Of a stretch of 52,698 bases of DNA, positions 1 through 52,698 are shown in pieces. The notes under the pieces were generated by a model, which worked only from the letters and a program-made list of their open reading frames with translations, searched no databases and was not told the origin of the DNA. How positions within the stretch are numbered: position 1 is the stretch's first letter; the number at the start of each line of letters is the position of its first letter. The position numbers were made by a program, and so were the translations under genes. This DNA is from Dehalococcoidia bacterium (GTDB lineage: Bacteria; Chloroflexota; Dehalococcoidia; SHYM01): NCBI GenBank assembly GCA_009692805.1, contig SHYM01000002.1, positions 1 through 52,698 on the forward strand. The letters are read 5' to 3'.

Positions 1-338
1 AGTCGCGTCCAGCGAACGTCGCACCCGCGCCTCTAGCGTCTGTTTTGTCGGCTACCGATGGCTACTCTACAGAAGCCCCAGACTCTCTGTCAATCAGGTC
101 TGTAGCCCCCTTGGGGACATCACCCCGTGCCCATCTAGGAGTAGTTGGGCGCGGCGTCAGGAGTTGGCCCGGGCAAGACTGGGGTCGCCGGTATAGGGCC
201 CGCAGCTCGCTTGGGGCCATGACGTGGCCAGCCAGGGCCTGCCCTGACGGCCGCAGCGGGGTCGGTGGCCGAGGGAGCACAGAAGAAAGTGATAGAATTC
301 ACCCTGCTTCTAACCCACAGCCGGCGAGGGATACGGTC

Positions 339-1445
339 ATGGCCCGGGAGGGGACGATGCTCGAGCGCTTCAAGGTCCCAGCAGAGGACGTGGTGCGCGT
401 GCCAGAGGGATCGCTCCGCGCGACGGTGGCGTCTATCTTCGAAAGGATGGGCGTTGCCCCTGAAGTCGCGGCGGAGGGCGCCGATGTCCTGGTTATGACG
501 GACTTGCGTGGAGTCGAGACGCATGGCGTCTCCAACATGATGCGCGTCTACGTGCGGCAGTACAACGAGGGTGTTATTAACCCCCAGCCCAACTGGCACA
601 TCGTCCGCGAGACGCCGGGTACGGCGACCATAGATGCGGACCGAGGGCTGGGCATCCTGCTGGGCCGGCAGGCTATGAACATAGCCATGGAGAAGGCCCA
701 GCGGGTGGGCATCGGCGTGGTGACGATGTTCAACAGCGGCCACTTGGGTGCGGTCGGGCACTTCGCCCTGCTGGCGGCCCAGAGGGATATGGTAGGCATG
801 TGCATGACCGCTGGAGGGGCCTCGGTGTTGCCAACCTTCGCCGCCGAGGGGCGCCTGGGCGCCAACCCCATATCGATAGCCGCCCCCGCCAAGAGCGAGC
901 CGCCCTTGCTATTCGATGTGGCAACCTCGGCGATGGCGATAAACAAGATAAGGCTGGCGGCGAGGACCGGCGTCAAACTCCTGCCCGGCTGGGTGGCGAC
1001 CCCAGAGGGAGTCCCCATCATGGAGGAGATACCCGCCCCCGAGCAGGGGCCGAACATGGTGCTCCCCCTGGGCAGCACCAGGGAGCTGGGCTCCCATAAG
1101 GGCTACGGCCTGGGCCTGACGGTCGAGATCATGTCGGCGCTCCTTGCCGGCGCCCTCCCCAGCATGCTGGATAGCACCAACGGGTTCAAGAACTACTTTG
1201 CCGCCTACGATATCGCCGCCTTCACCGACGTGGCCCAATTTAAGGAAAATATGGACAAGATGCTGCAGAAGCTCCGGACCACCAGGCCCGCTCCCGGCCA
1301 TGACCGCGTTCTGTACCCAGGTCTCCTGGAATATGAGGAGGAGGGGAAGCGGAGGGCGAAGGGGATCCCGCTGCATAAGGAGGTGGTGCAGTGGTTTGAC
1401 AGCATCGCCGCCGAGCTGTCGGTGCCCCGCCTCAAGACTATGTAG
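339..1445 (+). CDS. Ldh_2-family (malate/L-lactate/sulfolactate-type) NAD(P)-dependent dehydrogenase
   Basis: ORF 45..1445. The conserved part begins MAREGTMLERF. It contains family-typical DLRGVETHGVSNMMRVY and HKGYGLG segments. The first 98 codons look like non-coding read-in, so I chose the ATG at 339 (alternative 357). Confidence 0.8.
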   Translation: MAREGTMLERFKVPAEDVVRVPEGSLRATVASIFERMGVAPEVAAEGADVLVMTDLRGVETHGVSNMMRVYVRQYNEGVINPQPNWHIVRETPGTATIDADRGLGILLGRQAMNIAMEKAQRVGIGVVTMFNSGHLGAVGHFALLAAQRDMVGMCMTAGGASVLPTFAAEGRLGANPISIAAPAKSEPPLLFDVATSAMAINKIRLAARTGVKLLPGWVATPEGVPIMEEIPAPEQGPNMVLPLGSTRELGSHKGYGLGLTVEIMSALLAGALPSMLDSTNGFKNYFAAYDIAAFTDVAQFKENMDKMLQKLRTTRPAPGHDRVLYPGLLEYEEEGKRRAKGIPLHKEVVQWFDSIAAELSVPRLKTM

Positions 1446-1502
1446 GCCGCGACGCCCTAGTGTCCTGAATTGTTAATCCGCTGACTAGACCTGATCATAG
1501 AC

Positions 1503-1662
1503 TGCACAAAAAGTCTCGTTTTCTTCGATCTAGCTCTCCCCGAGCAGGCCCTCTACCATCACCCTGGCCCCCTTCCTGGCCAGGAAGGGGGTAATATAAA
1601 ATGGAGAGAAAGGGGGGCACCCCCTTTGGCCCCCGGCAGAGGGACAAGGCCCCTCTGCACTC
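1503..1662 (+). repeat. MITE-like modular repeat, copy R1 (terminus TGCACAAAAAG, hairpin CCCCCTTCCTGGCCAGGAAGGGGG, then GGAGAGAAAGGGGGGCACCCCCTTTGGCCCCCGGCAGAGGG..CCCTCTGCACTC)
   Basis: Three consecutive palindromic hairpins are visible. The same modules recur at 13.0, 14.7, 16.4, 23.4, 26.1, 28.7, 38.1 and 45.4 kb in both orientations. Confidence 0.85.
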
Positions 1663-1740
1663 TCCTCTAGGAGATCTTGCCCAGATTTGCCGGACTTTTG
1701 GAGCGAGGCTCCTTCAAGGAGAGGAGGGAGGCACAGGAAT

Positions 1741-1792
1741 CAGGGGGGACACCCCCCAGACCCCGCCGGCAAGGGCTCTGCCCCTGCACTCC
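1741..1792 (-). repeat. Partial inverted module of the same repeat family (GGGGGGACACCCCCC hairpin plus a GCAGGGGCAGAGCCC segment)
   Basis: Its reverse complement resembles 13046-13075 and 28800-28840. Confidence 0.6.
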
Positions 1793-1865
1793 GGCTGCAC
1801 TTATCCAGCGAATCTCTGACTCGGGACACTGGCACTAGGCGCCGGTGGCGTCCGGGGGGGCGGCA

Positions 1866-2816
1866 TTATTCCAGGATGATCTCCCCGCTCTTGCCGCCGC
1901 GCTTGCGCACCAGACGGATGTCCTGGATGCGCATTCCCCGGTCCACCGCCTTGGCCATGTCGTATACGGTCAGGGCGGCCACCGCGACTGCCGTCAGCGC
2001 CTCCATCTCCACTCCCGTCTTGCCCGTGGAGCGCACCGTGGCCTCGATGTCGATGGCGGCAGGCGGGTCGGGCGCCAGGGCCACCTGGATGTCCGTGAGC
2101 GATAAGGGGTGGCAGAGGGGGATGAGCTCGGCCGTGCGCTTGGCCGCCATGATCCCCGCCAGGCGGGCGGTGGCCAGGACGTCGCCTTTGGGAAGGCCCC
2201 CCTTCTGTATCAGGGCGAGGGTGGCGGGCTGCATGACGATGCGTCCCCGCGCCACCGCCTCGCGCTGGGTGTCGGCCTTGGCCCCCACGTCCACCATCCG
2301 GGCCTGACCCTGAGCGTCCAGGTGAGTGAGGGCGGGCTCCGAGGGGGACGCCATCGGTTGCAGGAGCTCCTGCACCCAGGGCGGCGGCGTTGCGCCCCGG
2401 GATGCCGCCTCGGCCAGGGCGTTAGCTACCTCGTTCCAGCGCTGGCCGCTGTGGCCAGCCACCCACTCCCAGATCACGGTGCGCTGGGCCGCCAGGGCGT
2501 CCAGCTGCGCCCAGAGGTCCAGGTTCGCCTTGCGCTGGTAAGGGCGTCCGTAGCGCGGGTGGGGGGACATGGAGTAGACCAGGTACTCGCTGTCGCTCCG
2601 CAGCACTACACGCGTGCCGGGCTCCAGGGCCTGCAAGCCTTCGATGGCCGCGGTCAGCTCCATGCGTTGGCTGGTGGTCTTGTCGGCGCGCCCCTGCAGG
2701 GCCTTACGGGGAGTCCCGCCGTGGAGGACGACAGCCGCCCAGCCGCCGGGTCCGCTGCGGCCCTGGTAGGAGCAGGCGCCGTCGGTATAGAGCTCGACGT
2801 CTTCGGGGGCTTTCAT
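1866..2816 (-). CDS. moaC: Fusion protein: RNase HI domain (N-terminal) plus cyclic pyranopterin monophosphate synthase MoaC (C-terminal)
   Basis: Residues 1-140 align with E. coli RNase HI ([50 protein letters not shown]). Residues about 163-316 align with MoaC ([69 protein letters not shown]). There is no stop codon between the two parts. Confidence 0.85.
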
Positions 2817-2892
2817 GGCGGGCGCGGCTACCTCCGGTCAGACCTGAAGTGGTTCAGACAGACTGTGGAGTGTGGCCTTGCGGACCGGAGGG

Positions 2893-3918
2893 CTACCCAC
2901 CGATCTGGGACATGTGCCGTAGCTGGGGCGTCACGCCCAGCCCCAGGCGGTGGCTCTCACGCTTGCCCTCCACCGTGTCCTGGAAGAGCTGCGCCAGCTG
3001 TGTGTCAGAGATGCCCGAGCGCAGGGGCGCCCTCAGGTCCACCTCGTCGTCCTGCAGGAGACAGGGCCGCAGCTTGCCCTCGGCGGTGAGCCGCAGCCGG
3101 TTGCAGCGGGCGCAGAAGTGCTCCTCGCTCACGGCGCTGATGAAGCCGATGCTGCCGGCGGAGCCGGGCACGCGGAAGTAGCGGGCGGGCCCGTTGCCCG
3201 GCACCTCGGCGGGCTCCAGGGAACCGTAGGACGCTTCGATGGCGGTCCTGATCTCCGCTTCCGGCAGGTAGGCGCCATCCAGGCCGCCGCCGTGGCAGTC
3301 CTGGTTCTGCTCCTCGGGGAAGGGCATCAGCTCGATGAAGCGGACGTGCCAGCCTTCCTCCACGGTAAGGCGGGCGAAGTCCAGGACCTCATCGTCGTTG
3401 ACGCCGCGCATGGAAACGACGTTGATCTTGACCGGATCCAGGCCTACCGCCCTGGCCGCCGCGATGCCAGCCAGCACGTCCTGCCGGCTGCCCGTGCCCC
3501 GGGCGATGCGGTCGAAACGCTCCGGCTTGAGGGTGTCCAGGCTGATAGTTACCCGGTCCAGGCCGGCGTCCTTCAGCTCTTGGGCGTAGCGCCCCAGGAG
3601 GACGCCGTTGGTGGTCATGGTGATCTCTTCGACGCCGGGGATGCTGTGGAGGGAGCGGATGAGGGCCGGCACCTCCCGCCGCACCAGGGGCTCTCCCCCG
3701 GTTATCTTGAGCTTGCTGATGCCCAGGCCGGCGGCGACCCGCACGATGCGGGCGATCTCCTCGAAGGTCAAGACCTGGCTGCGGGGGAGGAAGCCGTTGA
3801 AGTCCGCCGGCATGCAGTAGAGGCAGCGGAAGTTGCAGCGGTCGGTGACGGATATGCGCAGGTACTTGTGAACCCGCTGGAAGCGGTCTTGCAGCACGGG
3901 TAGAAATACCGTCGTCAC
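2893..3918 (-). CDS. moaA: GTP 3',8-cyclase MoaA (radical SAM)
   Basis: Contains YLRISVTDRCNFRCLYCMP (a CxxxCxxC radical SAM motif) and a C-terminal FCARCNRLRLTAEGKLRPCL segment. I chose the GTG at 3918, which overlaps the rdgB stop as GTGA. The upstream part of ORF 2893..4125 overlaps rdgB. Confidence 0.85.
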   Translation of the reverse strand: MTTVFLPVLQDRFQRVHKYLRISVTDRCNFRCLYCMPADFNGFLPRSQVLTFEEIARIVRVAAGLGISKLKITGGEPLVRREVPALIRSLHSIPGVEEITMTTNGVLLGRYAQELKDAGLDRVTISLDTLKPERFDRIARGTGSRQDVLAGIAAARAVGLDPVKINVVSMRGVNDDEVLDFARLTVEEGWHVRFIELMPFPEEQNQDCHGGGLDGAYLPEAEIRTAIEASYGSLEPAEVPGNGPARYFRVPGSAGSIGFISAVSEEHFCARCNRLRLTAEGKLRPCLLQDDEVDLRAPLRSGISDTQLAQLFQDTVEGKRESHRLGLGVTPQLRHMSQIGG

Positions 3919-4529
3919 GCCCGGGCCCCCGCCATCCGCAGCTCCAGGACCTGACGCGCTTTCAAGGCTGCCCGGCCCCGGTGGCTGTACAGGTTCTTGA
4001 GCCCTGGCCGCGCCTCGGCCAAGGTAGCGCCCAGCTCCGGAACATAGAATATAGGGTCGTAGCCGAAGCCGCCGTCGCCCCGCGGCTGGAGGGCTATGAG
4101 CCCATCCAGGGAGGCCTCCCAGCACGTGAGGTCGCCCTTGGGCGTGGCCAGGGCCATGACGCAGCGAAAGCGGGCGCGCCGCTGCTCGCCTTGGCAGCCC
4201 AGCAGGCGCTCCAGGATAAGCTCGAACCGCTGCGGATAGCTCAGCTCCTCGCCGCCGTAGCGGGCGGAATACACTCCGGGCTCTCCCCCCAGGGCCTCGA
4301 TCTCCAGGCCGGAGTCGTCGGCCAGGGTCAGCAGCCCGCTGGCCGCGGCGTAGCCCTGGGCCTTGATGGCGGCGTTCTCTTCAAAAGTGGCGCCCGTCTC
4401 GGCTATCTGGAGGGGGCGCTTCAGCTTCACCTCGGTGGGGTCCACGAACCTGTACTCCAGCCCCTTTAGAAGCTGGCGGAGCTCGAGGAGTTTGCTGGGG
4501 TTGCTGGTGCCCAGAAGCAGCTTGTCCAT
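3915..4529 (-). CDS. rdgB: Non-canonical purine NTP pyrophosphatase (RdgB/HAM1 family)
   Basis: Contains MDKLLLGTSNPSKLLEL, ADDSGLEIEALGGEPGVYSARY, GFGYDPIF and SHRGRA. Confidence 0.9.
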   Translation of the reverse strand: MDKLLLGTSNPSKLLELRQLLKGLEYRFVDPTEVKLKRPLQIAETGATFEENAAIKAQGYAAASGLLTLADDSGLEIEALGGEPGVYSARYGGEELSYPQRFELILERLLGCQGEQRRARFRCVMALATPKGDLTCWEASLDGLIALQPRGDGGFGYDPIFYVPELGATLAEARPGLKNLYSHRGRAALKARQVLELRMAGARA

Positions 4530-4585
4530 CGCTTCTAGTATACGCGCTCGAGCAAGGGGAACAGGGTGGAGGAGGGGTGCGGCGC

Positions 4586-5986
4586 TTAGACTTCGGCCTT
4601 GGTGAGGGTGGCTAGGAATTCGGCGTTGCTCTTGGTCTTGGCCAGCCGCTCCAGGACCCGTTCGGTGGGGTCGTTCTGGTTGTTGGCGCTCTGGCTGATC
4701 AGGGAAACCATGCGGCGCAGGAGCCAGACCTGGCGCAGGGTCTGCTCGTCAAGGAGCAGCTCCTCGCGGCGAGTGCTGGAGCGCGGGATGTCCACCGCGG
4801 GATAGACCCGGCGATCGGCCAGCCGGCGGTCCAGGTGCAACTCCAAGTTGCCGGTGCCTTTGAACTCCTCATAGATGACGTCGTCCATGCGGGAGCCGGT
4901 GTCGACGAGGCAGGTGGCGATGATGGTCAATGACCCGCCCTCTTCGGTGTTGCGGGCGGCCCCGAAGAAGCGCTTGGGGGGATAGAGGGCGATGGGGTCG
5001 ATGCCGCCGGAGAGGGTGCGGCCGCTGGAGGGCACGGCCAGGTTATAAGCCCGCGTCAGGCGGGTGATGCTGTCCATGAGGATGACTACATCCTTGCCGC
5101 CCTCCACCAGCCGTTTGGCCCGCTCCAGGGCCATCTCCGCCACCCGGGTGTGGTCCTCTACCGGCTCGTCGAAGGTGGAGCTGATGACCTCGCCCACGAT
5201 GGAGCGCTTCATGTCGGTGACCTCCTCCGGCCGCTCGCCGATGAGGAGGACCATGAGATGGATCTCGGGATGGTTGGCGGCGATTCCGTTGGCGATGTGC
5301 TTGAGGATGAAGGTTTTGCCCGCCTTGGGCGGGGAGACGATAAGCCCGCGCTGGCCGCGGCCGATGGGCGCGATGAGGTCCATAATGCGGCCGGTTAGGT
5401 TGGCGGACGTTGTCTCCAACTTGATCTGGGTGTGGGGGAAGATGGCGGTGAAGTTCTCGTAATAAGGACGCTGTTTGGCTACATCGGGGTCGAGGCTGTT
5501 GACGGCCTCGACCCGCAGCAGGCCGTGGTACTTCTCCCCGGCCTTGGGGGTGCGGACCTGGCCGGTGACCATGTCGCCAGTGCGCAGCCCGAAACGGCGT
5601 ATTTGAGACTGGGAGACGTACACGTCGTTGATCCCGGGCAGGAGGGTATCGTGGCGCAGGAATCCATAGCCATCGTCGGTGATCTCCAGCACGCCCCCGC
5701 TGAAGATGTTGCCCTCGCGCTGCGCCTGAGTCTGAAGGAGGCGAAGCACGATCTCGTGCTTCTTCATGGCGCCGGCGCTGGGGAGGCCGAGCTCCTGGGC
5801 GATAGCCATGAGCTCTTCGCGCGTCTTGGCCTCCAGCTCCACCATGCTCATGGACCTGGGGATGTTTGGCCTGCGCTCATGCTCGGCGGGGGCCTCGGCT
5901 CCTTCAGGTGGGGATTGGACGCCGTTGCCGTTGGCCGGGCTTAGCGCGGGGCTGATTGGGGGCCGTTCGTCGAGAGGACTATACAT
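4586..5986 (-). CDS. rho: Transcription termination factor Rho, with a low-complexity N-terminal extension of about 45 aa
   Basis: Contains an N-terminal Rho helix ([11 protein letters not shown]), the RNA-binding domain (GYGFLR), a Walker A motif (PPKAGKT) and the C-terminal [18 protein letters not shown]. Confidence 0.95.
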
Positions 5987-6042
5987 GCGACTGAAGCAAC
6001 CTGGGGGCGAAGTTACGGGAACGTATTGCGTGAGGCACTCTA

Positions 6043-6071
6043 TTTATAGCGGTATTCCCCCCCTATGTCAA
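6043..6071 (-). promoter_or_regulatory. Candidate sigma70-type promoter for rho (TTGACA, 17 nt, TATAAA)
   Basis: The minus strand reads TTGACA (6071..6066), a 17-nt spacer, then TATAAA (6048..6043), about 55 nt upstream of the rho ATG. The -35 element overlaps the tal stop codon. Confidence 0.5.
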
Positions 6072-6736
6072 CCTACCCGCGCCAGGGGCGCCTTGGCGAC
6101 GGCGTTCCAGTCCTTCAGGAACGCGGCCAGTCCCAGGTCGGTGAGGGGATGCTTCACCATCGCCATGAGGACTTTGTGGGGGATCGTGGCGATGTGGGCC
6201 CCCGCTTTGGCGGCTGCTACCACGTGTAGGGGATGGCGCAGGCTGGCGGCGAGCACCTGGGTTGTGATGCCATAATGCTGGTAGACCGCCACGATGTCCG
6301 CCACGACGGCCATGCCGTCGTGACCGGCGTCGTCGAGCCGGCCCACGAAGGGGCTGACGTAGCTGCTGCCGGCCTGGGCGCCCAGCAGCGCTTGGTTAAC
6401 GGAAAAGCAGAGGGTCTGGTTGATCCGAATGCCCTCCTTGGATAGCGTGGAGATGGCCTCGAACCCCTCCTCGGTGCTGGGGATCTTGACCACCACGTTG
6501 GGGTGCCAGGAGGCGATGCGGCGCCCCTCTTCCAGCATGGCCCGGACGTCGGTGCTCACCACCTCGGCCGAGATGGGGCCCTCGATAAGGCGGCAGATCT
6601 CCAGGACGCGGGTGCGGTAGTCGCTGGTGCCCTCCTTGGCCACCAGGGAGGGGTTGGTGGTGATCCCGCTGACGACGCCGAGGCGGGCGCCGTAGCGTAT
6701 CTCGTCCAGGTTGGCGGTATCGAGGAAGATACGCAT
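6068..6736 (-). CDS. tal: Transaldolase / fructose-6-phosphate aldolase family (short type)
   Basis: Begins MRIFLDTANLDEI, followed by GITTNPSL and VVKIPST. I chose the ATG at 6736, which has GGAG 5 nt upstream. Confidence 0.9.
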   Translation of the reverse strand: MRIFLDTANLDEIRYGARLGVVSGITTNPSLVAKEGTSDYRTRVLEICRLIEGPISAEVVSTDVRAMLEEGRRIASWHPNVVVKIPSTEEGFEAISTLSKEGIRINQTLCFSVNQALLGAQAGSSYVSPFVGRLDDAGHDGMAVVADIVAVYQHYGITTQVLAASLRHPLHVVAAAKAGAHIATIPHKVLMAMVKHPLTDLGLAAFLKDWNAVAKAPLARVG

Positions 6737-6755
6737 CGCCACTCCTATTCTGGTC

Positions 6756-8390
6756 TCATAGCGCAGCCAGTGGCAAGGGATGCTGGCCGCCCTCCCGGAT
6801 CACATCCTTGGCGGCGCCGATGAAGTCGCGGAAGAGGGGATTGGGGCGGTTGGGCCGGCTGGTGAACTCGGGGTGGGCCTGGGTGCCCAGCATCCAGGGG
6901 TGGTCGGCCAGCTCCACGATCTCCACCAGCAGCCCATCGGGCGAGAGGCCGGTGGCGCGCAGCCCCTCCGCCTCCAGGGTCTCGCGGTAGCTGTTGTTGA
7001 ACTCAAAGCGATGGCGGTGGCGCTCGGCGGCGACGGGGGCTCCATAGGCGCGCGCGGCCCGGCTGCCGGACAGCAGGTTGCACGGGTAGAGGCCCAGGCG
7101 CATGGTGGCGCCCTTCTGCTTGACGTGGCGTTGCTCAGGGAGTATGTCGATGACCGGGTTGGGCGTGTCGGCGTCGAACTCGGTGGAGTGGGCGGGCGCG
7201 TGTAGAACGTGGCGGGCGAACTCGATCGTCATCACCTGCATCCCCAGGCAGAGGCCCAGGTAGGGCACCCGCCGTTCACGGGCGTAGCGGGCCGCCAGGA
7301 TCATCCCCTCCACCCCGCGCGGGCCGAAGCCGCCGGGGACCACGATGCCCTGGGCGGAGCGGATCAACCGATCGGGGTCTCCGCGCTCCAGCTCCTCCGC
7401 CGGGACCCAGTTGATCTTAACCTCCCGCTGGTGGTGGACCCCGGCGTGGCAGAGGGCCTCCTTGACGGATAAATAGGCGTCTCGTAGCTCCACGTACTTG
7501 CCCACCAGGGCGATCTCCACCGGGGGCTTGGGCGCCCGGATTTGTTCGACGAAGCAGCGCCAGTCATGCAGGTCGTGGGTGGCGGCGGGGAGTCGCAGCA
7601 TCTCCTCCAGCAGCTCCCCCAGCCCCATCTCTTCCAGGAGCAACGGGACTTCGTAGATGCTCTGGACGGTGGGCAGGGGCACCACGGCGCGGACGTCCAC
7701 GTCGCAGAAGAGGGCGATCTTGTCTTTGATCTCGTCGCTCAGGGGCTGCTCGCTGCGGCAGACGATGATATCGGGCTGGATGCCGATGCCGCGGAGTTCC
7801 TTCACGCTGTGCTGGGTAGGCTTCGTTTTGAGTTCCCCGGTGGAGGCGATGTAGGGCACGTAGGTGAGGTGGACGTAGAGGACGTTGTCCCGCCCCACGT
7901 CCTTCCGCAGCTGCCGGATCGCCTCTAGGAAGGGGAGCCCCTCGATGTCGCCCACGGTGCCCCCGACCTCCACGATGACGACTTCCGCGCCGCTCTCCTT
8001 GGCGGCACTGGTGATGCGGACCTTGATCTCGTTGGTTACGTGGGGCACCACCTGCACGGTGCCTCCTAGGAAGTCGCCCCGGCGCTCCTTGAGCATGGTC
8101 TCGGTGTAGATCTGGCCTGAGGTGACGTTGGAGGAGCGGGTGAGGTTGACGTCCATGAAACGCTCGTAGTGGCCCAGGTCCAGATCGGTCTCGGCCCCGT
8201 CCTGGGTGACGAACACCTCGCCGTGCTGGTAGGGGGACATGGTGCCAGGGTCCACGTTGAGATAGGGGTCCAGCTTCTGGACGAAGACGGAGATGCCGCG
8301 GCTCCTGAGCAGGCGCCCCAGGGAGGATACGGTGATCCCCTTGCCGATGGAGCTGATCACGCCGCCGGTCACAAAGATGTACTTTGCCAT
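6756..8390 (-). CDS. pyrG: CTP synthase
   Basis: Begins [18 protein letters not shown]. Contains the glutamine amidotransferase region ([15 protein letters not shown]) and is 544 aa. Confidence 0.95.
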
Positions 8391-8566
8391 ACCTCTATTC
8401 AGGGCATGCCAACCTTGGGCCTGGATGCCTAAAGGGTTCGTAGTGGAGGCTCGCCCACCGCCAGAGCCTGTGGGGCTCCGGGCAGCTCGCGAAAGGTAGG
8501 GGCCGGGTCAAAGTCACGTAGGCCTGGCCTCTTGGGGAGCGCGGGGTTTCATACCGGCTTCAGGAC

Positions 8567-8597
8567 ATTATACACGCTGGCCGGCCCCAAGTGTCAA
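8567..8597 (-). promoter_or_regulatory. Candidate promoter for pyrG (TTGACA, 19 nt, TATAAT), implying a leader of about 170 nt
   Basis: The minus strand reads TTGACActtggggccggccagcgtgTATAAT. Both hexamers are perfect, but the 19-nt spacer is longer than optimal. Confidence 0.35.
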
Positions 8598-8817
8598 GGC
8601 GAGTGTAGTCGTTCTCGCTACAGGTGCGGCCTTGGCGATCGGGCTCGGCGCGCTCACGAGGGCCAGATGGAGGGGAACCAGGCGCCGCCGGTCTGGATGG
8701 ATCGCGAGAAGGCCAGGTCGGGGTTATCGCGGCTCGCTGGCCCCATGGCGCTGGGCCGGGGCGGGGCGGCTGGTTTTCGGGGGCGCCGCTTGGGGAGGGG
8801 ACCTCCAAGGGACCGTG

Positions 8818-9357
8818 CTAGCTGGCGCGGCCGGGGGCCCGCTGGAGCGCCAGGGCGATCTTTTCCTGGGGCGACAGGGCTGAAAGGTCGGGGGCCCGGC
8901 GCAAGGGGGCGCCTGCCGGGAGGCGTCCGGCCTGGTTGGTGGCCTCCAGTTTGGCCTTGATGCGCTCCACCATGGCGAGGGCTCTCCCGTAGGAGCGCTC
9001 CACTTCCTCGGGGGTGGAGCCCTGCACAAGCTCCTCGGGGACCTCGGGCGCGGCGGCCAGCAGCAGCCGCCGGACGGCGCCCGCGGAGGCCAGCAAGCCC
9101 TCGCGGAGGGCGGCCGCCTCGCCGACGGCGGCTGCGCCTGCCTGCTGAGCAGCCTCGACCGTCCGCTGGCCCTGGGCCAGCTCCGTCTCCCGCTGCCTGA
9201 GCTGTTGGCGCAGCCCCTCGATCTCGCCCTGCTGGGCCTCGATGATCCGCAGGCGGGGGTCGGCGCCTTCGCCATCGGCTACAGCACTGGCGCCGACTGC
9301 CGGCGCGTCCTGATTTAAGGAAAGAGGGCTGTCTATGACTGTTACGGGTGCTTCCAT
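8818..9357 (-). CDS. Uncharacterised Ala/Gln/Glu-rich coiled-coil protein (179 aa) behind a predicted LexA-controlled promoter
   Basis: I chose the ATG at 9357, which has GGAGGG 8 nt upstream. The sequence begins MEAPVTVIDSPLS. The central part looks heptad-like (EIEGLRQQLRQRETELAQGQRTVEAAQQ). I see no TM segment and recognise no family. Confidence 0.6.
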   Translation of the reverse strand: MEAPVTVIDSPLSLNQDAPAVGASAVADGEGADPRLRIIEAQQGEIEGLRQQLRQRETELAQGQRTVEAAQQAGAAAVGEAAALREGLLASAGAVRRLLLAAAPEVPEELVQGSTPEEVERSYGRALAMVERIKAKLEATNQAGRLPAGAPLRRAPDLSALSPQEKIALALQRAPGRAS

Positions 9358-9385
9358 CGCCGTTTTCCCTCCATAAAGTGGGAAC

Positions 9386-9414
9386 AGGATAGAACATATG
9401 TTCCGATCTGTCAA
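9386..9414 (-). promoter_or_regulatory. Promoter TTGACA, 17 nt, TATCCT for the 8818..9357 gene
   Basis: The minus strand reads cTTGACAgatcggaacatatgttcTATCCT. The spacing is exactly 17 nt. The predicted transcription start is about 22 nt upstream of the ATG. Confidence 0.6.
9392..9403. promoter_or_regulatory. Cheo-box-type LexA operator GAACATATGTTC (perfect GAAC-N4-GTTC palindrome)
   Basis: A perfect 12-bp palindrome that matches the core of the CGAACN4GTTCG SOS-box consensus. It lies wholly inside the promoter spacer. Confidence 0.6.
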
Positions 9415-9620
9415 GGGCCGTCCGGCAGCCCCTCCGCCGTGGCGGCGCAACCTCGTGGTGGCGCGGCGAGCCGGGTTCTGTTAGACTAAACGAAGTGGAA
9501 TGAATCGGCAGACTGCCATCTTGACGGGTGCGGCACGGGATAACCAGCCACCTCCTGTTCCCCTCACACGATCCGCGCTGACCGACGAGTCCCAACTTTC
9601 TTCTCAAGGAGTCAGCTCGG

Positions 9621-10877
9621 ATGCCCCTTAGCGATTCGACCCCAGTAGACTCGTTCTCGTCCTTCGACCTTCACCCCGAAACCCGTAACGCGCTGGATGC
9701 CATGGGGATTTCGGTCCCCACCCTCATTCAGGCGCAGACTATTCCGGCCCTGCTCCAGGGCTGCGACGTCGTCGGCCAGGCGTGGACTGGGTCGGGCAAG
9801 ACCCTGGCCTTCGGGGTCCCCCTCGTGGAGCGCTGTGACGCCGCTGGGCGCGATGTCCAGGCGCTTGTCCTCGCACCGACCCGCGAGCTAGCCATCCAGG
9901 TCGGTGGGGTACTCGGCGCCCTGGCCACCGCGCGACACCTCAAACTGCTCCTGCTGTACGGTGGCCGATCCCTGGCCCCCGAACGTCAAGCCCTAGTGCG
10001 AGGCGCCCATATCGTGGTGGGCACACCGGGGCGAATCCTAGACCATCTACGACAAGGTAGCCTCGTTCTAAAGAGGCTGCGCTTCTTTGTCCTGGACGAG
10101 GGCGATGCGATGCTCGACCAGGGGTTCGCGCCTGATGTCGAGCGGATTCTGGCGTATACGCCGCCGCAACGGCAGACCGCCCTCTTCTCCGCGACCGTTC
10201 CCCCTTGGGTGATGGGCATGGCGGCCCGCCATCTTCGTAACCCCGTCGTCTTTCGAGCGCACGCCGAGATCGAGGCGGCACCCGATATCCACCACATTGT
10301 CTATCAGATGGAGATCAGCGCTAAGCTCGACGCCCTGCGGATACTGCTCGACAATCGGGACCGCGGAGCAACCCTCGTGTTTGGCCGGACCAAGCATGGC
10401 GTGGCCAAATTGGCCTTGCGCCTCGCCAGCCTGGGATACCCCGTGGCGGCGCTCCAAGGGAATCTGAGCCAGAACGCTCGCGAGCGCGTGATGGCTGACT
10501 TTCGGTCTGGACGCCTGCCCATACTGCTGGCTACCAACGTCGCTGCGCGGGGACTCGACATCGAAGAGGTGGGGCAGGTCATCAACTACGAGTTGCCCGA
10601 GTCGGCGCAGCTCTTCACCCATCGAGTCGGGCGCACGGGACGGATGGGCAGGAAGGGCAGCGCCATCACCTTTGTGACGCCCGAGGATAGCCGGAAATGG
10701 GGTCAGATCGAGCGGGAGTTGGGCCGCAGTCTGCCTCGGACACCATGGATCAACCGCGGGCTGCCACAGCCCATACGGGCGGCAGGCCCCTCGGTCCCGC
10801 CCCGCGCCCCTGGCCGCTCGCCCGCCCGCGCCCCCGGCCATGCGCCCGCCCGTCAAAGGAGCGGCGCCACCCGCTGA
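9621..10877 (+). CDS. DEAD-box ATP-dependent RNA helicase with variant motif II DEGD and an Arg/Pro-rich tail
   Basis: Contains the Q motif (F..PTLIQ), motif I AWTGSGKT, Ia PTRELA, TPGR, motif II VLDEGD, SAT, ARGLDI and HRVGRTGRMG. Confidence 0.9.
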   Translation: MPLSDSTPVDSFSSFDLHPETRNALDAMGISVPTLIQAQTIPALLQGCDVVGQAWTGSGKTLAFGVPLVERCDAAGRDVQALVLAPTRELAIQVGGVLGALATARHLKLLLLYGGRSLAPERQALVRGAHIVVGTPGRILDHLRQGSLVLKRLRFFVLDEGDAMLDQGFAPDVERILAYTPPQRQTALFSATVPPWVMGMAARHLRNPVVFRAHAEIEAAPDIHHIVYQMEISAKLDALRILLDNRDRGATLVFGRTKHGVAKLALRLASLGYPVAALQGNLSQNARERVMADFRSGRLPILLATNVAARGLDIEEVGQVINYELPESAQLFTHRVGRTGRMGRKGSAITFVTPEDSRKWGQIERELGRSLPRTPWINRGLPQPIRAAGPSVPPRAPGRSPARAPGHAPARQRSGATR

Positions 10878-10926
10878 CCTTCCCTGCCTGGGCCCGCCGG
10901 CCTTCCCCGGCCTGCCGCCTGCGCTG

Positions 10927-11685
10927 ACCAGCCGATGTCCTGTTCGACGGCGTCCAGGCCCTGCTACGCTCCCGTGCCTTCAAGAACATCCACCCCCGCC
11001 GTGCTGCTAGCAAATTCCTGCTGAGCGGGCTGGTGAAGTGTCGTAAGTGCGGCAAGGCCCTCATTGGACAGGACGCCAAGTCCGGAAGGTTCAGCTACTA
11101 CGTCTGCGGGACGCTGATTCGCAAGGGCGCTGGCACTTGTGAGGCCCCTTATCTTCCCAAGGGGAGCTTCGAGGGCTTGGTGGTGGACGCGATCAAGACG
11201 CGCATCCTGACTGAGAATGGCCTGAAGAGGCTGGCGGCGTTGGTCGCGGAGGAGATGGAGAGCGAGGGTGCCCAGGGGCGCCAGCATATGGACGCCGTAG
11301 AGGCAGAGCTTGCCGACGTTGAGCGCCGCCTGGGCAGGCTATACGAGGCCTTGGAAACGGGCAAACTCGCGCTGGCTGACCTAGCCCCGCGCATTCAAGC
11401 GCTCAGGCAGCGGCAAGAGCAGTTGCAACAGGCCAGGCAGGAGATTCAAGATGGCACCCGAGATAAGAGAAGGGAGATGTTAGACCTGCGGGCGGTCACA
11501 GCCTATGTGAATGACCTGAGGGCCGTCTTGACTGAGGGCAGCCTTGGGGAGCAGAAGGGGTTCATCAAGTCTTTTGTGAGGGAGATAGTGGTATCGCCGA
11601 CCCACGCGCTGCTGAGATACACCGCGCCTTTCCTACCAGACGCCGCCCAAGAGGAACGGGCAGGAGTTCTTTCTATTGTTCCTAG
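10927..11685 (+). pseudogene. 5'-truncated large serine recombinase (zinc-ribbon and coiled-coil C-terminal part only)
   Basis: The frame opens just after the TGA at 10924. The product reads ..FLLSGLVKCRKCGKALIGQ..GRFSYYVCG..GAGTCEAPY, followed by a long coiled coil (LADVERRLGRLYEALETGKLALADLAPRIQALRQRQEQL). The catalytic resolvase domain is absent. The frame then reads antisense through tRNA-Ala with no proper stop until 11863. Confidence 0.7.
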
Positions 11686-11761
11686 TGGTGGAGCTGAGGG
11701 GACTCGAACCCCTGACCCCTTGCATGCCATGCAAGTGCTCTCCCAGTTGAGCTACAGCCCC
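11686..11761 (-). tRNA. tRNA-Ala (anticodon GGC), CCA encoded
   Basis: I folded the cloverleaf by hand: GGGGCTG TA GCTC AACTGGGA GAGC A CTTGC ATGGCAT GCAAG GGGTC AGGGG TTCGAGT CCCCT CAGCTCC A CCA. The G3:U70 identity pair is present. Confidence 0.9.
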
Positions 11762-11849
11762 ACGGCGGAGGAGGTGGTGAGGAGCGCCAGCGCTGGGAGC
11801 CGGCTCCTGGCAGCAGCCGGGCACTGCCCTGGGCTCCCCTGGGACGAAC

Positions 11850-12809
11850 CTAGGGTATGCTAACAGAACTGCGCCGACCTCGCAAGCTAGCTGGAATGGC
11901 GGCGCCGCGCAGCTGGGCTAGCTCCTCCACGCCCTCCTGGCGCATGAAGGCCTGGATGCCTTCCAAGACCTCAAAGGGCGCCCGCGGGTTCCGAAAGGTA
12001 GCAGTGCCCACTTCGACCGCCGTCGCACCCGCTAGGATGAACTCCAGGGCGTCCTCGGCGGTGGCGATGCCACCGATGCCCACGATGGGGATTGCCACCT
12101 CCTGGGCTACGGCGTAGACCAGGGCCAGGGCAAGGGGCTTGATGGCAGGCCCCGAGAGCCCCCCGGTGACGGTGCTCAGCACGGGCCGCCGCCGTTTCAC
12201 GTCAATAGCCATCCCTACGAACGTGTTGACTAGGGAGATGGCGTCGGCTCCGGCCGCCGCCACGGCGGTGGCTACCTCCACGATGTCGCCTACGTTGGGA
12301 GTCAGCTTAGTCAGGATAGGCAAGGTGGTGCGCTGCCGGACCGCCGCTGTTAGCGCGGCTGCCGCCCGGGGGTCGCGCCCGAAGTCCAGCCCGCCGGCCA
12401 CATTAGGGCAACTGATATTCAGCTCCAGGCCGCTCACCCCTGGCACTGCCTCCAGGCTCTCCGCCAGGCTGGCGAAGTCCTCGATGCTCTCGCCCACGAT
12501 GCTCACTATCACCGGGACCGTCCAGGTCGCCCACACGGGGGCTAGCTCCCGGATGAGGACCCTGCCCCCGGGGTTCTGTAGCCCGATGGAGTTCAGCATG
12601 CCCGCCGCCGTCTCCACCATCCGGGGCTGGCGATTGCCCTTGCGCGGACGGCGGGAGACGCTCTTGCAAACGATAGCGCCCAGACGGCCCAGGTCGAAGG
12701 CCTGCGCGGACTCCAGCCCGAAGCTGAAGGTGCCGGAGGCCGTCATAACCGGATTCGCCAGGACCAGGGGTCGCTTGCCCCTGGGAGCCAGCTCCACCTG
12801 CAGGTTCAC
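11850..12809 (-). CDS. pyrD: Dihydroorotate dehydrogenase catalytic subunit (class 1)
   Basis: Contains NPVMTASGTF, GAIVCKSV, NSIGLQNPG, LELNISCPN and GIGGI. The GTG start is preceded by AAGGAGGG. Confidence 0.9.
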   Translation of the reverse strand: MNLQVELAPRGKRPLVLANPVMTASGTFSFGLESAQAFDLGRLGAIVCKSVSRRPRKGNRQPRMVETAAGMLNSIGLQNPGGRVLIRELAPVWATWTVPVIVSIVGESIEDFASLAESLEAVPGVSGLELNISCPNVAGGLDFGRDPRAAAALTAAVRQRTTLPILTKLTPNVGDIVEVATAVAAAGADAISLVNTFVGMAIDVKRRRPVLSTVTGGLSGPAIKPLALALVYAVAQEVAIPIVGIGGIATAEDALEFILAGATAVEVGTATFRNPRAPFEVLEGIQAFMRQEGVEELAQLRGAAIPASLRGRRSSVSIP

Positions 12810-13045
12810 CGCGCCCTCCTTGAAGCGAGCCCATGATAGCGGCCCCCGGGCGCGGGATTCAAGGGTGGTCAGAATCCGTATTCAGCTTTGCATCTGGCAC
12901 GCTTGATCTGAGACAGGATTTGCATGGAATTGTTCGGGTGCCTGCCACATCTCTGCGATCCTGAGTCCGCCGGAGGCGGGCGAAGGGGCTCCCTTACTCC
13001 CAGGTTCTCCGCTGTGTTCAGGATAGCGGGAGTGAAGAGGGCTGG

Positions 13046-13178
13046 CTGCCCTCTGCCGGGGTCAGGGGTGTCCCCTGAGGATGTCTTCCCCCCCTTCCTG
13101 GAAAGGAAGGGGCCAGGGGATGGTTCGCTGGCTTTTGAAGGCAAAGAGACTCTTTGAATGCCTTTTTTAGTTGCAAAG
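13046..13178 (-). repeat. MITE-like repeat copy R2 (hairpin CCCCTTCCTGGAAAGGAAGGGG, terminus CCTTTTTTAGTTGCAAAGC)
   Basis: 13112-13178 is the near-exact reverse complement of 26075-26140. Confidence 0.8.
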
Positions 13179-13180
13179 CA

Positions 13181-13222
13181 GGGTGCGCCCCCTTTCTCTC
13201 CCTTTTATATCAGGGCATCCTC
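13181..13222 (-). repeat. Adjacent partial copy (reverse complement of the GATATAAAAGGGAGAGAAAGGGGGCGCACCC module)
   Basis: Matches the module at 1592-1625, 26166-26200 and 45369-45405. Confidence 0.7.
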
Positions 13223-13300
13223 AGAGAAGAGCCGGCGCGAAGCCACGAGATTTCTGGGGCATGGATGCTGGAGGTGAGCATCTGTAGGTGAGGCTGCGCC

Positions 13301-13388
13301 TGGCGGAGAGGGCGGGATTCGAACCCGCGAGACCTTGCGGCCTACACGCTTTCCAGGCGTGCCTGATCGTCCACTCCAGCACCTCTCC
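13301..13388 (-). tRNA. tRNA-Ser (anticodon GGA), long variable arm, CCA encoded
   Basis: Reads GGAGAGG..CACGC CTGGAAA GCGTG TAGGCCGCAAGGTCTC GCGGG TTCGAAT CCCGC CCTCTCC G CCA. Confidence 0.9.
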
Positions 13389-13442
13389 GTGGGCCCAGGA
13401 TACTACAGGATAACCGTGGCGGCGCGCCCTGGTCGGGAGCCC

Positions 13443-13530
13443 TGGCGGAGAGGGCGGGATTCGAACCCGCGAGGCCTCACGGCCTACCGCTTTTCGAGAG
13501 CGGCACCTTCAACCACTCGGACACCTCTCC
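13443..13530 (-). tRNA. tRNA-Ser (anticodon CGA), long variable arm, CCA encoded
   Basis: Reads GGAGAGG..CCGCT CTCGAAA AGCGG TAGGCCGTGAGGCCTC GCGGG TTCGAAT CCCGC CCTCTCC G CCA. The T-arm and 3' acceptor strand (last 29 nt) are identical to those of the neighbouring tRNA-Ser. Confidence 0.9.
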
Positions 13531-13539
13531 AGGCGGGCC

Positions 13540-13548
13540 ATTATAGCA
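13540..13548 (-). promoter_or_regulatory. Extended -10 promoter TGCTATAAT for tRNA-Ser(CGA)
   Basis: The minus strand reads TGcTATAAT and ends 9 nt upstream of the mature tRNA 5' end. Confidence 0.5.
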
Positions 13549-13661
13549 TGGCGCATCAGATGGGCTCCCAGAGACCGAAGGGCGAGTAGACTAGGGGTCT
13601 CCCAGGCCCGGCAAGCGGAGCGGGAATTCTGAACTAGTTTCAAAATTGTAGTCGAAGGGTA

Positions 13662-13690
13662 TTGACACCCCCCAGGTGATGCCATATACT
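13662..13690 (+). promoter_or_regulatory. Near-consensus promoter TTGACA, 17 nt, TATACT
   Basis: TTGACA is at 13662-13667 and TATACT at 13685-13690, with exactly 17 nt between them. It lies in a locally AT-richer stretch about 150 nt upstream of the 13845 ATG. Confidence 0.55.
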
Positions 13691-13844
13691 GCCCACCGGC
13701 TGGGATGTCTGGCGACCGACGCTGCGGCATACCTTCGCGGCGCTCATAGGGGGTGACTGGTATCGGAAGGGTCCGTCTGTAGGGGCCTCGCCAGCGAGGG
13801 TGCTGGAGTCCGGTGGTAGGGACTAACGAAGGAGGGAGAGTCTC

Positions 13845-14489
13845 ATGGCATTATTTCAATCCAGGAAGGTGCTCCTCTTGGGCGCCGTCCTGAGCTTGGT
13901 GGCGCTCTTCGCTGCTGTCGGGTGCAAGGGTGCCCAGGGTCCCGCTGGCCCTGCCGGGTCTGGGTCTGCTGGCCCCGCTGGCCCCGCTGGGCCTAGGGGC
14001 GCTGCCGGTGAGGCCGGAGCTGCCGCTGTCGCGGGCGCAGCCTCCATCGACGTCGTCAACGATACCTCCGTGCACCGCTTTAACCTCGTCGATAGGGGCG
14101 ATGGCTTCACCATCACCGCCTCCGGGTTCAAGCCCGGCGAGACGGTGGTGGTGCGGGCGATCACCATGCTGGGCGCTGCGGGGCAGGACGACCGAGCGCA
14201 GTTCATCGCCGGTGGTGACGTGAACGCCGCCGGAGGCGCCGCCTTCTCCATCGTCAAGGGCTCCGCCACCGCGACCAACCTCTATGCCGCCATCGATAAC
14301 TACCTGACGGAGACCAAGGGTGCATTGCCCTATACCCTGACGCTCAAGGCAGTGGGCAACCGGGGCTCCATGGCCTCGCATGCGTTGCAGGTCTACCCGC
14401 CGCCGGCGACGGCGACGCCGCCGCCGCCGGCGACGCGGACGCCAGTACCGCCGACGGCAACGCCAATCCCGACGCCGCCCATCAAGTAG
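13845..14489 (+). CDS. Putative lipoprotein with short collagen-like G-X-Y repeats and a Pro/Thr-rich C-terminal tail
   Basis: Signal peptide with a lipobox-like LFAAVGC. This is followed by GAQGPAGPAGSGSAGPAGPAGPRGAAGEAGAA, a domain of about 110 aa that I do not recognise, and a tail PPPATATPPPPATRTPVPPTATPIPTPPIK. GGAGGGAG lies 6 nt upstream of the ATG. Confidence 0.7.
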   Translation: MALFQSRKVLLLGAVLSLVALFAAVGCKGAQGPAGPAGSGSAGPAGPAGPRGAAGEAGAAAVAGAASIDVVNDTSVHRFNLVDRGDGFTITASGFKPGETVVVRAITMLGAAGQDDRAQFIAGGDVNAAGGAAFSIVKGSATATNLYAAIDNYLTETKGALPYTLTLKAVGNRGSMASHALQVYPPPATATPPPPATRTPVPPTATPIPTPPIK

Positions 14490-14530
14490 CGACGTTGCGG
14501 AGGGGCCGGGCTCCTCGCGAAATGAACCCT

Positions 14531-14564
14531 GGCAGGGCCCTCAGCCTAGGCTGAGGGCCCTGCC
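14531..14564. terminator. Perfect 34-bp palindrome GGCAGGGCCCTCAGCCTAGGCTGAGGGCCCTGCC (hairpin terminator candidate, no T-tract)
   Basis: Perfect dyad symmetry is visible in the sequence, 42 nt downstream of the 14489 stop. Confidence 0.4.
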
Positions 14565-14655
14565 CTTGCGCCCGGGATCTCCCCTTAGCCCACGCTGAGA
14601 AACGCCTGGTCATCGTCAGCCCATTTCCTTTGGGCCGCCGTCCCCTCTCTGCGCG

Positions 14656-14849
14656 CTTGCACAAAAATGGCATCCTGCTGGCCCGCCATAGGCGGGCCGA
14701 AGAGGGTGTCCCCCTTTCTCCCTTTTCAAACTACCCGTTCCTGGCCAAAGCCTGCCCTGAGCCTGCCGAAGGGAAGGGGGCCCGCCGAGGGCGGGTCGCG
14801 GGGGTACTCACGAAGAGAGCGTGGCCGGGAGAACGCGGCTTTGGTGCAT
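14656..14849 (-). repeat. MITE-like repeat copy R3 (termini CTTGCACAAAAA ... CTTTGGTGCAT)
   Basis: Shares TTGCACAAAAATGGCATCCTGC with 23411-23435. The CCCCCTTTCTCCC module and a degenerate CCTGGCCA hairpin are present. Confidence 0.7.
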
Positions 14850-14954
14850 AGCCCCCCGTCCGCCGAGCTGTGGCCAGCCTCCGAGCCCTGGGGCCGTGGC
14901 GCAGGTTGCAGTGATGGTAGGCGGGCTCGCCAACCCGTTCTACTCCTGGTGAGG

Positions 14955-14963
14955 TGCTATAAT
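14955..14963 (+). promoter_or_regulatory. Extended -10 promoter TGCTATAAT for tRNA-Arg
   Basis: TGcTATAAT ends 10 nt upstream of the tRNA 5' end. Confidence 0.5.
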
Positions 14964-14973
14964 GGGCGGCGGC

Positions 14974-15048
14974 GCCCCTGTAGCTCAGTGGATAGAGCGC
15001 TGGCCTCCGAAGCCAGATGCGCGAGTTCGAGTCTCGCCAGGGGTACCA
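14974..15048 (+). tRNA. tRNA-Arg (anticodon CCG), CCA encoded
   Basis: Reads GCCCCTG TA GCTC AGTGGATA GAGC G CTGGC CTCCGAA GCCAG ATGC GCGAG TTCGAGT CTCGC CAGGGGT A CCA. Confidence 0.85.
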
Positions 15049-15082
15049 GCGCTTGACACTTCTAGCGGGTGATCTGACCCCA

Positions 15083-15091
15083 TGCTATAAT
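15083..15091 (+). promoter_or_regulatory. Extended -10 promoter TGCTATAAT for the rpsF-ssb-rpsR operon
   Basis: TGcTATAAT lies about 70 nt upstream of the rpsF ATG. The leader contains the hairpin GGGCTCCTCTtcgAGAGGggtGCCC. Confidence 0.45.
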
Positions 15092-15159
15092 TGCGCTGCG
15101 TTGGGGGCTCCTCTTCGAGAGGGGTGCCCTAGTGATGAGAGTTCCCGAGGTGGGAGAAG

Positions 15160-15456
15160 ATGGGCGCACTGCACGAATACGACCTGGTGCTGATCCTTAG
15201 CCCGGAGATAGAGGACGGCGCTGTCCCGGCGACGGTAGAGCGGGTGAGCCAGTTCGTCCAAAATCACGGTGGAGAGGTTGTCCAGTCGGACCACTGGGGC
15301 CGCCGTAGGCTCGCCTACCCCATCAAGCGCCACAACGAGGGTAACTACGTGCGCAGCCAGGTAAAGCTGGCGCCGGAGCGCGCCGGCGAGCTGGAGGCTA
15401 GTCTACGCATCACGGAGGACATCCTGCGTCATCTCCTGGTCCGCAAGGGTACGTAG
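15160..15456 (+). CDS. rpsF: 30S ribosomal protein S6
   Basis: Contains HEYDLVLILSPE and WGRRRLAYPI. Sits in the conserved rpsF-ssb-rpsR order. Confidence 0.95.
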   Translation: MGALHEYDLVLILSPEIEDGAVPATVERVSQFVQNHGGEVVQSDHWGRRRLAYPIKRHNEGNYVRSQVKLAPERAGELEASLRITEDILRHLLVRKGT

Positions 15457-15500
15457 AAGTGCGTGAATGTTGTTCCCGTGAGTGGTAGGGAGACGCGGAG

Positions 15501-15926
15501 ATGGTAGGGCTAAACAAGATTCAGATCATCGGCAACATAGGCACCGACCCGGAGATGCGCTACACTCCGCAAGGCAACCCTGTCACCAGCTTCCGCATGG
15601 CCACCAGTCGCAATTTCACCACACCCGAAGGGGAGCGCCGCGAGGAGACCGAGTGGTTCCAGGTTACAACCTGGAACAAACTCGCCGAGACCTGCAACCA
15701 GTTTTTGGCCAAGGGGCGGCGTGCCTACGTGGAGGGCCGCTTGCGCTCCTCGGTCTGGGAGGGCCAGGACGGCCAGAAGCGCTTTCGCAACGAGATCGTC
15801 GCCAACACGGTAATCTTTCTGGACAGAGCAGGAGGGGCCGCCGATGAAGAGGTGTCGCGACCTGTCGGGACGGAGCCCAAGGGTCAGAGTCAGGGTGAGG
15901 TTGAAGCCAATGATCTGCCGTTTTAG
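15501..15926 (+). CDS. ssb: Single-stranded DNA-binding protein
   Basis: Contains LNKIQIIGNIGTDPEMRYTPQG, an OB fold, and the acidic C-terminal tip DLPF. Confidence 0.95.
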   Translation: MVGLNKIQIIGNIGTDPEMRYTPQGNPVTSFRMATSRNFTTPEGERREETEWFQVTTWNKLAETCNQFLAKGRRAYVEGRLRSSVWEGQDGQKRFRNEIVANTVIFLDRAGGAADEEVSRPVGTEPKGQSQGEVEANDLPF

Positions 15927-15938
15927 GATGGTAAACTA

Positions 15939-16235
15939 ATGCCACCGCTTACCCGGCCAAAACCCAAGCGAGACGGCCGCCGCGGCCGCTTCATACCTAG
16001 ACGTAAGGTATGTGCGTTCTGCGTTGATAAGGTCAGTTCCATCGACTATACGGACGGTGGGAAGCTCCGCCATTACGTCTCCGATCGGGGCAAGATCGAG
16101 CCGCGGCGCAAGACGGGCACTTGCGCCAAGCACCAACGAGCGCTGGCCGTGGCCCTTAAACGCGCCCGTTTCCTAGCCCTTGTCCCCGATACACCGGCCC
16201 ACCTGCATAGCTCAGCGCCTTTTCCAAGGGCCTGA
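15939..16235 (+). CDS. rpsR: 30S ribosomal protein S18
   Basis: Contains [43 protein letters not shown]. Confidence 0.9.
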
Positions 16236-16325
16236 CCAGCTTCCTTTGCCGATCCCCCGGTGTACCATCGTCGGGCTGCTCTTTGGCTCGGTGGCGCTGC
16301 ACGAAAAGGTGGTCAGCGTAGCGGG

Positions 16326-16480
16326 AGCGCAAAGGGCAACCGGCCCGGGGCCTGCCGTGAGCCCGCCGCAGGCGGGTCGAAGGGCGGGGTCAGGGGTGTC
16401 CTCTGAACATCTTCCCCTCCCCCTTCCTGGAAAGGAAGGAGACAGGGCAGACTCTGTGAATGCTACTCTTAGTGCAAGGC
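16326..16480 (-). repeat. MITE-like repeat copy R4 (GGTCAGGGGTGTCC hairpin, CCCTTCCTGGAAAGGAAGG hairpin, terminus CTTAGTGCAAGG)
   Basis: Collinear with 13046-13178. Confidence 0.75.
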
Positions 16481-16516
16481 TAGAGTCGGCTTAGAGATAG
16501 CAAGGGAGGTACCGCC

Positions 16517-17581
16517 ACGGCACGACAACGCCAACGCGCGCAATCCCTGGGTGCTACTGTAGGCCGGCGCAAGGTCTCCCGGTGGAGCACCGACCGCCGC
16601 CTGCGGCGGCTAGCCATCATCACCGGGGTTCTCGCCGTAGCCGCGGTGGCTGCGGTGCTGATCGTCGGCTACGTCCGCACCCTGGCCGGGCCCCTACGGG
16701 AACCTGTCGGCCAGGTGAACGACGTGGTCATAACCATGGGCGAGTACGTCAAACGCCTGCGGGTCTATGAGCTCAGCGTGAGGGGCAGCGGCCAGCAGCC
16801 GGACTACTCCCAAGTCCCCTTTACCCTGGTGTTCGGGATGCAGGACGAGGAGCTGATACGCCAGGGGGCCCCGCGGCACGGGGTTCGGGTGACTCCCGCC
16901 GAGGTGGAGCAGGAGCTACGGACGCGGGTCCTGAGAACACAAGGCCGGACGGAGAGCCCCGAGACTATCGACGCCGCCCATTTCAAAGAGATATACGCTC
17001 AGTTCCTCAGCGAGCTGAAGCTCAGGGACCCAGACTTTCGCCGTATAGTGGAAGGGGAGGTCCTGAGGGGGCAGCTCAAGGGCCTCCTGGCCCAGGACCC
17101 CGACCAGGTGCCGGCGGTGGCCGAACAGGTCCACCTGCGCGCCATCGTGCTGGGGACCCCCCAGGAGGGCCAGCCGACCGTCACGCCGGAGCAGGTCATC
17201 GACCGCCTGCGTCGGGGCGAGGATTTCGGCGCCCTCGCGGCGGAGCTCTCCTCCCATCGCTCTGCGCGCGACGGGGGCGACCTAGGCTTCAAGCCACGCC
17301 ACGTCTTGGCGGACGAGGTGGACCAAGTCGCCTTCTCGGCGCCATTCGGACCCGTCTACACGCCCATCGGCACCGGCGCAGGCTCCTGGATCATCGAGGT
17401 ATTGGCGAAGGATGAGAACCGCCGCGTGAGCGTGGAAGACTTCGAGGTCTTGAAGGAGTTCGCCCTCTCCAACTGGCTCCGGGAGCAGCGCAAGGAAGGG
17501 AAGAACACCGTCAAGATCTTCTGGGACTCGGGCCGCTACGAGTTCGCGGTGGAGCAGGCCCGTAGGATCAGGAAGACCTGA
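16517..17581 (+). CDS. Membrane-anchored parvulin-type peptidyl-prolyl isomerase (SurA/PrsA-like), apparent ACG start
   Basis: The PpiC domain reads HLRAIVL..GEDFGALAAELSSH.SARDGGDLGF. The track ORF (16646 GTG) would begin inside the only TM helix (LAIITGVLAVAAVAAVLIVGYV). The frame is open from 16484. AGGGAGG lies 7 nt upstream of the ACG at 16517, giving T-ARQRQRA, a basic N-terminus. The conservative extent is 16646..17581. Confidence 0.7.
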   Translation, partial: TARQRQRAQSLGATVGRRKVSRWSTDRRLRRLAIITGVLAVAAVAAVLIVGYVRTLAGPLREPVGQVNDVVITMGEYVKRLRVYELSVRGSGQQPDYSQVPFTLVFGMQDEELIRQGAPRHGVRVTPAEVEQELRTRVLRTQGRTESPETIDAAHFKEIYAQFLSELKLRDPDFRRIVEGEVLRGQLKGLLAQDPDQVPAVAEQVHLRAIVLGTPQEGQPTVTPEQVIDRLRRGEDFGALAAELSSHRSARDGGDLGFKPRHVLADEVDQVAFSAPFGPVYTPIGTGAGSWIIEVLAKDENRRVSVEDFEVLKEFALSNWLREQRKEGKNTVKIFWDSGRYEFAVEQARRIRKT

Positions 17582-17584
17582 GCC

Positions 17585-18898
17585 GTGGCAAGGCAGCGGC
17601 CCGGGCGTGCTAAGTCCATAGGTCTCGGCATCCTCGGCCTGGGAGTGGTGGGCGGCGGCGTCTACAGGGCCCTTAGCCAGAAGGCCGCCGTCCTGGCGGA
17701 GCGGGCCGGAGGACCCTTGACCGTGGAGGCCATCCTGGTGCGCGACCTTAAAAAGGGCCGCGCCGTGCAGCCGCCCCCGCGGCTGCTGACCACGGACCCC
17801 AAGGATGTCCTGGGGAATCCACGGGTGGACGTGGTGGTGGAGCTCCTGGGCGGCGAGCAGCCGGCCCTGGAATACATCCAGGAGGCCCTCCGCAGCGGCC
17901 GCCACGTGGTCACGGCCAACAAGGATGTGCTGGCCAAGCATGGCGCCCAGCTCCTGGCCCTGGGCCGCGAGCGCGACGTTGGCCTGCAGTTCGAGGCGAG
18001 CGTGGGCGGTGGCATCCCCATCATCGGGTCCCTGCTCCACGACCTCCTGGCGAACAACCTGACCGCCGTCTACGGCATCATCAACGGCACCACGAACTAC
18101 ATCCTCACCAAGATGGCCCGGGAGGGGCTCGACTTCGCCCCCGCCCTGAAGCAGGCCCAGGACCTGGGCTACGCCGAGGCGGACCCCAGCCACGACATCC
18201 AGGGGACCGACGCCGCCTACAAGCTGGCCATCCTCGCTACCCTGGCCTTTCACACCCAGGTCCGCCCGGAAGACGTCTATCGGGAGGGGATAGAGCGGCT
18301 GGCGAGCCGCGACTTCCGCTACGCCCAGGAGCTAGGCTACGCCATCAAGCTCCTGGCCATCGCCAAAGCCGAGGAAGGGGCGATCCAGGCGCGGGTGCAC
18401 CCCGTTTTCCTGCCCCAGGACTACCCCCTGGCCAAGGTGGACGGTGTCTTCAATGCCGTGCAGGTGGAGGGCGACCTGGTGGGCCCGCTCTTGTTTCAGG
18501 GGCAGGGCGCTGGCGCGCTGCCCACTGCCAGCGCGGTGGTGGCGGATATAATCCACGCCGCCAAGGATATCAGACAGGGTGGGCCCGCCACTCCCCTGCC
18601 CCTGCTGAACGACTCTCGGCCCGTGCGGCCCATGGCCGAGGTCAGGACTCGCTATTATCTGCGGCTCAGCGTCTCCGACCAGCCCGGCGTGCTCGCCCAG
18701 ATCGCCCAGGTCCTAGGCGAGCAGCAGATCAGCATCGCCTCCGTCATCCAGAAAGAGGTGTACGAAGAGGCCCAGACCGCCGAGCTGGTGATCATGACCC
18801 ACAAGGCGCGGGAGGACGCCTTCCAGGAAGCCTTGCGGCGCTTGGCCCTGTTGTCGGTGGTGAGCGAGGTCGGTAACTACGTGCGGGTGGAGGGCTGA
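17585..18898 (+). CDS. hom: Homoserine dehydrogenase with a C-terminal ACT domain
   Basis: Contains GLGILGLGVVGGGV, the catalytic domain (NGTTNYILT, AEADPSHDIQGTDAAYKL) and an ACT-like tail. Confidence 0.9.
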   Translation: MARQRPGRAKSIGLGILGLGVVGGGVYRALSQKAAVLAERAGGPLTVEAILVRDLKKGRAVQPPPRLLTTDPKDVLGNPRVDVVVELLGGEQPALEYIQEALRSGRHVVTANKDVLAKHGAQLLALGRERDVGLQFEASVGGGIPIIGSLLHDLLANNLTAVYGIINGTTNYILTKMAREGLDFAPALKQAQDLGYAEADPSHDIQGTDAAYKLAILATLAFHTQVRPEDVYREGIERLASRDFRYAQELGYAIKLLAIAKAEEGAIQARVHPVFLPQDYPLAKVDGVFNAVQVEGDLVGPLLFQGQGAGALPTASAVVADIIHAAKDIRQGGPATPLPLLNDSRPVRPMAEVRTRYYLRLSVSDQPGVLAQIAQVLGEQQISIASVIQKEVYEEAQTAELVIMTHKAREDAFQEALRRLALLSVVSEVGNYVRVEG

Positions 18899-18952
18899 GC
18901 CTCTCGGGCGCTTGTATATAATGGCCCCGATATCCACGGGGGCGAGGGGGGT

Positions 18953-19957
18953 GTGGTGGACCGGATTGCGATCGTCGGCCTGGGCCTCATCGGCGGCTCC
19001 ATCGGCCTGGCGCTAAAGGCGGCCAAGCTCCACAACGTGGAGGTCGTGGGGTGCGATGTGAGCCGGCAGGCCCTGCTGGAAGCCAAGCGGCGCGGCGCCG
19101 TGGACCGGACCGAGGGTAGCCTGCGCGAGGCCCTCAAGGGCGCCGATCTGGTGATCCTGTCCGTCCCGGTGCTGGCCACTAAGGACGTCCTCCAGGTTGC
19201 GGTGCCGTTTCTGAAGGAGGGCGTGGTGCTGACCGATACCGGCAGCACCAAGGCACGGGTGATGGAGTGGGCCCAGGAGCTCCTGCCGCCAAATGTAAGC
19301 TTTGTCGGTGGCCACCCCCTGGCGGGCAAGGAGACCTCGGGTATCCAGGGAGCGGAGGCGACCCTGTTCCGGGGCGCGGTCTACGCCCTCTGCCCCCAGC
19401 CCTCCGCCGATCCCGAGGCGGTGAAGGTGGTGGGGTGGCTGGTGGAGAGCGTGCTGGGAGCGCGCGCCTTCTTCGTCGACCCCCACGAGCACGATGGCCT
19501 GGTGGCGGGCATTAGCCACCTGCCCATCATCCTCTCCGCGGCGCTGGTCTCCTGCACTTCTCAGAGCCCCTCTTGGCGAGAGATGTCCAAGCTGGCGGCG
19601 ACGGGGTTCCGGGACATATCGAGGCTGGCTGCGGGAGACCCGACCATGAACCGGGACATCTGCCTCAGCAACCGGGAGAGCCTGGCGCGCTGGATAGATG
19701 TGTGTATACAGGAGCTGCAGGAGTACCGGCGCCTCATGTTGGAGGAGAGCCCGGCCTTGGGCGAGCGCTTCAACAAGGCCTGGGAGCAGCGGGCCCTGTG
19801 GATGCTGGACCGCGAGGGCAAGGCCAACGAGCGCACCCTGCCCGACCTACCCAGCGCCGGTGAGCGCATGTCCTCCCTCTTCTTCGGGGACTGGGCGACC
19901 AAGCGGGCCCACCAGATGATGGAGGGCCCCAAGCGGCCGGCCGAGCCGAAGAAGTAG
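18953..19957 (+). CDS. tyrA: Prephenate dehydrogenase
   Basis: Contains IAIVGLGLIGGSIGLALK, TDTGSTK, GGHPLAG and SHLP. A TATAAT hexamer lies at 18917-18922 upstream. Confidence 0.85.
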   Translation: MVDRIAIVGLGLIGGSIGLALKAAKLHNVEVVGCDVSRQALLEAKRRGAVDRTEGSLREALKGADLVILSVPVLATKDVLQVAVPFLKEGVVLTDTGSTKARVMEWAQELLPPNVSFVGGHPLAGKETSGIQGAEATLFRGAVYALCPQPSADPEAVKVVGWLVESVLGARAFFVDPHEHDGLVAGISHLPIILSAALVSCTSQSPSWREMSKLAATGFRDISRLAAGDPTMNRDICLSNRESLARWIDVCIQELQEYRRLMLEESPALGERFNKAWEQRALWMLDREGKANERTLPDLPSAGERMSSLFFGDWATKRAHQMMEGPKRPAEPKK

Positions 19958-19960
19958 GGG

Positions 19961-21250
19961 ATGGAACGGCGGGTCAGCTCTCCGCGGTCCCTGCAGGGCG
20001 AGGTCACCGTCCCCGGCGATAAGTCCATATCCCATCGCGCCGTCCTCTTCAACGCCCTCGCCGACGGCAGCGCGCACATTCGTAACTTCGCCCCCGGCCA
20101 GGACTGCCGTAGCACCGTGGCCTGTCTGCGCAACCTGGGAGTGGCGGTAGAGGAGCCACGGCCAGGGGTGCTGGTGGTCCACGGAGTGGGGCTCCCGGGT
20201 CTGGCAGAGCCGCCAGACGTCCTCGACGCCGGCAACAGCGGCACCACCATCCGGCTGCTCACCGGGGTCCTGGCGGCCCAGCCGTTTCTTTCTGTCGTCA
20301 CCGGCGATGGCTCCCTGCGCTCCCGGCCTATGGGGCGCATCATCCAGCCCCTGCGCCTCATGGGCGCCCAGATCTGGGCGCGGGGCGGCGACAGCTTGGC
20401 CCCCCTGGCGATCCACGGGCGCCCTTTGCAAGGCGTCCGGCACCGCCTGCCGGTGGCTAGCGCCCAGTTGAAATCGTGCCTGCTCCTGGCCGGCCTCTTC
20501 GCCACGGGCGAGACCGTCGTCGAGGAGCCCGTCGCCTCCCGCGACCATACGGAGCGGCTGCTGCGGGCCATGGGCGCCGATCTCTCCTCCCAGGGCAATG
20601 CCGTCACCGTCCGCCCCGCTAAGGCGCTGCGCCCCCTGGATATCGAGGTGCCCGGCGACATCAGCTCCGCGGCTGCCTGGCTGGTGGCCGGGGCCGTCCA
20701 CCCCCACGCCAGGGTCACCATCAAGGGCGTGGGGGTCAACAGCACCCGCACCGGGATCATCGATATCTTGCGAGAGATGGGCGCGCGGATCACGCTGTCG
20801 GGCCAGCGCGACGTGGGCGGCGAGCCGGTGGCCGACCTCACGGTGGAGTCCAGCGCCCTGCGCGGCCACGAGGAGATCGCCGGCGCCCTCATCCCCCGCG
20901 CCATCGACGAGCTGCCCCTGGTGGCCCTGGCGGCCTGCTTCGCCACCGGCAAGACCACCATCCGCGACGCCCAGGAGCTGCGGGTCAAGGAATCGGACCG
21001 GGTGGCGGTAACAGCCCAGGAGCTCCGGCGATTGGGCGCCCGCATCGAGGAGCGGCCCGACGGCATGGTGGTCCAGGGCCCCACCCCCCTGCGGGGCGCT
21101 CTCGGAGAGAGCCATGGCGACCACCGCCTGGCGATGCTGCTAGGGGTCGCGGGCGCCCTGGCCAGCGGCGAGACGGTGGTCTCCGGCGCCGACGACGTCG
21201 CCGTCTCCTACCCCGGCTTTTGGGACGACCTGGCCTCCCTCAGCCGCTGA
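19961..21250 (+). CDS. aroA: 3-phosphoshikimate 1-carboxyvinyltransferase (EPSP synthase)
   Basis: Contains PGDKSISHRA, LDAGNSGTTIRLL, RPMGRI, ESDR and DHRLAM. Confidence 0.95.
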   Translation: MERRVSSPRSLQGEVTVPGDKSISHRAVLFNALADGSAHIRNFAPGQDCRSTVACLRNLGVAVEEPRPGVLVVHGVGLPGLAEPPDVLDAGNSGTTIRLLTGVLAAQPFLSVVTGDGSLRSRPMGRIIQPLRLMGAQIWARGGDSLAPLAIHGRPLQGVRHRLPVASAQLKSCLLLAGLFATGETVVEEPVASRDHTERLLRAMGADLSSQGNAVTVRPAKALRPLDIEVPGDISSAAAWLVAGAVHPHARVTIKGVGVNSTRTGIIDILREMGARITLSGQRDVGGEPVADLTVESSALRGHEEIAGALIPRAIDELPLVALAACFATGKTTIRDAQELRVKESDRVAVTAQELRRLGARIEERPDGMVVQGPTPLRGALGESHGDHRLAMLLGVAGALASGETVVSGADDVAVSYPGFWDDLASLSR

Positions 21251-21313
21251 GCCGCCGAGCTCGCTGGCAGACGGACAGATGATAGCTGGTGCAGATGAGG
21301 GCCCCCTGGAGCC

Positions 21314-21919
21314 ATGAAGGCGGCGGAGCCTAGTCCCCTCCTGGTGGTCCTCTCCGGCCCCTCGGGGGTCGGGAAGGATGTCGCCCTCAAGCGCATGATG
21401 GAGGTGGGCTGTCCTCTGACGCCGGTGGTCACCGCCACCACCAGGCTCCAGCGCCCCGGCGAGCTCCACGGCCGCGAGTATCTGTTCCTGTCCCCCCAGG
21501 AGTTCGACCGCCTGCTGGCGGCGGAGGAGTTCCTGGAGCACGCTACCGTCTACGGCCACCGCTACGGCGTGCCCAAGCAGCAGGTGCGGGAGGCCCTCGC
21601 CAGGGGCCAGGACGTCCTCATCAAGACCGATGTCCAGGGGGCGGCGGCGATCCGCGCCCTGGTCCCCCAGGCGCTCCTGATCTTCCTGGCGCCTCCTAGC
21701 CTGGAGGAGCTGGCCACCCGCCTGCGGCAGCGCAAGACGGAGGCCCCGGCCGACCTGGAACGCCGCCTGCGGACGGCGGCGCAGGAGATGGAGCAGCAGC
21801 GCCTCTTCGACCACGTGGTCGTCAACCACAACGGCCGCCTCGACGAGGCCGTGGAGCGCATCGAGGCCATCGTGGAAGTGGAGAAACAACGCGCCGGTCG
21901 CCCCCCCGTGAGGCTGTGA
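21314..21919 (+). CDS. gmk: Guanylate kinase
   Basis: Contains LLVVLSGPSGVGKD, TTR..RPGE..G.EY.F and YGV. Confidence 0.9.
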   Translation: MKAAEPSPLLVVLSGPSGVGKDVALKRMMEVGCPLTPVVTATTRLQRPGELHGREYLFLSPQEFDRLLAAEEFLEHATVYGHRYGVPKQQVREALARGQDVLIKTDVQGAAAIRALVPQALLIFLAPPSLEELATRLRQRKTEAPADLERRLRTAAQEMEQQRLFDHVVVNHNGRLDEAVERIEAIVEVEKQRAGRPPVRL

Positions 21920-21938
21920 GCCTTCTGGAGGCTTGAGA

Positions 21939-23264
21939 TCAGGGTGGCGCCGCCGCCTGTCCCCGCGTTACGGGCTGACGCGGCGGCTGGGCGAGGAGGA
22001 TGATAGGGATGGCTGCCAGCGTGGCGGCGGCCAATCCCAGGAAGGCCAGGTAGTAGGTGCCTGTCACGTCGTGTACCCACCCGGCCAGCACCGGCGCCGC
22101 TACTCCTAGCCCCACCCCCGAGACGCCCATCAGGCCCTGGATGCTGGCGAAGGCGCGGCGGCCGAAGAAGTCAGCTTGAAGGGCGGGCCGCAGGGGTATG
22201 GCGCCTCCATAGCCGATGGAGTAGGTCGCCAGCCAGGGGATCAGCCACCAGCCGTTGACCGCGTAGGCCAGGATGACCAGGCCCACGGCCTGGAGCACCC
22301 AGGTCAAGGCGATGATCTTGCGCTTATCGTAGAAGTCTCCCAGCCAGCCCAGGATTAGCCGGGCGCCCGCGCTGATGAAGGTCATCGCCGGGATGACCGC
22401 GGCTGCCAGGCCCTTGGGGATGCCTAGGTCTAGCATGAAGGGGTAGATGTGCAGCATCACGGCGGCGATGGTCATGCCGGAGAGCGCCGTGGCCAGGGAG
22501 AGGAGCCAGAACGCGGGCGTCCGCAGGGCCTCCCTGGCGGTTAGGTTGACCTCTGGCGCCGCTCCTGCCTCCTGGCTCAGGGCATGAGTGCGGCGGCGCA
22601 CCTCCTGCCGCAGGCTGTCGGTAGCCGGTTTGTCTGGAGAATCGCCGTCGGGGAGGAGACCGTACTGCTCCGGGCGATGGCGCAGCGCCAGGGCCATGGG
22701 CAGGCAGACGACCCAGATGCCCACCCCCACCAGGAGCATCGCCGGCCGCCATCCGAAGGCGCTGATGAGCCATACCAGCAGGGGAAAGTACAGCCCCGCC
22801 GTGACGCCCGTCGAGGCCATCAGGACCCCCATGGCGCGGGCCCGCTTGCGGATGAACCAGTTGGCCACCGTTGCCATCAGCATGCTGCCGAAGCCGGCGC
22901 TGAAACCCAGGGAGATAATCAGGAATCCCAGGTAAAAGCTCCACAAGTTTTCTATGCGGCTGAGGAAGATGAACCCGCCGCCCGCTACGAGCATCCCGGC
23001 TAAGACCATGCGGCGGGGGCCAATCTTATCGAAGGCGAAGCCCATGATGACGCCCGCGATGCCTCCCTCCAGCCGCTGGAGGGAGAAGCCGACGGAGGTC
23101 ACGGCGCGGCTCCAGCCGAACTCCTGGGTGATGGGAGGGAAGAAGGCGCTGAAGCCGTAGAAAAAGGTGCCGCCGCCGTAGGACATGATGCCGGCGCAGG
23201 CGGCGACGATCCACCAGCCGTAGAAGACTCGGGGGCGCGAGCTTGCCCGCGCTGGGCCCTTCAT
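21939..23264 (-). CDS. MFS transporter (about 12 TM segments)
   Basis: Hydrophobic periodicity throughout. Contains an MFS-like GFAFDKIGPRR loop between TM2 and TM3 and a central cytoplasmic loop. Confidence 0.8.
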   Translation of the reverse strand: MKGPARASSRPRVFYGWWIVAACAGIMSYGGGTFFYGFSAFFPPITQEFGWSRAVTSVGFSLQRLEGGIAGVIMGFAFDKIGPRRMVLAGMLVAGGGFIFLSRIENLWSFYLGFLIISLGFSAGFGSMLMATVANWFIRKRARAMGVLMASTGVTAGLYFPLLVWLISAFGWRPAMLLVGVGIWVVCLPMALALRHRPEQYGLLPDGDSPDKPATDSLRQEVRRRTHALSQEAGAAPEVNLTAREALRTPAFWLLSLATALSGMTIAAVMLHIYPFMLDLGIPKGLAAAVIPAMTFISAGARLILGWLGDFYDKRKIIALTWVLQAVGLVILAYAVNGWWLIPWLATYSIGYGGAIPLRPALQADFFGRRAFASIQGLMGVSGVGLGVAAPVLAGWVHDVTGTYYLAFLGLAAATLAAIPIILLAQPPRQPVTRGQAAAPP

Positions 23265-23408
23265 CTTAGGTTTCGCCTTCGAGGGCGGAGTGCATGTCCA
23301 TGCTGCTAGACTCGATCTTGGGTGCCTGCCTGAGCGTTACTTAACGGACGTCTGGGCACCGTGGCCATGATGCGCTCGCTCGTGGGCAGGGTCAAGACGC
23401 CAGCCCGC

Positions 23409-23525
23409 TTTGCACAAAAGGGGCATCCTGCCGGGGGTCGAAGTCCCGACCCTCGGGATTCTGACCCTTTTCAGACCACCCCTTCCTGGCTATGAGAGGG
23501 ACCAGGGAGGGTCGCGTGCAAAGCC
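23409..23525 (-). mobile_element. MITE-like repeat copy R5 (117 bp) with inverted termini CTTTGCAC, flanked by a 12-bp direct repeat
   Basis: The left end reads TTTGCACAAAAGGGGCATCCTGCCGG. The right end reads GCGTGCAAAGCC. The flanks are ACGCCAGCCCGC (23397-23408) and ACGCCAGCCTGC (23526-23537). Confidence 0.65.
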
Positions 23526-23536
23526 ACGCCAGCCTG

Positions 23537-24199
23537 CTACCAAGCCTCGCCCTGGGACACCATATCCCAGAAGCGCAGCTCCCAGCGGCAGCTCGTGAGG
23601 TACAAGCGTTGCATCAGCCGTAGCGGCGCCTCGCCGCTGCCCGCGGCCAGGTCATCCACCAGCGCGCGCAGCTCCCGCGCCAGTTGGGCGTACTCCCGCG
23701 AGCTGTAGACGCCGATCCACTCCTTGTAGACGGGGCTCTCGCCACCGCGGCCCTTCAGGCGCCGGCCTATCTCATAGTAGCCATACTCGCAGGGCAGCAG
23801 GGCGGCGGCGATCTCCGGCAGGCCGTGGGTGTACGCCACCTGCACCAGGTAGCTGGTGTATCCCAGGGTGGTCGGTGTGGGCTCCGCCTGCTCCAACTCC
23901 CTAGCCGCGATACCGGCCCGGGCGCTGAAGTCGCGGTGGAACTCCATCTCCGTATGCAACGTGGCGTGGAGGAGGGCGCTCAGTTGGCGCATCGCGGGGA
24001 GGTCCTCGGCCTTGGCCACCGCCAGGCTGAGGGCGCGGGCGTACTGGACCAGGAACAGGTAGTCCTGGGCGATGAACTCGCGGAAGCGCTTCTGGGGCAG
24101 GCTGCCCTCGCCGATGCCGAGGACGGCCGGATGCTGCAAAACGGCCTGCCAGATAGGGGCGGCGGCGCGGCGGGCGCGCTCCGTAAACCTCACGGTCAC
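23537..24199 (-). CDS. tenA: TenA/thiaminase II family protein
   Basis: Reads FTERARRAAAPIWQAVLQHPAVLGIGEGSLPQKRFREFIAQDYLFL..EM.FH. I chose the GTG at 24199, which overlaps the glmS stop as GTGA (alternative GTG at 24193). Confidence 0.8.
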   Translation of the reverse strand: MTVRFTERARRAAAPIWQAVLQHPAVLGIGEGSLPQKRFREFIAQDYLFLVQYARALSLAVAKAEDLPAMRQLSALLHATLHTEMEFHRDFSARAGIAARELEQAEPTPTTLGYTSYLVQVAYTHGLPEIAAALLPCEYGYYEIGRRLKGRGGESPVYKEWIGVYSSREYAQLARELRALVDDLAAGSGEAPLRLMQRLYLTSCRWELRFWDMVSQGEAW

Positions 24200-26043
24200 T
24201 CCACCGTCACAGTCTTCGCCAGGTTCCGCGGCTGGTCCACGTCTAGGCCGCGGCACAGCGCAATCTCGTAGGCCAGGCACTGTAGGGGGACCGCCGTCAG
24301 CAGGGGCGACAGCCAGGGCGAGGCCGGCGGCACCCACAGGACATGGTCTACCCGCCGGGCGAGCTCCACGTCGCCCTCGGTCCCCAGGGCGATGACGGTG
24401 CCGTCCCGCGCTTTCACCTCAGAGATGGCCCCCAGCATCTTGTCGTAGAGCGCATCGCGCAGGGCGATGGCCACCACCGGCAGCTCCCGGTCGATGAGGG
24501 CGATGGGGCCATGCTTCATCTCGCCGGCGGGATAGCCCTCGGCATGGATGTAGCTGACCTCTTTGAGCTTCAGGGCGCCTTCCATGGCGACGGGGTACTG
24601 CACGCCCCGGCCCAGGAAGAGGAAGTGCTGGGCGCCGGAGAAGCGCCGGGCCAGGGCTTGGAACTGGTCCCGCCGCTCCAGCAGGCGCCCCAAGGCAGAC
24701 GGTAGCGGCGCCAGGTCGCCCACGAGCTGCCTCAGCCTCTCAGCGCTTACCTCGCCGCGTAGCCTCCCCAGGTGCACAGCCAGCAAGTACAGGGCCAGCA
24801 TGGACCCCAGAAAGGTCTTAGTGCTGGCCACCCCTATCTCCGGCCCGGCGCGGATGAAGATAGCACCGTCGGCCACCTGGGCCGCCTGGCTCCCAGGCAC
24901 GTTGCAGACGACCAGTTGCGGGGCTCCCTTCCGCTTGGTGGCCACCAGCGCTTTCAGGGTGTCCACCGTCTCCCCGGACTGGGTGACGGAGACCACCAGG
25001 GCGTGCTGGTCCAGCGGCGGATCCCTATAGAGCAGCTCGGAGGCGTTGTCCACTTCCGAGGGCAGGCCAGCGATCCCTTCCAGCATCAGTCTGCCCACCA
25101 TGGCGGCGTGGAGGCTGGTGCCCATGCCCAGGAAGATGGCGCGCTGGAACCGGCGGGCCTGGGCTGCTGTAAAGGGGAACTCCTGGCCCAGCCGGACGAG
25201 GGGGGGGTCGAACTGCACCCGGCCCCGCAGGGAGTCCAGCACCACCTCCGGCTGCTCCATGATCTCCTTGATCATGAAGTGCTTGTAGCCCCCCTTGGCT
25301 GCCGCCAGGGGGTCCAGAGAGGAGAGCTGGGGCTCCTTGGCCACCGCCCTACCCTGGTCGTCGAAATAGGTGGCCCCGGTGGCCATGATGACGGCTACCT
25401 CGCCGCTGCGCAGCACCGCTGTCCGCTGGGTATAGGGCAGGAGGGCGGGCAAGTCGCTGGCGACGAACATCTCCCCCTCCCCATATCCTACGACCACGGC
25501 GCCGGCGTAGCCGCTCCGCGCCGCCACGATCTTGTCCGGCTCCAGCGGGCTCAATGCCATTAGGGCCTGGGCGCCGCGGATTTGCCCCAGGGTCAGGCGC
25601 ACCGCCTCCGCGAGCGACTTGCCCTCCCCCAGGGACTCCTCGATGAGATGGGGGATAACCTCGGTGTCAGTCTCGGAGAGGAAGCGGTGGCCTCGGGCGG
25701 CCAGCGCCCGCTTGAGCTCCCCGTAGTTCTCCACGATGCCATTGTGGATTACGCTGACCCGGTTCTCCTCGTCGCTGTGAGGATGGGCGTTGGCCAGGCT
25801 TGGCTTGCCATGGGTGGCCCAGCGGGTGTGGCCGATCCCGACGTTGCCCTTTAGCGTGCGGGCGCTCAGGGCGGCCTCCAGGGCTGCCAGCTTCCCCACC
25901 ACCCTCTTGATAGCGAGCTTGCCGCTGGGGGAGAGGACGGCGACGCCGGCGCTGTCGTAGCCCCGGTATTCCAGCCGTCTCAACCCCTCCAGCACGATAG
26001 GTATGGCGGGCCGCCGCCCCACGTAGCCAACTATGCCGCACAT
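24196..26043 (-). CDS. glmS: Glutamine--fructose-6-phosphate aminotransferase (isomerising)
   Basis: Begins MCGIVGYVG. Contains two SIS domains and the C-terminal LAKTVTVE. 615 aa. Confidence 0.95.
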   Translation of the reverse strand: MCGIVGYVGRRPAIPIVLEGLRRLEYRGYDSAGVAVLSPSGKLAIKRVVGKLAALEAALSARTLKGNVGIGHTRWATHGKPSLANAHPHSDEENRVSVIHNGIVENYGELKRALAARGHRFLSETDTEVIPHLIEESLGEGKSLAEAVRLTLGQIRGAQALMALSPLEPDKIVAARSGYAGAVVVGYGEGEMFVASDLPALLPYTQRTAVLRSGEVAVIMATGATYFDDQGRAVAKEPQLSSLDPLAAAKGGYKHFMIKEIMEQPEVVLDSLRGRVQFDPPLVRLGQEFPFTAAQARRFQRAIFLGMGTSLHAAMVGRLMLEGIAGLPSEVDNASELLYRDPPLDQHALVVSVTQSGETVDTLKALVATKRKGAPQLVVCNVPGSQAAQVADGAIFIRAGPEIGVASTKTFLGSMLALYLLAVHLGRLRGEVSAERLRQLVGDLAPLPSALGRLLERRDQFQALARRFSGAQHFLFLGRGVQYPVAMEGALKLKEVSYIHAEGYPAGEMKHGPIALIDRELPVVAIALRDALYDKMLGAISEVKARDGTVIALGTEGDVELARRVDHVLWVPPASPWLSPLLTAVPLQCLAYEIALCRGLDVDQPRNLAKTVTVE

Positions 26044-26070
26044 GTCTTCTCGTACTCAGGAGGCTGGATG

Positions 26071-26256
26071 GGCGTTGCACTAAAAGAGGCGTTCAAAGAG
26101 TCTCTTCGCCTTCAAAGCCAGCGAACCATCCCCTGTCCCCTTCCTTTCCAGGAAGGGGGTGATATAAGGGAGAGAAAGGGGGACACCCCCTTTGGCCCCC
26201 GGCAGAGGGAGGGCCCCTCTGCACTCCCTGTGTTCCGGCAGGATGCCCTCTCGTGG
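26071..26256 (+). mobile_element. MITE-like repeat copy R6 (186 bp) flanked by a perfect 15-bp direct repeat, inserted 27 nt upstream of the glmS start
   Basis: TCAGGAGGCTGGATG occurs at 26056-26070 and again at 26257-26271. The interior carries TTGCACTAAAAG, CCCCTTCCTTTCCAGGAAGGGGG and GGGAGAGAAAGGGGGACACCCCCTTTGGCCCCCGGCAGAGGG. Confidence 0.7.
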
Positions 26257-26390
26257 TCAGGAGGCTGGATGTATTTAACACCGACCAAGGCCGCCGCCAA
26301 GCGCCAGCGCTGCCCTACCTATGAAACCGGGTGCAGCGGCCGACCGCGCTGCTCCGACCTCTGGCCAGACAGGGCGCGGGGCTGACGCCC

Positions 26391-27239
26391 TTAACTCATC
26401 TCCCGCAGGCGCGCCACCACCTCCTGGACCACGTCATCGGGCGTGGAGGCGCCAGCGGTTACCCCTACGACCCGGCGGCCGCTGAACCACTCCGGCCTGA
26501 GCTCGGCGGCGGTCTCGATGTGGTGGGTCGGGAGCCCCTTGGCGGATGCCAGCCCCGCCAGGTGCTGGGTGTTGGCAGACTGCTTGCCGCCCACCACCAC
26601 CATGGCCTCCACCTCGGCCGCCAGCTCCAGGGCGGCGATCTGCTGCTTGGAGGTGGCGTTGCAGAGGGTGCTCACCACCTCCACCTGGTCCATCCGGTCC
26701 AGCAGGGCCTCCATGACCTGGTTAACAAAGCTGGCGAAGTGGGCGGGGTGTTGCGTCGTCTGGGAGAGGAGCCCCAGCCGTCGTGGCAGCCGCTCCCCCA
26801 GCGCCAGCACATCGACCAGCTTGAGGGTGGCGATGGCCTGGCCCCGGCACCAGCCCAGGACGCCCCTAACCTCGCGGTGGTTGGCGTCGCCGTAGATGAC
26901 CACGAAGTAGCCGTCGTCGATGAGGCGCCTGGCATTCTTCTGGGAGATGCTGACGATGGGGCAGGTGGCGTCGACGATCTCGAGGCCGCGGCGCTCCATC
27001 TCTTCGATGGCATCGGGCCCCACTCCGTGGGCGGTGATCGCCACCCGGTTGCTTTTGATTTCGGCCAGCTTGTCCACCACCGAGACCCCTTTGGCAGCCA
27101 GCTTGTCCACCACCTGGGGGTTGTGGACAACGGGGCCGAAGCTGGCCACGCTGCCATCCTTGGCCGTGGTCTCCACCAGCTCGATGGCCCGGCGGACGCC
27201 GAAGCAAAAGCCGTACTCACGCGCCAGCCTGACCTCCAT
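26391..27239 (-). CDS. ispH: 4-hydroxy-3-methylbut-2-enyl diphosphate reductase
   Basis: Contains YGFCFGVRRAI, HNP and ATCP.V. The order is cmk-plsC-ispH. Confidence 0.9.
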   Translation of the reverse strand: MEVRLAREYGFCFGVRRAIELVETTAKDGSVASFGPVVHNPQVVDKLAAKGVSVVDKLAEIKSNRVAITAHGVGPDAIEEMERRGLEIVDATCPIVSISQKNARRLIDDGYFVVIYGDANHREVRGVLGWCRGQAIATLKLVDVLALGERLPRRLGLLSQTTQHPAHFASFVNQVMEALLDRMDQVEVVSTLCNATSKQQIAALELAAEVEAMVVVGGKQSANTQHLAGLASAKGLPTHHIETAAELRPEWFSGRRVVGVTAGASTPDDVVQEVVARLREMS

Positions 27240-27911
27240 CTACCGCTCCTTCGTGAACAGCGCCGCCGTCTCTGTCCGTGGCCGCCCCTGATATGTTCCC
27301 CGCCGGGCCTCAGGCAGCAGCGCGGCTACACGTATCATTATGGCATCCGTGCAAGCCTGCGTCTCCTGCTTCTGGGGGCGCTCGACTCGCTCGCCTACGG
27401 TGAAGGGCTCGCCCACCCGTACGGTGATGAGAGGGCGGCGCAGCAGCCGCCAGGGCCTGAGCAGCCCCTCGGTGCCAGTGATGGCCACGGGCACCAGGGG
27501 CGCTCCAGTCCGCAGCGCCAGGTAGCCCACGCCTGGCCTCCCCTGTCGCAGGATGGCATCACGACTGCGCGTGCCTTCGGGGAACAGCGCCAAGGCTCCT
27601 CCCGCGACCAGCCAGGCCTCGGCGCGGGCCAGCGCCTGGCGGTCCAGGGCCTCGCGGCTCAGCGGGATGGCGCCGTAAAGCCTCACCGCCAGGCCGACCA
27701 GCGGTATGGAGAAGAGCTCCCGCTTGGCCAGGAAGCGCACCCGTCGCGGCAAGCTCGCCGCCAGCAGGGGCGGGTCCGCCAGCGACATGTGGTTGGCGAC
27801 GATGATGAGGGGCCCCGAGGGCAAGGAGCCCTGCCGCTCCACGCGCCAGCGGGCCAGCAGCCACAGGGCGCCGCGCATCGCGCCCGTCATCGCCCCGTAA
27901 AACGGGCTCAC
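27240..27911 (-). CDS. plsC: 1-acyl-sn-glycerol-3-phosphate acyltransferase
   Basis: Contains the NHMSLADP (HX4D) and FPEGTRS motifs. The GTG start overlaps the cmk stop as GTGA. Confidence 0.85.
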   Translation of the reverse strand: MSPFYGAMTGAMRGALWLLARWRVERQGSLPSGPLIIVANHMSLADPPLLAASLPRRVRFLAKRELFSIPLVGLAVRLYGAIPLSREALDRQALARAEAWLVAGGALALFPEGTRSRDAILRQGRPGVGYLALRTGAPLVPVAITGTEGLLRPWRLLRRPLITVRVGEPFTVGERVERPQKQETQACTDAIMIRVAALLPEARRGTYQGRPRTETAALFTKER

Positions 27912-28585
27912 GCGACCGCCCTCCCCACCAGTTTAAGCACCTCCTGCACCACCTCTGCAAGGGTCAACCCCTGGGTATCGATGATACGGGCGTCTGGAGC
28001 AGGCTTTAGGGGGGAGAGCGCCCGCTCGCTGTCGAGGCGGTCCCGGCGCAAGAGGTCCTGTAGGATGGTGTCCAGGTCAGCGGCCTCGCCTTGCTGGGAG
28101 AGCTCTCGCTGGCGGCGGCGGGCCCGCTCGTTGGGGGACGCCTCCAGGTAGACCTTGAGGGGAGCCTCGGGGAGCACGACGGTGCCGATATCGCGTCCCA
28201 CCATGACCAGGCGACCGCCGCGAGCGATCTCCCGCTGGCGGGCTACCAGCGCGCCTCTGACCTGGGGGTGACGCGATACCACCGAGACCGCTTGCTCCAC
28301 GACGCGGCCCCGCAGCTTGGGCCCCAGCGGGCTCCCGTTGACCACCAACGGGACCTCCCCCGGGCGGCCGTCAGGCGGCAGATCCATAGTCGTCTCCGTC
28401 GCCAGTCGCCCCAGCGCCTCCCCCTCTTCTAGATCGACCCCCCGCTGGAGGGCTATCCAGGTGAGGGCCCGGTACATGACGCCAGTGTCGAGGAAACGGT
28501 AGCCCAGGTGACGGGCTAGCGCGGCTCCGACGGTGGTCTTGCCCGCCGCCACGGGGCCGTCGAGGGCGATCACGGAAGGGATCAT
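27908..28585 (-). CDS. cmk: Cytidylate kinase
   Basis: Reads IALDGPVAAGKTTVGAALARHLGYRFLDTGVMYRA. I chose the ATG at 28585. The longer track ORF begins inside a repeat element. Confidence 0.85.
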   Translation of the reverse strand: MIPSVIALDGPVAAGKTTVGAALARHLGYRFLDTGVMYRALTWIALQRGVDLEEGEALGRLATETTMDLPPDGRPGEVPLVVNGSPLGPKLRGRVVEQAVSVVSRHPQVRGALVARQREIARGGRLVMVGRDIGTVVLPEAPLKVYLEASPNERARRRQRELSQQGEAADLDTILQDLLRRDRLDSERALSPLKPAPDARIIDTQGLTLAEVVQEVLKLVGRAVA

Positions 28586-28652
28586 AGGTGAGGCCAAGCC
28601 ATCTCCTCGGTCGTGCTTCGGGGTAGTAATTATAGCATGCGGTCTGCGGTGG

Positions 28653-28875
28653 CTTGGCACAAAAAGTCGTCACGCGAAGGCCGGTCACCCTGAGTGAAGC
28701 GAAGGGTCTGGCTTCTCAGATTCTCGCTGTGCTCAGCATCACGAGCCACGCCCCCCGTATATCGTCACGGGGAGTCCATAGGGGCGCAGCCCCTCTCGCG
28801 GGGGGCCTGGGGGGTGTCCCCCCAACAGTTCTTTCTTCATCCCTCCCCTAGCAGGGAGGGCTAGGGTGAGGGCCT
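28653..28875. repeat. Composite repeat block R7 (CTTGGCACAAAAAG terminus, GTCACCCTGAGTGAAGCGAAGGG / GCTCAGCATCACG unit, GGGGGGTGTCCCCCC hairpin, CCTCCCCTAGCAGGGAGGG hairpin)
   Basis: Several palindromes share modules with the other copies. The block is entirely intergenic, between cmk and prfA. Confidence 0.7.
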
Positions 28876-28884
28876 TGGTATAAT
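28876..28884 (+). promoter_or_regulatory. Extended -10 promoter TGGTATAAT ending 8 nt upstream of the prfA ATG (predicted leaderless mRNA)
   Basis: TGgTATAAT spans 28876-28884 and the ATG is at 28893. There is no Shine-Dalgarno sequence in between. Confidence 0.45.
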
Positions 28885-28892
28885 CTGATGCC

Positions 28893-29963
28893 ATGTTCGA
28901 GAAGCTGGAGCGCCAAGAGCAGCGCCTGGCGGAGATCGACGCCCTCCTGGCCGATCCCGCGCTCGCCAGCGATCTCGCCCGCCTGCAACAGCTCGCCCGG
29001 GAGCGCAGCGCCCTGGAGGGCCCGCTGACGCTGTTCCGCCGCTACCGCAAGGTGGAGGCCGATATCGCCTCGGCCGAGGCGTTGCTCCAGGCCGAGCGCG
29101 ATGAGGAGATGCAAGGCCTAGCCCGCGAAGAGCTGGAACGGCTGCGCTTGGAGTGGGAGCGGCTCACCAAGGAGCTACAGCGCGCCCTGCTGCCCCAGGA
29201 CCCCAACGACCGCAAAGACGTCATCGTGGAGGTGCGGGCGGGCACCGGCGGGGAGGAGGCAGCCCTCTTTGCCGCCGAGCTTTTCCGCATGTACGCCCGC
29301 CACGCCGAACGCCTGGGCTGGCACACCGAGGTCCTGTCCACCTCTGAGAGCGAGCGCGGCGGCTTCAAGGAGATCATCTTCGAGGTGCGGGGCAAAGGGG
29401 CCTTCAGCCGCCTGAAGTTCGAGCGGGGCGTCCACCGGGTGCAGCGCGTGCCCCTCACCGAGGCTCAGGGCCGCATTCACACCTCCACCGCCACCGTGGC
29501 TGTCCTGCCCGCGGTGGAGGAGGTGGATGTCCAGATCGACCCCGGCGCGCTGCGCATCGACATCTACCACTCCGGCGGCGCCGGCGGTCAGAATGTGAAC
29601 AAGGTGGCCACCGCGGTGCGCATCACCCATCTGCCCACGGGCCTAGTGGTCGCTTGCCAGGACGAGCGCTCCCAGCTCAAGAACAAGCAGAAGGCTATGG
29701 CCGTGCTGCGGGCCCGCCTCTACGATATGAAGGCGCGGGAGCAGGAGCAGCAGCAGGCCCAAAGCCGGCGCGCCCAGGTAGGGACGGCGGAGCGGTCGGA
29801 GAAGGTGCGCACCTACAACTTCCCCCAGGATCGCCTTACCGACCACCGCATCGGCCTGACCCTGCACAACCTCCCCGCCATCCTCAACGGGGAGCTGGAC
29901 ACGCTATTGGACGCCCTGGCCGCCAGCGCCCAGGCAGAGCAGCTCGCCACCGTCTCGTCGTGA
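28893..29963 (+). CDS. prfA: Peptide chain release factor 1
   Basis: Contains GGAGGQNVNKV (the GGQ motif), QRVPLTEAQGRIHTS (an RF1-type PxT region) and SQLKNK. Confidence 0.9.
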   Translation: MFEKLERQEQRLAEIDALLADPALASDLARLQQLARERSALEGPLTLFRRYRKVEADIASAEALLQAERDEEMQGLAREELERLRLEWERLTKELQRALLPQDPNDRKDVIVEVRAGTGGEEAALFAAELFRMYARHAERLGWHTEVLSTSESERGGFKEIIFEVRGKGAFSRLKFERGVHRVQRVPLTEAQGRIHTSTATVAVLPAVEEVDVQIDPGALRIDIYHSGGAGGQNVNKVATAVRITHLPTGLVVACQDERSQLKNKQKAMAVLRARLYDMKAREQEQQQAQSRRAQVGTAERSEKVRTYNFPQDRLTDHRIGLTLHNLPAILNGELDTLLDALAASAQAEQLATVSS

Positions 29964-29976
29964 GGGCGCCTTTGGC

Positions 29977-30633
29977 CTAGGCCGTGCGCAGCGCCGAGAG
30001 GCGCAGCGCCCGGAAGTGCCCGTCGCGCAGCTCGTTCACCAGGCCCTTGACATCGCTGACGGGGCGCTCGAACTCGGTCAGGCAGGTGCCGATGTTGCTG
30101 ACGAAATGGGCGTCGGAGCCGGCGATGCCGTGGCAGCGTCCCCTCTCCGCCAGGGTCTTGGCGCGGTCGTTCTCCCAGTGGCTGCTGCCGCCGTTGATGA
30201 GCTCCACCACCGGCACCCGCTCCAGGGGGAAACCCTTGCTCAAGAACTCGATCAGGCCGTTCCCCCGGCGGCCGGGGTGGGCGGGCACGGCGATGCCGCC
30301 GCAGCGCTCCGCCTCGGTGATGAGCTTCAGGGGGTCCATCTTGACATCGGTGAAGTCGATGGCCTGCTGGAGCGCCGGGGTGACGCCGTAGACCAGGAAG
30401 TGGCCGCAGGCCGTGTCCAACTCGGAGCCGCGCAGGACGAGCACGTCGTACTGGGCGGCTAGGTCGGCGTAATCGTGGCCGGCGTCAAAGCCTCGGTGCT
30501 CGGTAAGGACGATGCCGTCTAGGCGGTGGTTCTTGCGCAGGACGGTGGTGATCCACTTCAGATATTGCTCGACGGTAGCGCGGGCGTCGTCCGAGAACAC
30601 CGAGTGGGTGTGCATGTCGATGACCGTCGGCAA
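29977..30633 (-). CDS. PHP-domain metal-dependent phosphoesterase
   Basis: Contains VIDMHTHSVFSDD, PAHP and GSDAH. The start is TTG. Confidence 0.75.
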   Translation of the reverse strand: MPTVIDMHTHSVFSDDARATVEQYLKWITTVLRKNHRLDGIVLTEHRGFDAGHDYADLAAQYDVLVLRGSELDTACGHFLVYGVTPALQQAIDFTDVKMDPLKLITEAERCGGIAVPAHPGRRGNGLIEFLSKGFPLERVPVVELINGGSSHWENDRAKTLAERGRCHGIAGSDAHFVSNIGTCLTEFERPVSDVKGLVNELRDGHFRALRLSALRTA

Positions 30634-30715
30634 GGTGAGGTCTCTCTCTCGTTAACCTGGGCTTGCCCTTGGGTAGGCGGGCCCATGCCCCGAAGTATAT
30701 CATCGCCAGGGGTCG

Positions 30716-32026
30716 CTAAGGCCAGAACAGCTTCTGGGCGGCCCGTCGCAGCTCGCCCCGGAAGTCGGGGTGGGCGATGGCGATGAGCTCGCGGGCCCGC
30801 TCCCGCACCGAGCGGCCCAGCAGGCTGGCGACGCCGTATTCCGTCACCACATAGTCGGCCCAGTGCCGGGGCACCGTCACCACGGCGCCCGGCTCCAGCC
30901 AGGGCATGATGCGGGAGGCGGTCCCACCCTGAGCAGTGGACTGGAGCATCATGATGGACCGTCCGCCGCGGGACTGCAAAGCGCCGAAGACGAAGTCGGG
31001 CTGGCCCCCGGCCCCGCTGTACATGAGGGGGCCGATGCCCTCCGAGGCGGTCTGGCCCGTCAGGTCAATGGCCATGGATCTGTTGATGGCGACCATGTTG
31101 TCGTGGGCGGCGATGGTATTGATGTTGATGACGTACTCTTGCTCGTAGAGCTCGAACATAGGGTTCATATGAATGTAGGCCATGTCCTCGGGGTCGCGGC
31201 CGAAGTTGGTGGCCACCACCTTGCCCGGGTGCAGGGTCTTGCGGCGGCCTGTGATGACGCCCTCTTTCACCAAGCGGACGATGCCCGGCACCAGGTTTTC
31301 GGAGTGGTATCCCAGGTCATGCTTGTTGTCGAAGGGGCCCAGCATCGCCAGGTGGCTACCTAGCAGGCCAGCCCCGATCTCGAAGGTATCGCCGTCTCGT
31401 ATCAGGCTGCTCACGTAGCCGGCGATCTCCTTGAGCGCAGGCGGCGGCTCCCGCCGGGGAAGAGGCAGGCGCTGGGGCGTGTTTTCTATGAAGGCCGTGA
31501 TCTTGGAGACGTGGATGGCGTTATCGCCGTAGGTGCGGATGAGGTCCTGGTTCACCTCGGCCAGCACCGCCCGGGCGGAGGCGCAGTGCTGCTTCTTGGA
31601 CCAGATGCTGGAGCCGAAGGAGCAGGAGCCATGCTCGTCGGGGGGCGATACCGTCATCATGAAGACGTCGGCGGGCCTGGCGCCTGGGCGCCCCTCCCGG
31701 ATCGGCTTCCAGTAGTTGGAGAAGAGGTTGGGGAGCCAGTCGGCGCGCCGCTCCTGTACCATCGCTCGGTTGTGCTGGGACATGTAGGTCTCGAAGCGGA
31801 ACTGGAAGCTCTGCGCATATGCCGGGTCGAACCAGCCCGGGTCCACTATGGGCGTGCACTGGAGGATCTCCACGTCGTGGACCTCTCCCAGGCGCGCGGC
31901 CAGGGCCTCCAGCAGGGCCTCGGGGTCGGAGAGGAGGGCGATGGCCACCCGGTCTCCCGAGCGGACCAGGCGCACCGCCTCCTCCGCGGTCATGAGCTTG
32001 CGTTGGTAGTCCTCGCGCCAGTCCAT
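30716..32026 (-). CDS. Acetyl-CoA hydrolase/transferase family protein (4-hydroxybutyrate CoA-transferase-like)
   Basis: Begins MDWREDYQRKLMTAEEAVRLVRSGDRV. Contains AEVNQDLIRTYGDNAIHVS and GAGGQPDFV. I chose the ATG at 32026, preceded by GGAGGGGAGC. The upstream 130 codons of the track ORF are read-in. Confidence 0.85.
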   Translation of the reverse strand: MDWREDYQRKLMTAEEAVRLVRSGDRVAIALLSDPEALLEALAARLGEVHDVEILQCTPIVDPGWFDPAYAQSFQFRFETYMSQHNRAMVQERRADWLPNLFSNYWKPIREGRPGARPADVFMMTVSPPDEHGSCSFGSSIWSKKQHCASARAVLAEVNQDLIRTYGDNAIHVSKITAFIENTPQRLPLPRREPPPALKEIAGYVSSLIRDGDTFEIGAGLLGSHLAMLGPFDNKHDLGYHSENLVPGIVRLVKEGVITGRRKTLHPGKVVATNFGRDPEDMAYIHMNPMFELYEQEYVININTIAAHDNMVAINRSMAIDLTGQTASEGIGPLMYSGAGGQPDFVFGALQSRGGRSIMMLQSTAQGGTASRIMPWLEPGAVVTVPRHWADYVVTEYGVASLLGRSVRERARELIAIAHPDFRGELRRAAQKLFWP

Positions 32027-32040
32027 GCTCCCCTCCTGGG

Positions 32041-32506
32041 CTACTCCCTTGGCAAGGGGCCGGAGCTGCTGGCAAGCCTGGCCGGGGCGGGTTTCGACAT
32101 TGCCCTGCACGATTCGCTGTACGCCCACGTGCAGCTCTACCAGGAGATGGGGGTCCGCTTCCCACCTCACCGGATATACCAGGCGGGCGAGGAGGCGGGC
32201 CGGGTGCTGATCTTCCCGCCCAGCATCAGGAGGGCGGCCCTGCGCGATAGGATACCGAGCGCCGCCACCGCCTACGTCTCGGGCTGGGCGGTGGACTGGG
32301 GGACCAGCCGGCGCCTGGGGGTGGACGCCGCCTTCCCGCTCTCGGACCACGCCGATTACGCTGACCTGATCGCCTACGTGGAGCGGGTGCGGCCCCAGGA
32401 GGTGTATACCGTCCACGGCTTCGCCCAGGAGCTGGCCCGCGACCTACGGCTCAGGGGCTGGAATGCCCGGGCCCTGAAGAGCGGCCAGCAGCTCAGGCTG
32501 CTGTAG
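32041..32506 (+). pseudogene. C-terminal remnant (about 155 codons) of a ligase-associated DNA-damage-response exonuclease (beta-CASP / MBL fold)
   Basis: Reads YSLGKGPELLASLAGAGFDIALHD..LIFPPS..AYVSGWAVDWG..RRLGVDAAFPLSDHADYADLIAYVERVRPQEVYTVHGF..LRLRGWNA. The N-terminal HxHxDH half is missing. There is no start codon, and the upstream frame is antisense to the CoA-transferase gene. Confidence 0.65.
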
Positions 32507-32549
32507 CCGCACCCCTGACAGCATCCCCGGGGGCGGCTACAATGGCCCT

Positions 32550-33182
32550 ATGAGCACGCACGAGATCGGCCTTTTCGAGGCTATCGACACTCTTCGCAGC
32601 ATGCGCCATCTGAAGCCGGACCCGGTGCCGGAGGCCGCGCTGCGCCGCATCCTGGAGGCTGCCATCAAGGCGCCCAGCGGCATGAACAGCCAGCCCTGGA
32701 ACTTCCTGGTGGTCCGGGACGCCGACCTGCGACGGCGCGTGGGCGCGTTCTACCGCCAGGCGTTCCTCGAGGTCTACGGCGACGGCGGGTCCGGGGCCCG
32801 CAACCTGACGCCGGCGGACGAGCGCGTCAGGGCCTCGGCCCAGCACCTCGCCGACCACATGGGCGAGGCGCCCGTCCTGCTGCTGGTATGTCTGCGCCAC
32901 TCCTACGATAGGCCGCCCGAGGGCCGCGCCTACTCCTCCATACTGCCCGCGGTGCAGAACATACTCCTGGCCGCCCGGGGCCTAGGCCTGGGCACGACCC
33001 TCACCAGCCTGCACAAGCGCTATGAGCGCGAGGTCAAGGAGCTGCTGGGCATCCCCGACCACGTGGAGACGGTAGCCCTCATCCCCATCGGCTACCCTGA
33101 GCGGGGGCGCTTCGCCCCTCCGCCCCGGCGGCCGGTGGAGGAGGTGACCTTCGGGGAGCGCTGGGGCCAGAAGCTCTGGTGA
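32550..33182 (+). CDS. Nitroreductase family protein
   Basis: Reads LFEAIDTLRSMRHLKPDPVPEAALRRILEAAIKAPSGMNSQPWNFLVV. Confidence 0.85.
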   Translation: MSTHEIGLFEAIDTLRSMRHLKPDPVPEAALRRILEAAIKAPSGMNSQPWNFLVVRDADLRRRVGAFYRQAFLEVYGDGGSGARNLTPADERVRASAQHLADHMGEAPVLLLVCLRHSYDRPPEGRAYSSILPAVQNILLAARGLGLGTTLTSLHKRYEREVKELLGIPDHVETVALIPIGYPERGRFAPPPRRPVEEVTFGERWGQKLW

Positions 33183-33351
33183 GGAGCGGTGGTCATGCCT
33201 GAGCTTAAGCCGCTGGTCGCCACGCCGCGCCCGTCCCCCGGAAACGACCTGGGAGGTCATGTTCCGTTGGTGGTGAGCTTGTCGAACCACAGGGCGGACA
33301 ACAGATTGGCGGCCCGCGCCTTCACCTTTGCATCTTGCGTCGTACCCGAGG

Positions 33352-34683
33352 ATGGCTAGGGTGCCCGGTCCCCGGCCCCAACCCGCCAGCGGGCCCACGC
33401 TGAAGGACATCCAGGCCGCTCGGGCGCGCATCGCCCACGTCGCGCGGCCCACGCCCCTCATCTCCTCCCCCAGCCTCGATGCCATCCTGGGCTGCACCCT
33501 GCTGCTCAAGGCGGAGAACCTGCAGCGCACGGGCTCGTTCAAGGTCCGTGGCGCCGCCAACAAGATCGCCTGTCTGGGCGTCGAGGAGAGGCGCCGGGGG
33601 GTGGTGGCGGCCAGCGCGGGCAACCATGCCCAGGGGGTGGCGCTGGCGGCCCAAGTCGCGGGCATCCGGGCCGTTGTCGTCATGCCTCGTCATGCCTCCC
33701 TCGCCAAGGTCGCGGCGACCAGGGCCTACGGCGCTGAGGTACTCCTGCATGGCGATAGCTTCGATGACGCTCTGGTCAGAGCCCAGCAAGTGAGCCAGGA
33801 GCGAGAGCTGACCTTTATCCACGCCTTCGACGACGCCGCGGTGGTGGCCGGCCAGGGGACCATTGGCCTGGAGTTGCAGGAAAGCGCCTCCCAGGCCGAC
33901 GCCGTCCTGGTGCCGGTGGGTGGAGGGGGCCTTATCGCCGGGGTAGCGGCCGCGCTTAAAGAGTCCGGCTGCCGCGCCGAGGTCATAGGTGTCCAAGCGG
34001 CGGCGGCGCCGGCTCTGGCGCGCTCCCTTAGCGCTGGCAGGCTGCGGCCGGCGAGGCCCCGCAGCACCGTGGCCGATGGCATTGCCGTGGGCCACCCGGG
34101 CCCGCTCCCCTTTCAGCTCATCCGCCGCTATGTGGACCGCATGGTGGTGGTGGACGACGAGCTGATAACCCAGGCCATGGTCATCTTGCTGGAGCGGACC
34201 AAGCTGGTGGTGGAGGGGGCGGGGGCGGTGGGGGTGGCCGCCCTCCTGGGCGGCCTGGTCGAGGGCCGCGGGCGCCGAGTGGTAGCGGTGCTCAGCGGCG
34301 GCAACATCGACTCCAACCTCATCGCCCGAATCCTGGAGCACGGCCTGGCCCACGCGGGCCGCTATCTGGTCTTGCGGGTGGCTGTCAGGGACCAGCCGGG
34401 GCGTCTGGCGCGGCTGCTGGAGTGCATCGCCCAGGCCGAGGTGAACGTCCTGGAGGTGGCCCACCACCGCGCCGCTACCCACCTGCCCATCGGCATCGTC
34501 GAGGTGGAGGTCACCGTGGAGACCAGGGACGCCGCCCACGGGGAGGAGGTTTGCGCCCACCTGGAGCTCCACGGGTACTCCCGCGGTTCCCCCGGCCCGG
34601 GCCCCTTCGGTGTCCCCGTGCGCTACTTCGTGTCCAAGGAGGCGGAGTGGGAACAGCCCAGCCGGAGGCGAGGGGCCCGGTGA
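33352..34683 (+). CDS. ilvA: Threonine ammonia-lyase (PLP-dependent, with a C-terminal ACT-like regulatory domain)
   Basis: Contains TPLI..S, KAENLQRTGSFKVRGA, SAGNHAQG and GGGGL. I chose the ATG at 33352. Confidence 0.85.
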   Translation: MARVPGPRPQPASGPTLKDIQAARARIAHVARPTPLISSPSLDAILGCTLLLKAENLQRTGSFKVRGAANKIACLGVEERRRGVVAASAGNHAQGVALAAQVAGIRAVVVMPRHASLAKVAATRAYGAEVLLHGDSFDDALVRAQQVSQERELTFIHAFDDAAVVAGQGTIGLELQESASQADAVLVPVGGGGLIAGVAAALKESGCRAEVIGVQAAAAPALARSLSAGRLRPARPRSTVADGIAVGHPGPLPFQLIRRYVDRMVVVDDELITQAMVILLERTKLVVEGAGAVGVAALLGGLVEGRGRRVVAVLSGGNIDSNLIARILEHGLAHAGRYLVLRVAVRDQPGRLARLLECIAQAEVNVLEVAHHRAATHLPIGIVEVEVTVETRDAAHGEEVCAHLELHGYSRGSPGPGPFGVPVRYFVSKEAEWEQPSRRRGAR

Positions 34684-35333
34684 GGGCCGTCATCTTTGAT
34701 GTGGACGGGGTGCTGGCGGACAGCGAGCCCCTCTACCACGAGGCCCACAACATGGTCCTGGGCGAGCTGGGGCGGACCCTCTCCGAGGAGGAGAACCGCC
34801 AGATCCTGGGCGCCACGGTAGAGCACTCCTGGCGCTGGATAATGGAACGCTTCCATCTGACAGGTCCCCTGGAGGAGTGGCTTGCCCGCTATGACCGCGC
34901 AGTGGTGGAGGTCTTGCAGGCCCAGGTCGAGCCCAGCCCCGGCCTGTACGCCTTGCTGGACCTGCTCGCGGCCCGCGGGCTGCCCTTGGGACTCGCCTCC
35001 TCATCCCAGGCTAACTGGGTGAGGGCGATCCTCCAAAAGCTCGACCTGGCAGGACGGTTCCAGACGGTTATCTCCGGGGAGATGGTGGCCCGGGGGAAGC
35101 CGGCCCCCGACTGTTATCTCCTGGCCGCCCAGGGTCTGGGGGTGGAGCCCAGCCGCTGCCTGGCCATCGAGGACACGCCGGTGGGAATCAGAGCGGCCCG
35201 GGCCGCGGGCATGCTGGTGGTGGCTGTCGTCACCCCGATGACGGCGGGACTGGACCTCTCCCAGGCGCACCATGTGGTCCCTTCCTTGGAGCGCTTCGAC
35301 CCCGCCTGGCTGGGCGCCCGGGCGCCCCTCTGA
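34680..35333 (+). CDS. HAD-superfamily hydrolase (beta-phosphoglucomutase-like subfamily IA)
   Basis: Begins VRAVIFDVDGVLADSE (the DxDG motif). Contains ASSS, KPAPD and EDTPVGI.AA.AAGM. The GTG start overlaps the ilvA stop as GTGA. Confidence 0.8.
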   Translation: MRAVIFDVDGVLADSEPLYHEAHNMVLGELGRTLSEEENRQILGATVEHSWRWIMERFHLTGPLEEWLARYDRAVVEVLQAQVEPSPGLYALLDLLAARGLPLGLASSSQANWVRAILQKLDLAGRFQTVISGEMVARGKPAPDCYLLAAQGLGVEPSRCLAIEDTPVGIRAARAAGMLVVAVVTPMTAGLDLSQAHHVVPSLERFDPAWLGARAPL

Positions 35334-35412
35334 GGACCCAGGTGGGAACAGTGGCGGTTCTCGGTGTGCCTCTTGACGGGCCCGCCAGCGTTGGAGTACG
35401 CTAGGTTCGAAA

Positions 35413-35431
35413 GTTGACCTATGGGGTCAAC
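35413..35431. promoter_or_regulatory. Inverted repeat GTTGACC-N5-GGTCAAC immediately upstream of the ferredoxin RBS (candidate operator)
   Basis: The 7-bp arms are perfect. The repeat ends a few nt before the GGGGGAGG Shine-Dalgarno sequence. Confidence 0.3.
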
Positions 35432-35447
35432 ATTGGGGGAGGTGTGC

Positions 35448-35687
35448 ATGCCGGTACTGGAAAAGACCCCGATAGTACCCAAGAAACCAGGGGCCGTGGT
35501 CATCGATGCCGACAAGTGCAAGGGCTGCGAGCTCTGCGTTTACTACTGCCCGCAGGACACCCTCGCGATGTCAAAGACCGTGAACAAAAGGGGCAACCCC
35601 GTGGCTATCGTGGTGCGCGACAACTGCACGGCCTGTATGGAGTGCGCGCGGGTCTGCCCGGACATCTGCATAGCCGTTTACCGGTAG
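35448..35687 (+). CDS. 2x[4Fe-4S] ferredoxin-domain protein (PorD/KorD delta-subunit-like)
   Basis: Contains CKGCELCVYYCP and CTACMECARVCP cluster motifs. I chose the ATG at 35448, preceded by GGGGGAGG. Confidence 0.8.
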   Translation: MPVLEKTPIVPKKPGAVVIDADKCKGCELCVYYCPQDTLAMSKTVNKRGNPVAIVVRDNCTACMECARVCPDICIAVYR

Positions 35688-35704
35688 ACGGCCGGTAGAC
35701 GAGG

Positions 35705-36115
35705 GTGCGCCCCGGGGGGTTCATAGTCTCGGACCGCTCGGTGACCGAAACCAAGAGGGTATACGACGATGAAAAAAACGAAGCTGAAGGGGCCACTGAT
35801 CCCTTGGGCGTCAAGCGCACCGATATCGGCCTGATGAGCCTGCCCTTTAGCAAGATCGCTTACGAGGAGTTGGGCAACCAGCTGGTGGCCACCCTGGTCG
35901 GCGTGGGGGCCTTCCTGGAGCTTACCAAGGTCCTTAAAATGGAGTCGGCGAAGGAGGCCCTGAAGCTGGCCATCCGCCCGGGGCGGCACAAGTTCTTGGC
36001 TATCAGCGAGAAGGCTCTGGAGCGCGGCGCGCAGGCCGTTCGCAAGGGCGAGGTCCAATGGCACAACCAGAAGGCGATCACCCTCTGGAAGATGCCCCAG
36101 GCGGCCCGGGCGTAA
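35705..36115 (+). pseudogene. N-terminally short 2-oxoacid:ferredoxin oxidoreductase gamma-subunit-like ORF (POR domain C-terminal two thirds)
   Basis: Reads GGFIVSDRS..LPFSKIAYEELGNQLVATLVGVGAFLELT, which resembles the second half of PorG/KorC. An in-frame TAG at 35696 excludes the usual N-terminal Gly-rich segment. No alpha or beta subunits are present in the window. Confidence 0.5.
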
Positions 36116-36206
36116 GGGTAACGAGAGGTCAAGGGCAAAGGGTCGTTCCTCCGGGAGCGAGCCTTTAGTGTGAGTCGCGAGTGTTAACGGCCTCTGGGGA
36201 AAGGGA

Positions 36207-36527
36207 GTGGGGTCCGTGGCAGCGACGGAGGCCTTGGGGCCTGTCATCACCTCCTTGGACGGGCTGGTGGAGGCCTTCTGCCACTACTTCGAATACGACC
36301 AGCAGGGGCGCGGTAGCTTCATCTCCGGACGCGAGCCGGAGGTGGCGATGCGGAACTGGTACCTGGACTTCCTTCATCTGGAGGTTACGGGGCCCAATTC
36401 CTACGCCTGGGTCTGCCCCGGCTGCCGCCAGCCTCGCGTGGCCAAGCACGACAGCCTGTACACCCTGCGCTACGACTTCGACTTCTGGCAGCTCTGCCCC
36501 CAGTGCGCCCGCCCCGCGGAGGAGTGA
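36207..36527 (+). CDS. Hypothetical protein with a C-terminal CxxC..CxxC zinc-ribbon-like motif
   Basis: The composition looks like genuine coding sequence. Cys pairs occur as WVCPGCRQP and LCPQCARP. Possible GTG starts are at 36207 or 36216 (AAGGGAG upstream). I recognise no family. Confidence 0.5.
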   Translation: MGSVAATEALGPVITSLDGLVEAFCHYFEYDQQGRGSFISGREPEVAMRNWYLDFLHLEVTGPNSYAWVCPGCRQPRVAKHDSLYTLRYDFDFWQLCPQCARPAEE

Positions 36528-36580
36528 ACGGCGCTCTGCAGCCGGTCCACCGGGCCATACGGAAGGGGCCCTGGCGCGCA

Positions 36581-37147
36581 TCAGGCTTTGACGAGGGCAC
36601 CAAGTTTTAGGACGGTGTTCCAGTTGCGACCGGTGACTCGTGTTCCAAACTTCTTTTCGATGAGGGTGTTCGTCAGGCGCGAGCGGCCGATACCCCTCGG
36701 GTAGACGATGTAAGCCTGTCTACCTTCCACTCGGAAGACCTCCGGGCCAGTGATGGCGGCCCGCAGCGCGTCCACGTCCTTGGCATTCGGCGCCTCCTTC
36801 AGAAACATGGCGACGAGATGGCCAGGATCGCGCTCGGCTTCCTCGCGGAAGGGATTGTGTGCGACGACAGCCTTCCATTCCTCGGCGGTGCGGACGAAGA
36901 AGTCCGTTTGAAGCGCGAGGCGCTGCGCGGCCTCCGCCTCTAGCAAGCGTTCGAGGTGCGCGCCCGTTCGCGCGTCGCTTCGAAAAACGAGATTGCCGCT
37001 TTGGAGCAGTGATTGTGCGTCTACGAATCCCAGTTGCGTGAGGAGGTCGCGCAGGTCAGCCATGGCGACTTGCTTGTGGCCGCCGACATTGATGCCACGG
37101 AGGAGGGCCAGATGCAGCCCTTCAGAGCTAACACCGCAACCGGCCAG
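36581..37147 (-). CDS. DUF1697 family protein (apparent CTG start)
   Basis: Contains LALLRGINVGGHKQVAMADLRDLL and QSGNLVF. No ATG, GTG or TTG lies between the upstream gene stop (37167) and the conserved LLRGINVGG. AAGGAG lies 9 nt upstream of the CTG at 37147. Confidence 0.7.
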   Translation of the reverse strand: MAGCGVSSEGLHLALLRGINVGGHKQVAMADLRDLLTQLGFVDAQSLLQSGNLVFRSDARTGAHLERLLEAEAAQRLALQTDFFVRTAEEWKAVVAHNPFREEAERDPGHLVAMFLKEAPNAKDVDALRAAITGPEVFRVEGRQAYIVYPRGIGRSRLTNTLIEKKFGTRVTGRNWNTVLKLGALVKA

Positions 37148-37166
37148 TTTGCCGTGCTCCTTGTCC

Positions 37167-37934
37167 TCAGGGCCCAGCGGGCGCGTCCGCCAGTCCGAGC
37201 TGGGCCTGTAGCTCCTTGATCTGCCGCTCGATCTGCTCCAGGGCGCGATAGTCCTCATCGCAGAGCAGGTAGCAGCGCCGCATGTAGAGCTGGCTAAGCT
37301 GGCTCCCTGGCTCTCCGGGGAGGCAGGCCAGGCGGATAAGCTCGTCCAGGCCGTATTTCTCCGGCAGGTGCTGGCCGATGGCGCGCATCTGCTCGATGGC
37401 CTCCTGAACCAAGGCGCTTGCCCTGCCCTCCACGGCGTACCTCAGGGTGCCCACCAGCTTCGCTAGCTCAGCCAGCCGCTCCCGCTCGCTCATCATGGAG
37501 TACAGGAAGGGCCCCAGGTCCCCCGCGGAGATCGGCGCCTCCTTCTCGATGGTGGCGGCGAAATCGAGCCAGAGGGCGTGGTAGGCCTGCGCCGCATCAC
37601 TGACCGCCTGGAGGGCAGCCGCCACGTCCTGCGCGTCGAGGCTGCCGCCGAACAGGATATCGTCATCGCGGGCCTCGGCGAGTTGCCGCATGAAAAAGCG
37701 GCTGGGCAGCTCTTCGGGGACCGGCGGCAAGGGGATGGCGGCGACGCTCTGCATCTCCTGGAGAGGGAACTTGGACGCGATCAGCGGCGGCATGTACTTC
37801 GCTAGGTTCAGGGCCACCGGCGGCACCACCAGGTAGGTCGCTAGCACCTGCTCCTGAGGTCCCTGGGCCTGGAAGTACAGGATGGCGTGGCCCTTCGGTC
37901 GCGCGCGCTCGCCTCGTTCAAAATCAAGCGGCAT
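37167..37934 (-). CDS. Hypothetical protein, 255 aa, no recognisable domain
   Basis: Long ORF with GC3-biased, non-repetitive sequence (PKGHAILYFQ..ATYLVVPPVALNLAKYMPPL..C-terminal helical region). It shares orientation with the flanking REC and DUF1697 genes. Confidence 0.6.
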   Translation of the reverse strand: MPLDFERGERARPKGHAILYFQAQGPQEQVLATYLVVPPVALNLAKYMPPLIASKFPLQEMQSVAAIPLPPVPEELPSRFFMRQLAEARDDDILFGGSLDAQDVAAALQAVSDAAQAYHALWLDFAATIEKEAPISAGDLGPFLYSMMSERERLAELAKLVGTLRYAVEGRASALVQEAIEQMRAIGQHLPEKYGLDELIRLACLPGEPGSQLSQLYMRRCYLLCDEDYRALEQIERQIKELQAQLGLADAPAGP

Positions 37935-38008
37935 AAGAGCAGTCCCGGGGGTAATCCCCCACCACTGTGCTACCCAAGGGGCTTCGTCTAGGCAAGGGCT
38001 CAGGCCAC

Positions 38009-38203
38009 CTTGCGCGAAAATCGCATCTTGTCGGAACAGAGGAGTGCGGAGGGTCCTCCCCTCTGCCGGGGGCCAAAGGGGACGTCCCCCTTTCTCTTCC
38101 TCTCATAGTATCCCCTTCCTGGCCAGGAAGGGGGCGAGGGGGATAGTCGATCGCATCTCTCAGGGGAGAGCCAGATCGAAGAAAACGAGACGTTTTGCGC
38201 AAG
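38009..38203 (-). mobile_element. MITE-like repeat copy R8 (195 bp), full length with terminal inverted repeats and a flanking 10-bp direct repeat
   Basis: The left end is CTTGCGCGAAAA and the right end TTTTGCGCAAG (11 of 12 positions inverted-identical). The interior has all three hairpin modules and is the reverse complement of 1503-1662. GGCTCAGGCC occurs at 37997-38006 and at 38207-38216. Confidence 0.75.
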
Positions 38204-38209
38204 ACTGGC

Positions 38210-38584
38210 TCAGGCCGGAAGGCCCAGGTGTTTCCCCAGGACCTCGCCGATCTTGGGGAAGAAGTCGGAGCGCACCAGCACCTCGGTGCAGCCGCCCTGG
38301 CGGGCCGCCCGCAGCGCGGCGGGCTCGGTGTGGCGTCCGAAGGCGATCACGGGTGCGCGCGCGTTGCCTCCATGCACCTCCTGGACGACGGCGGCGGGAT
38401 CGAATCCTCCCACTTGTAGGTCTACCACCACCAGGTCGGGCGCGCCCGCGGCCAGCTTGGACGGCAGCTCGGCGGGGCTGCGGACCGCCACGCAGCGGAA
38501 CCCCCTGGCCTTGGCCGCCTCGGCGATCTGGATGCTGGAGTTGAAGTCAGCGGTCAGGGCGAAGATAGTCTTGCTCTCGCTCAA
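38210..38584 (-). CDS. Single-domain response-regulator receiver (CheY-like) with atypical active-site residues
   Basis: Has a (beta-alpha)5 pattern. The putative phospho-acceptor is in DLVVVDLQ. The N-terminal acidic pair reads TAD, and the T and K positions read G and R (AFGRH, LVRSDF). The TTG start is preceded by AGGAGGG. Confidence 0.7.
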   Translation of the reverse strand: MSESKTIFALTADFNSSIQIAEAAKARGFRCVAVRSPAELPSKLAAGAPDLVVVDLQVGGFDPAAVVQEVHGGNARAPVIAFGRHTEPAALRAARQGGCTEVLVRSDFFPKIGEVLGKHLGLPA

Positions 38585-38679
38585 CGCCGCCCTCCTGGCG
38601 TTTCCAGTCTATCACGGTTGCGGGCGGGGCTGCGGCCCTGCTGGTGCTAGAATTGGATAGAGTGCCGAGGGGGTGTTCC

Positions 38680-39165
38680 GTGGAGCAGGATCAGGCCCGC
38701 CAGTCCGCCCGCGAACTTTTTCAGGAGGCCTATCGTCTCCAGATGGCGGGGGAGCTGCCGGAGGCCCTGAAGCTGTACACCAGGTCTATTGAGATCCACG
38801 CCACGGCGGAGGCCTACACCTTCCGAGGCTGGACCCATAGCTTCATGGGGAGCGTGGACGAGGCCATCGCAGACTGTCAGCGCGCCATTGAGGTGGACCC
38901 CGACTTCGGCAACCCCTACAACGACATCGGGGCCTATCTCATTGAGAAAGGGCAGCTCGACGAGGCGATCCCCTGGTTGGAGAAGGCGCAGCACGCCCGC
39001 CGCTACGAGGCCCGCCAGTTCCCTCACGCCAACCTGGCCCGCATATACGAGCGCAAGGGAGACTGGCACCGGGCTATCGCCGAGTACCAGGAAGCCCTGA
39101 AGCTGGAACCCGGGTACGAGCACGCCGCCAAGGCCCTCTCCCGGCTGCGGGGGATGCTGAACTAG
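38680..39165 (+). CDS. Tetratricopeptide-repeat protein
   Basis: TPR-like repeats (AEAYTFRGWTHSFMGSVDEAIADCQRAIEVDPDF; NPYNDIGAYLIEKGQLDEAIPWLEKA; ARIYERKGDWHRAIAEYQEALKLEP). I favour the GTG at 38680, preceded by GAGGGGG. The track start is 38644. Confidence 0.75.
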   Translation: MEQDQARQSARELFQEAYRLQMAGELPEALKLYTRSIEIHATAEAYTFRGWTHSFMGSVDEAIADCQRAIEVDPDFGNPYNDIGAYLIEKGQLDEAIPWLEKAQHARRYEARQFPHANLARIYERKGDWHRAIAEYQEALKLEPGYEHAAKALSRLRGMLN

Positions 39166-39230
39166 GGTATCGGAAGCGCCCGCGGCTTCAGCTATTACCG
39201 CGAGCTTGTTTTGGAGTAAGGCACGAGGAC

Positions 39231-39506
39231 ATGAAAAAGGCGCTAACCAAAATGTGCGACTATGTAGTTCGTGTCCAGGTCACGGCGCTTGAGGAGGGTG
39301 GGTTCTTGGCCACATGCCCGGACCTTCCGGGTTGTCGCGCCGAGGGCCGGAGCATTCCAGAGGTCCTGGACTTCATCAGCGACGTTGCCGAGAAAGTCAT
39401 CGGCTTGATGCAGGTCGAGGGTCTGCAAATACCTGAAAACATCAGGATGCACCGGAGGAGGGAGGCTCTCCAGAGTGAGATACTAGTATCAGTAGTCGGT
39501 GGATGA
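39231..39506 (+). CDS. hicB: HicB-family antitoxin (UPF0150 fold, short form)
   Basis: Reads YVVRVQVTALEEGGFLATCPDLPGCRAEGRSIPEVLDFISDVAEKVI. It overlaps hicA as ATGA. Confidence 0.8.
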   Translation: MKKALTKMCDYVVRVQVTALEEGGFLATCPDLPGCRAEGRSIPEVLDFISDVAEKVIGLMQVEGLQIPENIRMHRRREALQSEILVSVVGG

Positions 39507-39712
39507 CCTATGGAGAGTTAACCAGAAAGCTGCGCAGGCTCGGCTTCCAAATGTACCGGCGTGCTAAGGGTAGTCACGAAATTTGGTGGAACCCAAGCAC
39601 CAGAGTGCTCACAACCATCTCAGCCCACAAGGACCGAGAGATCCCGAAGGGCACCTTGGCGGATATTCTCAAGCAGCTTGGCCTGACGATTGATGAACTG
39701 CGGCGTAACTAA
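39503..39712 (+). CDS. hicA: HicA-family mRNA interferase toxin
   Basis: 69 aa. Reads ELTRKLRRLGFQMYRRAKGSHEIWWNP...IPKGTLADILKQLGL (the YcfA/HicA pattern with GSH). Confidence 0.85.
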   Translation: MTYGELTRKLRRLGFQMYRRAKGSHEIWWNPSTRVLTTISAHKDREIPKGTLADILKQLGLTIDELRRN

Positions 39713-39715
39713 GCC

Positions 39716-42106
39716 ATGACCACCACTATCGCGGCGCCGGGCCGCTTCCAGCTTGTCTCTGACTTCAAGCCCATGGGCGACCAGCCTCAGGCCATCGCCA
39801 AGCTGGCCGATGGCGTGAACCTGGGCCTGAAGTGGCAGACCCTGCTGGGAGTCACCGGCTCCGGCAAGACCTTCACCATGGCCAACGTCATTGAGACCGC
39901 GCAGCGGCCCAGCCTGGTGCTGGCGCCCAACCGCACCCTGGCCGCCCAGCTCTACTCCGAGTTCAAGGAGTTCTTCCCCCACAACGCCGTCGAGTACTTC
40001 GTCTCCTACTACGACTACTACCAGCCGGAGGCCTACATACCCCGGACCGACACCTACATCGAGAAGGACGCGGACATCAACGAGGAGATCGACAAGCTGC
40101 GCCACCGCGCCACCAGCGCCCTCTTCGAGCACCGCGACGTGATCATCGTTGCCTCCATCTCCTGCATCTACGGCCTGGGCGAGCCCAGCGAGTATCGCTC
40201 CTTCGTCATCGAGCTGGAGAAGGGGCAGCGCTACAACCGCGACAAGCTCGTGCGCCGCCTGATCGACCAGCAGTACGAGCGCAATGACGCCGACTTCACC
40301 CGCGGCCGCTTCCGCATCCGGGGCGACACCCTGGAGCTACGGCCTTCCTACGAGGACATCGCCCTGCGGCTCGAGTTCTTTGGCGACCAGTTGGAGCGCA
40401 TTGTGGAGCTGGACCCCCTCACGGGCGAGCTATTGAACGAGCGGGACCGCGTCGCCATCTATCCCGCCAAGCATTGGGTCACCAGCGCCGACAAACTTCA
40501 GCTCGCCATCGCCGATATCGAGCGGGAGCTGGCGGAGCGCGTGGCTGACATGAGCGCCAGGGGCAAGGTGCTGGAGGCGGCGCGGCTGGAGCAGCGCACT
40601 CACTACGACCTGGAGTCGATGCGCGAGTTCGGCTACTGCCCCGGCATCGAGAACTACTCCCGCCACCTCCAGCGCCGTCCCGTGGGCAGTCCACCCTGGA
40701 CACTGCTGGACTACTTCCCCGACGACTTCCTGCTGTTCATCGACGAGTCCCACATCTCCATCCCCCAGGCGCGGGGCATGTACCTGGGCGATCTCTCCCG
40801 CAAGGAAACCCTGGTGGAATACGGGTTTCGGCTGCCCTGCGCCCTGGACAACCGGCCCCTCTCCTTCCCGGAGCTGGAGGGGCGGCTGCACCAGGTCGTC
40901 TGCGTCTCGGCTACCCCTGGACCCTACGAGAAGGCCCGCTCCGAGCAGGTGGTGGAGCAGGTGATCCGGCCCACGGGCCTCCTGGACCCGACCATCGAGG
41001 TCAAGCCCACCGAGGGGCAGATAGATGACCTGCTGCATCAGGTCCGCGCACGGGCCCAGCGCGGCGAGCGCTGCCTGGTGACCACCCTCACCAAGCGCAT
41101 GGCCGAGGAGCTGGCCGACTACTTGCTCGAGATGGGCGTCAAGGTCCACTATTTGCACTCGGAGATCGACACCATCCAGCGGGTGGAGATCCTGCGCGAC
41201 CTGCGCCTGGGTATCTACGACGTGGTGGTGGGCATCAACCTGCTGCGGGAGGGGCTCGACCTGCCCGAAGTAAGCCTGGTGACCATCCTGGACGCCGACA
41301 AGGAGGGCTACCTGCGCTCGGGCGGCTCCCTTATCCAGACCATCGGCCGGGCATCGCGCCACGTGGAGGGCCACGTCATCATGTACGCCGACCGGGTGAC
41401 CGACTCCATGCGCCAGGCCATCGATGAGACCTACCGGCGGCGCGCCATCCAGCAACGCTACAACGAGGAGCACGGCATCAGCCCCCAGGGCATCAGCAAA
41501 GCTATCAAGGACCTCACAGACCAGGTCAGGATGGTGGCCGAGCAGGCGACGGAGTACCGCACGGACACCCGGCGCGCTGCCGTGGGCCAGATGGACAAGA
41601 GCGCCATCCTGAGGCTCGTCAAGGACTTGGAGTCACAGATGAAGCGGGCGGCGAAGGAGCTCCAGTTCGAGAAGGCGGCCCTCATCCGCGACCAGGTCAT
41701 CGACCTGCGCCGCGAGCTGGTGAGCATCGACGATGTTGCCATCGCCGCCCAGGGCAAGCCCTACTCAGGTTCTGCTCATCCTTCGACAGGCTCAGGACGA
41801 GCGGATGATATGACCGTTGGTGGTGAGCCTGTCGAACCACAAGCCCCTGGAATGCGTAGCGCCTACGCCTTCTACGAGCAGGCGCCGGAGACGCCAGCGC
41901 TCGAAGGGGAGCTGCCGCCGGGCTTGCTGGCCCTGGACGGCAAGAAACGCCGACGCCATTCTGCTAAAGCTGATGCGGCTCCCCCTCTGCCCCTGGGCGA
42001 GGGTAAGAGTGAGGGCGCATCGCCCCCGGACCGTCTCCTGGAGCACGAGACCAAGCGCTCTCTTTACAAGTCGGCCCGCAAGCTGGGGGGCCGCCGCAAG
42101 CGCTGA
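39716..42106 (+). CDS. uvrB: Excinuclease ABC subunit B with a C-terminal extension of about 126 aa built from repeat-element sequence
   Basis: Canonical UvrB runs from [17 protein letters not shown] through GVTGSGKT and the helicase motifs to the UVR domain ([20 protein letters not shown]). Homologues normally end 10-20 aa after that point. Confidence 0.95.
41782..41836. repeat. Palindromic element TTCGACAGGCTCA-N29-TGAGCCTGTCGAA inside the uvrB reading frame
   Basis: Perfect 13-bp inverted arms. Related half-sites occur at 33262-33292, 42352-42375, 46606-46650 and 46845-46871. Confidence 0.8.
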
Positions 42107-42116
42107 ACCCCCCGCC

Positions 42117-42329
<213 letters not shown>

Positions 42330-42351
42330 GTGCGTTCCATCCTATACCCTT

Positions 42352-42375
42352 GGCCCTGAGCTTGTCGAAGGGCGA
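42352..42375. repeat. Half-unit of the second repeat family (GGCCCTGAGCTTGTCGAAGGGCGA)
   Basis: Nearly identical to 46848-46871. Confidence 0.6.
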
Positions 42376-42463
42376 GCCGTGGCAAGCTGGGGCGCAGAGA
42401 ATAGGCTAGCCGCTGTCTTGTGACTGGCCTCGTGATAAGATTGCTGCTCGGAGACGTGCAACC

Positions 42464-43057
42464 GTGGTCGAACAAGAGGCGGCGAGGCAACGCCCCGTCA
42501 AGGTCATGGGCATCAGCGGCAGCCTCCGGGGCGGCTCCTCCAGCCTGCTAGCGCTGCAGGTCGCCCTGGATGGGTCGGCGGCCCTGGGCGCCCAGACGGA
42601 GCTCCTTGACCTCCAAGAGCTGGACTTGCCCATGTTCCGCCCCCAGGTGCCGTTGGAGGACTGCCCCGACAGCGTGCGGCTGCTGCTGCGTCAGGTCCGC
42701 GAGGCCGACGCCATGCTCTGGTCGGGGCCTGCCTATCACGGCACCATCAGCGGGGCCCTCAAAAATGCCCTGGACTATCTGGAGTTCCTCAACACCGAGC
42801 GGCCGCTGTACCTGACGGACAAGGTGGTGGGGCTCATCGCCACGGCCGGGGGCGCCATGGCCAGCGTCAACACCATCAACGCCATGGCCCACGTGGCGCA
42901 AACGCTGCGGGCCTGGATGGCGACCATCCAGGTGCCCATCGGGCCTACCCGCGATCTGTTTCAGAATGGCGAGCTCAAGGACGAGCCTACCCGGGAGCGG
43001 CTGCGGATGCTGGGCCGGCAGGTGGTGCGCTTCGTCCAGTCGCGTCAGGCGCGATAG
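42464..43057 (+). CDS. NAD(P)H-dependent FMN reductase family protein
   Basis: Reads VKVMGISGSLRGGSS..L..A, PMF, and W..P.YHGTISGALKNALD. The start is GTG at 42464 or ATG at 42506. Confidence 0.8.
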   Translation: MVEQEAARQRPVKVMGISGSLRGGSSSLLALQVALDGSAALGAQTELLDLQELDLPMFRPQVPLEDCPDSVRLLLRQVREADAMLWSGPAYHGTISGALKNALDYLEFLNTERPLYLTDKVVGLIATAGGAMASVNTINAMAHVAQTLRAWMATIQVPIGPTRDLFQNGELKDEPTRERLRMLGRQVVRFVQSRQAR

Positions 43058-43160
43058 GGCTAGGCTCCTGGGCCGCTGAAACTTTGGTCCCGCATGTGGC
43101 AGATGGAGGGTTGTAAATCTCCCTGAAGCCTAAATCGCGCTCGATTGGCACAGGTGTCAG

Positions 43161-43997
43161 GTGAGGCGCGGCGCTTTCCCCGCGCTGCTGCTGGCGCTGG
43201 TCCTGCTCGTCGCGGCGGCCTGTCAGCCGCAGGCGCTATCCCCGACGGAGCTGGAAGTCCACTTCGTGGATGTGGGCCAGGGCGATGGTATCCTGGTGCG
43301 GGTCCCGGGCGGCGGCGACCTGGTTATCGACGGCGGCAGGCGCAGCTCTGGCTTTGCCGACTATTTGGCACGACGGGGCGTGCGCTCCCTGGCTATTGCG
43401 GTCGCCACGAACCCTGATGCCGACCACATCGGCGGTTTGGTAGGTGTCTTGAAGGCGTTGCGGGTAGAAGAGGTGTGGCTGAGCGGCCAGCCCAATGCCA
43501 CCCAGACCTACGAGGACTTCGTGGATGCCGTCGCGGCGGCCAAGGCCAGGACCACGGCGGTGCGCCGCGGACAGGAGCGGATCTTGGGCGGGGCGCGGCT
43601 GACTGTGCTGCACCCGCTGGAGCCATTATTCGCGGGACGCAACAACAACTCGGTGGTGGTGCGGCTGGACTATGGGGAGGTGAGCTTTCTTTTCATGGGC
43701 GACGCCGAGCGGGCGGCGGAGGAGAGCATGCTGGGGTCAGGCCTCCCGCTGCGGGCCACGGTCCTAAAAATGGGGCATCATGGCTCGCGGACCTCCTCCT
43801 CGCCTCCCTTCGTGGAGGCCGTCGCGCCTCAGTACGCCGTGTACCAGGCGGGACGCGGCAATCCCTACGGACACCCCCATGCCGAGGCCCTGGCGTCCGT
43901 CCGGGCCGCAGGAGCCAGCGTCCTAGGCACCGCTGTGAACGGCACCATCGTCATACGCAGCGACGGCCGCTCGCTGCGCGTCCGGACGGAGCGCTGA
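43161..43997 (+). CDS. ComEC/Rec2-related MBL-fold hydrolase, probable lipoprotein
   Basis: Signal peptide ending LLVAAAC. Contains LEVHFVDVGQGDGILV, NPDADHIGGL, VLKMGHHGS and GHPH. Confidence 0.85.
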   Translation: MRRGAFPALLLALVLLVAAACQPQALSPTELEVHFVDVGQGDGILVRVPGGGDLVIDGGRRSSGFADYLARRGVRSLAIAVATNPDADHIGGLVGVLKALRVEEVWLSGQPNATQTYEDFVDAVAAAKARTTAVRRGQERILGGARLTVLHPLEPLFAGRNNNSVVVRLDYGEVSFLFMGDAERAAEESMLGSGLPLRATVLKMGHHGSRTSSSPPFVEAVAPQYAVYQAGRGNPYGHPHAEALASVRAAGASVLGTAVNGTIVIRSDGRSLRVRTER

Positions 43998-44034
43998 CGG
44001 CGTCCCCTCTCCGTTGTGGGATGTAGACTATAGT

Positions 44035-44286
44035 ATGGAACGCGCCTGCATAGACCGCATAGACGAGGGCCTGGCCACGCTTATGGTCGGCGCGGAGGGG
44101 CGGGAGCTGGTGGTGCCGCTGGCGGCGCTGCCAGCGGGCATCGCGGCGGGCGACTGGCTGCAGGTCGAGCTGGAGGGTGGACGCCTAGTGCGGGCCACGG
44201 TGGACAGGACTGAGACCGCCCGCCGGCGCCGCCGCATCAGGGGCAAGCTGGACCGGCTGCTGGCCCGAGGCCCGAAGCCTCCCTGA
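44035..44286 (+). CDS. DUF3006 family protein
   Basis: Reads CIDRIDEGLATLMVG..ELVVPLAALPAGIAAGDWL, followed by a basic tail. This family is a typical neighbour of ComEC-like MBL hydrolases. Confidence 0.7.
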   Translation: MERACIDRIDEGLATLMVGAEGRELVVPLAALPAGIAAGDWLQVELEGGRLVRATVDRTETARRRRRIRGKLDRLLARGPKPP

Positions 44287-44352
44287 TCCTCAGGGGGCCG
44301 GGCTCTGGTATCAGGCGTAAGGCAGGTAATTGCTGTCACTGAGGGGTGCAGT

Positions 44353-45321
44353 ATGAAGGTCATGCGAGTGTCCGACTACGGCGGGCCCGAGGCGATGAAA
44401 ATGGAGGAGCTGCCAGACCCCAAGCCAGGCCCCGGGCAGGCACTGGTGAAGATTGCCGCCTGCGGCGTCAACTTTGTGGATATCTACCAGCGGTCGGGGG
44501 CCTACAAGCTGCCGCTGCCGCTTTCGATGGGGCAGGAGGGGGCCGGTGTGGTCGAGGCCGTGGGCGCCGGTGTCTCGGAGGTACGGGCCGGCGACCGCGT
44601 GGCCTGGACCGGAATCCAGGGCTCCTACGCCACCCACGTCGTGGCTCCCGCGGCGAGGCTGGTGGGGCTCCCGTCGCGCTTGACGTTCAACGACGGCGCC
44701 GCCGCCATGCTCCAAGGGATGACGGCCCACTACCTGGTGAACACCACCTACACGCTCAAGCGGGGCGACACCTGCCTGATCCACGCGGCCGCCGGAGGCG
44801 TGGGGCTCCTCCTGTGCCAGATGGCGAAGCGGGCCGGGGCACGGGTCATCGGTACCGCCTCCACGGAGCAGAAGGCGAAGCTCGCGCGGGAGGCGGGGGC
44901 GGACGAGGTCATCCTCTACAGCCAGAGCGACTTCGAGCCCGAGGTGAAGCGCCTCACTGAGGGCCGGGGCCTGCAGGTGGTCTACGACTCCGTGGGCAAG
45001 GACACCTTCGAGCGCAGCCTGAACTGCCTGGTCCCGCGGGGCTACCTGGTCCTCTTCGGCCAGTCCAGTGGCCCGGTCTCGGCCTTTGACCCTCAGGTAC
45101 TCAACGCCAAGGGCTCTCTGTTCCTGACCCGCCCGAGCCTGGGCCACTACACCGCGACCCGCGAGGAGCTGCTGCGGCGCTCCGGGGAGGTGCTGGGGTG
45201 GGCCGCCTCGGGGCAGCTCAAGCTGAGGATCGAAAAGGTGCTTCCCCTGGGGGACGCCGCCGAGGCCCACCGCCTCCTGGCCGGGCGCCTGACCACCGGC
45301 AAGCTTCTGCTCCTCCCCTGA
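44353..45321 (+). CDS. qor: NADPH:quinone oxidoreductase (zinc-independent MDR family)
   Basis: Reads GGPEAMKMEELPDPKPGPGQALVKIAACGVNFVDIYQRSGAYK, followed by AAAGGVG and GKLLL. Confidence 0.85.
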   Translation: MKVMRVSDYGGPEAMKMEELPDPKPGPGQALVKIAACGVNFVDIYQRSGAYKLPLPLSMGQEGAGVVEAVGAGVSEVRAGDRVAWTGIQGSYATHVVAPAARLVGLPSRLTFNDGAAAMLQGMTAHYLVNTTYTLKRGDTCLIHAAAGGVGLLLCQMAKRAGARVIGTASTEQKAKLAREAGADEVILYSQSDFEPEVKRLTEGRGLQVVYDSVGKDTFERSLNCLVPRGYLVLFGQSSGPVSAFDPQVLNAKGSLFLTRPSLGHYTATREELLRRSGEVLGWAASGQLKLRIEKVLPLGDAAEAHRLLAGRLTTGKLLLLP

Positions 45322-45330
45322 GGACGCCAT

Positions 45331-45482
45331 CGACCATCCCCCTGCCCCCTTCCTAGCCAGGAAGGGGGTAATATAAAAGGGAGAGAAAAGGGGGACACCC
45401 CCTTTGGCCCCCCCGGCAGATCCCGAGCATCGGGACTCTGCACTCCCCCAATTGCCGGTGGGATACCCTCTTTGTGCAAAGG
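45331..45482 (+). repeat. MITE-like repeat copy R9 (hairpin CCCCCTTCCTAGCCAGGAAGGGGG, GGGAGAGAAAAGGGGGACACCCCCTTTGG, terminus CTTTGTGCAAAGG)
   Basis: Collinear with 1560-1662 and 26130-26230. The left terminus is missing. Confidence 0.8.
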
Positions 45483-45577
45483 CGGCTAGGGGTACGATAG
45501 TCTCACCATGAACTGCAAACCCTCTCCCTTGAAGGACGAGGGTCGGCCAAGTAAAGGGCCCAAGTAGAGGGAAGAAC

Positions 45578-46573
45578 ATGCGCTATCGCGAGCTAGGGTC
45601 AACAGGCCTCCTCCTCTCCGAGGTCGGCTTCGGCTGTTGGACCCTCAGCACGGGCTGGTGGGGCAAGGTCTCCGACGACGAGGCGGTCCGCCTCTTGCGG
45701 CGCGCCTACGACCTGGGCGTCACCTTCTACGACTCCTCGGACACCTACGGCAACGGCCGCTCCGAGCGCCAGCTGGCCACGGCCTTCGGACGTATGCGAG
45801 ACAAGGTGGTTATCGCCACTAAGTTCGGCTACGACTGGTATCGCTACGCAGGAGAGCGTCGAGGGCAGCAGGAGATCCCCCAGGACTGGTCGGCGCGCCA
45901 GATCCGCTTCGCCTGCGAGGAGAGCCTAAAGCGCCTCGACAGCGACTACATCGACATCTATCAGATGCACAACCCCAAGATGGATGCCATCGCCGCCGCC
46001 GCTGCCTTCGAAGAGCTGGAGCGCCTGAAGGCCGAGGGCAAGCTGCGCTGCTACGGCATCGCCCTGGGGCCCGCCATCGGCTGGCGGGAGGAGGGGCTGC
46101 GGGCGCTCAAGGAGCGCACCCCAGGGATGCTGCAGATCATTCATAACCTGCTGGAGCAGGACCCCGGGCGCGACCTCATCACCGCCGCCAGGGAGCGTGG
46201 CGTAGGGGCGGTGGTGCGGGTGCCCCACTCCAGCGGGATGCTGGAGGGGCGCTATACCCTCGACACCACCTTCGACCCCAGCGACCACCGCAGCCATCGC
46301 CCGCGGGCCTGGCTGGAAGAGGGGCTCCAGAAGATCGAGAGCCTGCGCTTCCTGACCGAAGGCCGGGGCCGTACTCTGGCCCAGGCGGCTCTGCGCTGGC
46401 TCTTCGCCGAGCCGGCCATCGCCTCCGCCCTGCCCAACATCTACAACGAGGAGCAGTTGGTGGAGTTCGCGGGCGCCTCCGGCTGTCCCGACCTGACGGC
46501 GGAGGAGTTGGCTCGCATCGCCGACCTCTACGACCACAACTTCCATGTTCAGAACCAGCCCACCAAGGCATGA
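45578..46573 (+). CDS. Aldo/keto reductase
   Basis: Reads MRYRELGSTGLLLSEVGFGCW..FYDSSDTYGNGRSE..IDIYQMH. Confidence 0.9.
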   Translation: MRYRELGSTGLLLSEVGFGCWTLSTGWWGKVSDDEAVRLLRRAYDLGVTFYDSSDTYGNGRSERQLATAFGRMRDKVVIATKFGYDWYRYAGERRGQQEIPQDWSARQIRFACEESLKRLDSDYIDIYQMHNPKMDAIAAAAAFEELERLKAEGKLRCYGIALGPAIGWREEGLRALKERTPGMLQIIHNLLEQDPGRDLITAARERGVGAVVRVPHSSGMLEGRYTLDTTFDPSDHRSHRPRAWLEEGLQKIESLRFLTEGRGRTLAQAALRWLFAEPAIASALPNIYNEEQLVEFAGASGCPDLTAEELARIADLYDHNFHVQNQPTKA

Positions 46574-46577
46574 GCGG

Positions 46578-46597
46578 AGACCCCCTTTAGGGGGTCT
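46578..46597 (+). terminator. Hairpin AGACCCCC-TTTA-GGGGGTCT, 4 nt after the aldo/keto reductase stop
   Basis: Perfect 8-bp GC-rich stem with a 4-nt loop. No U-tract follows. Confidence 0.45.
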
Positions 46598-46671
46598 GCA
46601 AGGGGCACCGTTTGTCCTTCGACTGGCTCAGGAGAACGGACGACATACCATCTGACCACAGGAGAAGGTAG

Positions 46672-47253
46672 GTGATGGTTAACGTAGCAGTCCCGGTTGC
46701 CGTCGCCCTTATTCTCGTGGGCGTGGCTTGCAACGTACCTGCCCAGCCCCCGACTGCTGCGCCAGCGCCAGTCGCCGTCGTCCCAACTGCCACGTCCGTG
46801 CCGGCGCCCATCGCCGCCCCACCAACCCCCAGCCCCACCGCTTCCGTTCGCCCTGAGCTTGTCGAAGGGCGTGCCCCTGTCGCCGTGGCCCTCCGGGGCA
46901 GAGTGTATCGTTTAGAGGTGGTGCGCGCCGGCGAGCCCGGCTATTTCAAGGGCTTGGGCGAGAGGGACGCCCTTCCCCTTGACCGGGGGATGCTCTTCCT
47001 GGAGAGCCAGGACGTGGCCATGACCTTCTGGATGAAGGGTATGCGCTTTCCCCTGGACCTCATCTGGATAGACCGGGCGGGCCGGATCGTCCATGTGGAG
47101 CGCAACGTACCCCACCAGCCGGGCGTGCCCCACAGCCAACTTCCCATCTATCGTCCACCCAGGCCCTCCCGTGCCGTGCTGGAGCTGAACGCGGGCCAAG
47201 CGGACGCCCATGGTTTCCAGGTTGGAGACCAAGCGCTCTTCAGCTACGACTAG
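46672..47253 (+). CDS. DUF192 domain protein with an N-terminal membrane anchor and a Pro/Ala-rich linker
   Basis: Reads GLGERDALPLDRGMLFLESQDVAMTFWMKGMRFPLDLIWIDRAGRIV..AVLELNAG. The linker contains the repeat-derived SVRPELVEGRAP. Confidence 0.8.
   Translation: MMVNVAVPVAVALILVGVACNVPAQPPTAAPAPVAVVPTATSVPAPIAAPPTPSPTASVRPELVEGRAPVAVALRGRVYRLEVVRAGEPGYFKGLGERDALPLDRGMLFLESQDVAMTFWMKGMRFPLDLIWIDRAGRIVHVERNVPHQPGVPHSQLPIYRPPRPSRAVLELNAGQADAHGFQVGDQALFSYD
46845..46871. repeat. Second-family repeat unit (CGTTCGCCCTGAGCTTGTCGAAGGGCG) embedded in-frame in the DUF192 gene linker
   Basis: The same core occurs in the intergenic copy at 42352-42375. Confidence 0.65.
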
Positions 47254-47289
47254 AGCACCCGCCTTCGGCCAGGCGCTGGTAACTGCCCA

Positions 47290-47395
47290 ACAAGCGTAGA
47301 AAACGAGTCTACATACCCCTTCTCCCCTGGAGGTAGAAGGCTGGGATGAGGGGGAAGGCGTCCACCCTCACCCTGGCCTCTACCTTCAAGAGAGA
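47290..47395. repeat. Degenerate repeat block (GAAAACGAGTCT fragment plus imperfect inverted repeat GGTAGAAGGC..GCCTCTACC around GGGATGAGGGGG/CCCTCACCC)
   Basis: Shares short modules with R1, R8 and R7. Lies between convergent genes. Confidence 0.4.
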
Positions 47396-47411
47396 GGGCT
47401 TTGAAAGGCCG

Positions 47412-48185
47412 CTAGGCGGGCCTGGCCTTACGGACCGTTTGCAGCGCCGCCGTGGCCCCCGCGGTCATCGCGCCCACGTCGTTGACTATGGGGCAAAACA
47501 GGAACCCCTGGGAGAAGCGTTGGAGCGCCTCCTCGGGGTTTTGGCAGTGCACCCCCGCCACCAGTCCGTGCGCCTTGGCCACCTCCACGACTCTCTGGCA
47601 GGCCAGCTCGTGTCGCTTGTCCTGCCGGTACGTTCCTGGCGCCACGCCCATCGATAGGGCGAGGTCCGCGGGGCCGATGTAGAAGCCGTCAATACCAGGG
47701 GCCTGAGTGAGCTCTTCCAGGCGCTCGATGGTCCTGATGTCCTCCACCATCACGAGGCAGATGATCTCCTGGTTAGCCTGCTGGGCGTAATCTGCGTTCC
47801 CGCCCAAGCGCGCCCGGTTGGGCCCGATGCTGCGATAGCCCAGGGGCGGGTAGCGGCAGGCCCCGCCCGCCTTGGCCGCCTCTTCCCTGGTGTTGACCAG
47901 GGGGACGATGACCCCGTAGGCGCCGGCGTCCAGGACCCACTGCATGAAGACCGGCTCGTTCCAGGGCACGCGCACCAGGGGCACGGTCTCGGTGGTGGCC
48001 ACGGCCTGGAGCCAGGTCGCCGCCCGGTCGGGGCCGATAGCCATGCCATGCTGCATGTCCAGGACCATGGCGTCGAAGCCGACGTTGGCCATGCTCTCGG
48101 CCACATAGGTATCGGCCGTGGAGAGCCAGGCGGTGGCGACAGGCTTTCCCTGCTTCCAAAGGGCCTTGATCTTGTTGGGGCGCAT
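47412..48185 (-). CDS. HpcH/HpaI aldolase family protein
   Basis: Reads MRPNKIKALWKQGKPVATAWLSTADTYVAESMANVGFDAMVLDMQHG. Contains VRVP and VMVE..IDGFYIGP.DL. I chose the ATG at 48185, preceded by GGGAGAAAAG. Confidence 0.85.
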   Translation of the reverse strand: MRPNKIKALWKQGKPVATAWLSTADTYVAESMANVGFDAMVLDMQHGMAIGPDRAATWLQAVATTETVPLVRVPWNEPVFMQWVLDAGAYGVIVPLVNTREEAAKAGGACRYPPLGYRSIGPNRARLGGNADYAQQANQEIICLVMVEDIRTIERLEELTQAPGIDGFYIGPADLALSMGVAPGTYRQDKRHELACQRVVEVAKAHGLVAGVHCQNPEEALQRFSQGFLFCPIVNDVGAMTAGATAALQTVRKARPA

Positions 48186-48361
48186 TCTTTTCTCCCTCAC
48201 GCCTGCTCTCTCCCACGAGAGCGGAACTGGCGCTGATGTTATCATATCGACCGCGTCCTTTTCCTTGCAGGACAAGGGCTCCGTTTGGGAGGAGCCGGTA
48301 GGACGCCGTGCTAGAATCTGGCGGATGGTATTCTCTTTGACTCCGGGCTAGGGAGGCGCCG

Positions 48362-49093
48362 ATGCAGACCCTCGTACCGTTGCTCTCTGGCATCGTGGCC
48401 CTGCTATTCGCCATCTTCATTCTCGACCAGTATCTGGGCCGGCGGCGCGCCCACCAGCTCGTCTGGGCCGTGGGCTTGCTGTTCTGGGCGCTGGCCTCGT
48501 TCTGCCAGTTTTGGGTCGCAGTTGTGGGGCTCAGCGAGGGGGTCTTTCGGCTCTGGTACTGGGCGGGCGCCTTCAGCGGCGCCGCTTACCTGGGCATGGG
48601 GACGGTATATCTGCTGGCGCCGCGGCCCCTAGCCCACAGCGTCATGGCGGTGCTGGTCCTCGGTACCGTCCTGGCTGCCATCAGGGTCTTTACAGCGCCT
48701 GTAGACCTGAGCATGCTGGACGTGACGCGCCCCCTCACCGGGGTGGACGTGCTACCCAAGAGCGCCACCCTCTGGACCATCCCCTTCAACGTCTATGGCG
48801 CCGCGGCCCTAGTGGTAGGGGCTATTTACAGCGCCGTGGCCTTCGCGGTCAGGAGGAGCCCCCGCCACCGGGTCGTCTCCATGGTCCTGGTCGCTCTCGG
48901 CGCCCTGCTGCCCACCCTCTCCGGCGGTCTGGCGCGCTCCGGGAACCCCGACTTGCAGTATGTGATGCAGCTCCTGGGCATCGTGGTCATCTTCCTGGGG
49001 TTCCTGGTCAACAGGGAGGTGTTCTGGGCCTTCCGGGTGCCCCTTGTCCACGGCTTTCGCCGGACCGAAGAGCGGCCCCAGCCCAGCCCCTAG
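48362..49093 (+). CDS. Hypothetical polytopic membrane protein (about 7 TM segments)
   Basis: Regular hydrophobic segments. I recognise no family. Confidence 0.6.
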   Translation: MQTLVPLLSGIVALLFAIFILDQYLGRRRAHQLVWAVGLLFWALASFCQFWVAVVGLSEGVFRLWYWAGAFSGAAYLGMGTVYLLAPRPLAHSVMAVLVLGTVLAAIRVFTAPVDLSMLDVTRPLTGVDVLPKSATLWTIPFNVYGAAALVVGAIYSAVAFAVRRSPRHRVVSMVLVALGALLPTLSGGLARSGNPDLQYVMQLLGIVVIFLGFLVNREVFWAFRVPLVHGFRRTEERPQPSP

Positions 49094-49123
49094 AGTCCTG
49101 TTTTGCTGGTCCTTTGAAAGTCC

Positions 49124-49137
49124 GGGCCCTTGGGCCC
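49124..49137 (+). terminator. Short GC hairpin GGGCCCttGGGCCC after the membrane protein gene
   Basis: Palindrome located 31 nt after the stop codon. Confidence 0.3.
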
Positions 49138-49210
49138 AGGGCTTACAACCTGCTTCTGACACATGTACCCCACCCCCGATCCTAGCGCGGACTAGGGCCA
49201 GCAGCCGCAA

Positions 49211-49219
49211 TGGTATACT
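49211..49219 (+). promoter_or_regulatory. Extended -10 promoter TGGTATACT for the LLM oxidoreductase gene
   Basis: TGgTATACT lies 36 nt upstream of the ATG at 49255, with GAGGAGGAG in between. Confidence 0.45.
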
Positions 49220-49254
49220 GGCGCCGTTTGGCAGACCAGCGAGGAGGAGTGCAC

Positions 49255-50268
49255 ATGCCGCGCCGCCTGGGGGTTTCAATGGGGTTCACCGCCTCGGGCA
49301 AGGAGCGCGAGGCGCTGCTGGAGAAGGTCCGTATCGCCGACCAGCTGGGCGTGGAGTCCATCTGGGCGGCCGAGGCCTGGGGACGCGAAGCCGTGGTGGG
49401 GCTCACCCAACTGGTGCTGAACACCAAGCGGGCCAAGATAGGCACGGCGATCCTGAACGTCTTCAGCCGCTCGCCAGGGCTGATGGCCCAGACCTTTGCC
49501 ACCCTGGACGAGTTGTCGGGCGGCCGCATGCTCATCGGCCTGGGCACCAGCGGGGCCAATGTCATTGAGCACTTCCACGGGATCAAGTTCGACAAGCCCG
49601 TCTCTCGGATGCGGGAATACGCTGAGATCATCAACATGTTGATGCGCAAGGAGAAGCTGGTCTATCACGGGAAGGTGTTTAACCTGGAGCGGGGCTTCAC
49701 GCTGCAGAACTTCGAGCCCGTGCGCGACCACATCCCTATCTTCTTCGCTACCCTGGCCGACGATAGCATCCGCCTGACCGGCGAGGTGGCCGACGGCTGG
49801 ATCCCCCTGTATTGGCCCGCCAGCAAGATGAAGGACGGCATCGCCCTGATCGCGGAGGGGGCCAAAAAGGCCGGCCGCGATCCCCGGACCGTCACCATCG
49901 CGCCCTCCACCCAGATCCACGTGGTCAAGCCCGGCGACGACCCTCAAAAGGCGCGCCAGGACGCCCGCCAGCCCATCGCCTTCTACCTCGGCCGCATGGG
50001 CGTGTTTTACAAGCGGATGTTCATTCGCAACGGCTACGGGGCCGAGAGCGAGGTCTGCCAGGCCGCCTGGGACCGCCGCGACCAGCCGGGCACCCTGGCC
50101 GCCATCAGCGACAAGATGCTGGACGATATCGCCATCATAGGCGACGTCAAACACTGCGCGGCCAAGCTGGACGAGCGGGCGAAGATGGGCGTGGAGCTAC
50201 CCCTCATCGGCATGCCCCAGGGGACGCCGAAACAGGCGGGCGACATCCTGGAGGGCCTGCTGAAGTAG
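49255..50268 (+). CDS. LLM-class (luciferase-like) flavin/F420-dependent oxidoreductase
   Basis: Reads RIADQLGVESIWAAEAWGREAVVGLTQLV..IGTAILNVFSRSPGLMAQTFATLDELSGGRMLIGLGTSG. Confidence 0.85.
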   Translation: MPRRLGVSMGFTASGKEREALLEKVRIADQLGVESIWAAEAWGREAVVGLTQLVLNTKRAKIGTAILNVFSRSPGLMAQTFATLDELSGGRMLIGLGTSGANVIEHFHGIKFDKPVSRMREYAEIINMLMRKEKLVYHGKVFNLERGFTLQNFEPVRDHIPIFFATLADDSIRLTGEVADGWIPLYWPASKMKDGIALIAEGAKKAGRDPRTVTIAPSTQIHVVKPGDDPQKARQDARQPIAFYLGRMGVFYKRMFIRNGYGAESEVCQAAWDRRDQPGTLAAISDKMLDDIAIIGDVKHCAAKLDERAKMGVELPLIGMPQGTPKQAGDILEGLLK

Positions 50269-50418
50269 ATTGCCGCTGGTGACGCAGAGTTAGTGAAGGG
50301 TCGAGGCGCCCCACCTTTTCCGGGCCAATCCCGTCCGCCCCTTTCTGGGAAGGGCCCATTCCGCAGTAAAGGTCACCCCGCCTCTTCCCCTCCTTCGAGG
50401 GCCGAGTTGGGAAGGCTC

Positions 50419-51063
50419 ATGGTCCGCTACGGCGTCCCCCTGCCGCCAGCGACCCTGGACCTGCTGTGGGCTTATCATCAACTCCTACGGGAAAATAACC
50501 GGGACCACGACCTCACCAGACTCATCGGGTTCGAAACCATCGTGCAAAGGCACTACGCCGATTGCATGATCCTCCATGGGATGATGGGCGGGGAATGGCC
50601 CAGCCCACTGGTGGATGTAGGCAGCGGAGCCGGTTTTCCCGGCATCATGATCAAGCTTATGTCCCCGGGCACGCAAATCGTGTTGGCGGAGCCTCGAGCG
50701 CGGCGGGCGGAGTTCCTGGAGATGGCCATCCGGGAGTTGGGCTTGGGCGATATTTCAGTGTTCACACATAAGGTCACATCCCGCAGCCTTACCCAACCCC
50801 TTGCGGCAGCCATTACCCGCGCCTTTGAAACTGTGGAGAAGACTCTGCCCCGTCTGGGCAAATGCCTGGCCCTGGGCGGCCAGGCTATCTTCATGAAAGG
50901 GCCGAAAGTGGCGGGGGAGATTGCCTCCCTGCGGACCGACGAATACCGCATCGTCCGGAACGAGGCTTACCGCATCCCCAATACTACCCAGGACCGGATT
51001 CTTCTAGTCCTGGAAAGGATCAAGGTTTCGGGCCCGGCCGCGTTGGCCAAGGTGTCAGGATAG
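50419..51063 (+). CDS. rsmG: 16S rRNA (guanine527-N7)-methyltransferase
   Basis: Contains NLTRL-type DLTRLIGFETIVQRHYADC and VDVGSGAGFPGIMIKL. I chose the ATG at 50419, preceded by GGGAAGG. Confidence 0.85.
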   Translation: MVRYGVPLPPATLDLLWAYHQLLRENNRDHDLTRLIGFETIVQRHYADCMILHGMMGGEWPSPLVDVGSGAGFPGIMIKLMSPGTQIVLAEPRARRAEFLEMAIRELGLGDISVFTHKVTSRSLTQPLAAAITRAFETVEKTLPRLGKCLALGGQAIFMKGPKVAGEIASLRTDEYRIVRNEAYRIPNTTQDRILLVLERIKVSGPAALAKVSG

Positions 51064-51089
51064 CACCTTGAGGCCCAACTAGAAGTAGC

Positions 51090-51353
51090 TTAGAGCTGAT
51101 ACTGCCGGCGGCCAGCCTCCAGGGCAGCCTGGACGGCCCTGACCAGCGCCCGCGCCGACTCGGCGCTCAGCTCCACCGCGATGCGCGCCCCTGGCCCCAG
51201 CGCCTCGTTCACGAAGTCGATGTTCAGGCTATATTCTAGAGGGGCTTGGGTAGGGTGGTCGTAGCTAACGTTGGCCCCGGTGACGGGGAACCAGCCCTGG
51301 GCGCCCCTGCCGCTGCCCGACACCACTGCCTTCTCGATTATATTCGTGCACAT
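51090..51353 (-). CDS. Small hypothetical protein (87 aa), possibly DUF6295-like
   Basis: Reads MCTNIIEKAVVSGSGRGAQGWFPVTGANVSYDHP..LNIDFVNEALGPGARIAVELSAESARALV. The family assignment is from memory only. Confidence 0.5.
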   Translation of the reverse strand: MCTNIIEKAVVSGSGRGAQGWFPVTGANVSYDHPTQAPLEYSLNIDFVNEALGPGARIAVELSAESARALVRAVQAALEAGRRQYQL

Positions 51354-51364
51354 CGCTCACACTC

Positions 51365-51565
51365 CTATACGCGTGCCGTGGCGGGTGTAAAAAGGTGTTG
51401 CTCGAAGAAAGTGAAGACCTTCTTCCATCCGTCCACTGCCTGCTCTTGACGGTACATGGCGCGGTCGTAGTAAAAAAAGCCGTGGCCGGCCTTGGGGTAC
51501 ATGTGGAACTCGTAGACCTTGCCGTGCTTTTTGAGCTCCTGCTCGTGGATGGCCACCTTCCTAGG
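51365..51565 (-). pseudogene. C-terminal fragment (about 65 codons) of a dienelactone hydrolase family gene
   Basis: Reads ..IHEQELKKHGKVYEFHMYPKAGHGFFYYDRAMYRQEQAVDGWKKVFTFFEQHL. The upstream part of the ORF is antisense to the neighbouring fragment and is not DLH-like. Confidence 0.6.
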
Positions 51566-51569
51566 GACA

Positions 51570-51755
51570 CGCACAGATGTCATTGTCTGTGGGCACAGCC
51601 ATATCCAACTGGTACGCACGATCAACAGCACCCTCTTGGTCAACCCTGGTAGCCCCACGCTTCCCTGGGGCCGCTTTGAGCTGGGGACGGTAGGCCTCTT
51701 GGAGACGGCTAACGGAGAGGCCACTGCCCGGATCGTTGACCTTAAGTCCCTGTAA
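51570..51755 (+). pseudogene. C-terminal fragment (about 60 codons) of a YfcE/MJ0936-type metallophosphoesterase gene
   Basis: Reads DVIVCGHSHIQLVRTINSTLLVNPGSPTLP...GLLE....ARIVDL. The N-terminal metal-binding motifs are absent. Confidence 0.6.
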
Positions 51756-51830
51756 TGGCCTGTCCGCGCCAGCACACATGCATTGCTACTGCCTCACCTT
51801 TGCGGGCGAGGAGTCTCTACAGACCCGCCG

Positions 51831-52698
51831 CTAGGCCATGGGGCAGACGCCGGCCGGGCAGACCTTGTCCCGGAGGTGGGCGTCGTACTCGCCCTTGAAG
51901 TGGCGGATGGTGGCGTTGATGGGGTTGGGGGTGAGCTGGCCGTGGCCGCACAGGGAGCCCGGCGCCATGGTGGCGCAGATCTGCTGGATCGTCTCCAGCT
52001 CGTGGGGCCGGGCGCGGCCGGTGGCGATGCGGTTGTAGACCTCCAGGAGCTGCGTCTGCCCCACCCGGCAGGGGACGCACTTTCCGCAGGACTCCTTCTG
52101 CGTGAAGGCGACGATGAGCCGCATCAGGTCAACCACGCAGCGCTGCTCGCCGGCGACCACGATGCCGCCCGAGCCCAGGGTGCCGCCGGTGCCCTGTAGG
52201 GACTCGAAGTCCAGCCCGTGATCGAACATGGTGGCGGGGAGGAAGCCGCCCAGGGGCCCGCCCATCTGCAATACCTTGGGCTGATGGCCGGAAGCGGGGC
52301 CGCCGCCGATCTGGTAAACGAGGTCGCGCACCGGATAGCCCATGGGCACCTCAACCAAGCCCGTGCGGGCCACGTCGCCGGAAAGGGTGATAAGGGCGGT
52401 GCCCTTGCTCCGCTCGGTGCCCAGGCCATTGAACGCTTGTGGGCCCTGGGCCAGGATGGCAGGCACGTAGGCCAGGGTCTTGACGTTATTGACGTTGGTG
52501 GGGCGACGCCAGAGCCCTTCCTGGGCCGGGAAGGGCGGCCGAGCGCGGGGCTGGGCGCGGTCGCCCTCCAGCTCCGCCAGCAGCGCGGTCTCCTCGCCGG
52601 CCACGTAGGACTCGCCGCTCTCCTGGACGATGATCTCGAAGCTGAAGCCAGACCCCAGGACGTTCTTTCCCAGCAGGCCCTGCTCCTTCATCTGCCTG
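51831..52698 (-). CDS. nuoF: NuoF-family NADH dehydrogenase flavoprotein subunit (3' part; the gene continues beyond the window end)
   Basis: Reads GLLGKNVLGSGFSFEIIV..GEETALLAELEG..RPPFPA..PTNVNNVKTL..ESCGKCVPCRVG..LCGHG. The frame is open to the window edge. Confidence 0.85.
   Translation of the reverse strand, partial: RQMKEQGLLGKNVLGSGFSFEIIVQESGESYVAGEETALLAELEGDRAQPRARPPFPAQEGLWRRPTNVNNVKTLAYVPAILAQGPQAFNGLGTERSKGTALITLSGDVARTGLVEVPMGYPVRDLVYQIGGGPASGHQPKVLQMGGPLGGFLPATMFDHGLDFESLQGTGGTLGSGGIVVAGEQRCVVDLMRLIVAFTQKESCGKCVPCRVGQTQLLEVYNRIATGRARPHELETIQQICATMAPGSLCGHGQLTPNPINATIRHFKGEYDAHLRDKVCPAGVCPMA

Follow-up and report, generated by a model that had tools for sequence, protein, structure and literature searches.

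The DNA analysed here (a 52,698-nt window, positions 1 to 52,698 of contig SHYM01000002.1 in the Dehalococcoidia bacterium assembly GCA_009692805.1) carries nine copies of a dispersed, hairpin-rich repeat that is very probably a non-autonomous DNA transposon of the bacterial MITE kind, mobilised in trans, in our model, by an IS5-type transposase. The elements have the size, dispersal and lack of coding capacity of bacterial MITEs, together with terminal inverted repeats (TIRs), target site duplications (TSDs) and insertion polymorphism; the TIRs, the duplications and the empty sites of a sister strain indicating that they are both mobile and non-autonomous. What the original prediction had described, from the sequence alone, as a MITE-like repeat thus proves to have 15-nt TIRs, 9-bp TSDs and a presence/absence polymorphism with clean empty sites. 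The kind of element is well known, but the family is new, and it is recently or currently active.

Ten sites in the window had been proposed as members of the family, and nine of them are related to one another. An all-against-all blastn comparison of the ten sites with the window linked these nine and disclosed no further copies, and an nhmmer profile of 201 positions, built with ten copies as input, matched them with E-values from 4e-5 to 3e-53: 1502–1700 (E 8.6e-51), 13020–13168 (1.6e-17), 14694–14848 (2.9e-12), 16319–16446 (4e-5), 23419–23520 (1e-6), 26074–26256 (6e-46), 28767–28884 (2.6e-6), 38007–38203 (3e-53) and 45305–45482 (4e-44). The tenth site, 47290–47395 (unstranded), does not belong: it is an imperfect palindrome of ~80 nt with convergent DUF192 and HpcH genes on either side, its only blastn match is to itself (47318–47395 against its own reverse complement, 73%) and it has no nhmmer match. 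The modules by which the family had been recognised are all present, namely the terminus (C)TTGCAC(A/T)AAAA, the palindrome CCCCTTCCTGG..CCAGGAAGGGG, the hairpin GGAGAGAAAGGGGG-ACA-CCCCCTTTGG and the pair GGCAGAGGG..CCCTCTGC; and the description ‘modular’ is accurate, in that there are variants with the same termini but different interiors. A core pattern that joins two of the modules, CCAGGAAGGGGN{8,20}GAGAAARGGGG, occurs four times in the window as against none in 100 shuffles, whilst patterns for the H1 and H3 hairpins (see below) occur 6 and 14 times, respectively, against ≤0.1 in shuffles. H1 and H3 motifs are found only inside family copies, save for a chance-like match to the H3 pattern at 52516; H2-like motifs are also seen at two unrelated sites, 3686 and 37947.

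At full length the element measures ~200 bp, with a 202-bp consensus derived from the best copies in the window and in related metagenome contigs, the interior and ends of which read GGCTTTGCACAAAAATGGCATCCTGCCGGAATAGAGGGAGTGCAGAGGGG-loop-CCCCTCTGCCGGGGGCCAAAGGGGGTGTCCCCCTTTCTCTCCCTTTTATATTACCCCCTTCCTGGCCAGGAAGGGGGCCAGGGGGATGGTCGAGGGCATCCTCAGGGGAGAGCCAGATCGAAGAAAACGAGACTTTTTGTGCAAGGCC. Each end is formed by a 15-nt TIR with the consensus GGC(C/T)TTGCACAAAAA, established from 23 termini aligned on their TGCAC core, positions 5–15 being conserved in 16–22 of the 23. Between the TIRs lie three GC-rich hairpins: H1 (GCAGAGGGG/CCCCTCTGC), H2 (AAAGGGGG-TGT-CCCCCTTT) and H3 (CCCCCTTCCTGG/CCAGGAAGGGGG). 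RNAalifold places 31 base pairs in the interior, with 96% of cells paired across 11 copies, and conservation follows this architecture closely, at 0.93 for H3, 0.86 for H2 and 0.75–0.85 for the stems of H1, as against 0.28 for the H1 loop and 0.57 for the CT/AT spacer. In two copies the inner stem of H1 has been swapped for another palindrome (GTCCCGA..TCGGGAT) with the pairing kept. For single copies the folding energy lies below that of shuffled sequences on both strands (z of around -2.7 to -2.9); folded as RNA, the copy at 38006–38206 reaches -88.8 kcal/mol, with a z of -2.9.

The units range in size from 48 to 300 bp and have no coding capacity. The smallest is a 48-bp mini-element in contig L012 (1163–1210) that runs directly from TIR to TIR, and there are two elements of 120 bp, one in the window (23406–23525) and one, with a different hairpin unit, in contig L026 (16447–16566). 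These deletion derivatives (48, 120 and 160 bp), along with the mosaics at 12885–13232, 14653–14853 and 28651–28884, retain their termini. Open reading frames do run across the copies, as had been predicted, and are spurious: none within a unit bears a Pfam domain, none has a counterpart among 5.8 billion proteins, and the six frames of the consensus, joined as one protein query, gave a single weak, low-complexity match (E 1.8e-5, 29% identity).

From left to right in the window, the first full-length copy (1497–1712, minus strand) is flanked by Ldh_2 and RNaseH-MoaC genes that converge on it and has a T2 terminus (TAGACTGCACAAAAAG) at 1497 and a degenerate T1 near 1712. The region 1503–1792 had been taken as one copy but is a composite, consisting of this full copy (from ~1497 to 1712) and a separate hairpin fragment at 1711–1792 (unstranded); the latter consists of an H1/H2 hairpin pair of variant sequence (GGGGGGACACCCCCC...), has no TIRs that can be recognised, is 71% identical to 28771–28855 in reverse complement (blastn) and resembles a unit at ~5960–6030 of contig L030. 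Between pyrD (minus strand) and tRNA-Ser (minus strand) is a plus-strand copy with an extra internal module (12885–13180), bounded by a T1-like end (AGCTTTGCAT) at 12885 and a T2 end (TTTTAGTTGCAAAGCA) that finishes at 13180; directly abutting it on the same strand is a fragment of a second copy (13181–13232; nhmmer 13181–13212, E 8e-4) that contains the 3′ half of H2, the spacer and the segment that follows H3, with H3 itself deleted. Two variant copies on the plus strand come next: 14653–14853, upstream of tRNA-Arg, with both termini (GCGCTTGCACAAAAATGGCA ... TTTGGTGCATAGCC), H1 swapped for a GGCCCGCC..GGCGGGCC hairpin and H3 broken by a CTGAGCCTGCCGAAGG unit; and 16292–16482 (GGCGCTGCACGAAAAGG ... 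CTTAGTGCAAGGCT), which has rpsR and a PPIase gene as its neighbours. A degenerate remnant with an internal deletion (21252–21298, plus strand) sits between aroA and gmk, keeping the T1-side ..ATGATAGCTGG..TGCAGA.. sequence, and the short 120-bp copy, which has both ends (23406–23525, plus strand), lies between an MFS gene and tenA, both on the minus strand.

Further along, a minus-strand copy with an intact T2 and a degenerate T1 (26071–26256) separates ispH from glmS, both on the minus strand, and lies upstream of the latter, 27 nt from its start codon. The sequence at 28651–28884 (unstranded) is again composite and combines an H1/H2 pair of variant type with a terminus of T2 type (GGCTTGGCACAAAAAGTCGT) and a long, unrelated hairpin unit (GTCACCCTGAGTGAAGCGAAGGGTC...); its resemblance to the 120-bp element of contig L026 lies in the terminus and the first hairpin unit. 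The best-preserved full-length copy, at 201 bp, occupies 38006–38206 (plus strand) between a gene for a 255-aa protein and one for a REC-domain protein, both on the minus strand. The original prediction had paired this copy with the first, and rightly so: 38009–38203 is the reverse complement of 1503–1662 (83% over 162 nt) and carries both termini, and by blastn the 1497–1712 copy is 83% identical to 38042–38201 in reverse complement. The last copy (45297–45483, minus strand) has a T1 terminus (CTTTGTGCAAAGGC) at 45470–45483 and is truncated at its T2 side, where an ADH_zinc gene (44353–45321) takes its final ~9 codons and its TGA stop from the subterminal part of the element.

Direct repeats of 10, 9, 15, 8 and 9 nt are found exactly at the boundaries of five of the nine two-ended copies in the window and related contigs; judged by 20,000 random flank pairs drawn from this window, a coincidence of ≥8 nt has a probability of 0.003 per copy. 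When the register is fixed, such that TTGCAC and four further bases make up a terminus, the length becomes 9 bp for four of these duplications: GGCTCAGGC for the 38006 copy (37997–38005 and 38207–38215), ACGCCAGCC for the 23406 copy (23397–23405 and 23526–23534), GGAGCAGGC for a copy in contig L018 and (C/A)GCTAACCC, with one mismatch, for a copy in contig L009. Four of the nine two-ended copies have no recognisable duplication; the 1497–1712 copy shows none. The five targets at hand hint at a preference for GCYNARSC. The 26071 copy, which has a degenerate end, is flanked by a 15-bp duplication (TCAGGAGGCTGGATG; 26056–26070 and 26257–26271), a length for which a fixed 9-bp stagger gives no explanation.

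Contigs of a sister strain, found by a metagenome scan and by lookups via the RF-1 and DeaD orthologues (groundwater metagenome ERZ909605 k127_439227, 41.7 kb; JGI 3300027819; NCBI GCA_900218215.1), are collinear with the window over 6.2–34.8 kb and 91–94% identical to it in nucleotide sequence over most conserved blocks. At orthologous sites, all five of the window copies that can be tested are absent from the sister strain. For the 23406 and 26071 copies the sister has a clean empty site in which the target occurs once (GACGCCAGCCCGCTACC in the case of 23406). The junctions are less tidy for the other three. Opposite 12885–13232 it has 103 bp of unrelated sequence against 391 bp in the window; the 14653 copy is likewise missing, with 5 bp in contig L033 corresponding to 14646–14919, and 16291–16485 of the window, which spans the 16292 copy, has no counterpart in L033, the junctions here being partly decayed. 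A reciprocal case is provided by the aroA/gmk site, at which the sister carries a 160-bp copy (L021 3531–3692 / L033 16407–16568; nhmmer E ~1e-44) and the window a remnant of 46 nt. At the cmk/prfA site (28651–28884 in the window) the sister sequence is 2.3 kb long and includes two additional genes. Absence from the sister could in part be due to slippage between the 9-bp repeats, by which copies are lost precisely, as opposed to gain in the lineage of the window; whichever applies, the sites are built like transposon insertions. Amongst themselves the strain-specific copies diverge by 12–34% (blastn), far more than the strains do, which means that the copies from which they arose must have been diverse beforehand.

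The strong, conserved secondary structure might suggest a different reading, in which the copies are members or fragments of a structured non-coding RNA gene family. We regard this as highly improbable, given the target duplications and the insertion polymorphism between strains, the occurrence of copies in both orientations relative to transcription, and the results of searches for RNA features: against Rfam only tRNAs pass threshold in the window, the best score for a copy being 25.5 bits where the gathering score is 58.6, and neither promoter-like nor terminator-like consensus sites were found in two representative copies.

The MITE reading also has to be set against other families of short, structured repeats. 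Correia elements (of Neisseria), ERIC/IRU and RUP are TIR-bounded, non-coding sequences of ~100–200 bp that lie between genes, can be co-transcribed with them and form hairpins; in Correia and RUP, insertion duplicates TA and it is the long TIRs that pair into the hairpin. The present elements have no known sequence similarity to Correia, ERIC or RUP, and their hairpins arise from three separate internal palindromes. A reading as elements of the Correia/RUP (IS630-like) type was set aside, the duplications here being 9 bp long and G+C-rich in place of TA. The BOX elements of Streptococcus pneumoniae are similarly built as modular mosaics, from a few modules in differing numbers, but are not known to have TIRs or TSDs of the present type or any relation in sequence.

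REPs, as characterised in PMC3733652, are 20–40 bp long, fall into two super-families with GTAG or CGTC heads, lack TIRs and TSDs and are linked to RAYTs. The elements described here are like REP, BIME and REPIN sequences in being GC-rich extragenic palindromes that make up a large share of intergenic DNA, often within operons, and could on that account be taken for REP/REPIN palindromes spread by a RAYT (IS200/IS605-like Y1) transposase. This, too, has very little probability in our estimation: the units have 15-nt TIRs and 9-bp duplications at their boundaries, the hairpins have no GTAG/CGTC heads, the H3 and H1 motifs are confined to family copies (other than the match at 52516), and no Y1 transposase was identified by Pfam among the ORFs of the window. 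The resemblance to REP/BIME, ERIC and Correia elements that had been proposed stands as a functional analogy only; the features that define those groups—GTAG/CGTC heads without a TSD, or a TA duplication—are absent.

For the MITE itself we envisage that a DDE transposase whose gene lies at some other place in the genome would bind the termini and insert the element by way of target cuts staggered by 9 bp; the enzyme most likely belonging to the IS5 family and being of IS903/ISAba12 type. Insertions into genes would presumably be purged, which would explain why surviving copies are found only in intergenic DNA, and these would then decay through erosion of their termini and internal deletion. 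As had been predicted, there is no transposase in the window, either in the gene tables of the related contigs or by Pfam on candidate ORFs that those tables leave unannotated; and none was found in ~120 kb of related contigs (sister gene tables, plus ORFs tested from L012, L018 and L009), the IS5-family (DDE_Tnp_1) kind included. A search of the window and related contigs for an autonomous partner, in the form of TIR pairs 0.8–3 kb apart, was also negative.

The closest parallel is MITEAba12 of Acinetobacter, a 113-bp element of 78% A+T with a variable core, for which ISAba12 is the proposed parent; ISAba12 and MITEAba12 have the TIR GGCTTTGTTGCACAAA and a 9-bp TSD (PMC6382973, Table 2), and MITEAba12 inserts without orientation preference and has been described as fusing to the 3′ end of a gene, thereby supplying its stop codon (PMC6382973). 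Our elements are similar in being non-autonomous and non-coding, in having a TIR that starts with GGC and contains TTGCACAAA (GGCTTTGTTGCACAAA versus GGCYTTGCACAAAAA here), in their 9-bp duplication, in their lack of orientation preference and in supplying a stop codon to a gene (here ADH_zinc). They differ in being longer (~200 bp), G+C-rich and equipped with three conserved hairpins, in residing in another host phylum at a much higher density (nine copies in 53 kb), and in that no parent IS was found in the DNA searched here; their TIR is also 3 nt shorter than that of ISAba12 between GGC and TTGCAC. ISfinder assigns ISAba12 to the IS5 family, IS903 group. IS903 itself, a 1,057-bp autonomous IS of Enterobacteria with a 9-bp target duplication, has an end (GGCTTTGTTGAATAAATC) that adjoins annotated IS5-family transposase genes in E. 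coli but has only its first 7 nt (GGCTTTG) in common with the present TIR.

Since the likeness to ISAba12 extends over only ~12 nt and includes a 3-nt gap, we treat assignment to IS5/IS903 as a lead and not as a result; it is roughly an even choice whether an IS5/IS903-type DDE enzyme, or one from another family that duplicates 8–9 bp, would act in trans. Duplications of 8–9 bp and ends that start with GG are also features of ISL3, IS256, ISH6, IS1595 and IS4, and mobilisation of the MITE by a transposase of one of these is a substantial possibility, although not one that we favour. The duplications measure 8–10 bp when the register is left free, the terminal ~12 nt with their 3-nt gap are the sole link to the IS903 group, and no partner element was found, all of which would be compatible with such a source; against it, the TTGCACAAA run following GGC and the 9 bp obtained in fixed register together fit ISAba12 best of the TIRs checked. 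An origin from ISL3, which has GG ends and an 8-bp TSD, was set aside on these grounds, the fixed-register TSD being 9 bp and the TIR of ISAba12 the better match.

All nine copies reside in the intergenic 14% of the window, apart from a 25-nt overlap with the ADH_zinc ORF, and the family accounts for 3.5% of the window and for 25% of its intergenic DNA. The original prediction, that every copy is intergenic, does not strictly hold for the copy at 45297–45483, which overlaps the last 25 nt of ADH_zinc, stop codon included. Copies had also been placed amid co-oriented genes, a description that holds for pyrD/tRNA-Ser, hyp214/tRNA-Arg, rpsR/PPIase, MFS/tenA, ispH/glmS, 255-aa/REC and ADH/AKR; 28651–28884, by contrast, is located between the divergent cmk (minus strand) and prfA (plus strand), and 1497–1712 between convergent genes. 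Relative to their co-oriented neighbours, three copies are in sense and four in antisense orientation, and the copies thus have no orientation preference.

Several copies lie within apparent operons (ispH–glmS, REC–255-aa, rpsR–PPIase), and the three-hairpin interior could be conceived of as a functional payload, kept by host-level selection and not by tolerance alone, through which the copies act on neighbouring transcripts as RNA stabilisers, roadblocks, terminators or insulators, much like REP/BIME or Correia elements. Stems that are 96% paired across 11 copies and far more conserved than loops and spacers, the replacement of the inner H1 stem with retention of pairing, and folding energies below those of shuffles on both strands are what such a payload would lead one to expect; yet it seems to us unlikely, as orientation is unbiased, terminator and promoter consensus sites are lacking in the copies searched, and the conservation of the stems could equally come from the needs of transposition or from palindrome-driven self-correction. 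Compensatory changes, moreover, affect just 2 of the 31 pairs, the stems being so nearly invariant that covariation is uninformative as to whether function lies in the RNA or the DNA. All five copies that can be tested are missing from the sister strain, such that none can be needed at those loci. An RNA-level role for the hairpins is possible but unsupported.

Returning to the MITE, we infer, with less assurance, that the hairpin stems are under some constraint, be it for competence in transposition or through a mild effect on host transcripts. The broader proposition, that the cassette is a selected payload in the sense either of a DNA or RNA structure needed by the transposition machinery or of a bidirectional RNA-stability or insulator module spread by the MITE, we likewise consider doubtful. 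Were the former to apply, it would be unusual for a MITE of the TIR/DDE type; were the latter to apply, strain-specific insertions, such as the one before glmS or the one in the rpsR–PPIase interval, would rewire the expression of operons. More generally, if the cassette affects transcripts, strains would come to differ in their regulation through the insertions.

To our knowledge, mobile-element biology is almost undescribed in uncultured groundwater Chloroflexota, and the copies document a MITE with recent or current activity in one such lineage. What is of some note about the family is how densely its copies occur and how much they turn over, along with an interior of three hairpins that is unusually well conserved; how MITEs work is understood no differently on its account. 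In practical terms, the copies create spurious ORFs and have altered the 3′ end of at least one gene (ADH_zinc), they probably break short-read assemblies, as suggested by the 1.4-kb contig L031, which ends within a copy, and they serve as sensitive strain markers, five of five differing between strains that are 91–94% identical.

The family is lineage-restricted. Homologues of RF-1 and DeaD place the organism within Chloroflexota, and its close relatives on record are few, the sister orthologues at 93–94% amino acid identity being followed by others at 80–84% and then at ~66–72%, amongst MAGs named ‘Chloroflexi/Dehalococcoidia bacterium’. Searches of GTDB representative genomes with the core pattern yielded nothing beyond two matches, in an Aminicenantes MAG and a Propionibacterium MAG, neither of which fits the family profile and which we thus attribute to chance; no match was obtained in IMG/VR viral contigs or, by blastn with the consensus, in PLSDB plasmids. 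A relative whose RF-1 is 84% identical (contig L030) has the variant H1/H2 unit only, and 21 kb of a more distant Dehalococcoidia MAG (contig L037; DeaD 80% identical) contain no copy. In JGI/ENA metagenome contigs the core pattern was found at nine loci, around six of them distinct, at 65–69% G+C; the window is ~67% G+C and carries housekeeping genes. Exact-protein lookup with S18 and the REC protein added, as its sole further DNA, a 1.4-kb contig from the same strain.

Besides the MITE family (a ~200-bp non-coding TIR element), the window carries another class of short repeats, dispersed and sharing the pattern CTGAGC-N-(G/C)TCGAAGG, for which we count 6 matches against 0.1 in shuffles. The repeats are located at 14757, 28690, 41780–41845, 42347–42378, 46616–46631 and 46844–46875, and translate as '..LSLSKG..' or '..FDKL..' within spurious ORFs; two are contained in MITE variants, one pair in the uvrB ORF (796 aa, with the UVR domain ending at residue 666), within its 3' extension of ~130 codons, and one within the 5' portion of the DUF192 ORF. 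Immediately upstream of uvrB there is a 69-aa HicA-toxin-like gene (~39503–39712), for which the gene table of the ENA contig from the same sample is the sole source.

Comparison with the sister strain, represented by related groundwater contigs of 91–94% nucleotide identity, reveals several differences in gene content. Upstream of deaD, the sister strain has both an additional ~1.4 kb with extra small genes (contig L033, 2421–3869; window 8603–8623) and a gene for a 359-aa peptidase_S9/S15-type hydrolase (L033, 4697–5954; window 9432–9458), each missing from the window. Further along, between cmk and prfA, it carries two additional genes of 360–374 and 95 aa (contig L026, 7677–9964), neither with a Pfam match, their place in the window (28648–28856) being taken by the composite repeat at 28651–28884. 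Beyond prfA, in the interval before the PHP_C gene, lies a three-gene island (L026, 11220–15308; seen also in contigs L027–L029) encoding DruA, a protein with a weak NurA-like match and a DUF87/HerA-like ATPase—probably a defence island—which is absent from the corresponding point of the window (~29950). The metallo-beta-lactamase/RMMBL locus is shorter in the window by about 590 bp, a ~125-aa RMMBL fragment (32032–32506) standing against 324 aa in the sister strain (L026, 17914–18975).

In other places it is the window that has the additional sequence. Some 675 bp at 10828–11686, adjoining tRNA-Ala (11686–11761), are extra relative to the sister strain; the ORF at 11033–11863 begins with a Zn_ribbon_recom domain (E 8e-10) and is without catalytic domains, and the region resembles what is left of an integrative element of the serine-recombinase type, located at a tRNA gene. 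At the junction of the nitroreductase and PALP (threonine-synthase-like) genes, which in the sister strain overlap at GTGA, the window has an extra 205 bp (33183–33388). The extra sequence does not belong to the MITE family; it includes the motif CCGTTGGTGGTGAGCTTGTCGAACCACA, found a second time at 41814–41841 (96% identical), and over part of its length it shares 77% identity with positions 5073–5132 of L030, a contig from a more distant relative.

Immediately 5' of prfA (window 28840–28892; L026, 9925–9990), a hairpin and GGCTAGGGTGAGGGCC precede TTGGTATAAT, which resembles an extended -10 box; this block is kept in the sister strain, all sequence further upstream being different. The motif CCCTCACCCT(G/A)GCC is common to the prfA upstream region and to an imperfect ~80-nt palindrome at 47290–47398, flanked by the convergent DUF192 and HpcH genes. 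Listed as a repeat copy in the original prediction, this palindrome proves to have no relation to the MITE; it may represent a terminator-like structure working in both directions.

The variant MITE copy at 16292–16482 contains the end of L031, a 1392-bp short-read contig (Logan SRR8561391) that matches the window across the compared 3' tail (rpsF-ssb-rpsR); consistent with these repeats breaking short-read assemblies. Directly adjoining the MITE cluster at 12885–13232 are two tandem tRNA-Ser genes (13301–13388 and 13443–13530; anticodons GGA and CGA), 77% identical and 142 bp apart. Finally, a single 316-aa ORF at 1866–2816, upstream of a MoaA-like radical-SAM gene, joins an N-terminal RNase H domain to a C-terminal MoaC domain; such a fusion would be unusual, provided that the ORF is genuine.

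What the first reader, a model, noticed from the sequence alone, without database searches (positions are those of the whole stretch)
8818..9414. Perfect Cheo-type LexA box inside the spacer of a near-consensus promoter driving an uncharacterised coiled-coil protein
On the minus strand the sequence reads cTTGACA-gatcgGAACATATGTTC-TATCCT, then 22 nt, GGAGGG, 8 nt, ATG. The 12-bp perfect palindrome GAACATATGTTC (9392-9403) matches the GAAC-N4-GTTC core of the SOS box used by LexA in Gram-positive-type lineages. It fills the 17-nt spacer between the -35 and -10 hexamers, which is the classic position for repression by occlusion. The gene it controls (179 aa, Ala/Gln/Glu-rich, heptad-like, no TM segment) belongs to no family I recognise. 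It is not one of the usual SOS genes (recA, lexA, uvrA/B, dinB and so on). uvrB in this same window has no such box. This may therefore be an undescribed DNA-damage-inducible function, for example a division or replication checkpoint factor, or a phage-derived relic kept under LexA control. The divergent DEAD-box helicase (9621) lies about 220 bp from the box and could share the regulation.
Basis: partly seen in the sequence, partly recalled or inferred. Interest (0 to 1): 0.7.

Follow-up and report, generated by a model that had tools for sequence, protein, structure and literature searches.

The report
SOS-controlled orphan phage scaffolding gene
The DNA-damage (LexA-type) switch in this promoter is real and conserved, but the "unknown coiled-coil protein" it controls is a stray phage head-scaffolding gene, left over from a phage-like element common in Chloroflexota, not a new bacterial checkpoint factor.

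Summary
On the minus strand, TTGACA (9414-9409), a 17-nt spacer ending in GAACATATGTTC (9403-9392), TATCCT (9391-9386), GGAGGG and ATG 9357 drive a 179-aa ORF.

The operator sits at the same promoter position in relatives with 85% and 62% protein identity. The half-sites stay invariant while N4 changes (ATAT, GCAT, GTAC). It recurs in 6 (perfect) to 14 (GAAC-N4-RTTC) of 35 homologous loci that have their own promoter (P about 1e-12 to 1e-25).

The protein is not a new host SOS function. In 80 loci from Chloroflexota genomes and metagenome contigs its family lies between an SPP1-type portal gene (65 loci) and an HK97-type major capsid gene (55 loci). That is the head-scaffolding position.

The same LexA-box promoter also drives the terminase/portal operon of these elements, and recA, rarA and a lexA-adjacent gene in metagenomes.

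The window copy is an orphan: the contig has no portal, capsid, terminase or lexA. It is nevertheless intact and under purifying selection (dN/dS about 0.35).

Shared control of the DEAD-box helicase is not supported. LexA binding itself remains inferred.

The parts
9421..9431 (-). Conserved promoter-upstream element (GGCTGCCGGA, core CTGCC 9428-9424), about 8 nt upstream of the -35
   Evidence: Cassette conservation with L002 and L086 starts here (alignment A3). TGCC(A/G)/TGAC(A/C) lies at the same offset in element promoters but not in recA/rarA/membrane-protein promoters.
9409..9414 (-). -35 hexamer TTGACA
   Evidence: Invariant in WIN, L002 and L086.
9392..9403 (.). LexA-type (Cheo-type) operator GAACATATGTTC, occupying the last 12 nt of the 17-nt spacer and abutting the -10
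   Evidence: Conserved position and half-sites with variable N4 in orthologues. Enrichment P about 1e-12.
9386..9391 (-). -10 hexamer TATCCT
   Evidence: The same 18-mer GAACATATGTTCTATCCT precedes TerL in L051.
9367..9372 (-). Shine-Dalgarno GGAGGG, 9 nt before the ATG
   Evidence: conserved in L002 and L086.
8818..9357 (-). 179-aa orphan head-scaffolding-protein homologue. Disordered 1-33, helix 34-102, helix 116-144, Pro/Gly linker, C-terminal helix 163-173 with invariant E-K-I.
   Evidence: Family synteny portal-X-major capsid; AF2 model; invariant residues; dN/dS 0.34-0.38.
8654..8797 (-). Small downstream ORF of the cassette (47-48 aa in relatives: PKRRPRKP...NPDLAFSRPIRTGGAWFPSVWP). In the window its ATG is CTC, and an internal ATG would give 30 aa.

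Best explanation
The locus is a roughly 0.83-kb cassette. It holds a strong sigma-70 promoter with a LexA-type operator in its spacer, a phage head-scaffolding gene, and a small downstream ORF. It derives from a phage-like head/packaging/tail element that is widespread in Chloroflexota, especially Dehalococcoidia.

Inferred mechanism: a LexA dimer on GAACATATGTTC, roughly -24 to -13 and abutting the -10, blocks RNA polymerase. DNA damage would lead to RecA-stimulated LexA self-cleavage, derepression and synthesis of the protein. This is the standard LexA model applied here, not something tested.

Inferred protein action: it dimerises through its long helix and uses its conserved C-terminal helix (LSPQEKIALAL) to bind the inner face of an HK97-fold capsid protein.

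In related elements the same promoter module drives scaffold plus capsid plus tail genes, or terminase plus portal genes. So LexA appears to be the direct switch of the structural operons. In this contig only the scaffolding gene remains. It is intact and selectively maintained, so it most likely still acts in trans on a capsid protein encoded elsewhere in the genome or by an incoming or resident relative. I do not read it as a mere dead relic.

Shown: anatomy, conservation, family synteny, selection. Inferred: LexA binding, SOS induction, capsid binding, trans action.
For: Anatomy and promoter.

Operator conservation:
- L002 (85% protein identity) and L086 (62% identity, different neighbours) keep TTGACA-N5-GAAC-N4-GTTC-TAT(C/T)CT while N4 and the first 5 spacer bases change.
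- Of 35 homologous loci with their own upstream region, 6 have a perfect box and 14 have GAAC-N4-RTTC at -75..-25. Expected values are 0.03 and 0.10. None of 44 portal-coupled loci has one.
- Of 16 perfect sites in 1.16 Mb, 6 precede the scaffold gene, and the 3 others that share the same flanks, (A)GAAC...GTTC(TAT), lie in the structural-gene region upstream of it in L051 and L070 (the L051 one read directly, 10 nt before the TerL ATG).
- N4 is always R-N-R-Y.

Scaffold identity:
- The family lies immediately downstream of an SPP1-type portal in 65 of 80 loci and immediately upstream of an HK97-type major head protein in 55 of 80 (phrog_212 E=1e-70; Pfam Phage_capsid). TerL and tail genes flank these.
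- 112 IMG/VR contigs carry it.
- Phages with a homologous capsid protein (35-40% identity) have an annotated scaffolding gene in the same slot, with a similar C-terminal SP-x-(E/D/Q)-K-I-x-x-(A/G)-L motif.
- Weak PHROG scaffolding hits come from 11 member-family pairs.
- The AF2 model has a long helix plus a short C-terminal helix, pLDDT 80. The BFVD hit list includes the Gordonia phage Volt scaffolding protein.

Orphan status: no portal, capsid, TerL, tail or LexA homologue in the contig. Neighbours are pyrG, transaldolase, rho and a DEAD helicase.

Selection: dN/dS 0.34-0.38 (C-terminal half 0.26). dS equals that of pyrG. All family-invariant residues are kept.

SOS nature of the module: the exact module precedes recA (L199), rarA/mgsA (L170), a radical-SAM/HhH repair gene (L182) and a gene divergent from lexA (L238). 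At least 16 stretches carry it before the TerL/portal genes of this element family.

Published precedent: GAAC-N4-GTTC is the LexA motif of Firmicutes and Actinobacteria (PMC3323433). From my own knowledge, it is also the motif of Dehalococcoides ethenogenes LexA (Fernandez de Henestrosa et al., J Bacteriol 2002, 184:6073).
Against: - No LexA, recA or other SOS gene of this genome could be inspected. The only recA seen next to a family member (L006) has no box.
- The lexA found with the module is from Desulfobacterales, not Chloroflexota.
- I could not retrieve the published Chloroflexi LexA work, so that link rests on memory.
- Sequence similarity to named scaffolding families is not significant (hhalign E=0.1-0.16; PHROG E about 1e-2 to 1e-4). 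There are no PDB matches. The identification rests mainly on gene order.
- Many box-bearing loci are related to each other, so the enrichment P values overstate independence.
- In the GAAC-N4-ATTC variants the right half overlaps the -10 (TATTCT) and may partly reflect promoter sequence.
- A dN/dS of 0.35 is only moderate constraint.
- The small downstream ORF has lost its start codon in the window, which hints at some decay.
Confidence: 0.68

Rival explanations
1. Decaying relic. The cassette is a leftover of a lost prophage. The promoter and operator persist by inertia, the protein has no current role, and any SOS induction is inconsequential.
For: No partner structural genes in 52.7 kb. The small downstream ORF has lost its ATG in the window. 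A truncated serine-recombinase fragment lies next to tRNA-Ala 1.7 kb away, which shows past mobile-element traffic. Scaffolding genes in intact clusters show a similar dN/dS of about 0.35, so this value is not by itself proof of a new function.
Against: The ORF, SD, -35, -10 and both operator half-sites are intact in three lineages separated by dS up to 0.7 and sitting in at least two different chromosomal contexts. dN/dS is well below 1, and lowest in the capsid-binding C-terminal half. GC3 is adapted to the host.
Confidence: 0.2
2. The palindrome is not a LexA site. It could be bound by an element-encoded or other host repressor, or it could simply be a favoured spacer sequence of this promoter family. 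Expression would then not be SOS-dependent.
For: LexA binding was not tested. Element promoters carry an extra conserved TGAC(A/C)/TGCC motif upstream of the -35, which suggests additional element-specific control. About half of the own-promoter loci lack a recognisable box. recA in L006 has no box.
Against: The site matches the canonical GAAC-RNRY-GTTC LexA consensus exactly. N4 varies while the half-sites do not. The identical module precedes recA, rarA and a repair radical-SAM gene and lies next to lexA in other bacteria. No repressor gene travels with the 0.83-kb cassette.
Confidence: 0.12
3. One reading: a new host-encoded SOS effector (a division or replication checkpoint factor) unrelated to phages.
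For: Chromosomal, housekeeping neighbourhood. Coiled-coil proteins can be division inhibitors. Maintained by selection.
Against: Family members are embedded in portal-scaffold-capsid gene order in most loci and in 112 viral contigs. The C-terminal motif is shared with scaffolding proteins of phages that have a homologous capsid protein. Every genome-collection hit is Chloroflexota, 65 of the 80 analysed loci carry an adjacent portal gene, and the cassette sits in different chromosomal contexts in different genomes.
Confidence: 0.04

Closest known systems
Cheo-type (Gram-positive type) LexA operators: B. subtilis CGAACRNRYGTTYC, Actinobacteria TCGAAC-N4-GTTCGA, Dehalococcoides ethenogenes GAAC-N4-GTTC
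   Same: Same palindromic core and the same R-N-R-Y centre. Overlaps the core promoter, the classic occlusion geometry. The same module is found at recA, rarA and next to lexA in metagenomes. The motif is documented for Firmicutes and Actinobacteria in PMC3323433.
   Different: Flanks are A/G...T rather than C...G. The target is a phage morphogenesis gene, not a repair gene. Binding by the cognate LexA is untested, and the genome's own lexA and recA were not available.
SaPI operon I of Staphylococcus aureus pathogenicity islands (terS, cpmA, cpmB, pti genes), repressed by LexA
   Same: A LexA-controlled promoter directly drives capsid-morphogenesis and packaging genes of a chromosomal phage-related element (PMC5052747, citing Ubeda et al. 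2007). CpmB is a small helical scaffolding-like dimer that competes with the helper's scaffolding protein through a shared C-terminal motif (PMC5644958). The window protein likewise keeps the family-wide C-terminal motif.
   Different: No integrase, replication, terS or Stl-like genes accompany the window gene. There is no sequence similarity to CpmB. Interference with a helper phage is purely hypothetical here.
Internal head scaffolding proteins of tailed phages with HK97-fold capsids (e.g. Pseudomonas phage PaMx11 gp14, Streptomyces phage SF1 gp05, Paenibacillus phage Unity gp09, 80alpha SP)
   Same: Same gene slot immediately upstream of a homologous major capsid gene (35-40% identity). Similar size, helical coiled-coil build and a short C-terminal amphipathic helix with an SP-x-(E/D/Q)-K-I-x-x-(A/G)-L-like motif.
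   Different: No statistically significant sequence or fold match. The window copy has no adjacent capsid or portal gene.
Phages and phage-like particles that use host LexA directly (GIL01; RcGTA, whose production depends on LexA and whose genes are spread over several loci)
   Same: Host LexA boxes sit in element promoters instead of, or in addition to, a CI-type repressor (GIL01: PMC4551915). GTA genes are multi-locus and vertically inherited (PMC5026251). Related Dehalococcoidia genomes show partial clusters under strong purifying selection.
   Different: No particle production, DNA packaging or multi-locus organisation has been shown for this lineage. LexA control of RcGTA is indirect (my own knowledge), whereas here the box lies in the structural-gene promoter.

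Membership tests
LexA (SOS) operator, Gram-positive/Cheo type | Palindrome GAAC-N4-GTTC | tested here: met
   GAACATATGTTC at 9392-9403.
LexA (SOS) operator, Gram-positive/Cheo type | Central tetranucleotide R-N-R-Y (consensus CGAACRNRYGTTYC; my own knowledge of Winterling et al. 1998) | tested here: met
   ATAT in the window; GCAT, GTAC, ATGT, AGAT in orthologous promoters.
LexA (SOS) operator, Gram-positive/Cheo type | Overlaps or abuts core promoter elements so that the bound repressor occludes RNA polymerase | tested here: met
   Fills the last 12 nt of the 17-nt spacer and abuts TATCCT. It is the only promoter-like site in the region.
LexA (SOS) operator, Gram-positive/Cheo type | Conserved upstream of orthologues | tested here: met
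   WIN, L002 and L086 are identical in position. 6 to 14 of 35 own-promoter loci carry it, against 0.03-0.10 expected.
LexA (SOS) operator, Gram-positive/Cheo type | Same motif at lexA/recA/uvrA of the same genome | not testable with these tools
   The window is the whole contig and encodes none of these. uvrB has no box.
LexA (SOS) operator, Gram-positive/Cheo type | Bound by LexA; transcript induced by DNA damage | not testable with these tools
   Needs EMSA/ChIP and mitomycin C or UV transcriptomics.
Phage internal head scaffolding protein | Gene located between the portal (or protease) and major capsid genes | tested here: met
   True for the family: portal immediately upstream in 65 of 80 loci, HK97-type capsid gene immediately downstream in 55 of 80. 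The window copy itself has lost both neighbours.
Phage internal head scaffolding protein | Small, highly helical, coiled-coil-prone protein with a flexible N-terminus and a short C-terminal capsid-binding helix | tested here: met
   AF2 pLDDT 80: disordered 1-33, helices 34-102 and 116-144, C-terminal helix 163-173. The invariant residues cluster in the C-terminal third.
Phage internal head scaffolding protein | Detectable homology to characterised or annotated scaffolding families | tested here: inconclusive
   PHROG scaffolding families are hit only weakly (E 1e-2 to 1e-4). hhalign against scaffolds of phages with a homologous capsid protein aligns the C-terminal motif, but E=0.16. Foldseek BFVD E about 0.03. 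PDB gives nothing.
Phage internal head scaffolding protein | Binds capsid protein, nucleates procapsids, absent from mature heads | not testable with these tools
   Needs biochemistry or cryo-EM.
PICI/SaPI-type satellite packaging module (LexA-controlled operon I with CpmB-like scaffold) | Embedded in an island with integrase, Stl-like repressor, primase/replication and terS genes | tested here: not met
   Flanks are pyrG, transaldolase, rho, a DEAD helicase and DHODH. The only recombinase is a truncated fragment beyond the helicase.
Gene transfer agent-like domesticated element | Structural genes vertically inherited, under purifying selection, split over loci and controlled by host regulators | tested here: inconclusive
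   In related Dehalococcoidia, capsid-less TerL-portal-scaffold clusters lie beside the same downstream flanking ORF, and TerL and portal in six of these genomes have dN/dS about 0.1. Scaffold-capsid-tail clusters without TerL/portal also exist. Nothing comparable could be examined for the window's genome.

The most novel reading that the evidence does not exclude
The orphan scaffolding gene may be a working, host-retained part of a LexA-switched phage-derived system in Chloroflexota. There are two possibilities.

(a) It is one locus of a multi-locus, GTA-like particle machine, whose terminase/portal, scaffold and capsid/tail modules each carry their own LexA-box promoter.

(b) It is a CpmB-like decoy scaffold made during the SOS response. 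It would hijack or sabotage capsid assembly of resident or incoming phages of this very conserved capsid family.

The evidence does not exclude either reading. The gene is maintained by selection in three lineages, and it keeps the family-invariant capsid-binding C-terminus. The family's capsid protein is unusually conserved (at least 74% identity among the best 120 of 5,735 hits). Partial clusters in other genomes are under strong purifying selection.
Probability: 0.25. Interest if true: 0.8.

Novelty: new variant of a known kind. Interest (0 to 1): 0.5.

Why it matters
This turns an apparent new SOS gene into something explicable: a phage scaffolding gene with its native LexA-operated promoter. 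It also shows that in GC-rich Chloroflexota a whole family of phage-like elements wires host LexA directly to structural and packaging operons. That pattern is otherwise known mainly from SaPI operon I and a few LexA-dependent phages.

It gives a sequence-level handle (TTGACA-N5-GAAC-RNRY-GTTC-TAT) on the SOS regulon of an uncultured phylum-level group.

If the orphan copy is functional, it would be a simple, testable case of a bacterium keeping a single capsid-assembly protein under DNA-damage control. The role could be particle production or interference with phage assembly.

Tried and rejected
- Pfam on the 179-aa protein: only a sub-threshold coiled-coil hit, HIP1_clath_bdg. Rejected as compositional.
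- PDB sequence search and PDB fold search: only generic coiled coils and helical hairpins.
- hhalign against the PaMx11 scaffolding protein and against six scaffolds of phages with a homologous capsid protein: not significant.
- Rfam on 8300-9700: nothing.
- Looking for LexA, portal, capsid, TerL or tail homologues in the window: none. LexA in 84 related loci: none.
- Verifying the Chloroflexota LexA motif directly failed:
  - The only lexA recovered with the module (L238) is from Desulfobacterales.
  - recA next to a family member (L006) has no box.
  - The D. ethenogenes LexA paper could not be retrieved.
- IMG/VR relatives (80 loci): none has a box before the scaffold gene, because these are the portal-coupled, low-GC type.
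- The second GAAC-N4-GTTC in L002 (9172) lies inside an inserted low-GC segment and lacks the extended consensus. I treated it as chance.
- DEAD-helicase co-regulation: rejected on synteny.
Full report
**1. The observation**

Reading the minus strand confirms c-TTGACA (9414-9409), gatcg-GAACATATGTTC (9403-9392), TATCCT (9391-9386), 13 nt, GGAGGG (9372-9367), 9 nt, ATG (9357), and an ORF ending at TAG 8818 (179 aa).

The promoter scan returns this as the only sigma-70-like site between 8300 and 9700 (10 of 12 matches, 17-nt spacer; 0.2 expected by chance). It finds no intrinsic terminator before pyrG.

On its own the core motif is unremarkable. There is one GAAC-N4-GTTC in 52.7 kb against 0.29 expected, and 26% of shuffles give at least one. 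No other near-match precedes a repair gene, and uvrB (39716-42106) has none.

**2. Conservation of the operator**

The closest homologue (P0001, 85% identity; loci L001-L004, groundwater metagenomes) lies in the same DEAD-helicase to pyrG interval. A 359-aa hydrolase gene has been inserted upstream of it. The promoter nevertheless stays attached to the gene: TTGACA-tgatg-GAACGCATGTTC-TATCCT.

A 62%-identical homologue with different neighbours (L086) has TTGACA-gggcg-GAACGTACGTTC-TATTCT. In the three-way alignment the -35, both half-sites and the SD are invariant. The first five spacer bases and N4 vary. Similarity begins about 18 nt upstream of the -35 and ends at the stop of a small downstream ORF. 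This defines a cassette of roughly 0.83 kb.

Across 79 analysable homologous loci:
- 44 have the gene within 120 nt of an upstream portal gene, and none of these has a box.
- 35 have their own upstream region. Of these, 6 carry a perfect box and 14 carry GAAC-N4-RTTC at -75..-25, against 0.03 and 0.10 expected from the density in the same 1.16 Mb (Poisson P about 1e-12 and 1e-25).

Relatedness among loci inflates these values, but at least seven distinct lineages are involved. N4 is always R-N-R-Y, as in the Gram-positive LexA consensus.

**3. What the gene is**

Pfam gives nothing meaningful. PHROGs gives weak hits that include head scaffolding families. The protein search found 47 unannotated relatives. 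A scan of one genome per species found 75 loci, all in Chloroflexota and mostly Dehalococcoidia. A scan of IMG/VR found 112 viral contigs.

Clustering all ORFs within 8 kb of the gene in 80 loci gave a clear neighbourhood:
- an SPP1-type portal immediately upstream on the same strand in 65 loci;
- a 296-aa protein immediately downstream in 55 loci;
- a small HTH protein and a large terminase further upstream;
- tail-like proteins downstream.

The downstream protein is an HK97-type major head protein (phrog_212 E=1e-70; Pfam Phage_capsid). The others are confirmed as portal and terminase.

Cultured phages whose capsid protein is 35-40% identical to this one have, in the same slot, a gene annotated as head scaffolding protein in PaMx11, SF1 and Unity. 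Their C-termini (e.g. ...MTPAQKIAAGLN...SSVDKIAAGLAKG) resemble the family's invariant ...LSPQEKIALAL. hhalign aligns exactly this segment but without significance (E=0.16).

The AF2 model (pLDDT 80) shows a disordered N-terminus, helices 34-102 and 116-144, a Pro/Gly linker carrying the invariant R-x-P-x-G-x-P-x-R, and a C-terminal helix 163-173 carrying the invariant E-K-I. Foldseek gives weak viral hits, including a Gordonia phage scaffolding protein, and nothing in the PDB.

I conclude that the family is the head-scaffolding protein of a Chloroflexota phage-like element. The main basis is gene order, supported by architecture and motif.

**4. The window copy is an orphan, but not obviously dead**

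No portal, capsid, terminase, tail or LexA homologue exists anywhere in the window, and the window is a complete 52,698-bp contig. Neighbours are moaA, rdgB/Ham1, rho, transaldolase, pyrG on one side and the DEAD helicase, a truncated serine-recombinase fragment, tRNA-Ala and DHODH on the other.

Pairwise dN/dS among the WIN, L002 and L086 copies is 0.34-0.38, and 0.26 in the C-terminal half. dS between WIN and L002 equals that of pyrG (0.20), which fits long vertical co-residence. GC3 is host-like. All family-invariant residues are retained.

**5. The promoter module belongs to the element family and to SOS genes**

Within the element family, a box with the same flanks lies in the structural-gene region upstream of the scaffold gene in L070 and L051. 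In L051 the 18-mer GAACATATGTTCTATCCT, identical to the window's, sits 10 nt before the TerL start codon, next to a second, divergent box-promoter.

Downstream genes include:
- recA (L199);
- rarA/mgsA (L170);
- a radical-SAM/HhH repair protein (L182);
- a gene divergent from lexA (L238);
- at least 16 stretches leading into TerL, the HTH gene and the portal gene of this same element family, often via a 114-aa membrane protein;
- 27 stretches preceding an uncharacterised membrane protein.

So the architecture is a bona fide SOS-type promoter, and the element family uses it repeatedly for its structural operons.

That GAAC-N4-GTTC is the LexA motif of Firmicutes and Actinobacteria is stated in PMC3323433. 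That Dehalococcoides ethenogenes LexA binds the same motif, at lexA and uvrA but not recA, is my recollection of Fernandez de Henestrosa et al. 2002, which I could not retrieve. A recA without a box in L006 is consistent with that recollection.

**6. Mechanism**

Shown: promoter and operator geometry, conservation, family identity, orphan status and purifying selection.

Inferred: LexA occludes the promoter, and DNA damage derepresses it. The protein dimerises through its long helix and binds an HK97-fold capsid protein through its C-terminal helix.

Because the family's capsid protein is extraordinarily conserved (5,735 hits with E below 1e-30, and the best 120 all at least 74% identical), an orphan that keeps the consensus C-terminus should still recognise any capsid protein of this family. 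That protein could be encoded elsewhere in the genome or brought in by a related phage.

**7. Wider context in relatives**

Capsid-less clusters (TerL, HTH, portal, an inserted gene, then a promoter and the scaffold gene) lie beside the same downstream flanking ORF in seven Dehalococcoidia species-level genomes, of which L049 keeps only the scaffold gene; in the six with TerL and portal those genes have dN/dS about 0.1 over dS up to 0.6.

Conversely, L033, L053 and L055 have no portal or TerL gene in the ~9.7 kb held upstream of scaffold-capsid-tail; in L033, the only one read there, a one-mismatch box promoter (GAACGCGCATTC) directly follows host genes.

This pattern is compatible with domesticated, possibly multi-locus, phage-derived machinery. 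I could not test it for the window's genome.

**8. The helicase**

The 180 nt upstream of the DEAD helicase are nearly identical in L002. There the box lies 1.4 kb away, beyond the inserted hydrolase gene. Shared regulation is therefore not conserved and is unlikely.

**9. Comparison with known systems and verdict**

It works like a Cheo-type LexA operator. Sequence, geometry and conservation are met. Binding and regulon membership in this genome are untested.

It encodes a member of a scaffolding family by synteny and architecture. Sequence homology to named families is inconclusive.

The nearest functional precedent is SaPI operon I. There LexA directly controls capsid-morphogenesis genes, including the scaffold-like CpmB, which competes with the helper's scaffold via a shared C-terminal motif (PMC5052747, PMC5644958). 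However, the window has none of the island's defining genes, so it is not a PICI. GIL01 (PMC4551915) and GTAs (PMC5026251) are looser analogues.

This is a new variant of a known kind, of moderate interest.

Noticed in passing
window 8654-8797 (minus); L002 8893-9036; L086 918-1064: A small Pro/Arg-rich ORF (47-48 aa, ...NPDLAFSRPIRTGGAWFPSVWP) follows the scaffold gene only in the window's clade and is part of the conserved cassette. In the window its ATG has become CTC, and an internal ATG would leave 30 aa. No homologue was found in any other locus.
   Followed up: partly
window 11033-~11680 (+), abutting tRNA-Ala 11686-11761 (-): C-terminal fragment of a large serine recombinase (Zn_ribbon_recom plus coiled coil, no catalytic domain) next to a tRNA gene. 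It looks like a relic of an integrated element. No recombinase gene is called between the helicase and DHODH genes of the close relative (L001-L003 gene tables); the DNA there was not read.
   Followed up: partly
window 9460-9620; L002 6820-6985: The roughly 180 nt upstream of the DEAD-box helicase are almost identical between the two genomes despite the adjacent insertion. This suggests a conserved leader or regulatory region. There is no Rfam match.
   Followed up: partly
L005, L014, L021, L023, L024, L040, L049 (Dehalococcoidia MAG chromosomes): Clusters of terminase, HTH, portal and scaffold without any capsid gene lie beside the same downstream flanking ORF in seven species-level genomes (L049 keeps only the scaffold gene). 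In the six with TerL and portal, those genes have dN/dS about 0.1. This looks like a domesticated or split phage-derived module. L033, L053 and L055 have scaffold-capsid-tail without terminase or portal.
   Followed up: partly
proteins P0048-P0167: The family's HK97-type major capsid protein is unusually conserved: 5,735 database proteins with E below 1e-30, and the best 120 are all at least 74% identical over (nearly) the full ~296 aa. Every hit that carries an organism name is from Chloroflexota/Dehalococcoidia MAGs.
   Followed up: no
L169, L172, L175, L188, L190, L193, L204, L206, L207, L211-L213, L219, L220, L226, L230, L236, L241, L251, L252, L256, L260, L267, L270, L274, L278, L282: 27 of 120 metagenome stretches carrying CCTTGACA-N5-GAAC-N4-GTTCTAT precede an uncharacterised 225-265-aa membrane protein (motif AFEIFNFSTTxFAL, no Pfam hit). 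It is a candidate undescribed SOS-regulated membrane protein of unknown taxon.
   Followed up: partly
window 9421-9431; element promoters in L007, L010, L011, L017, L059, L177, L216, L243 and others: Element promoters carry an extra TGAC(A/C)/TGCC(A/G) motif about 8 nt upstream of the -35. The recA, rarA and membrane-protein promoters with the same LexA module do not. It may be a site for an element-specific activator.
   Followed up: partly
L051 1925-2070: Two divergent LexA-box promoters sit back to back. The rightward one ends 10 nt before the TerL ATG, which implies a leaderless or near-leaderless terminase mRNA.
   Followed up: no
L243, L197, L210, L217, L231, L248, L250, L254, L268, L276: In a GC-rich clade the LexA-box promoter first drives a 114-aa predicted membrane protein (holin-like?); TerL begins about 1.2 kb downstream in the six loci long enough to reach it (L210, L217, L231, L243, L248, L254). 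No Pfam hit.
   Followed up: no
L002 9036-10600: A lower-GC insertion of about 1.5 kb lies between the cassette and pyrG in the close relative. It encodes an 80-89-aa Cys-rich protein and a 361-aa protein of unknown function, and contains a second (probably chance) GAAC-N4-GTTC at 9172.
   Followed up: no
window ~39520-39712 (+): The ORF ending just before uvrB reads like a HicA-type toxin (...GSHEIWWNP...IPKGTLADILKQLGL...). This was judged by eye only.
   Followed up: no
L238 700-870: A Desulfobacterales lexA gene has a perfect AGAACATATGTTCT about 120 nt upstream, inside a divergent promoter. The Gram-positive-type box therefore also occurs next to lexA in this deltaproteobacterial lineage.
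   Followed up: partly
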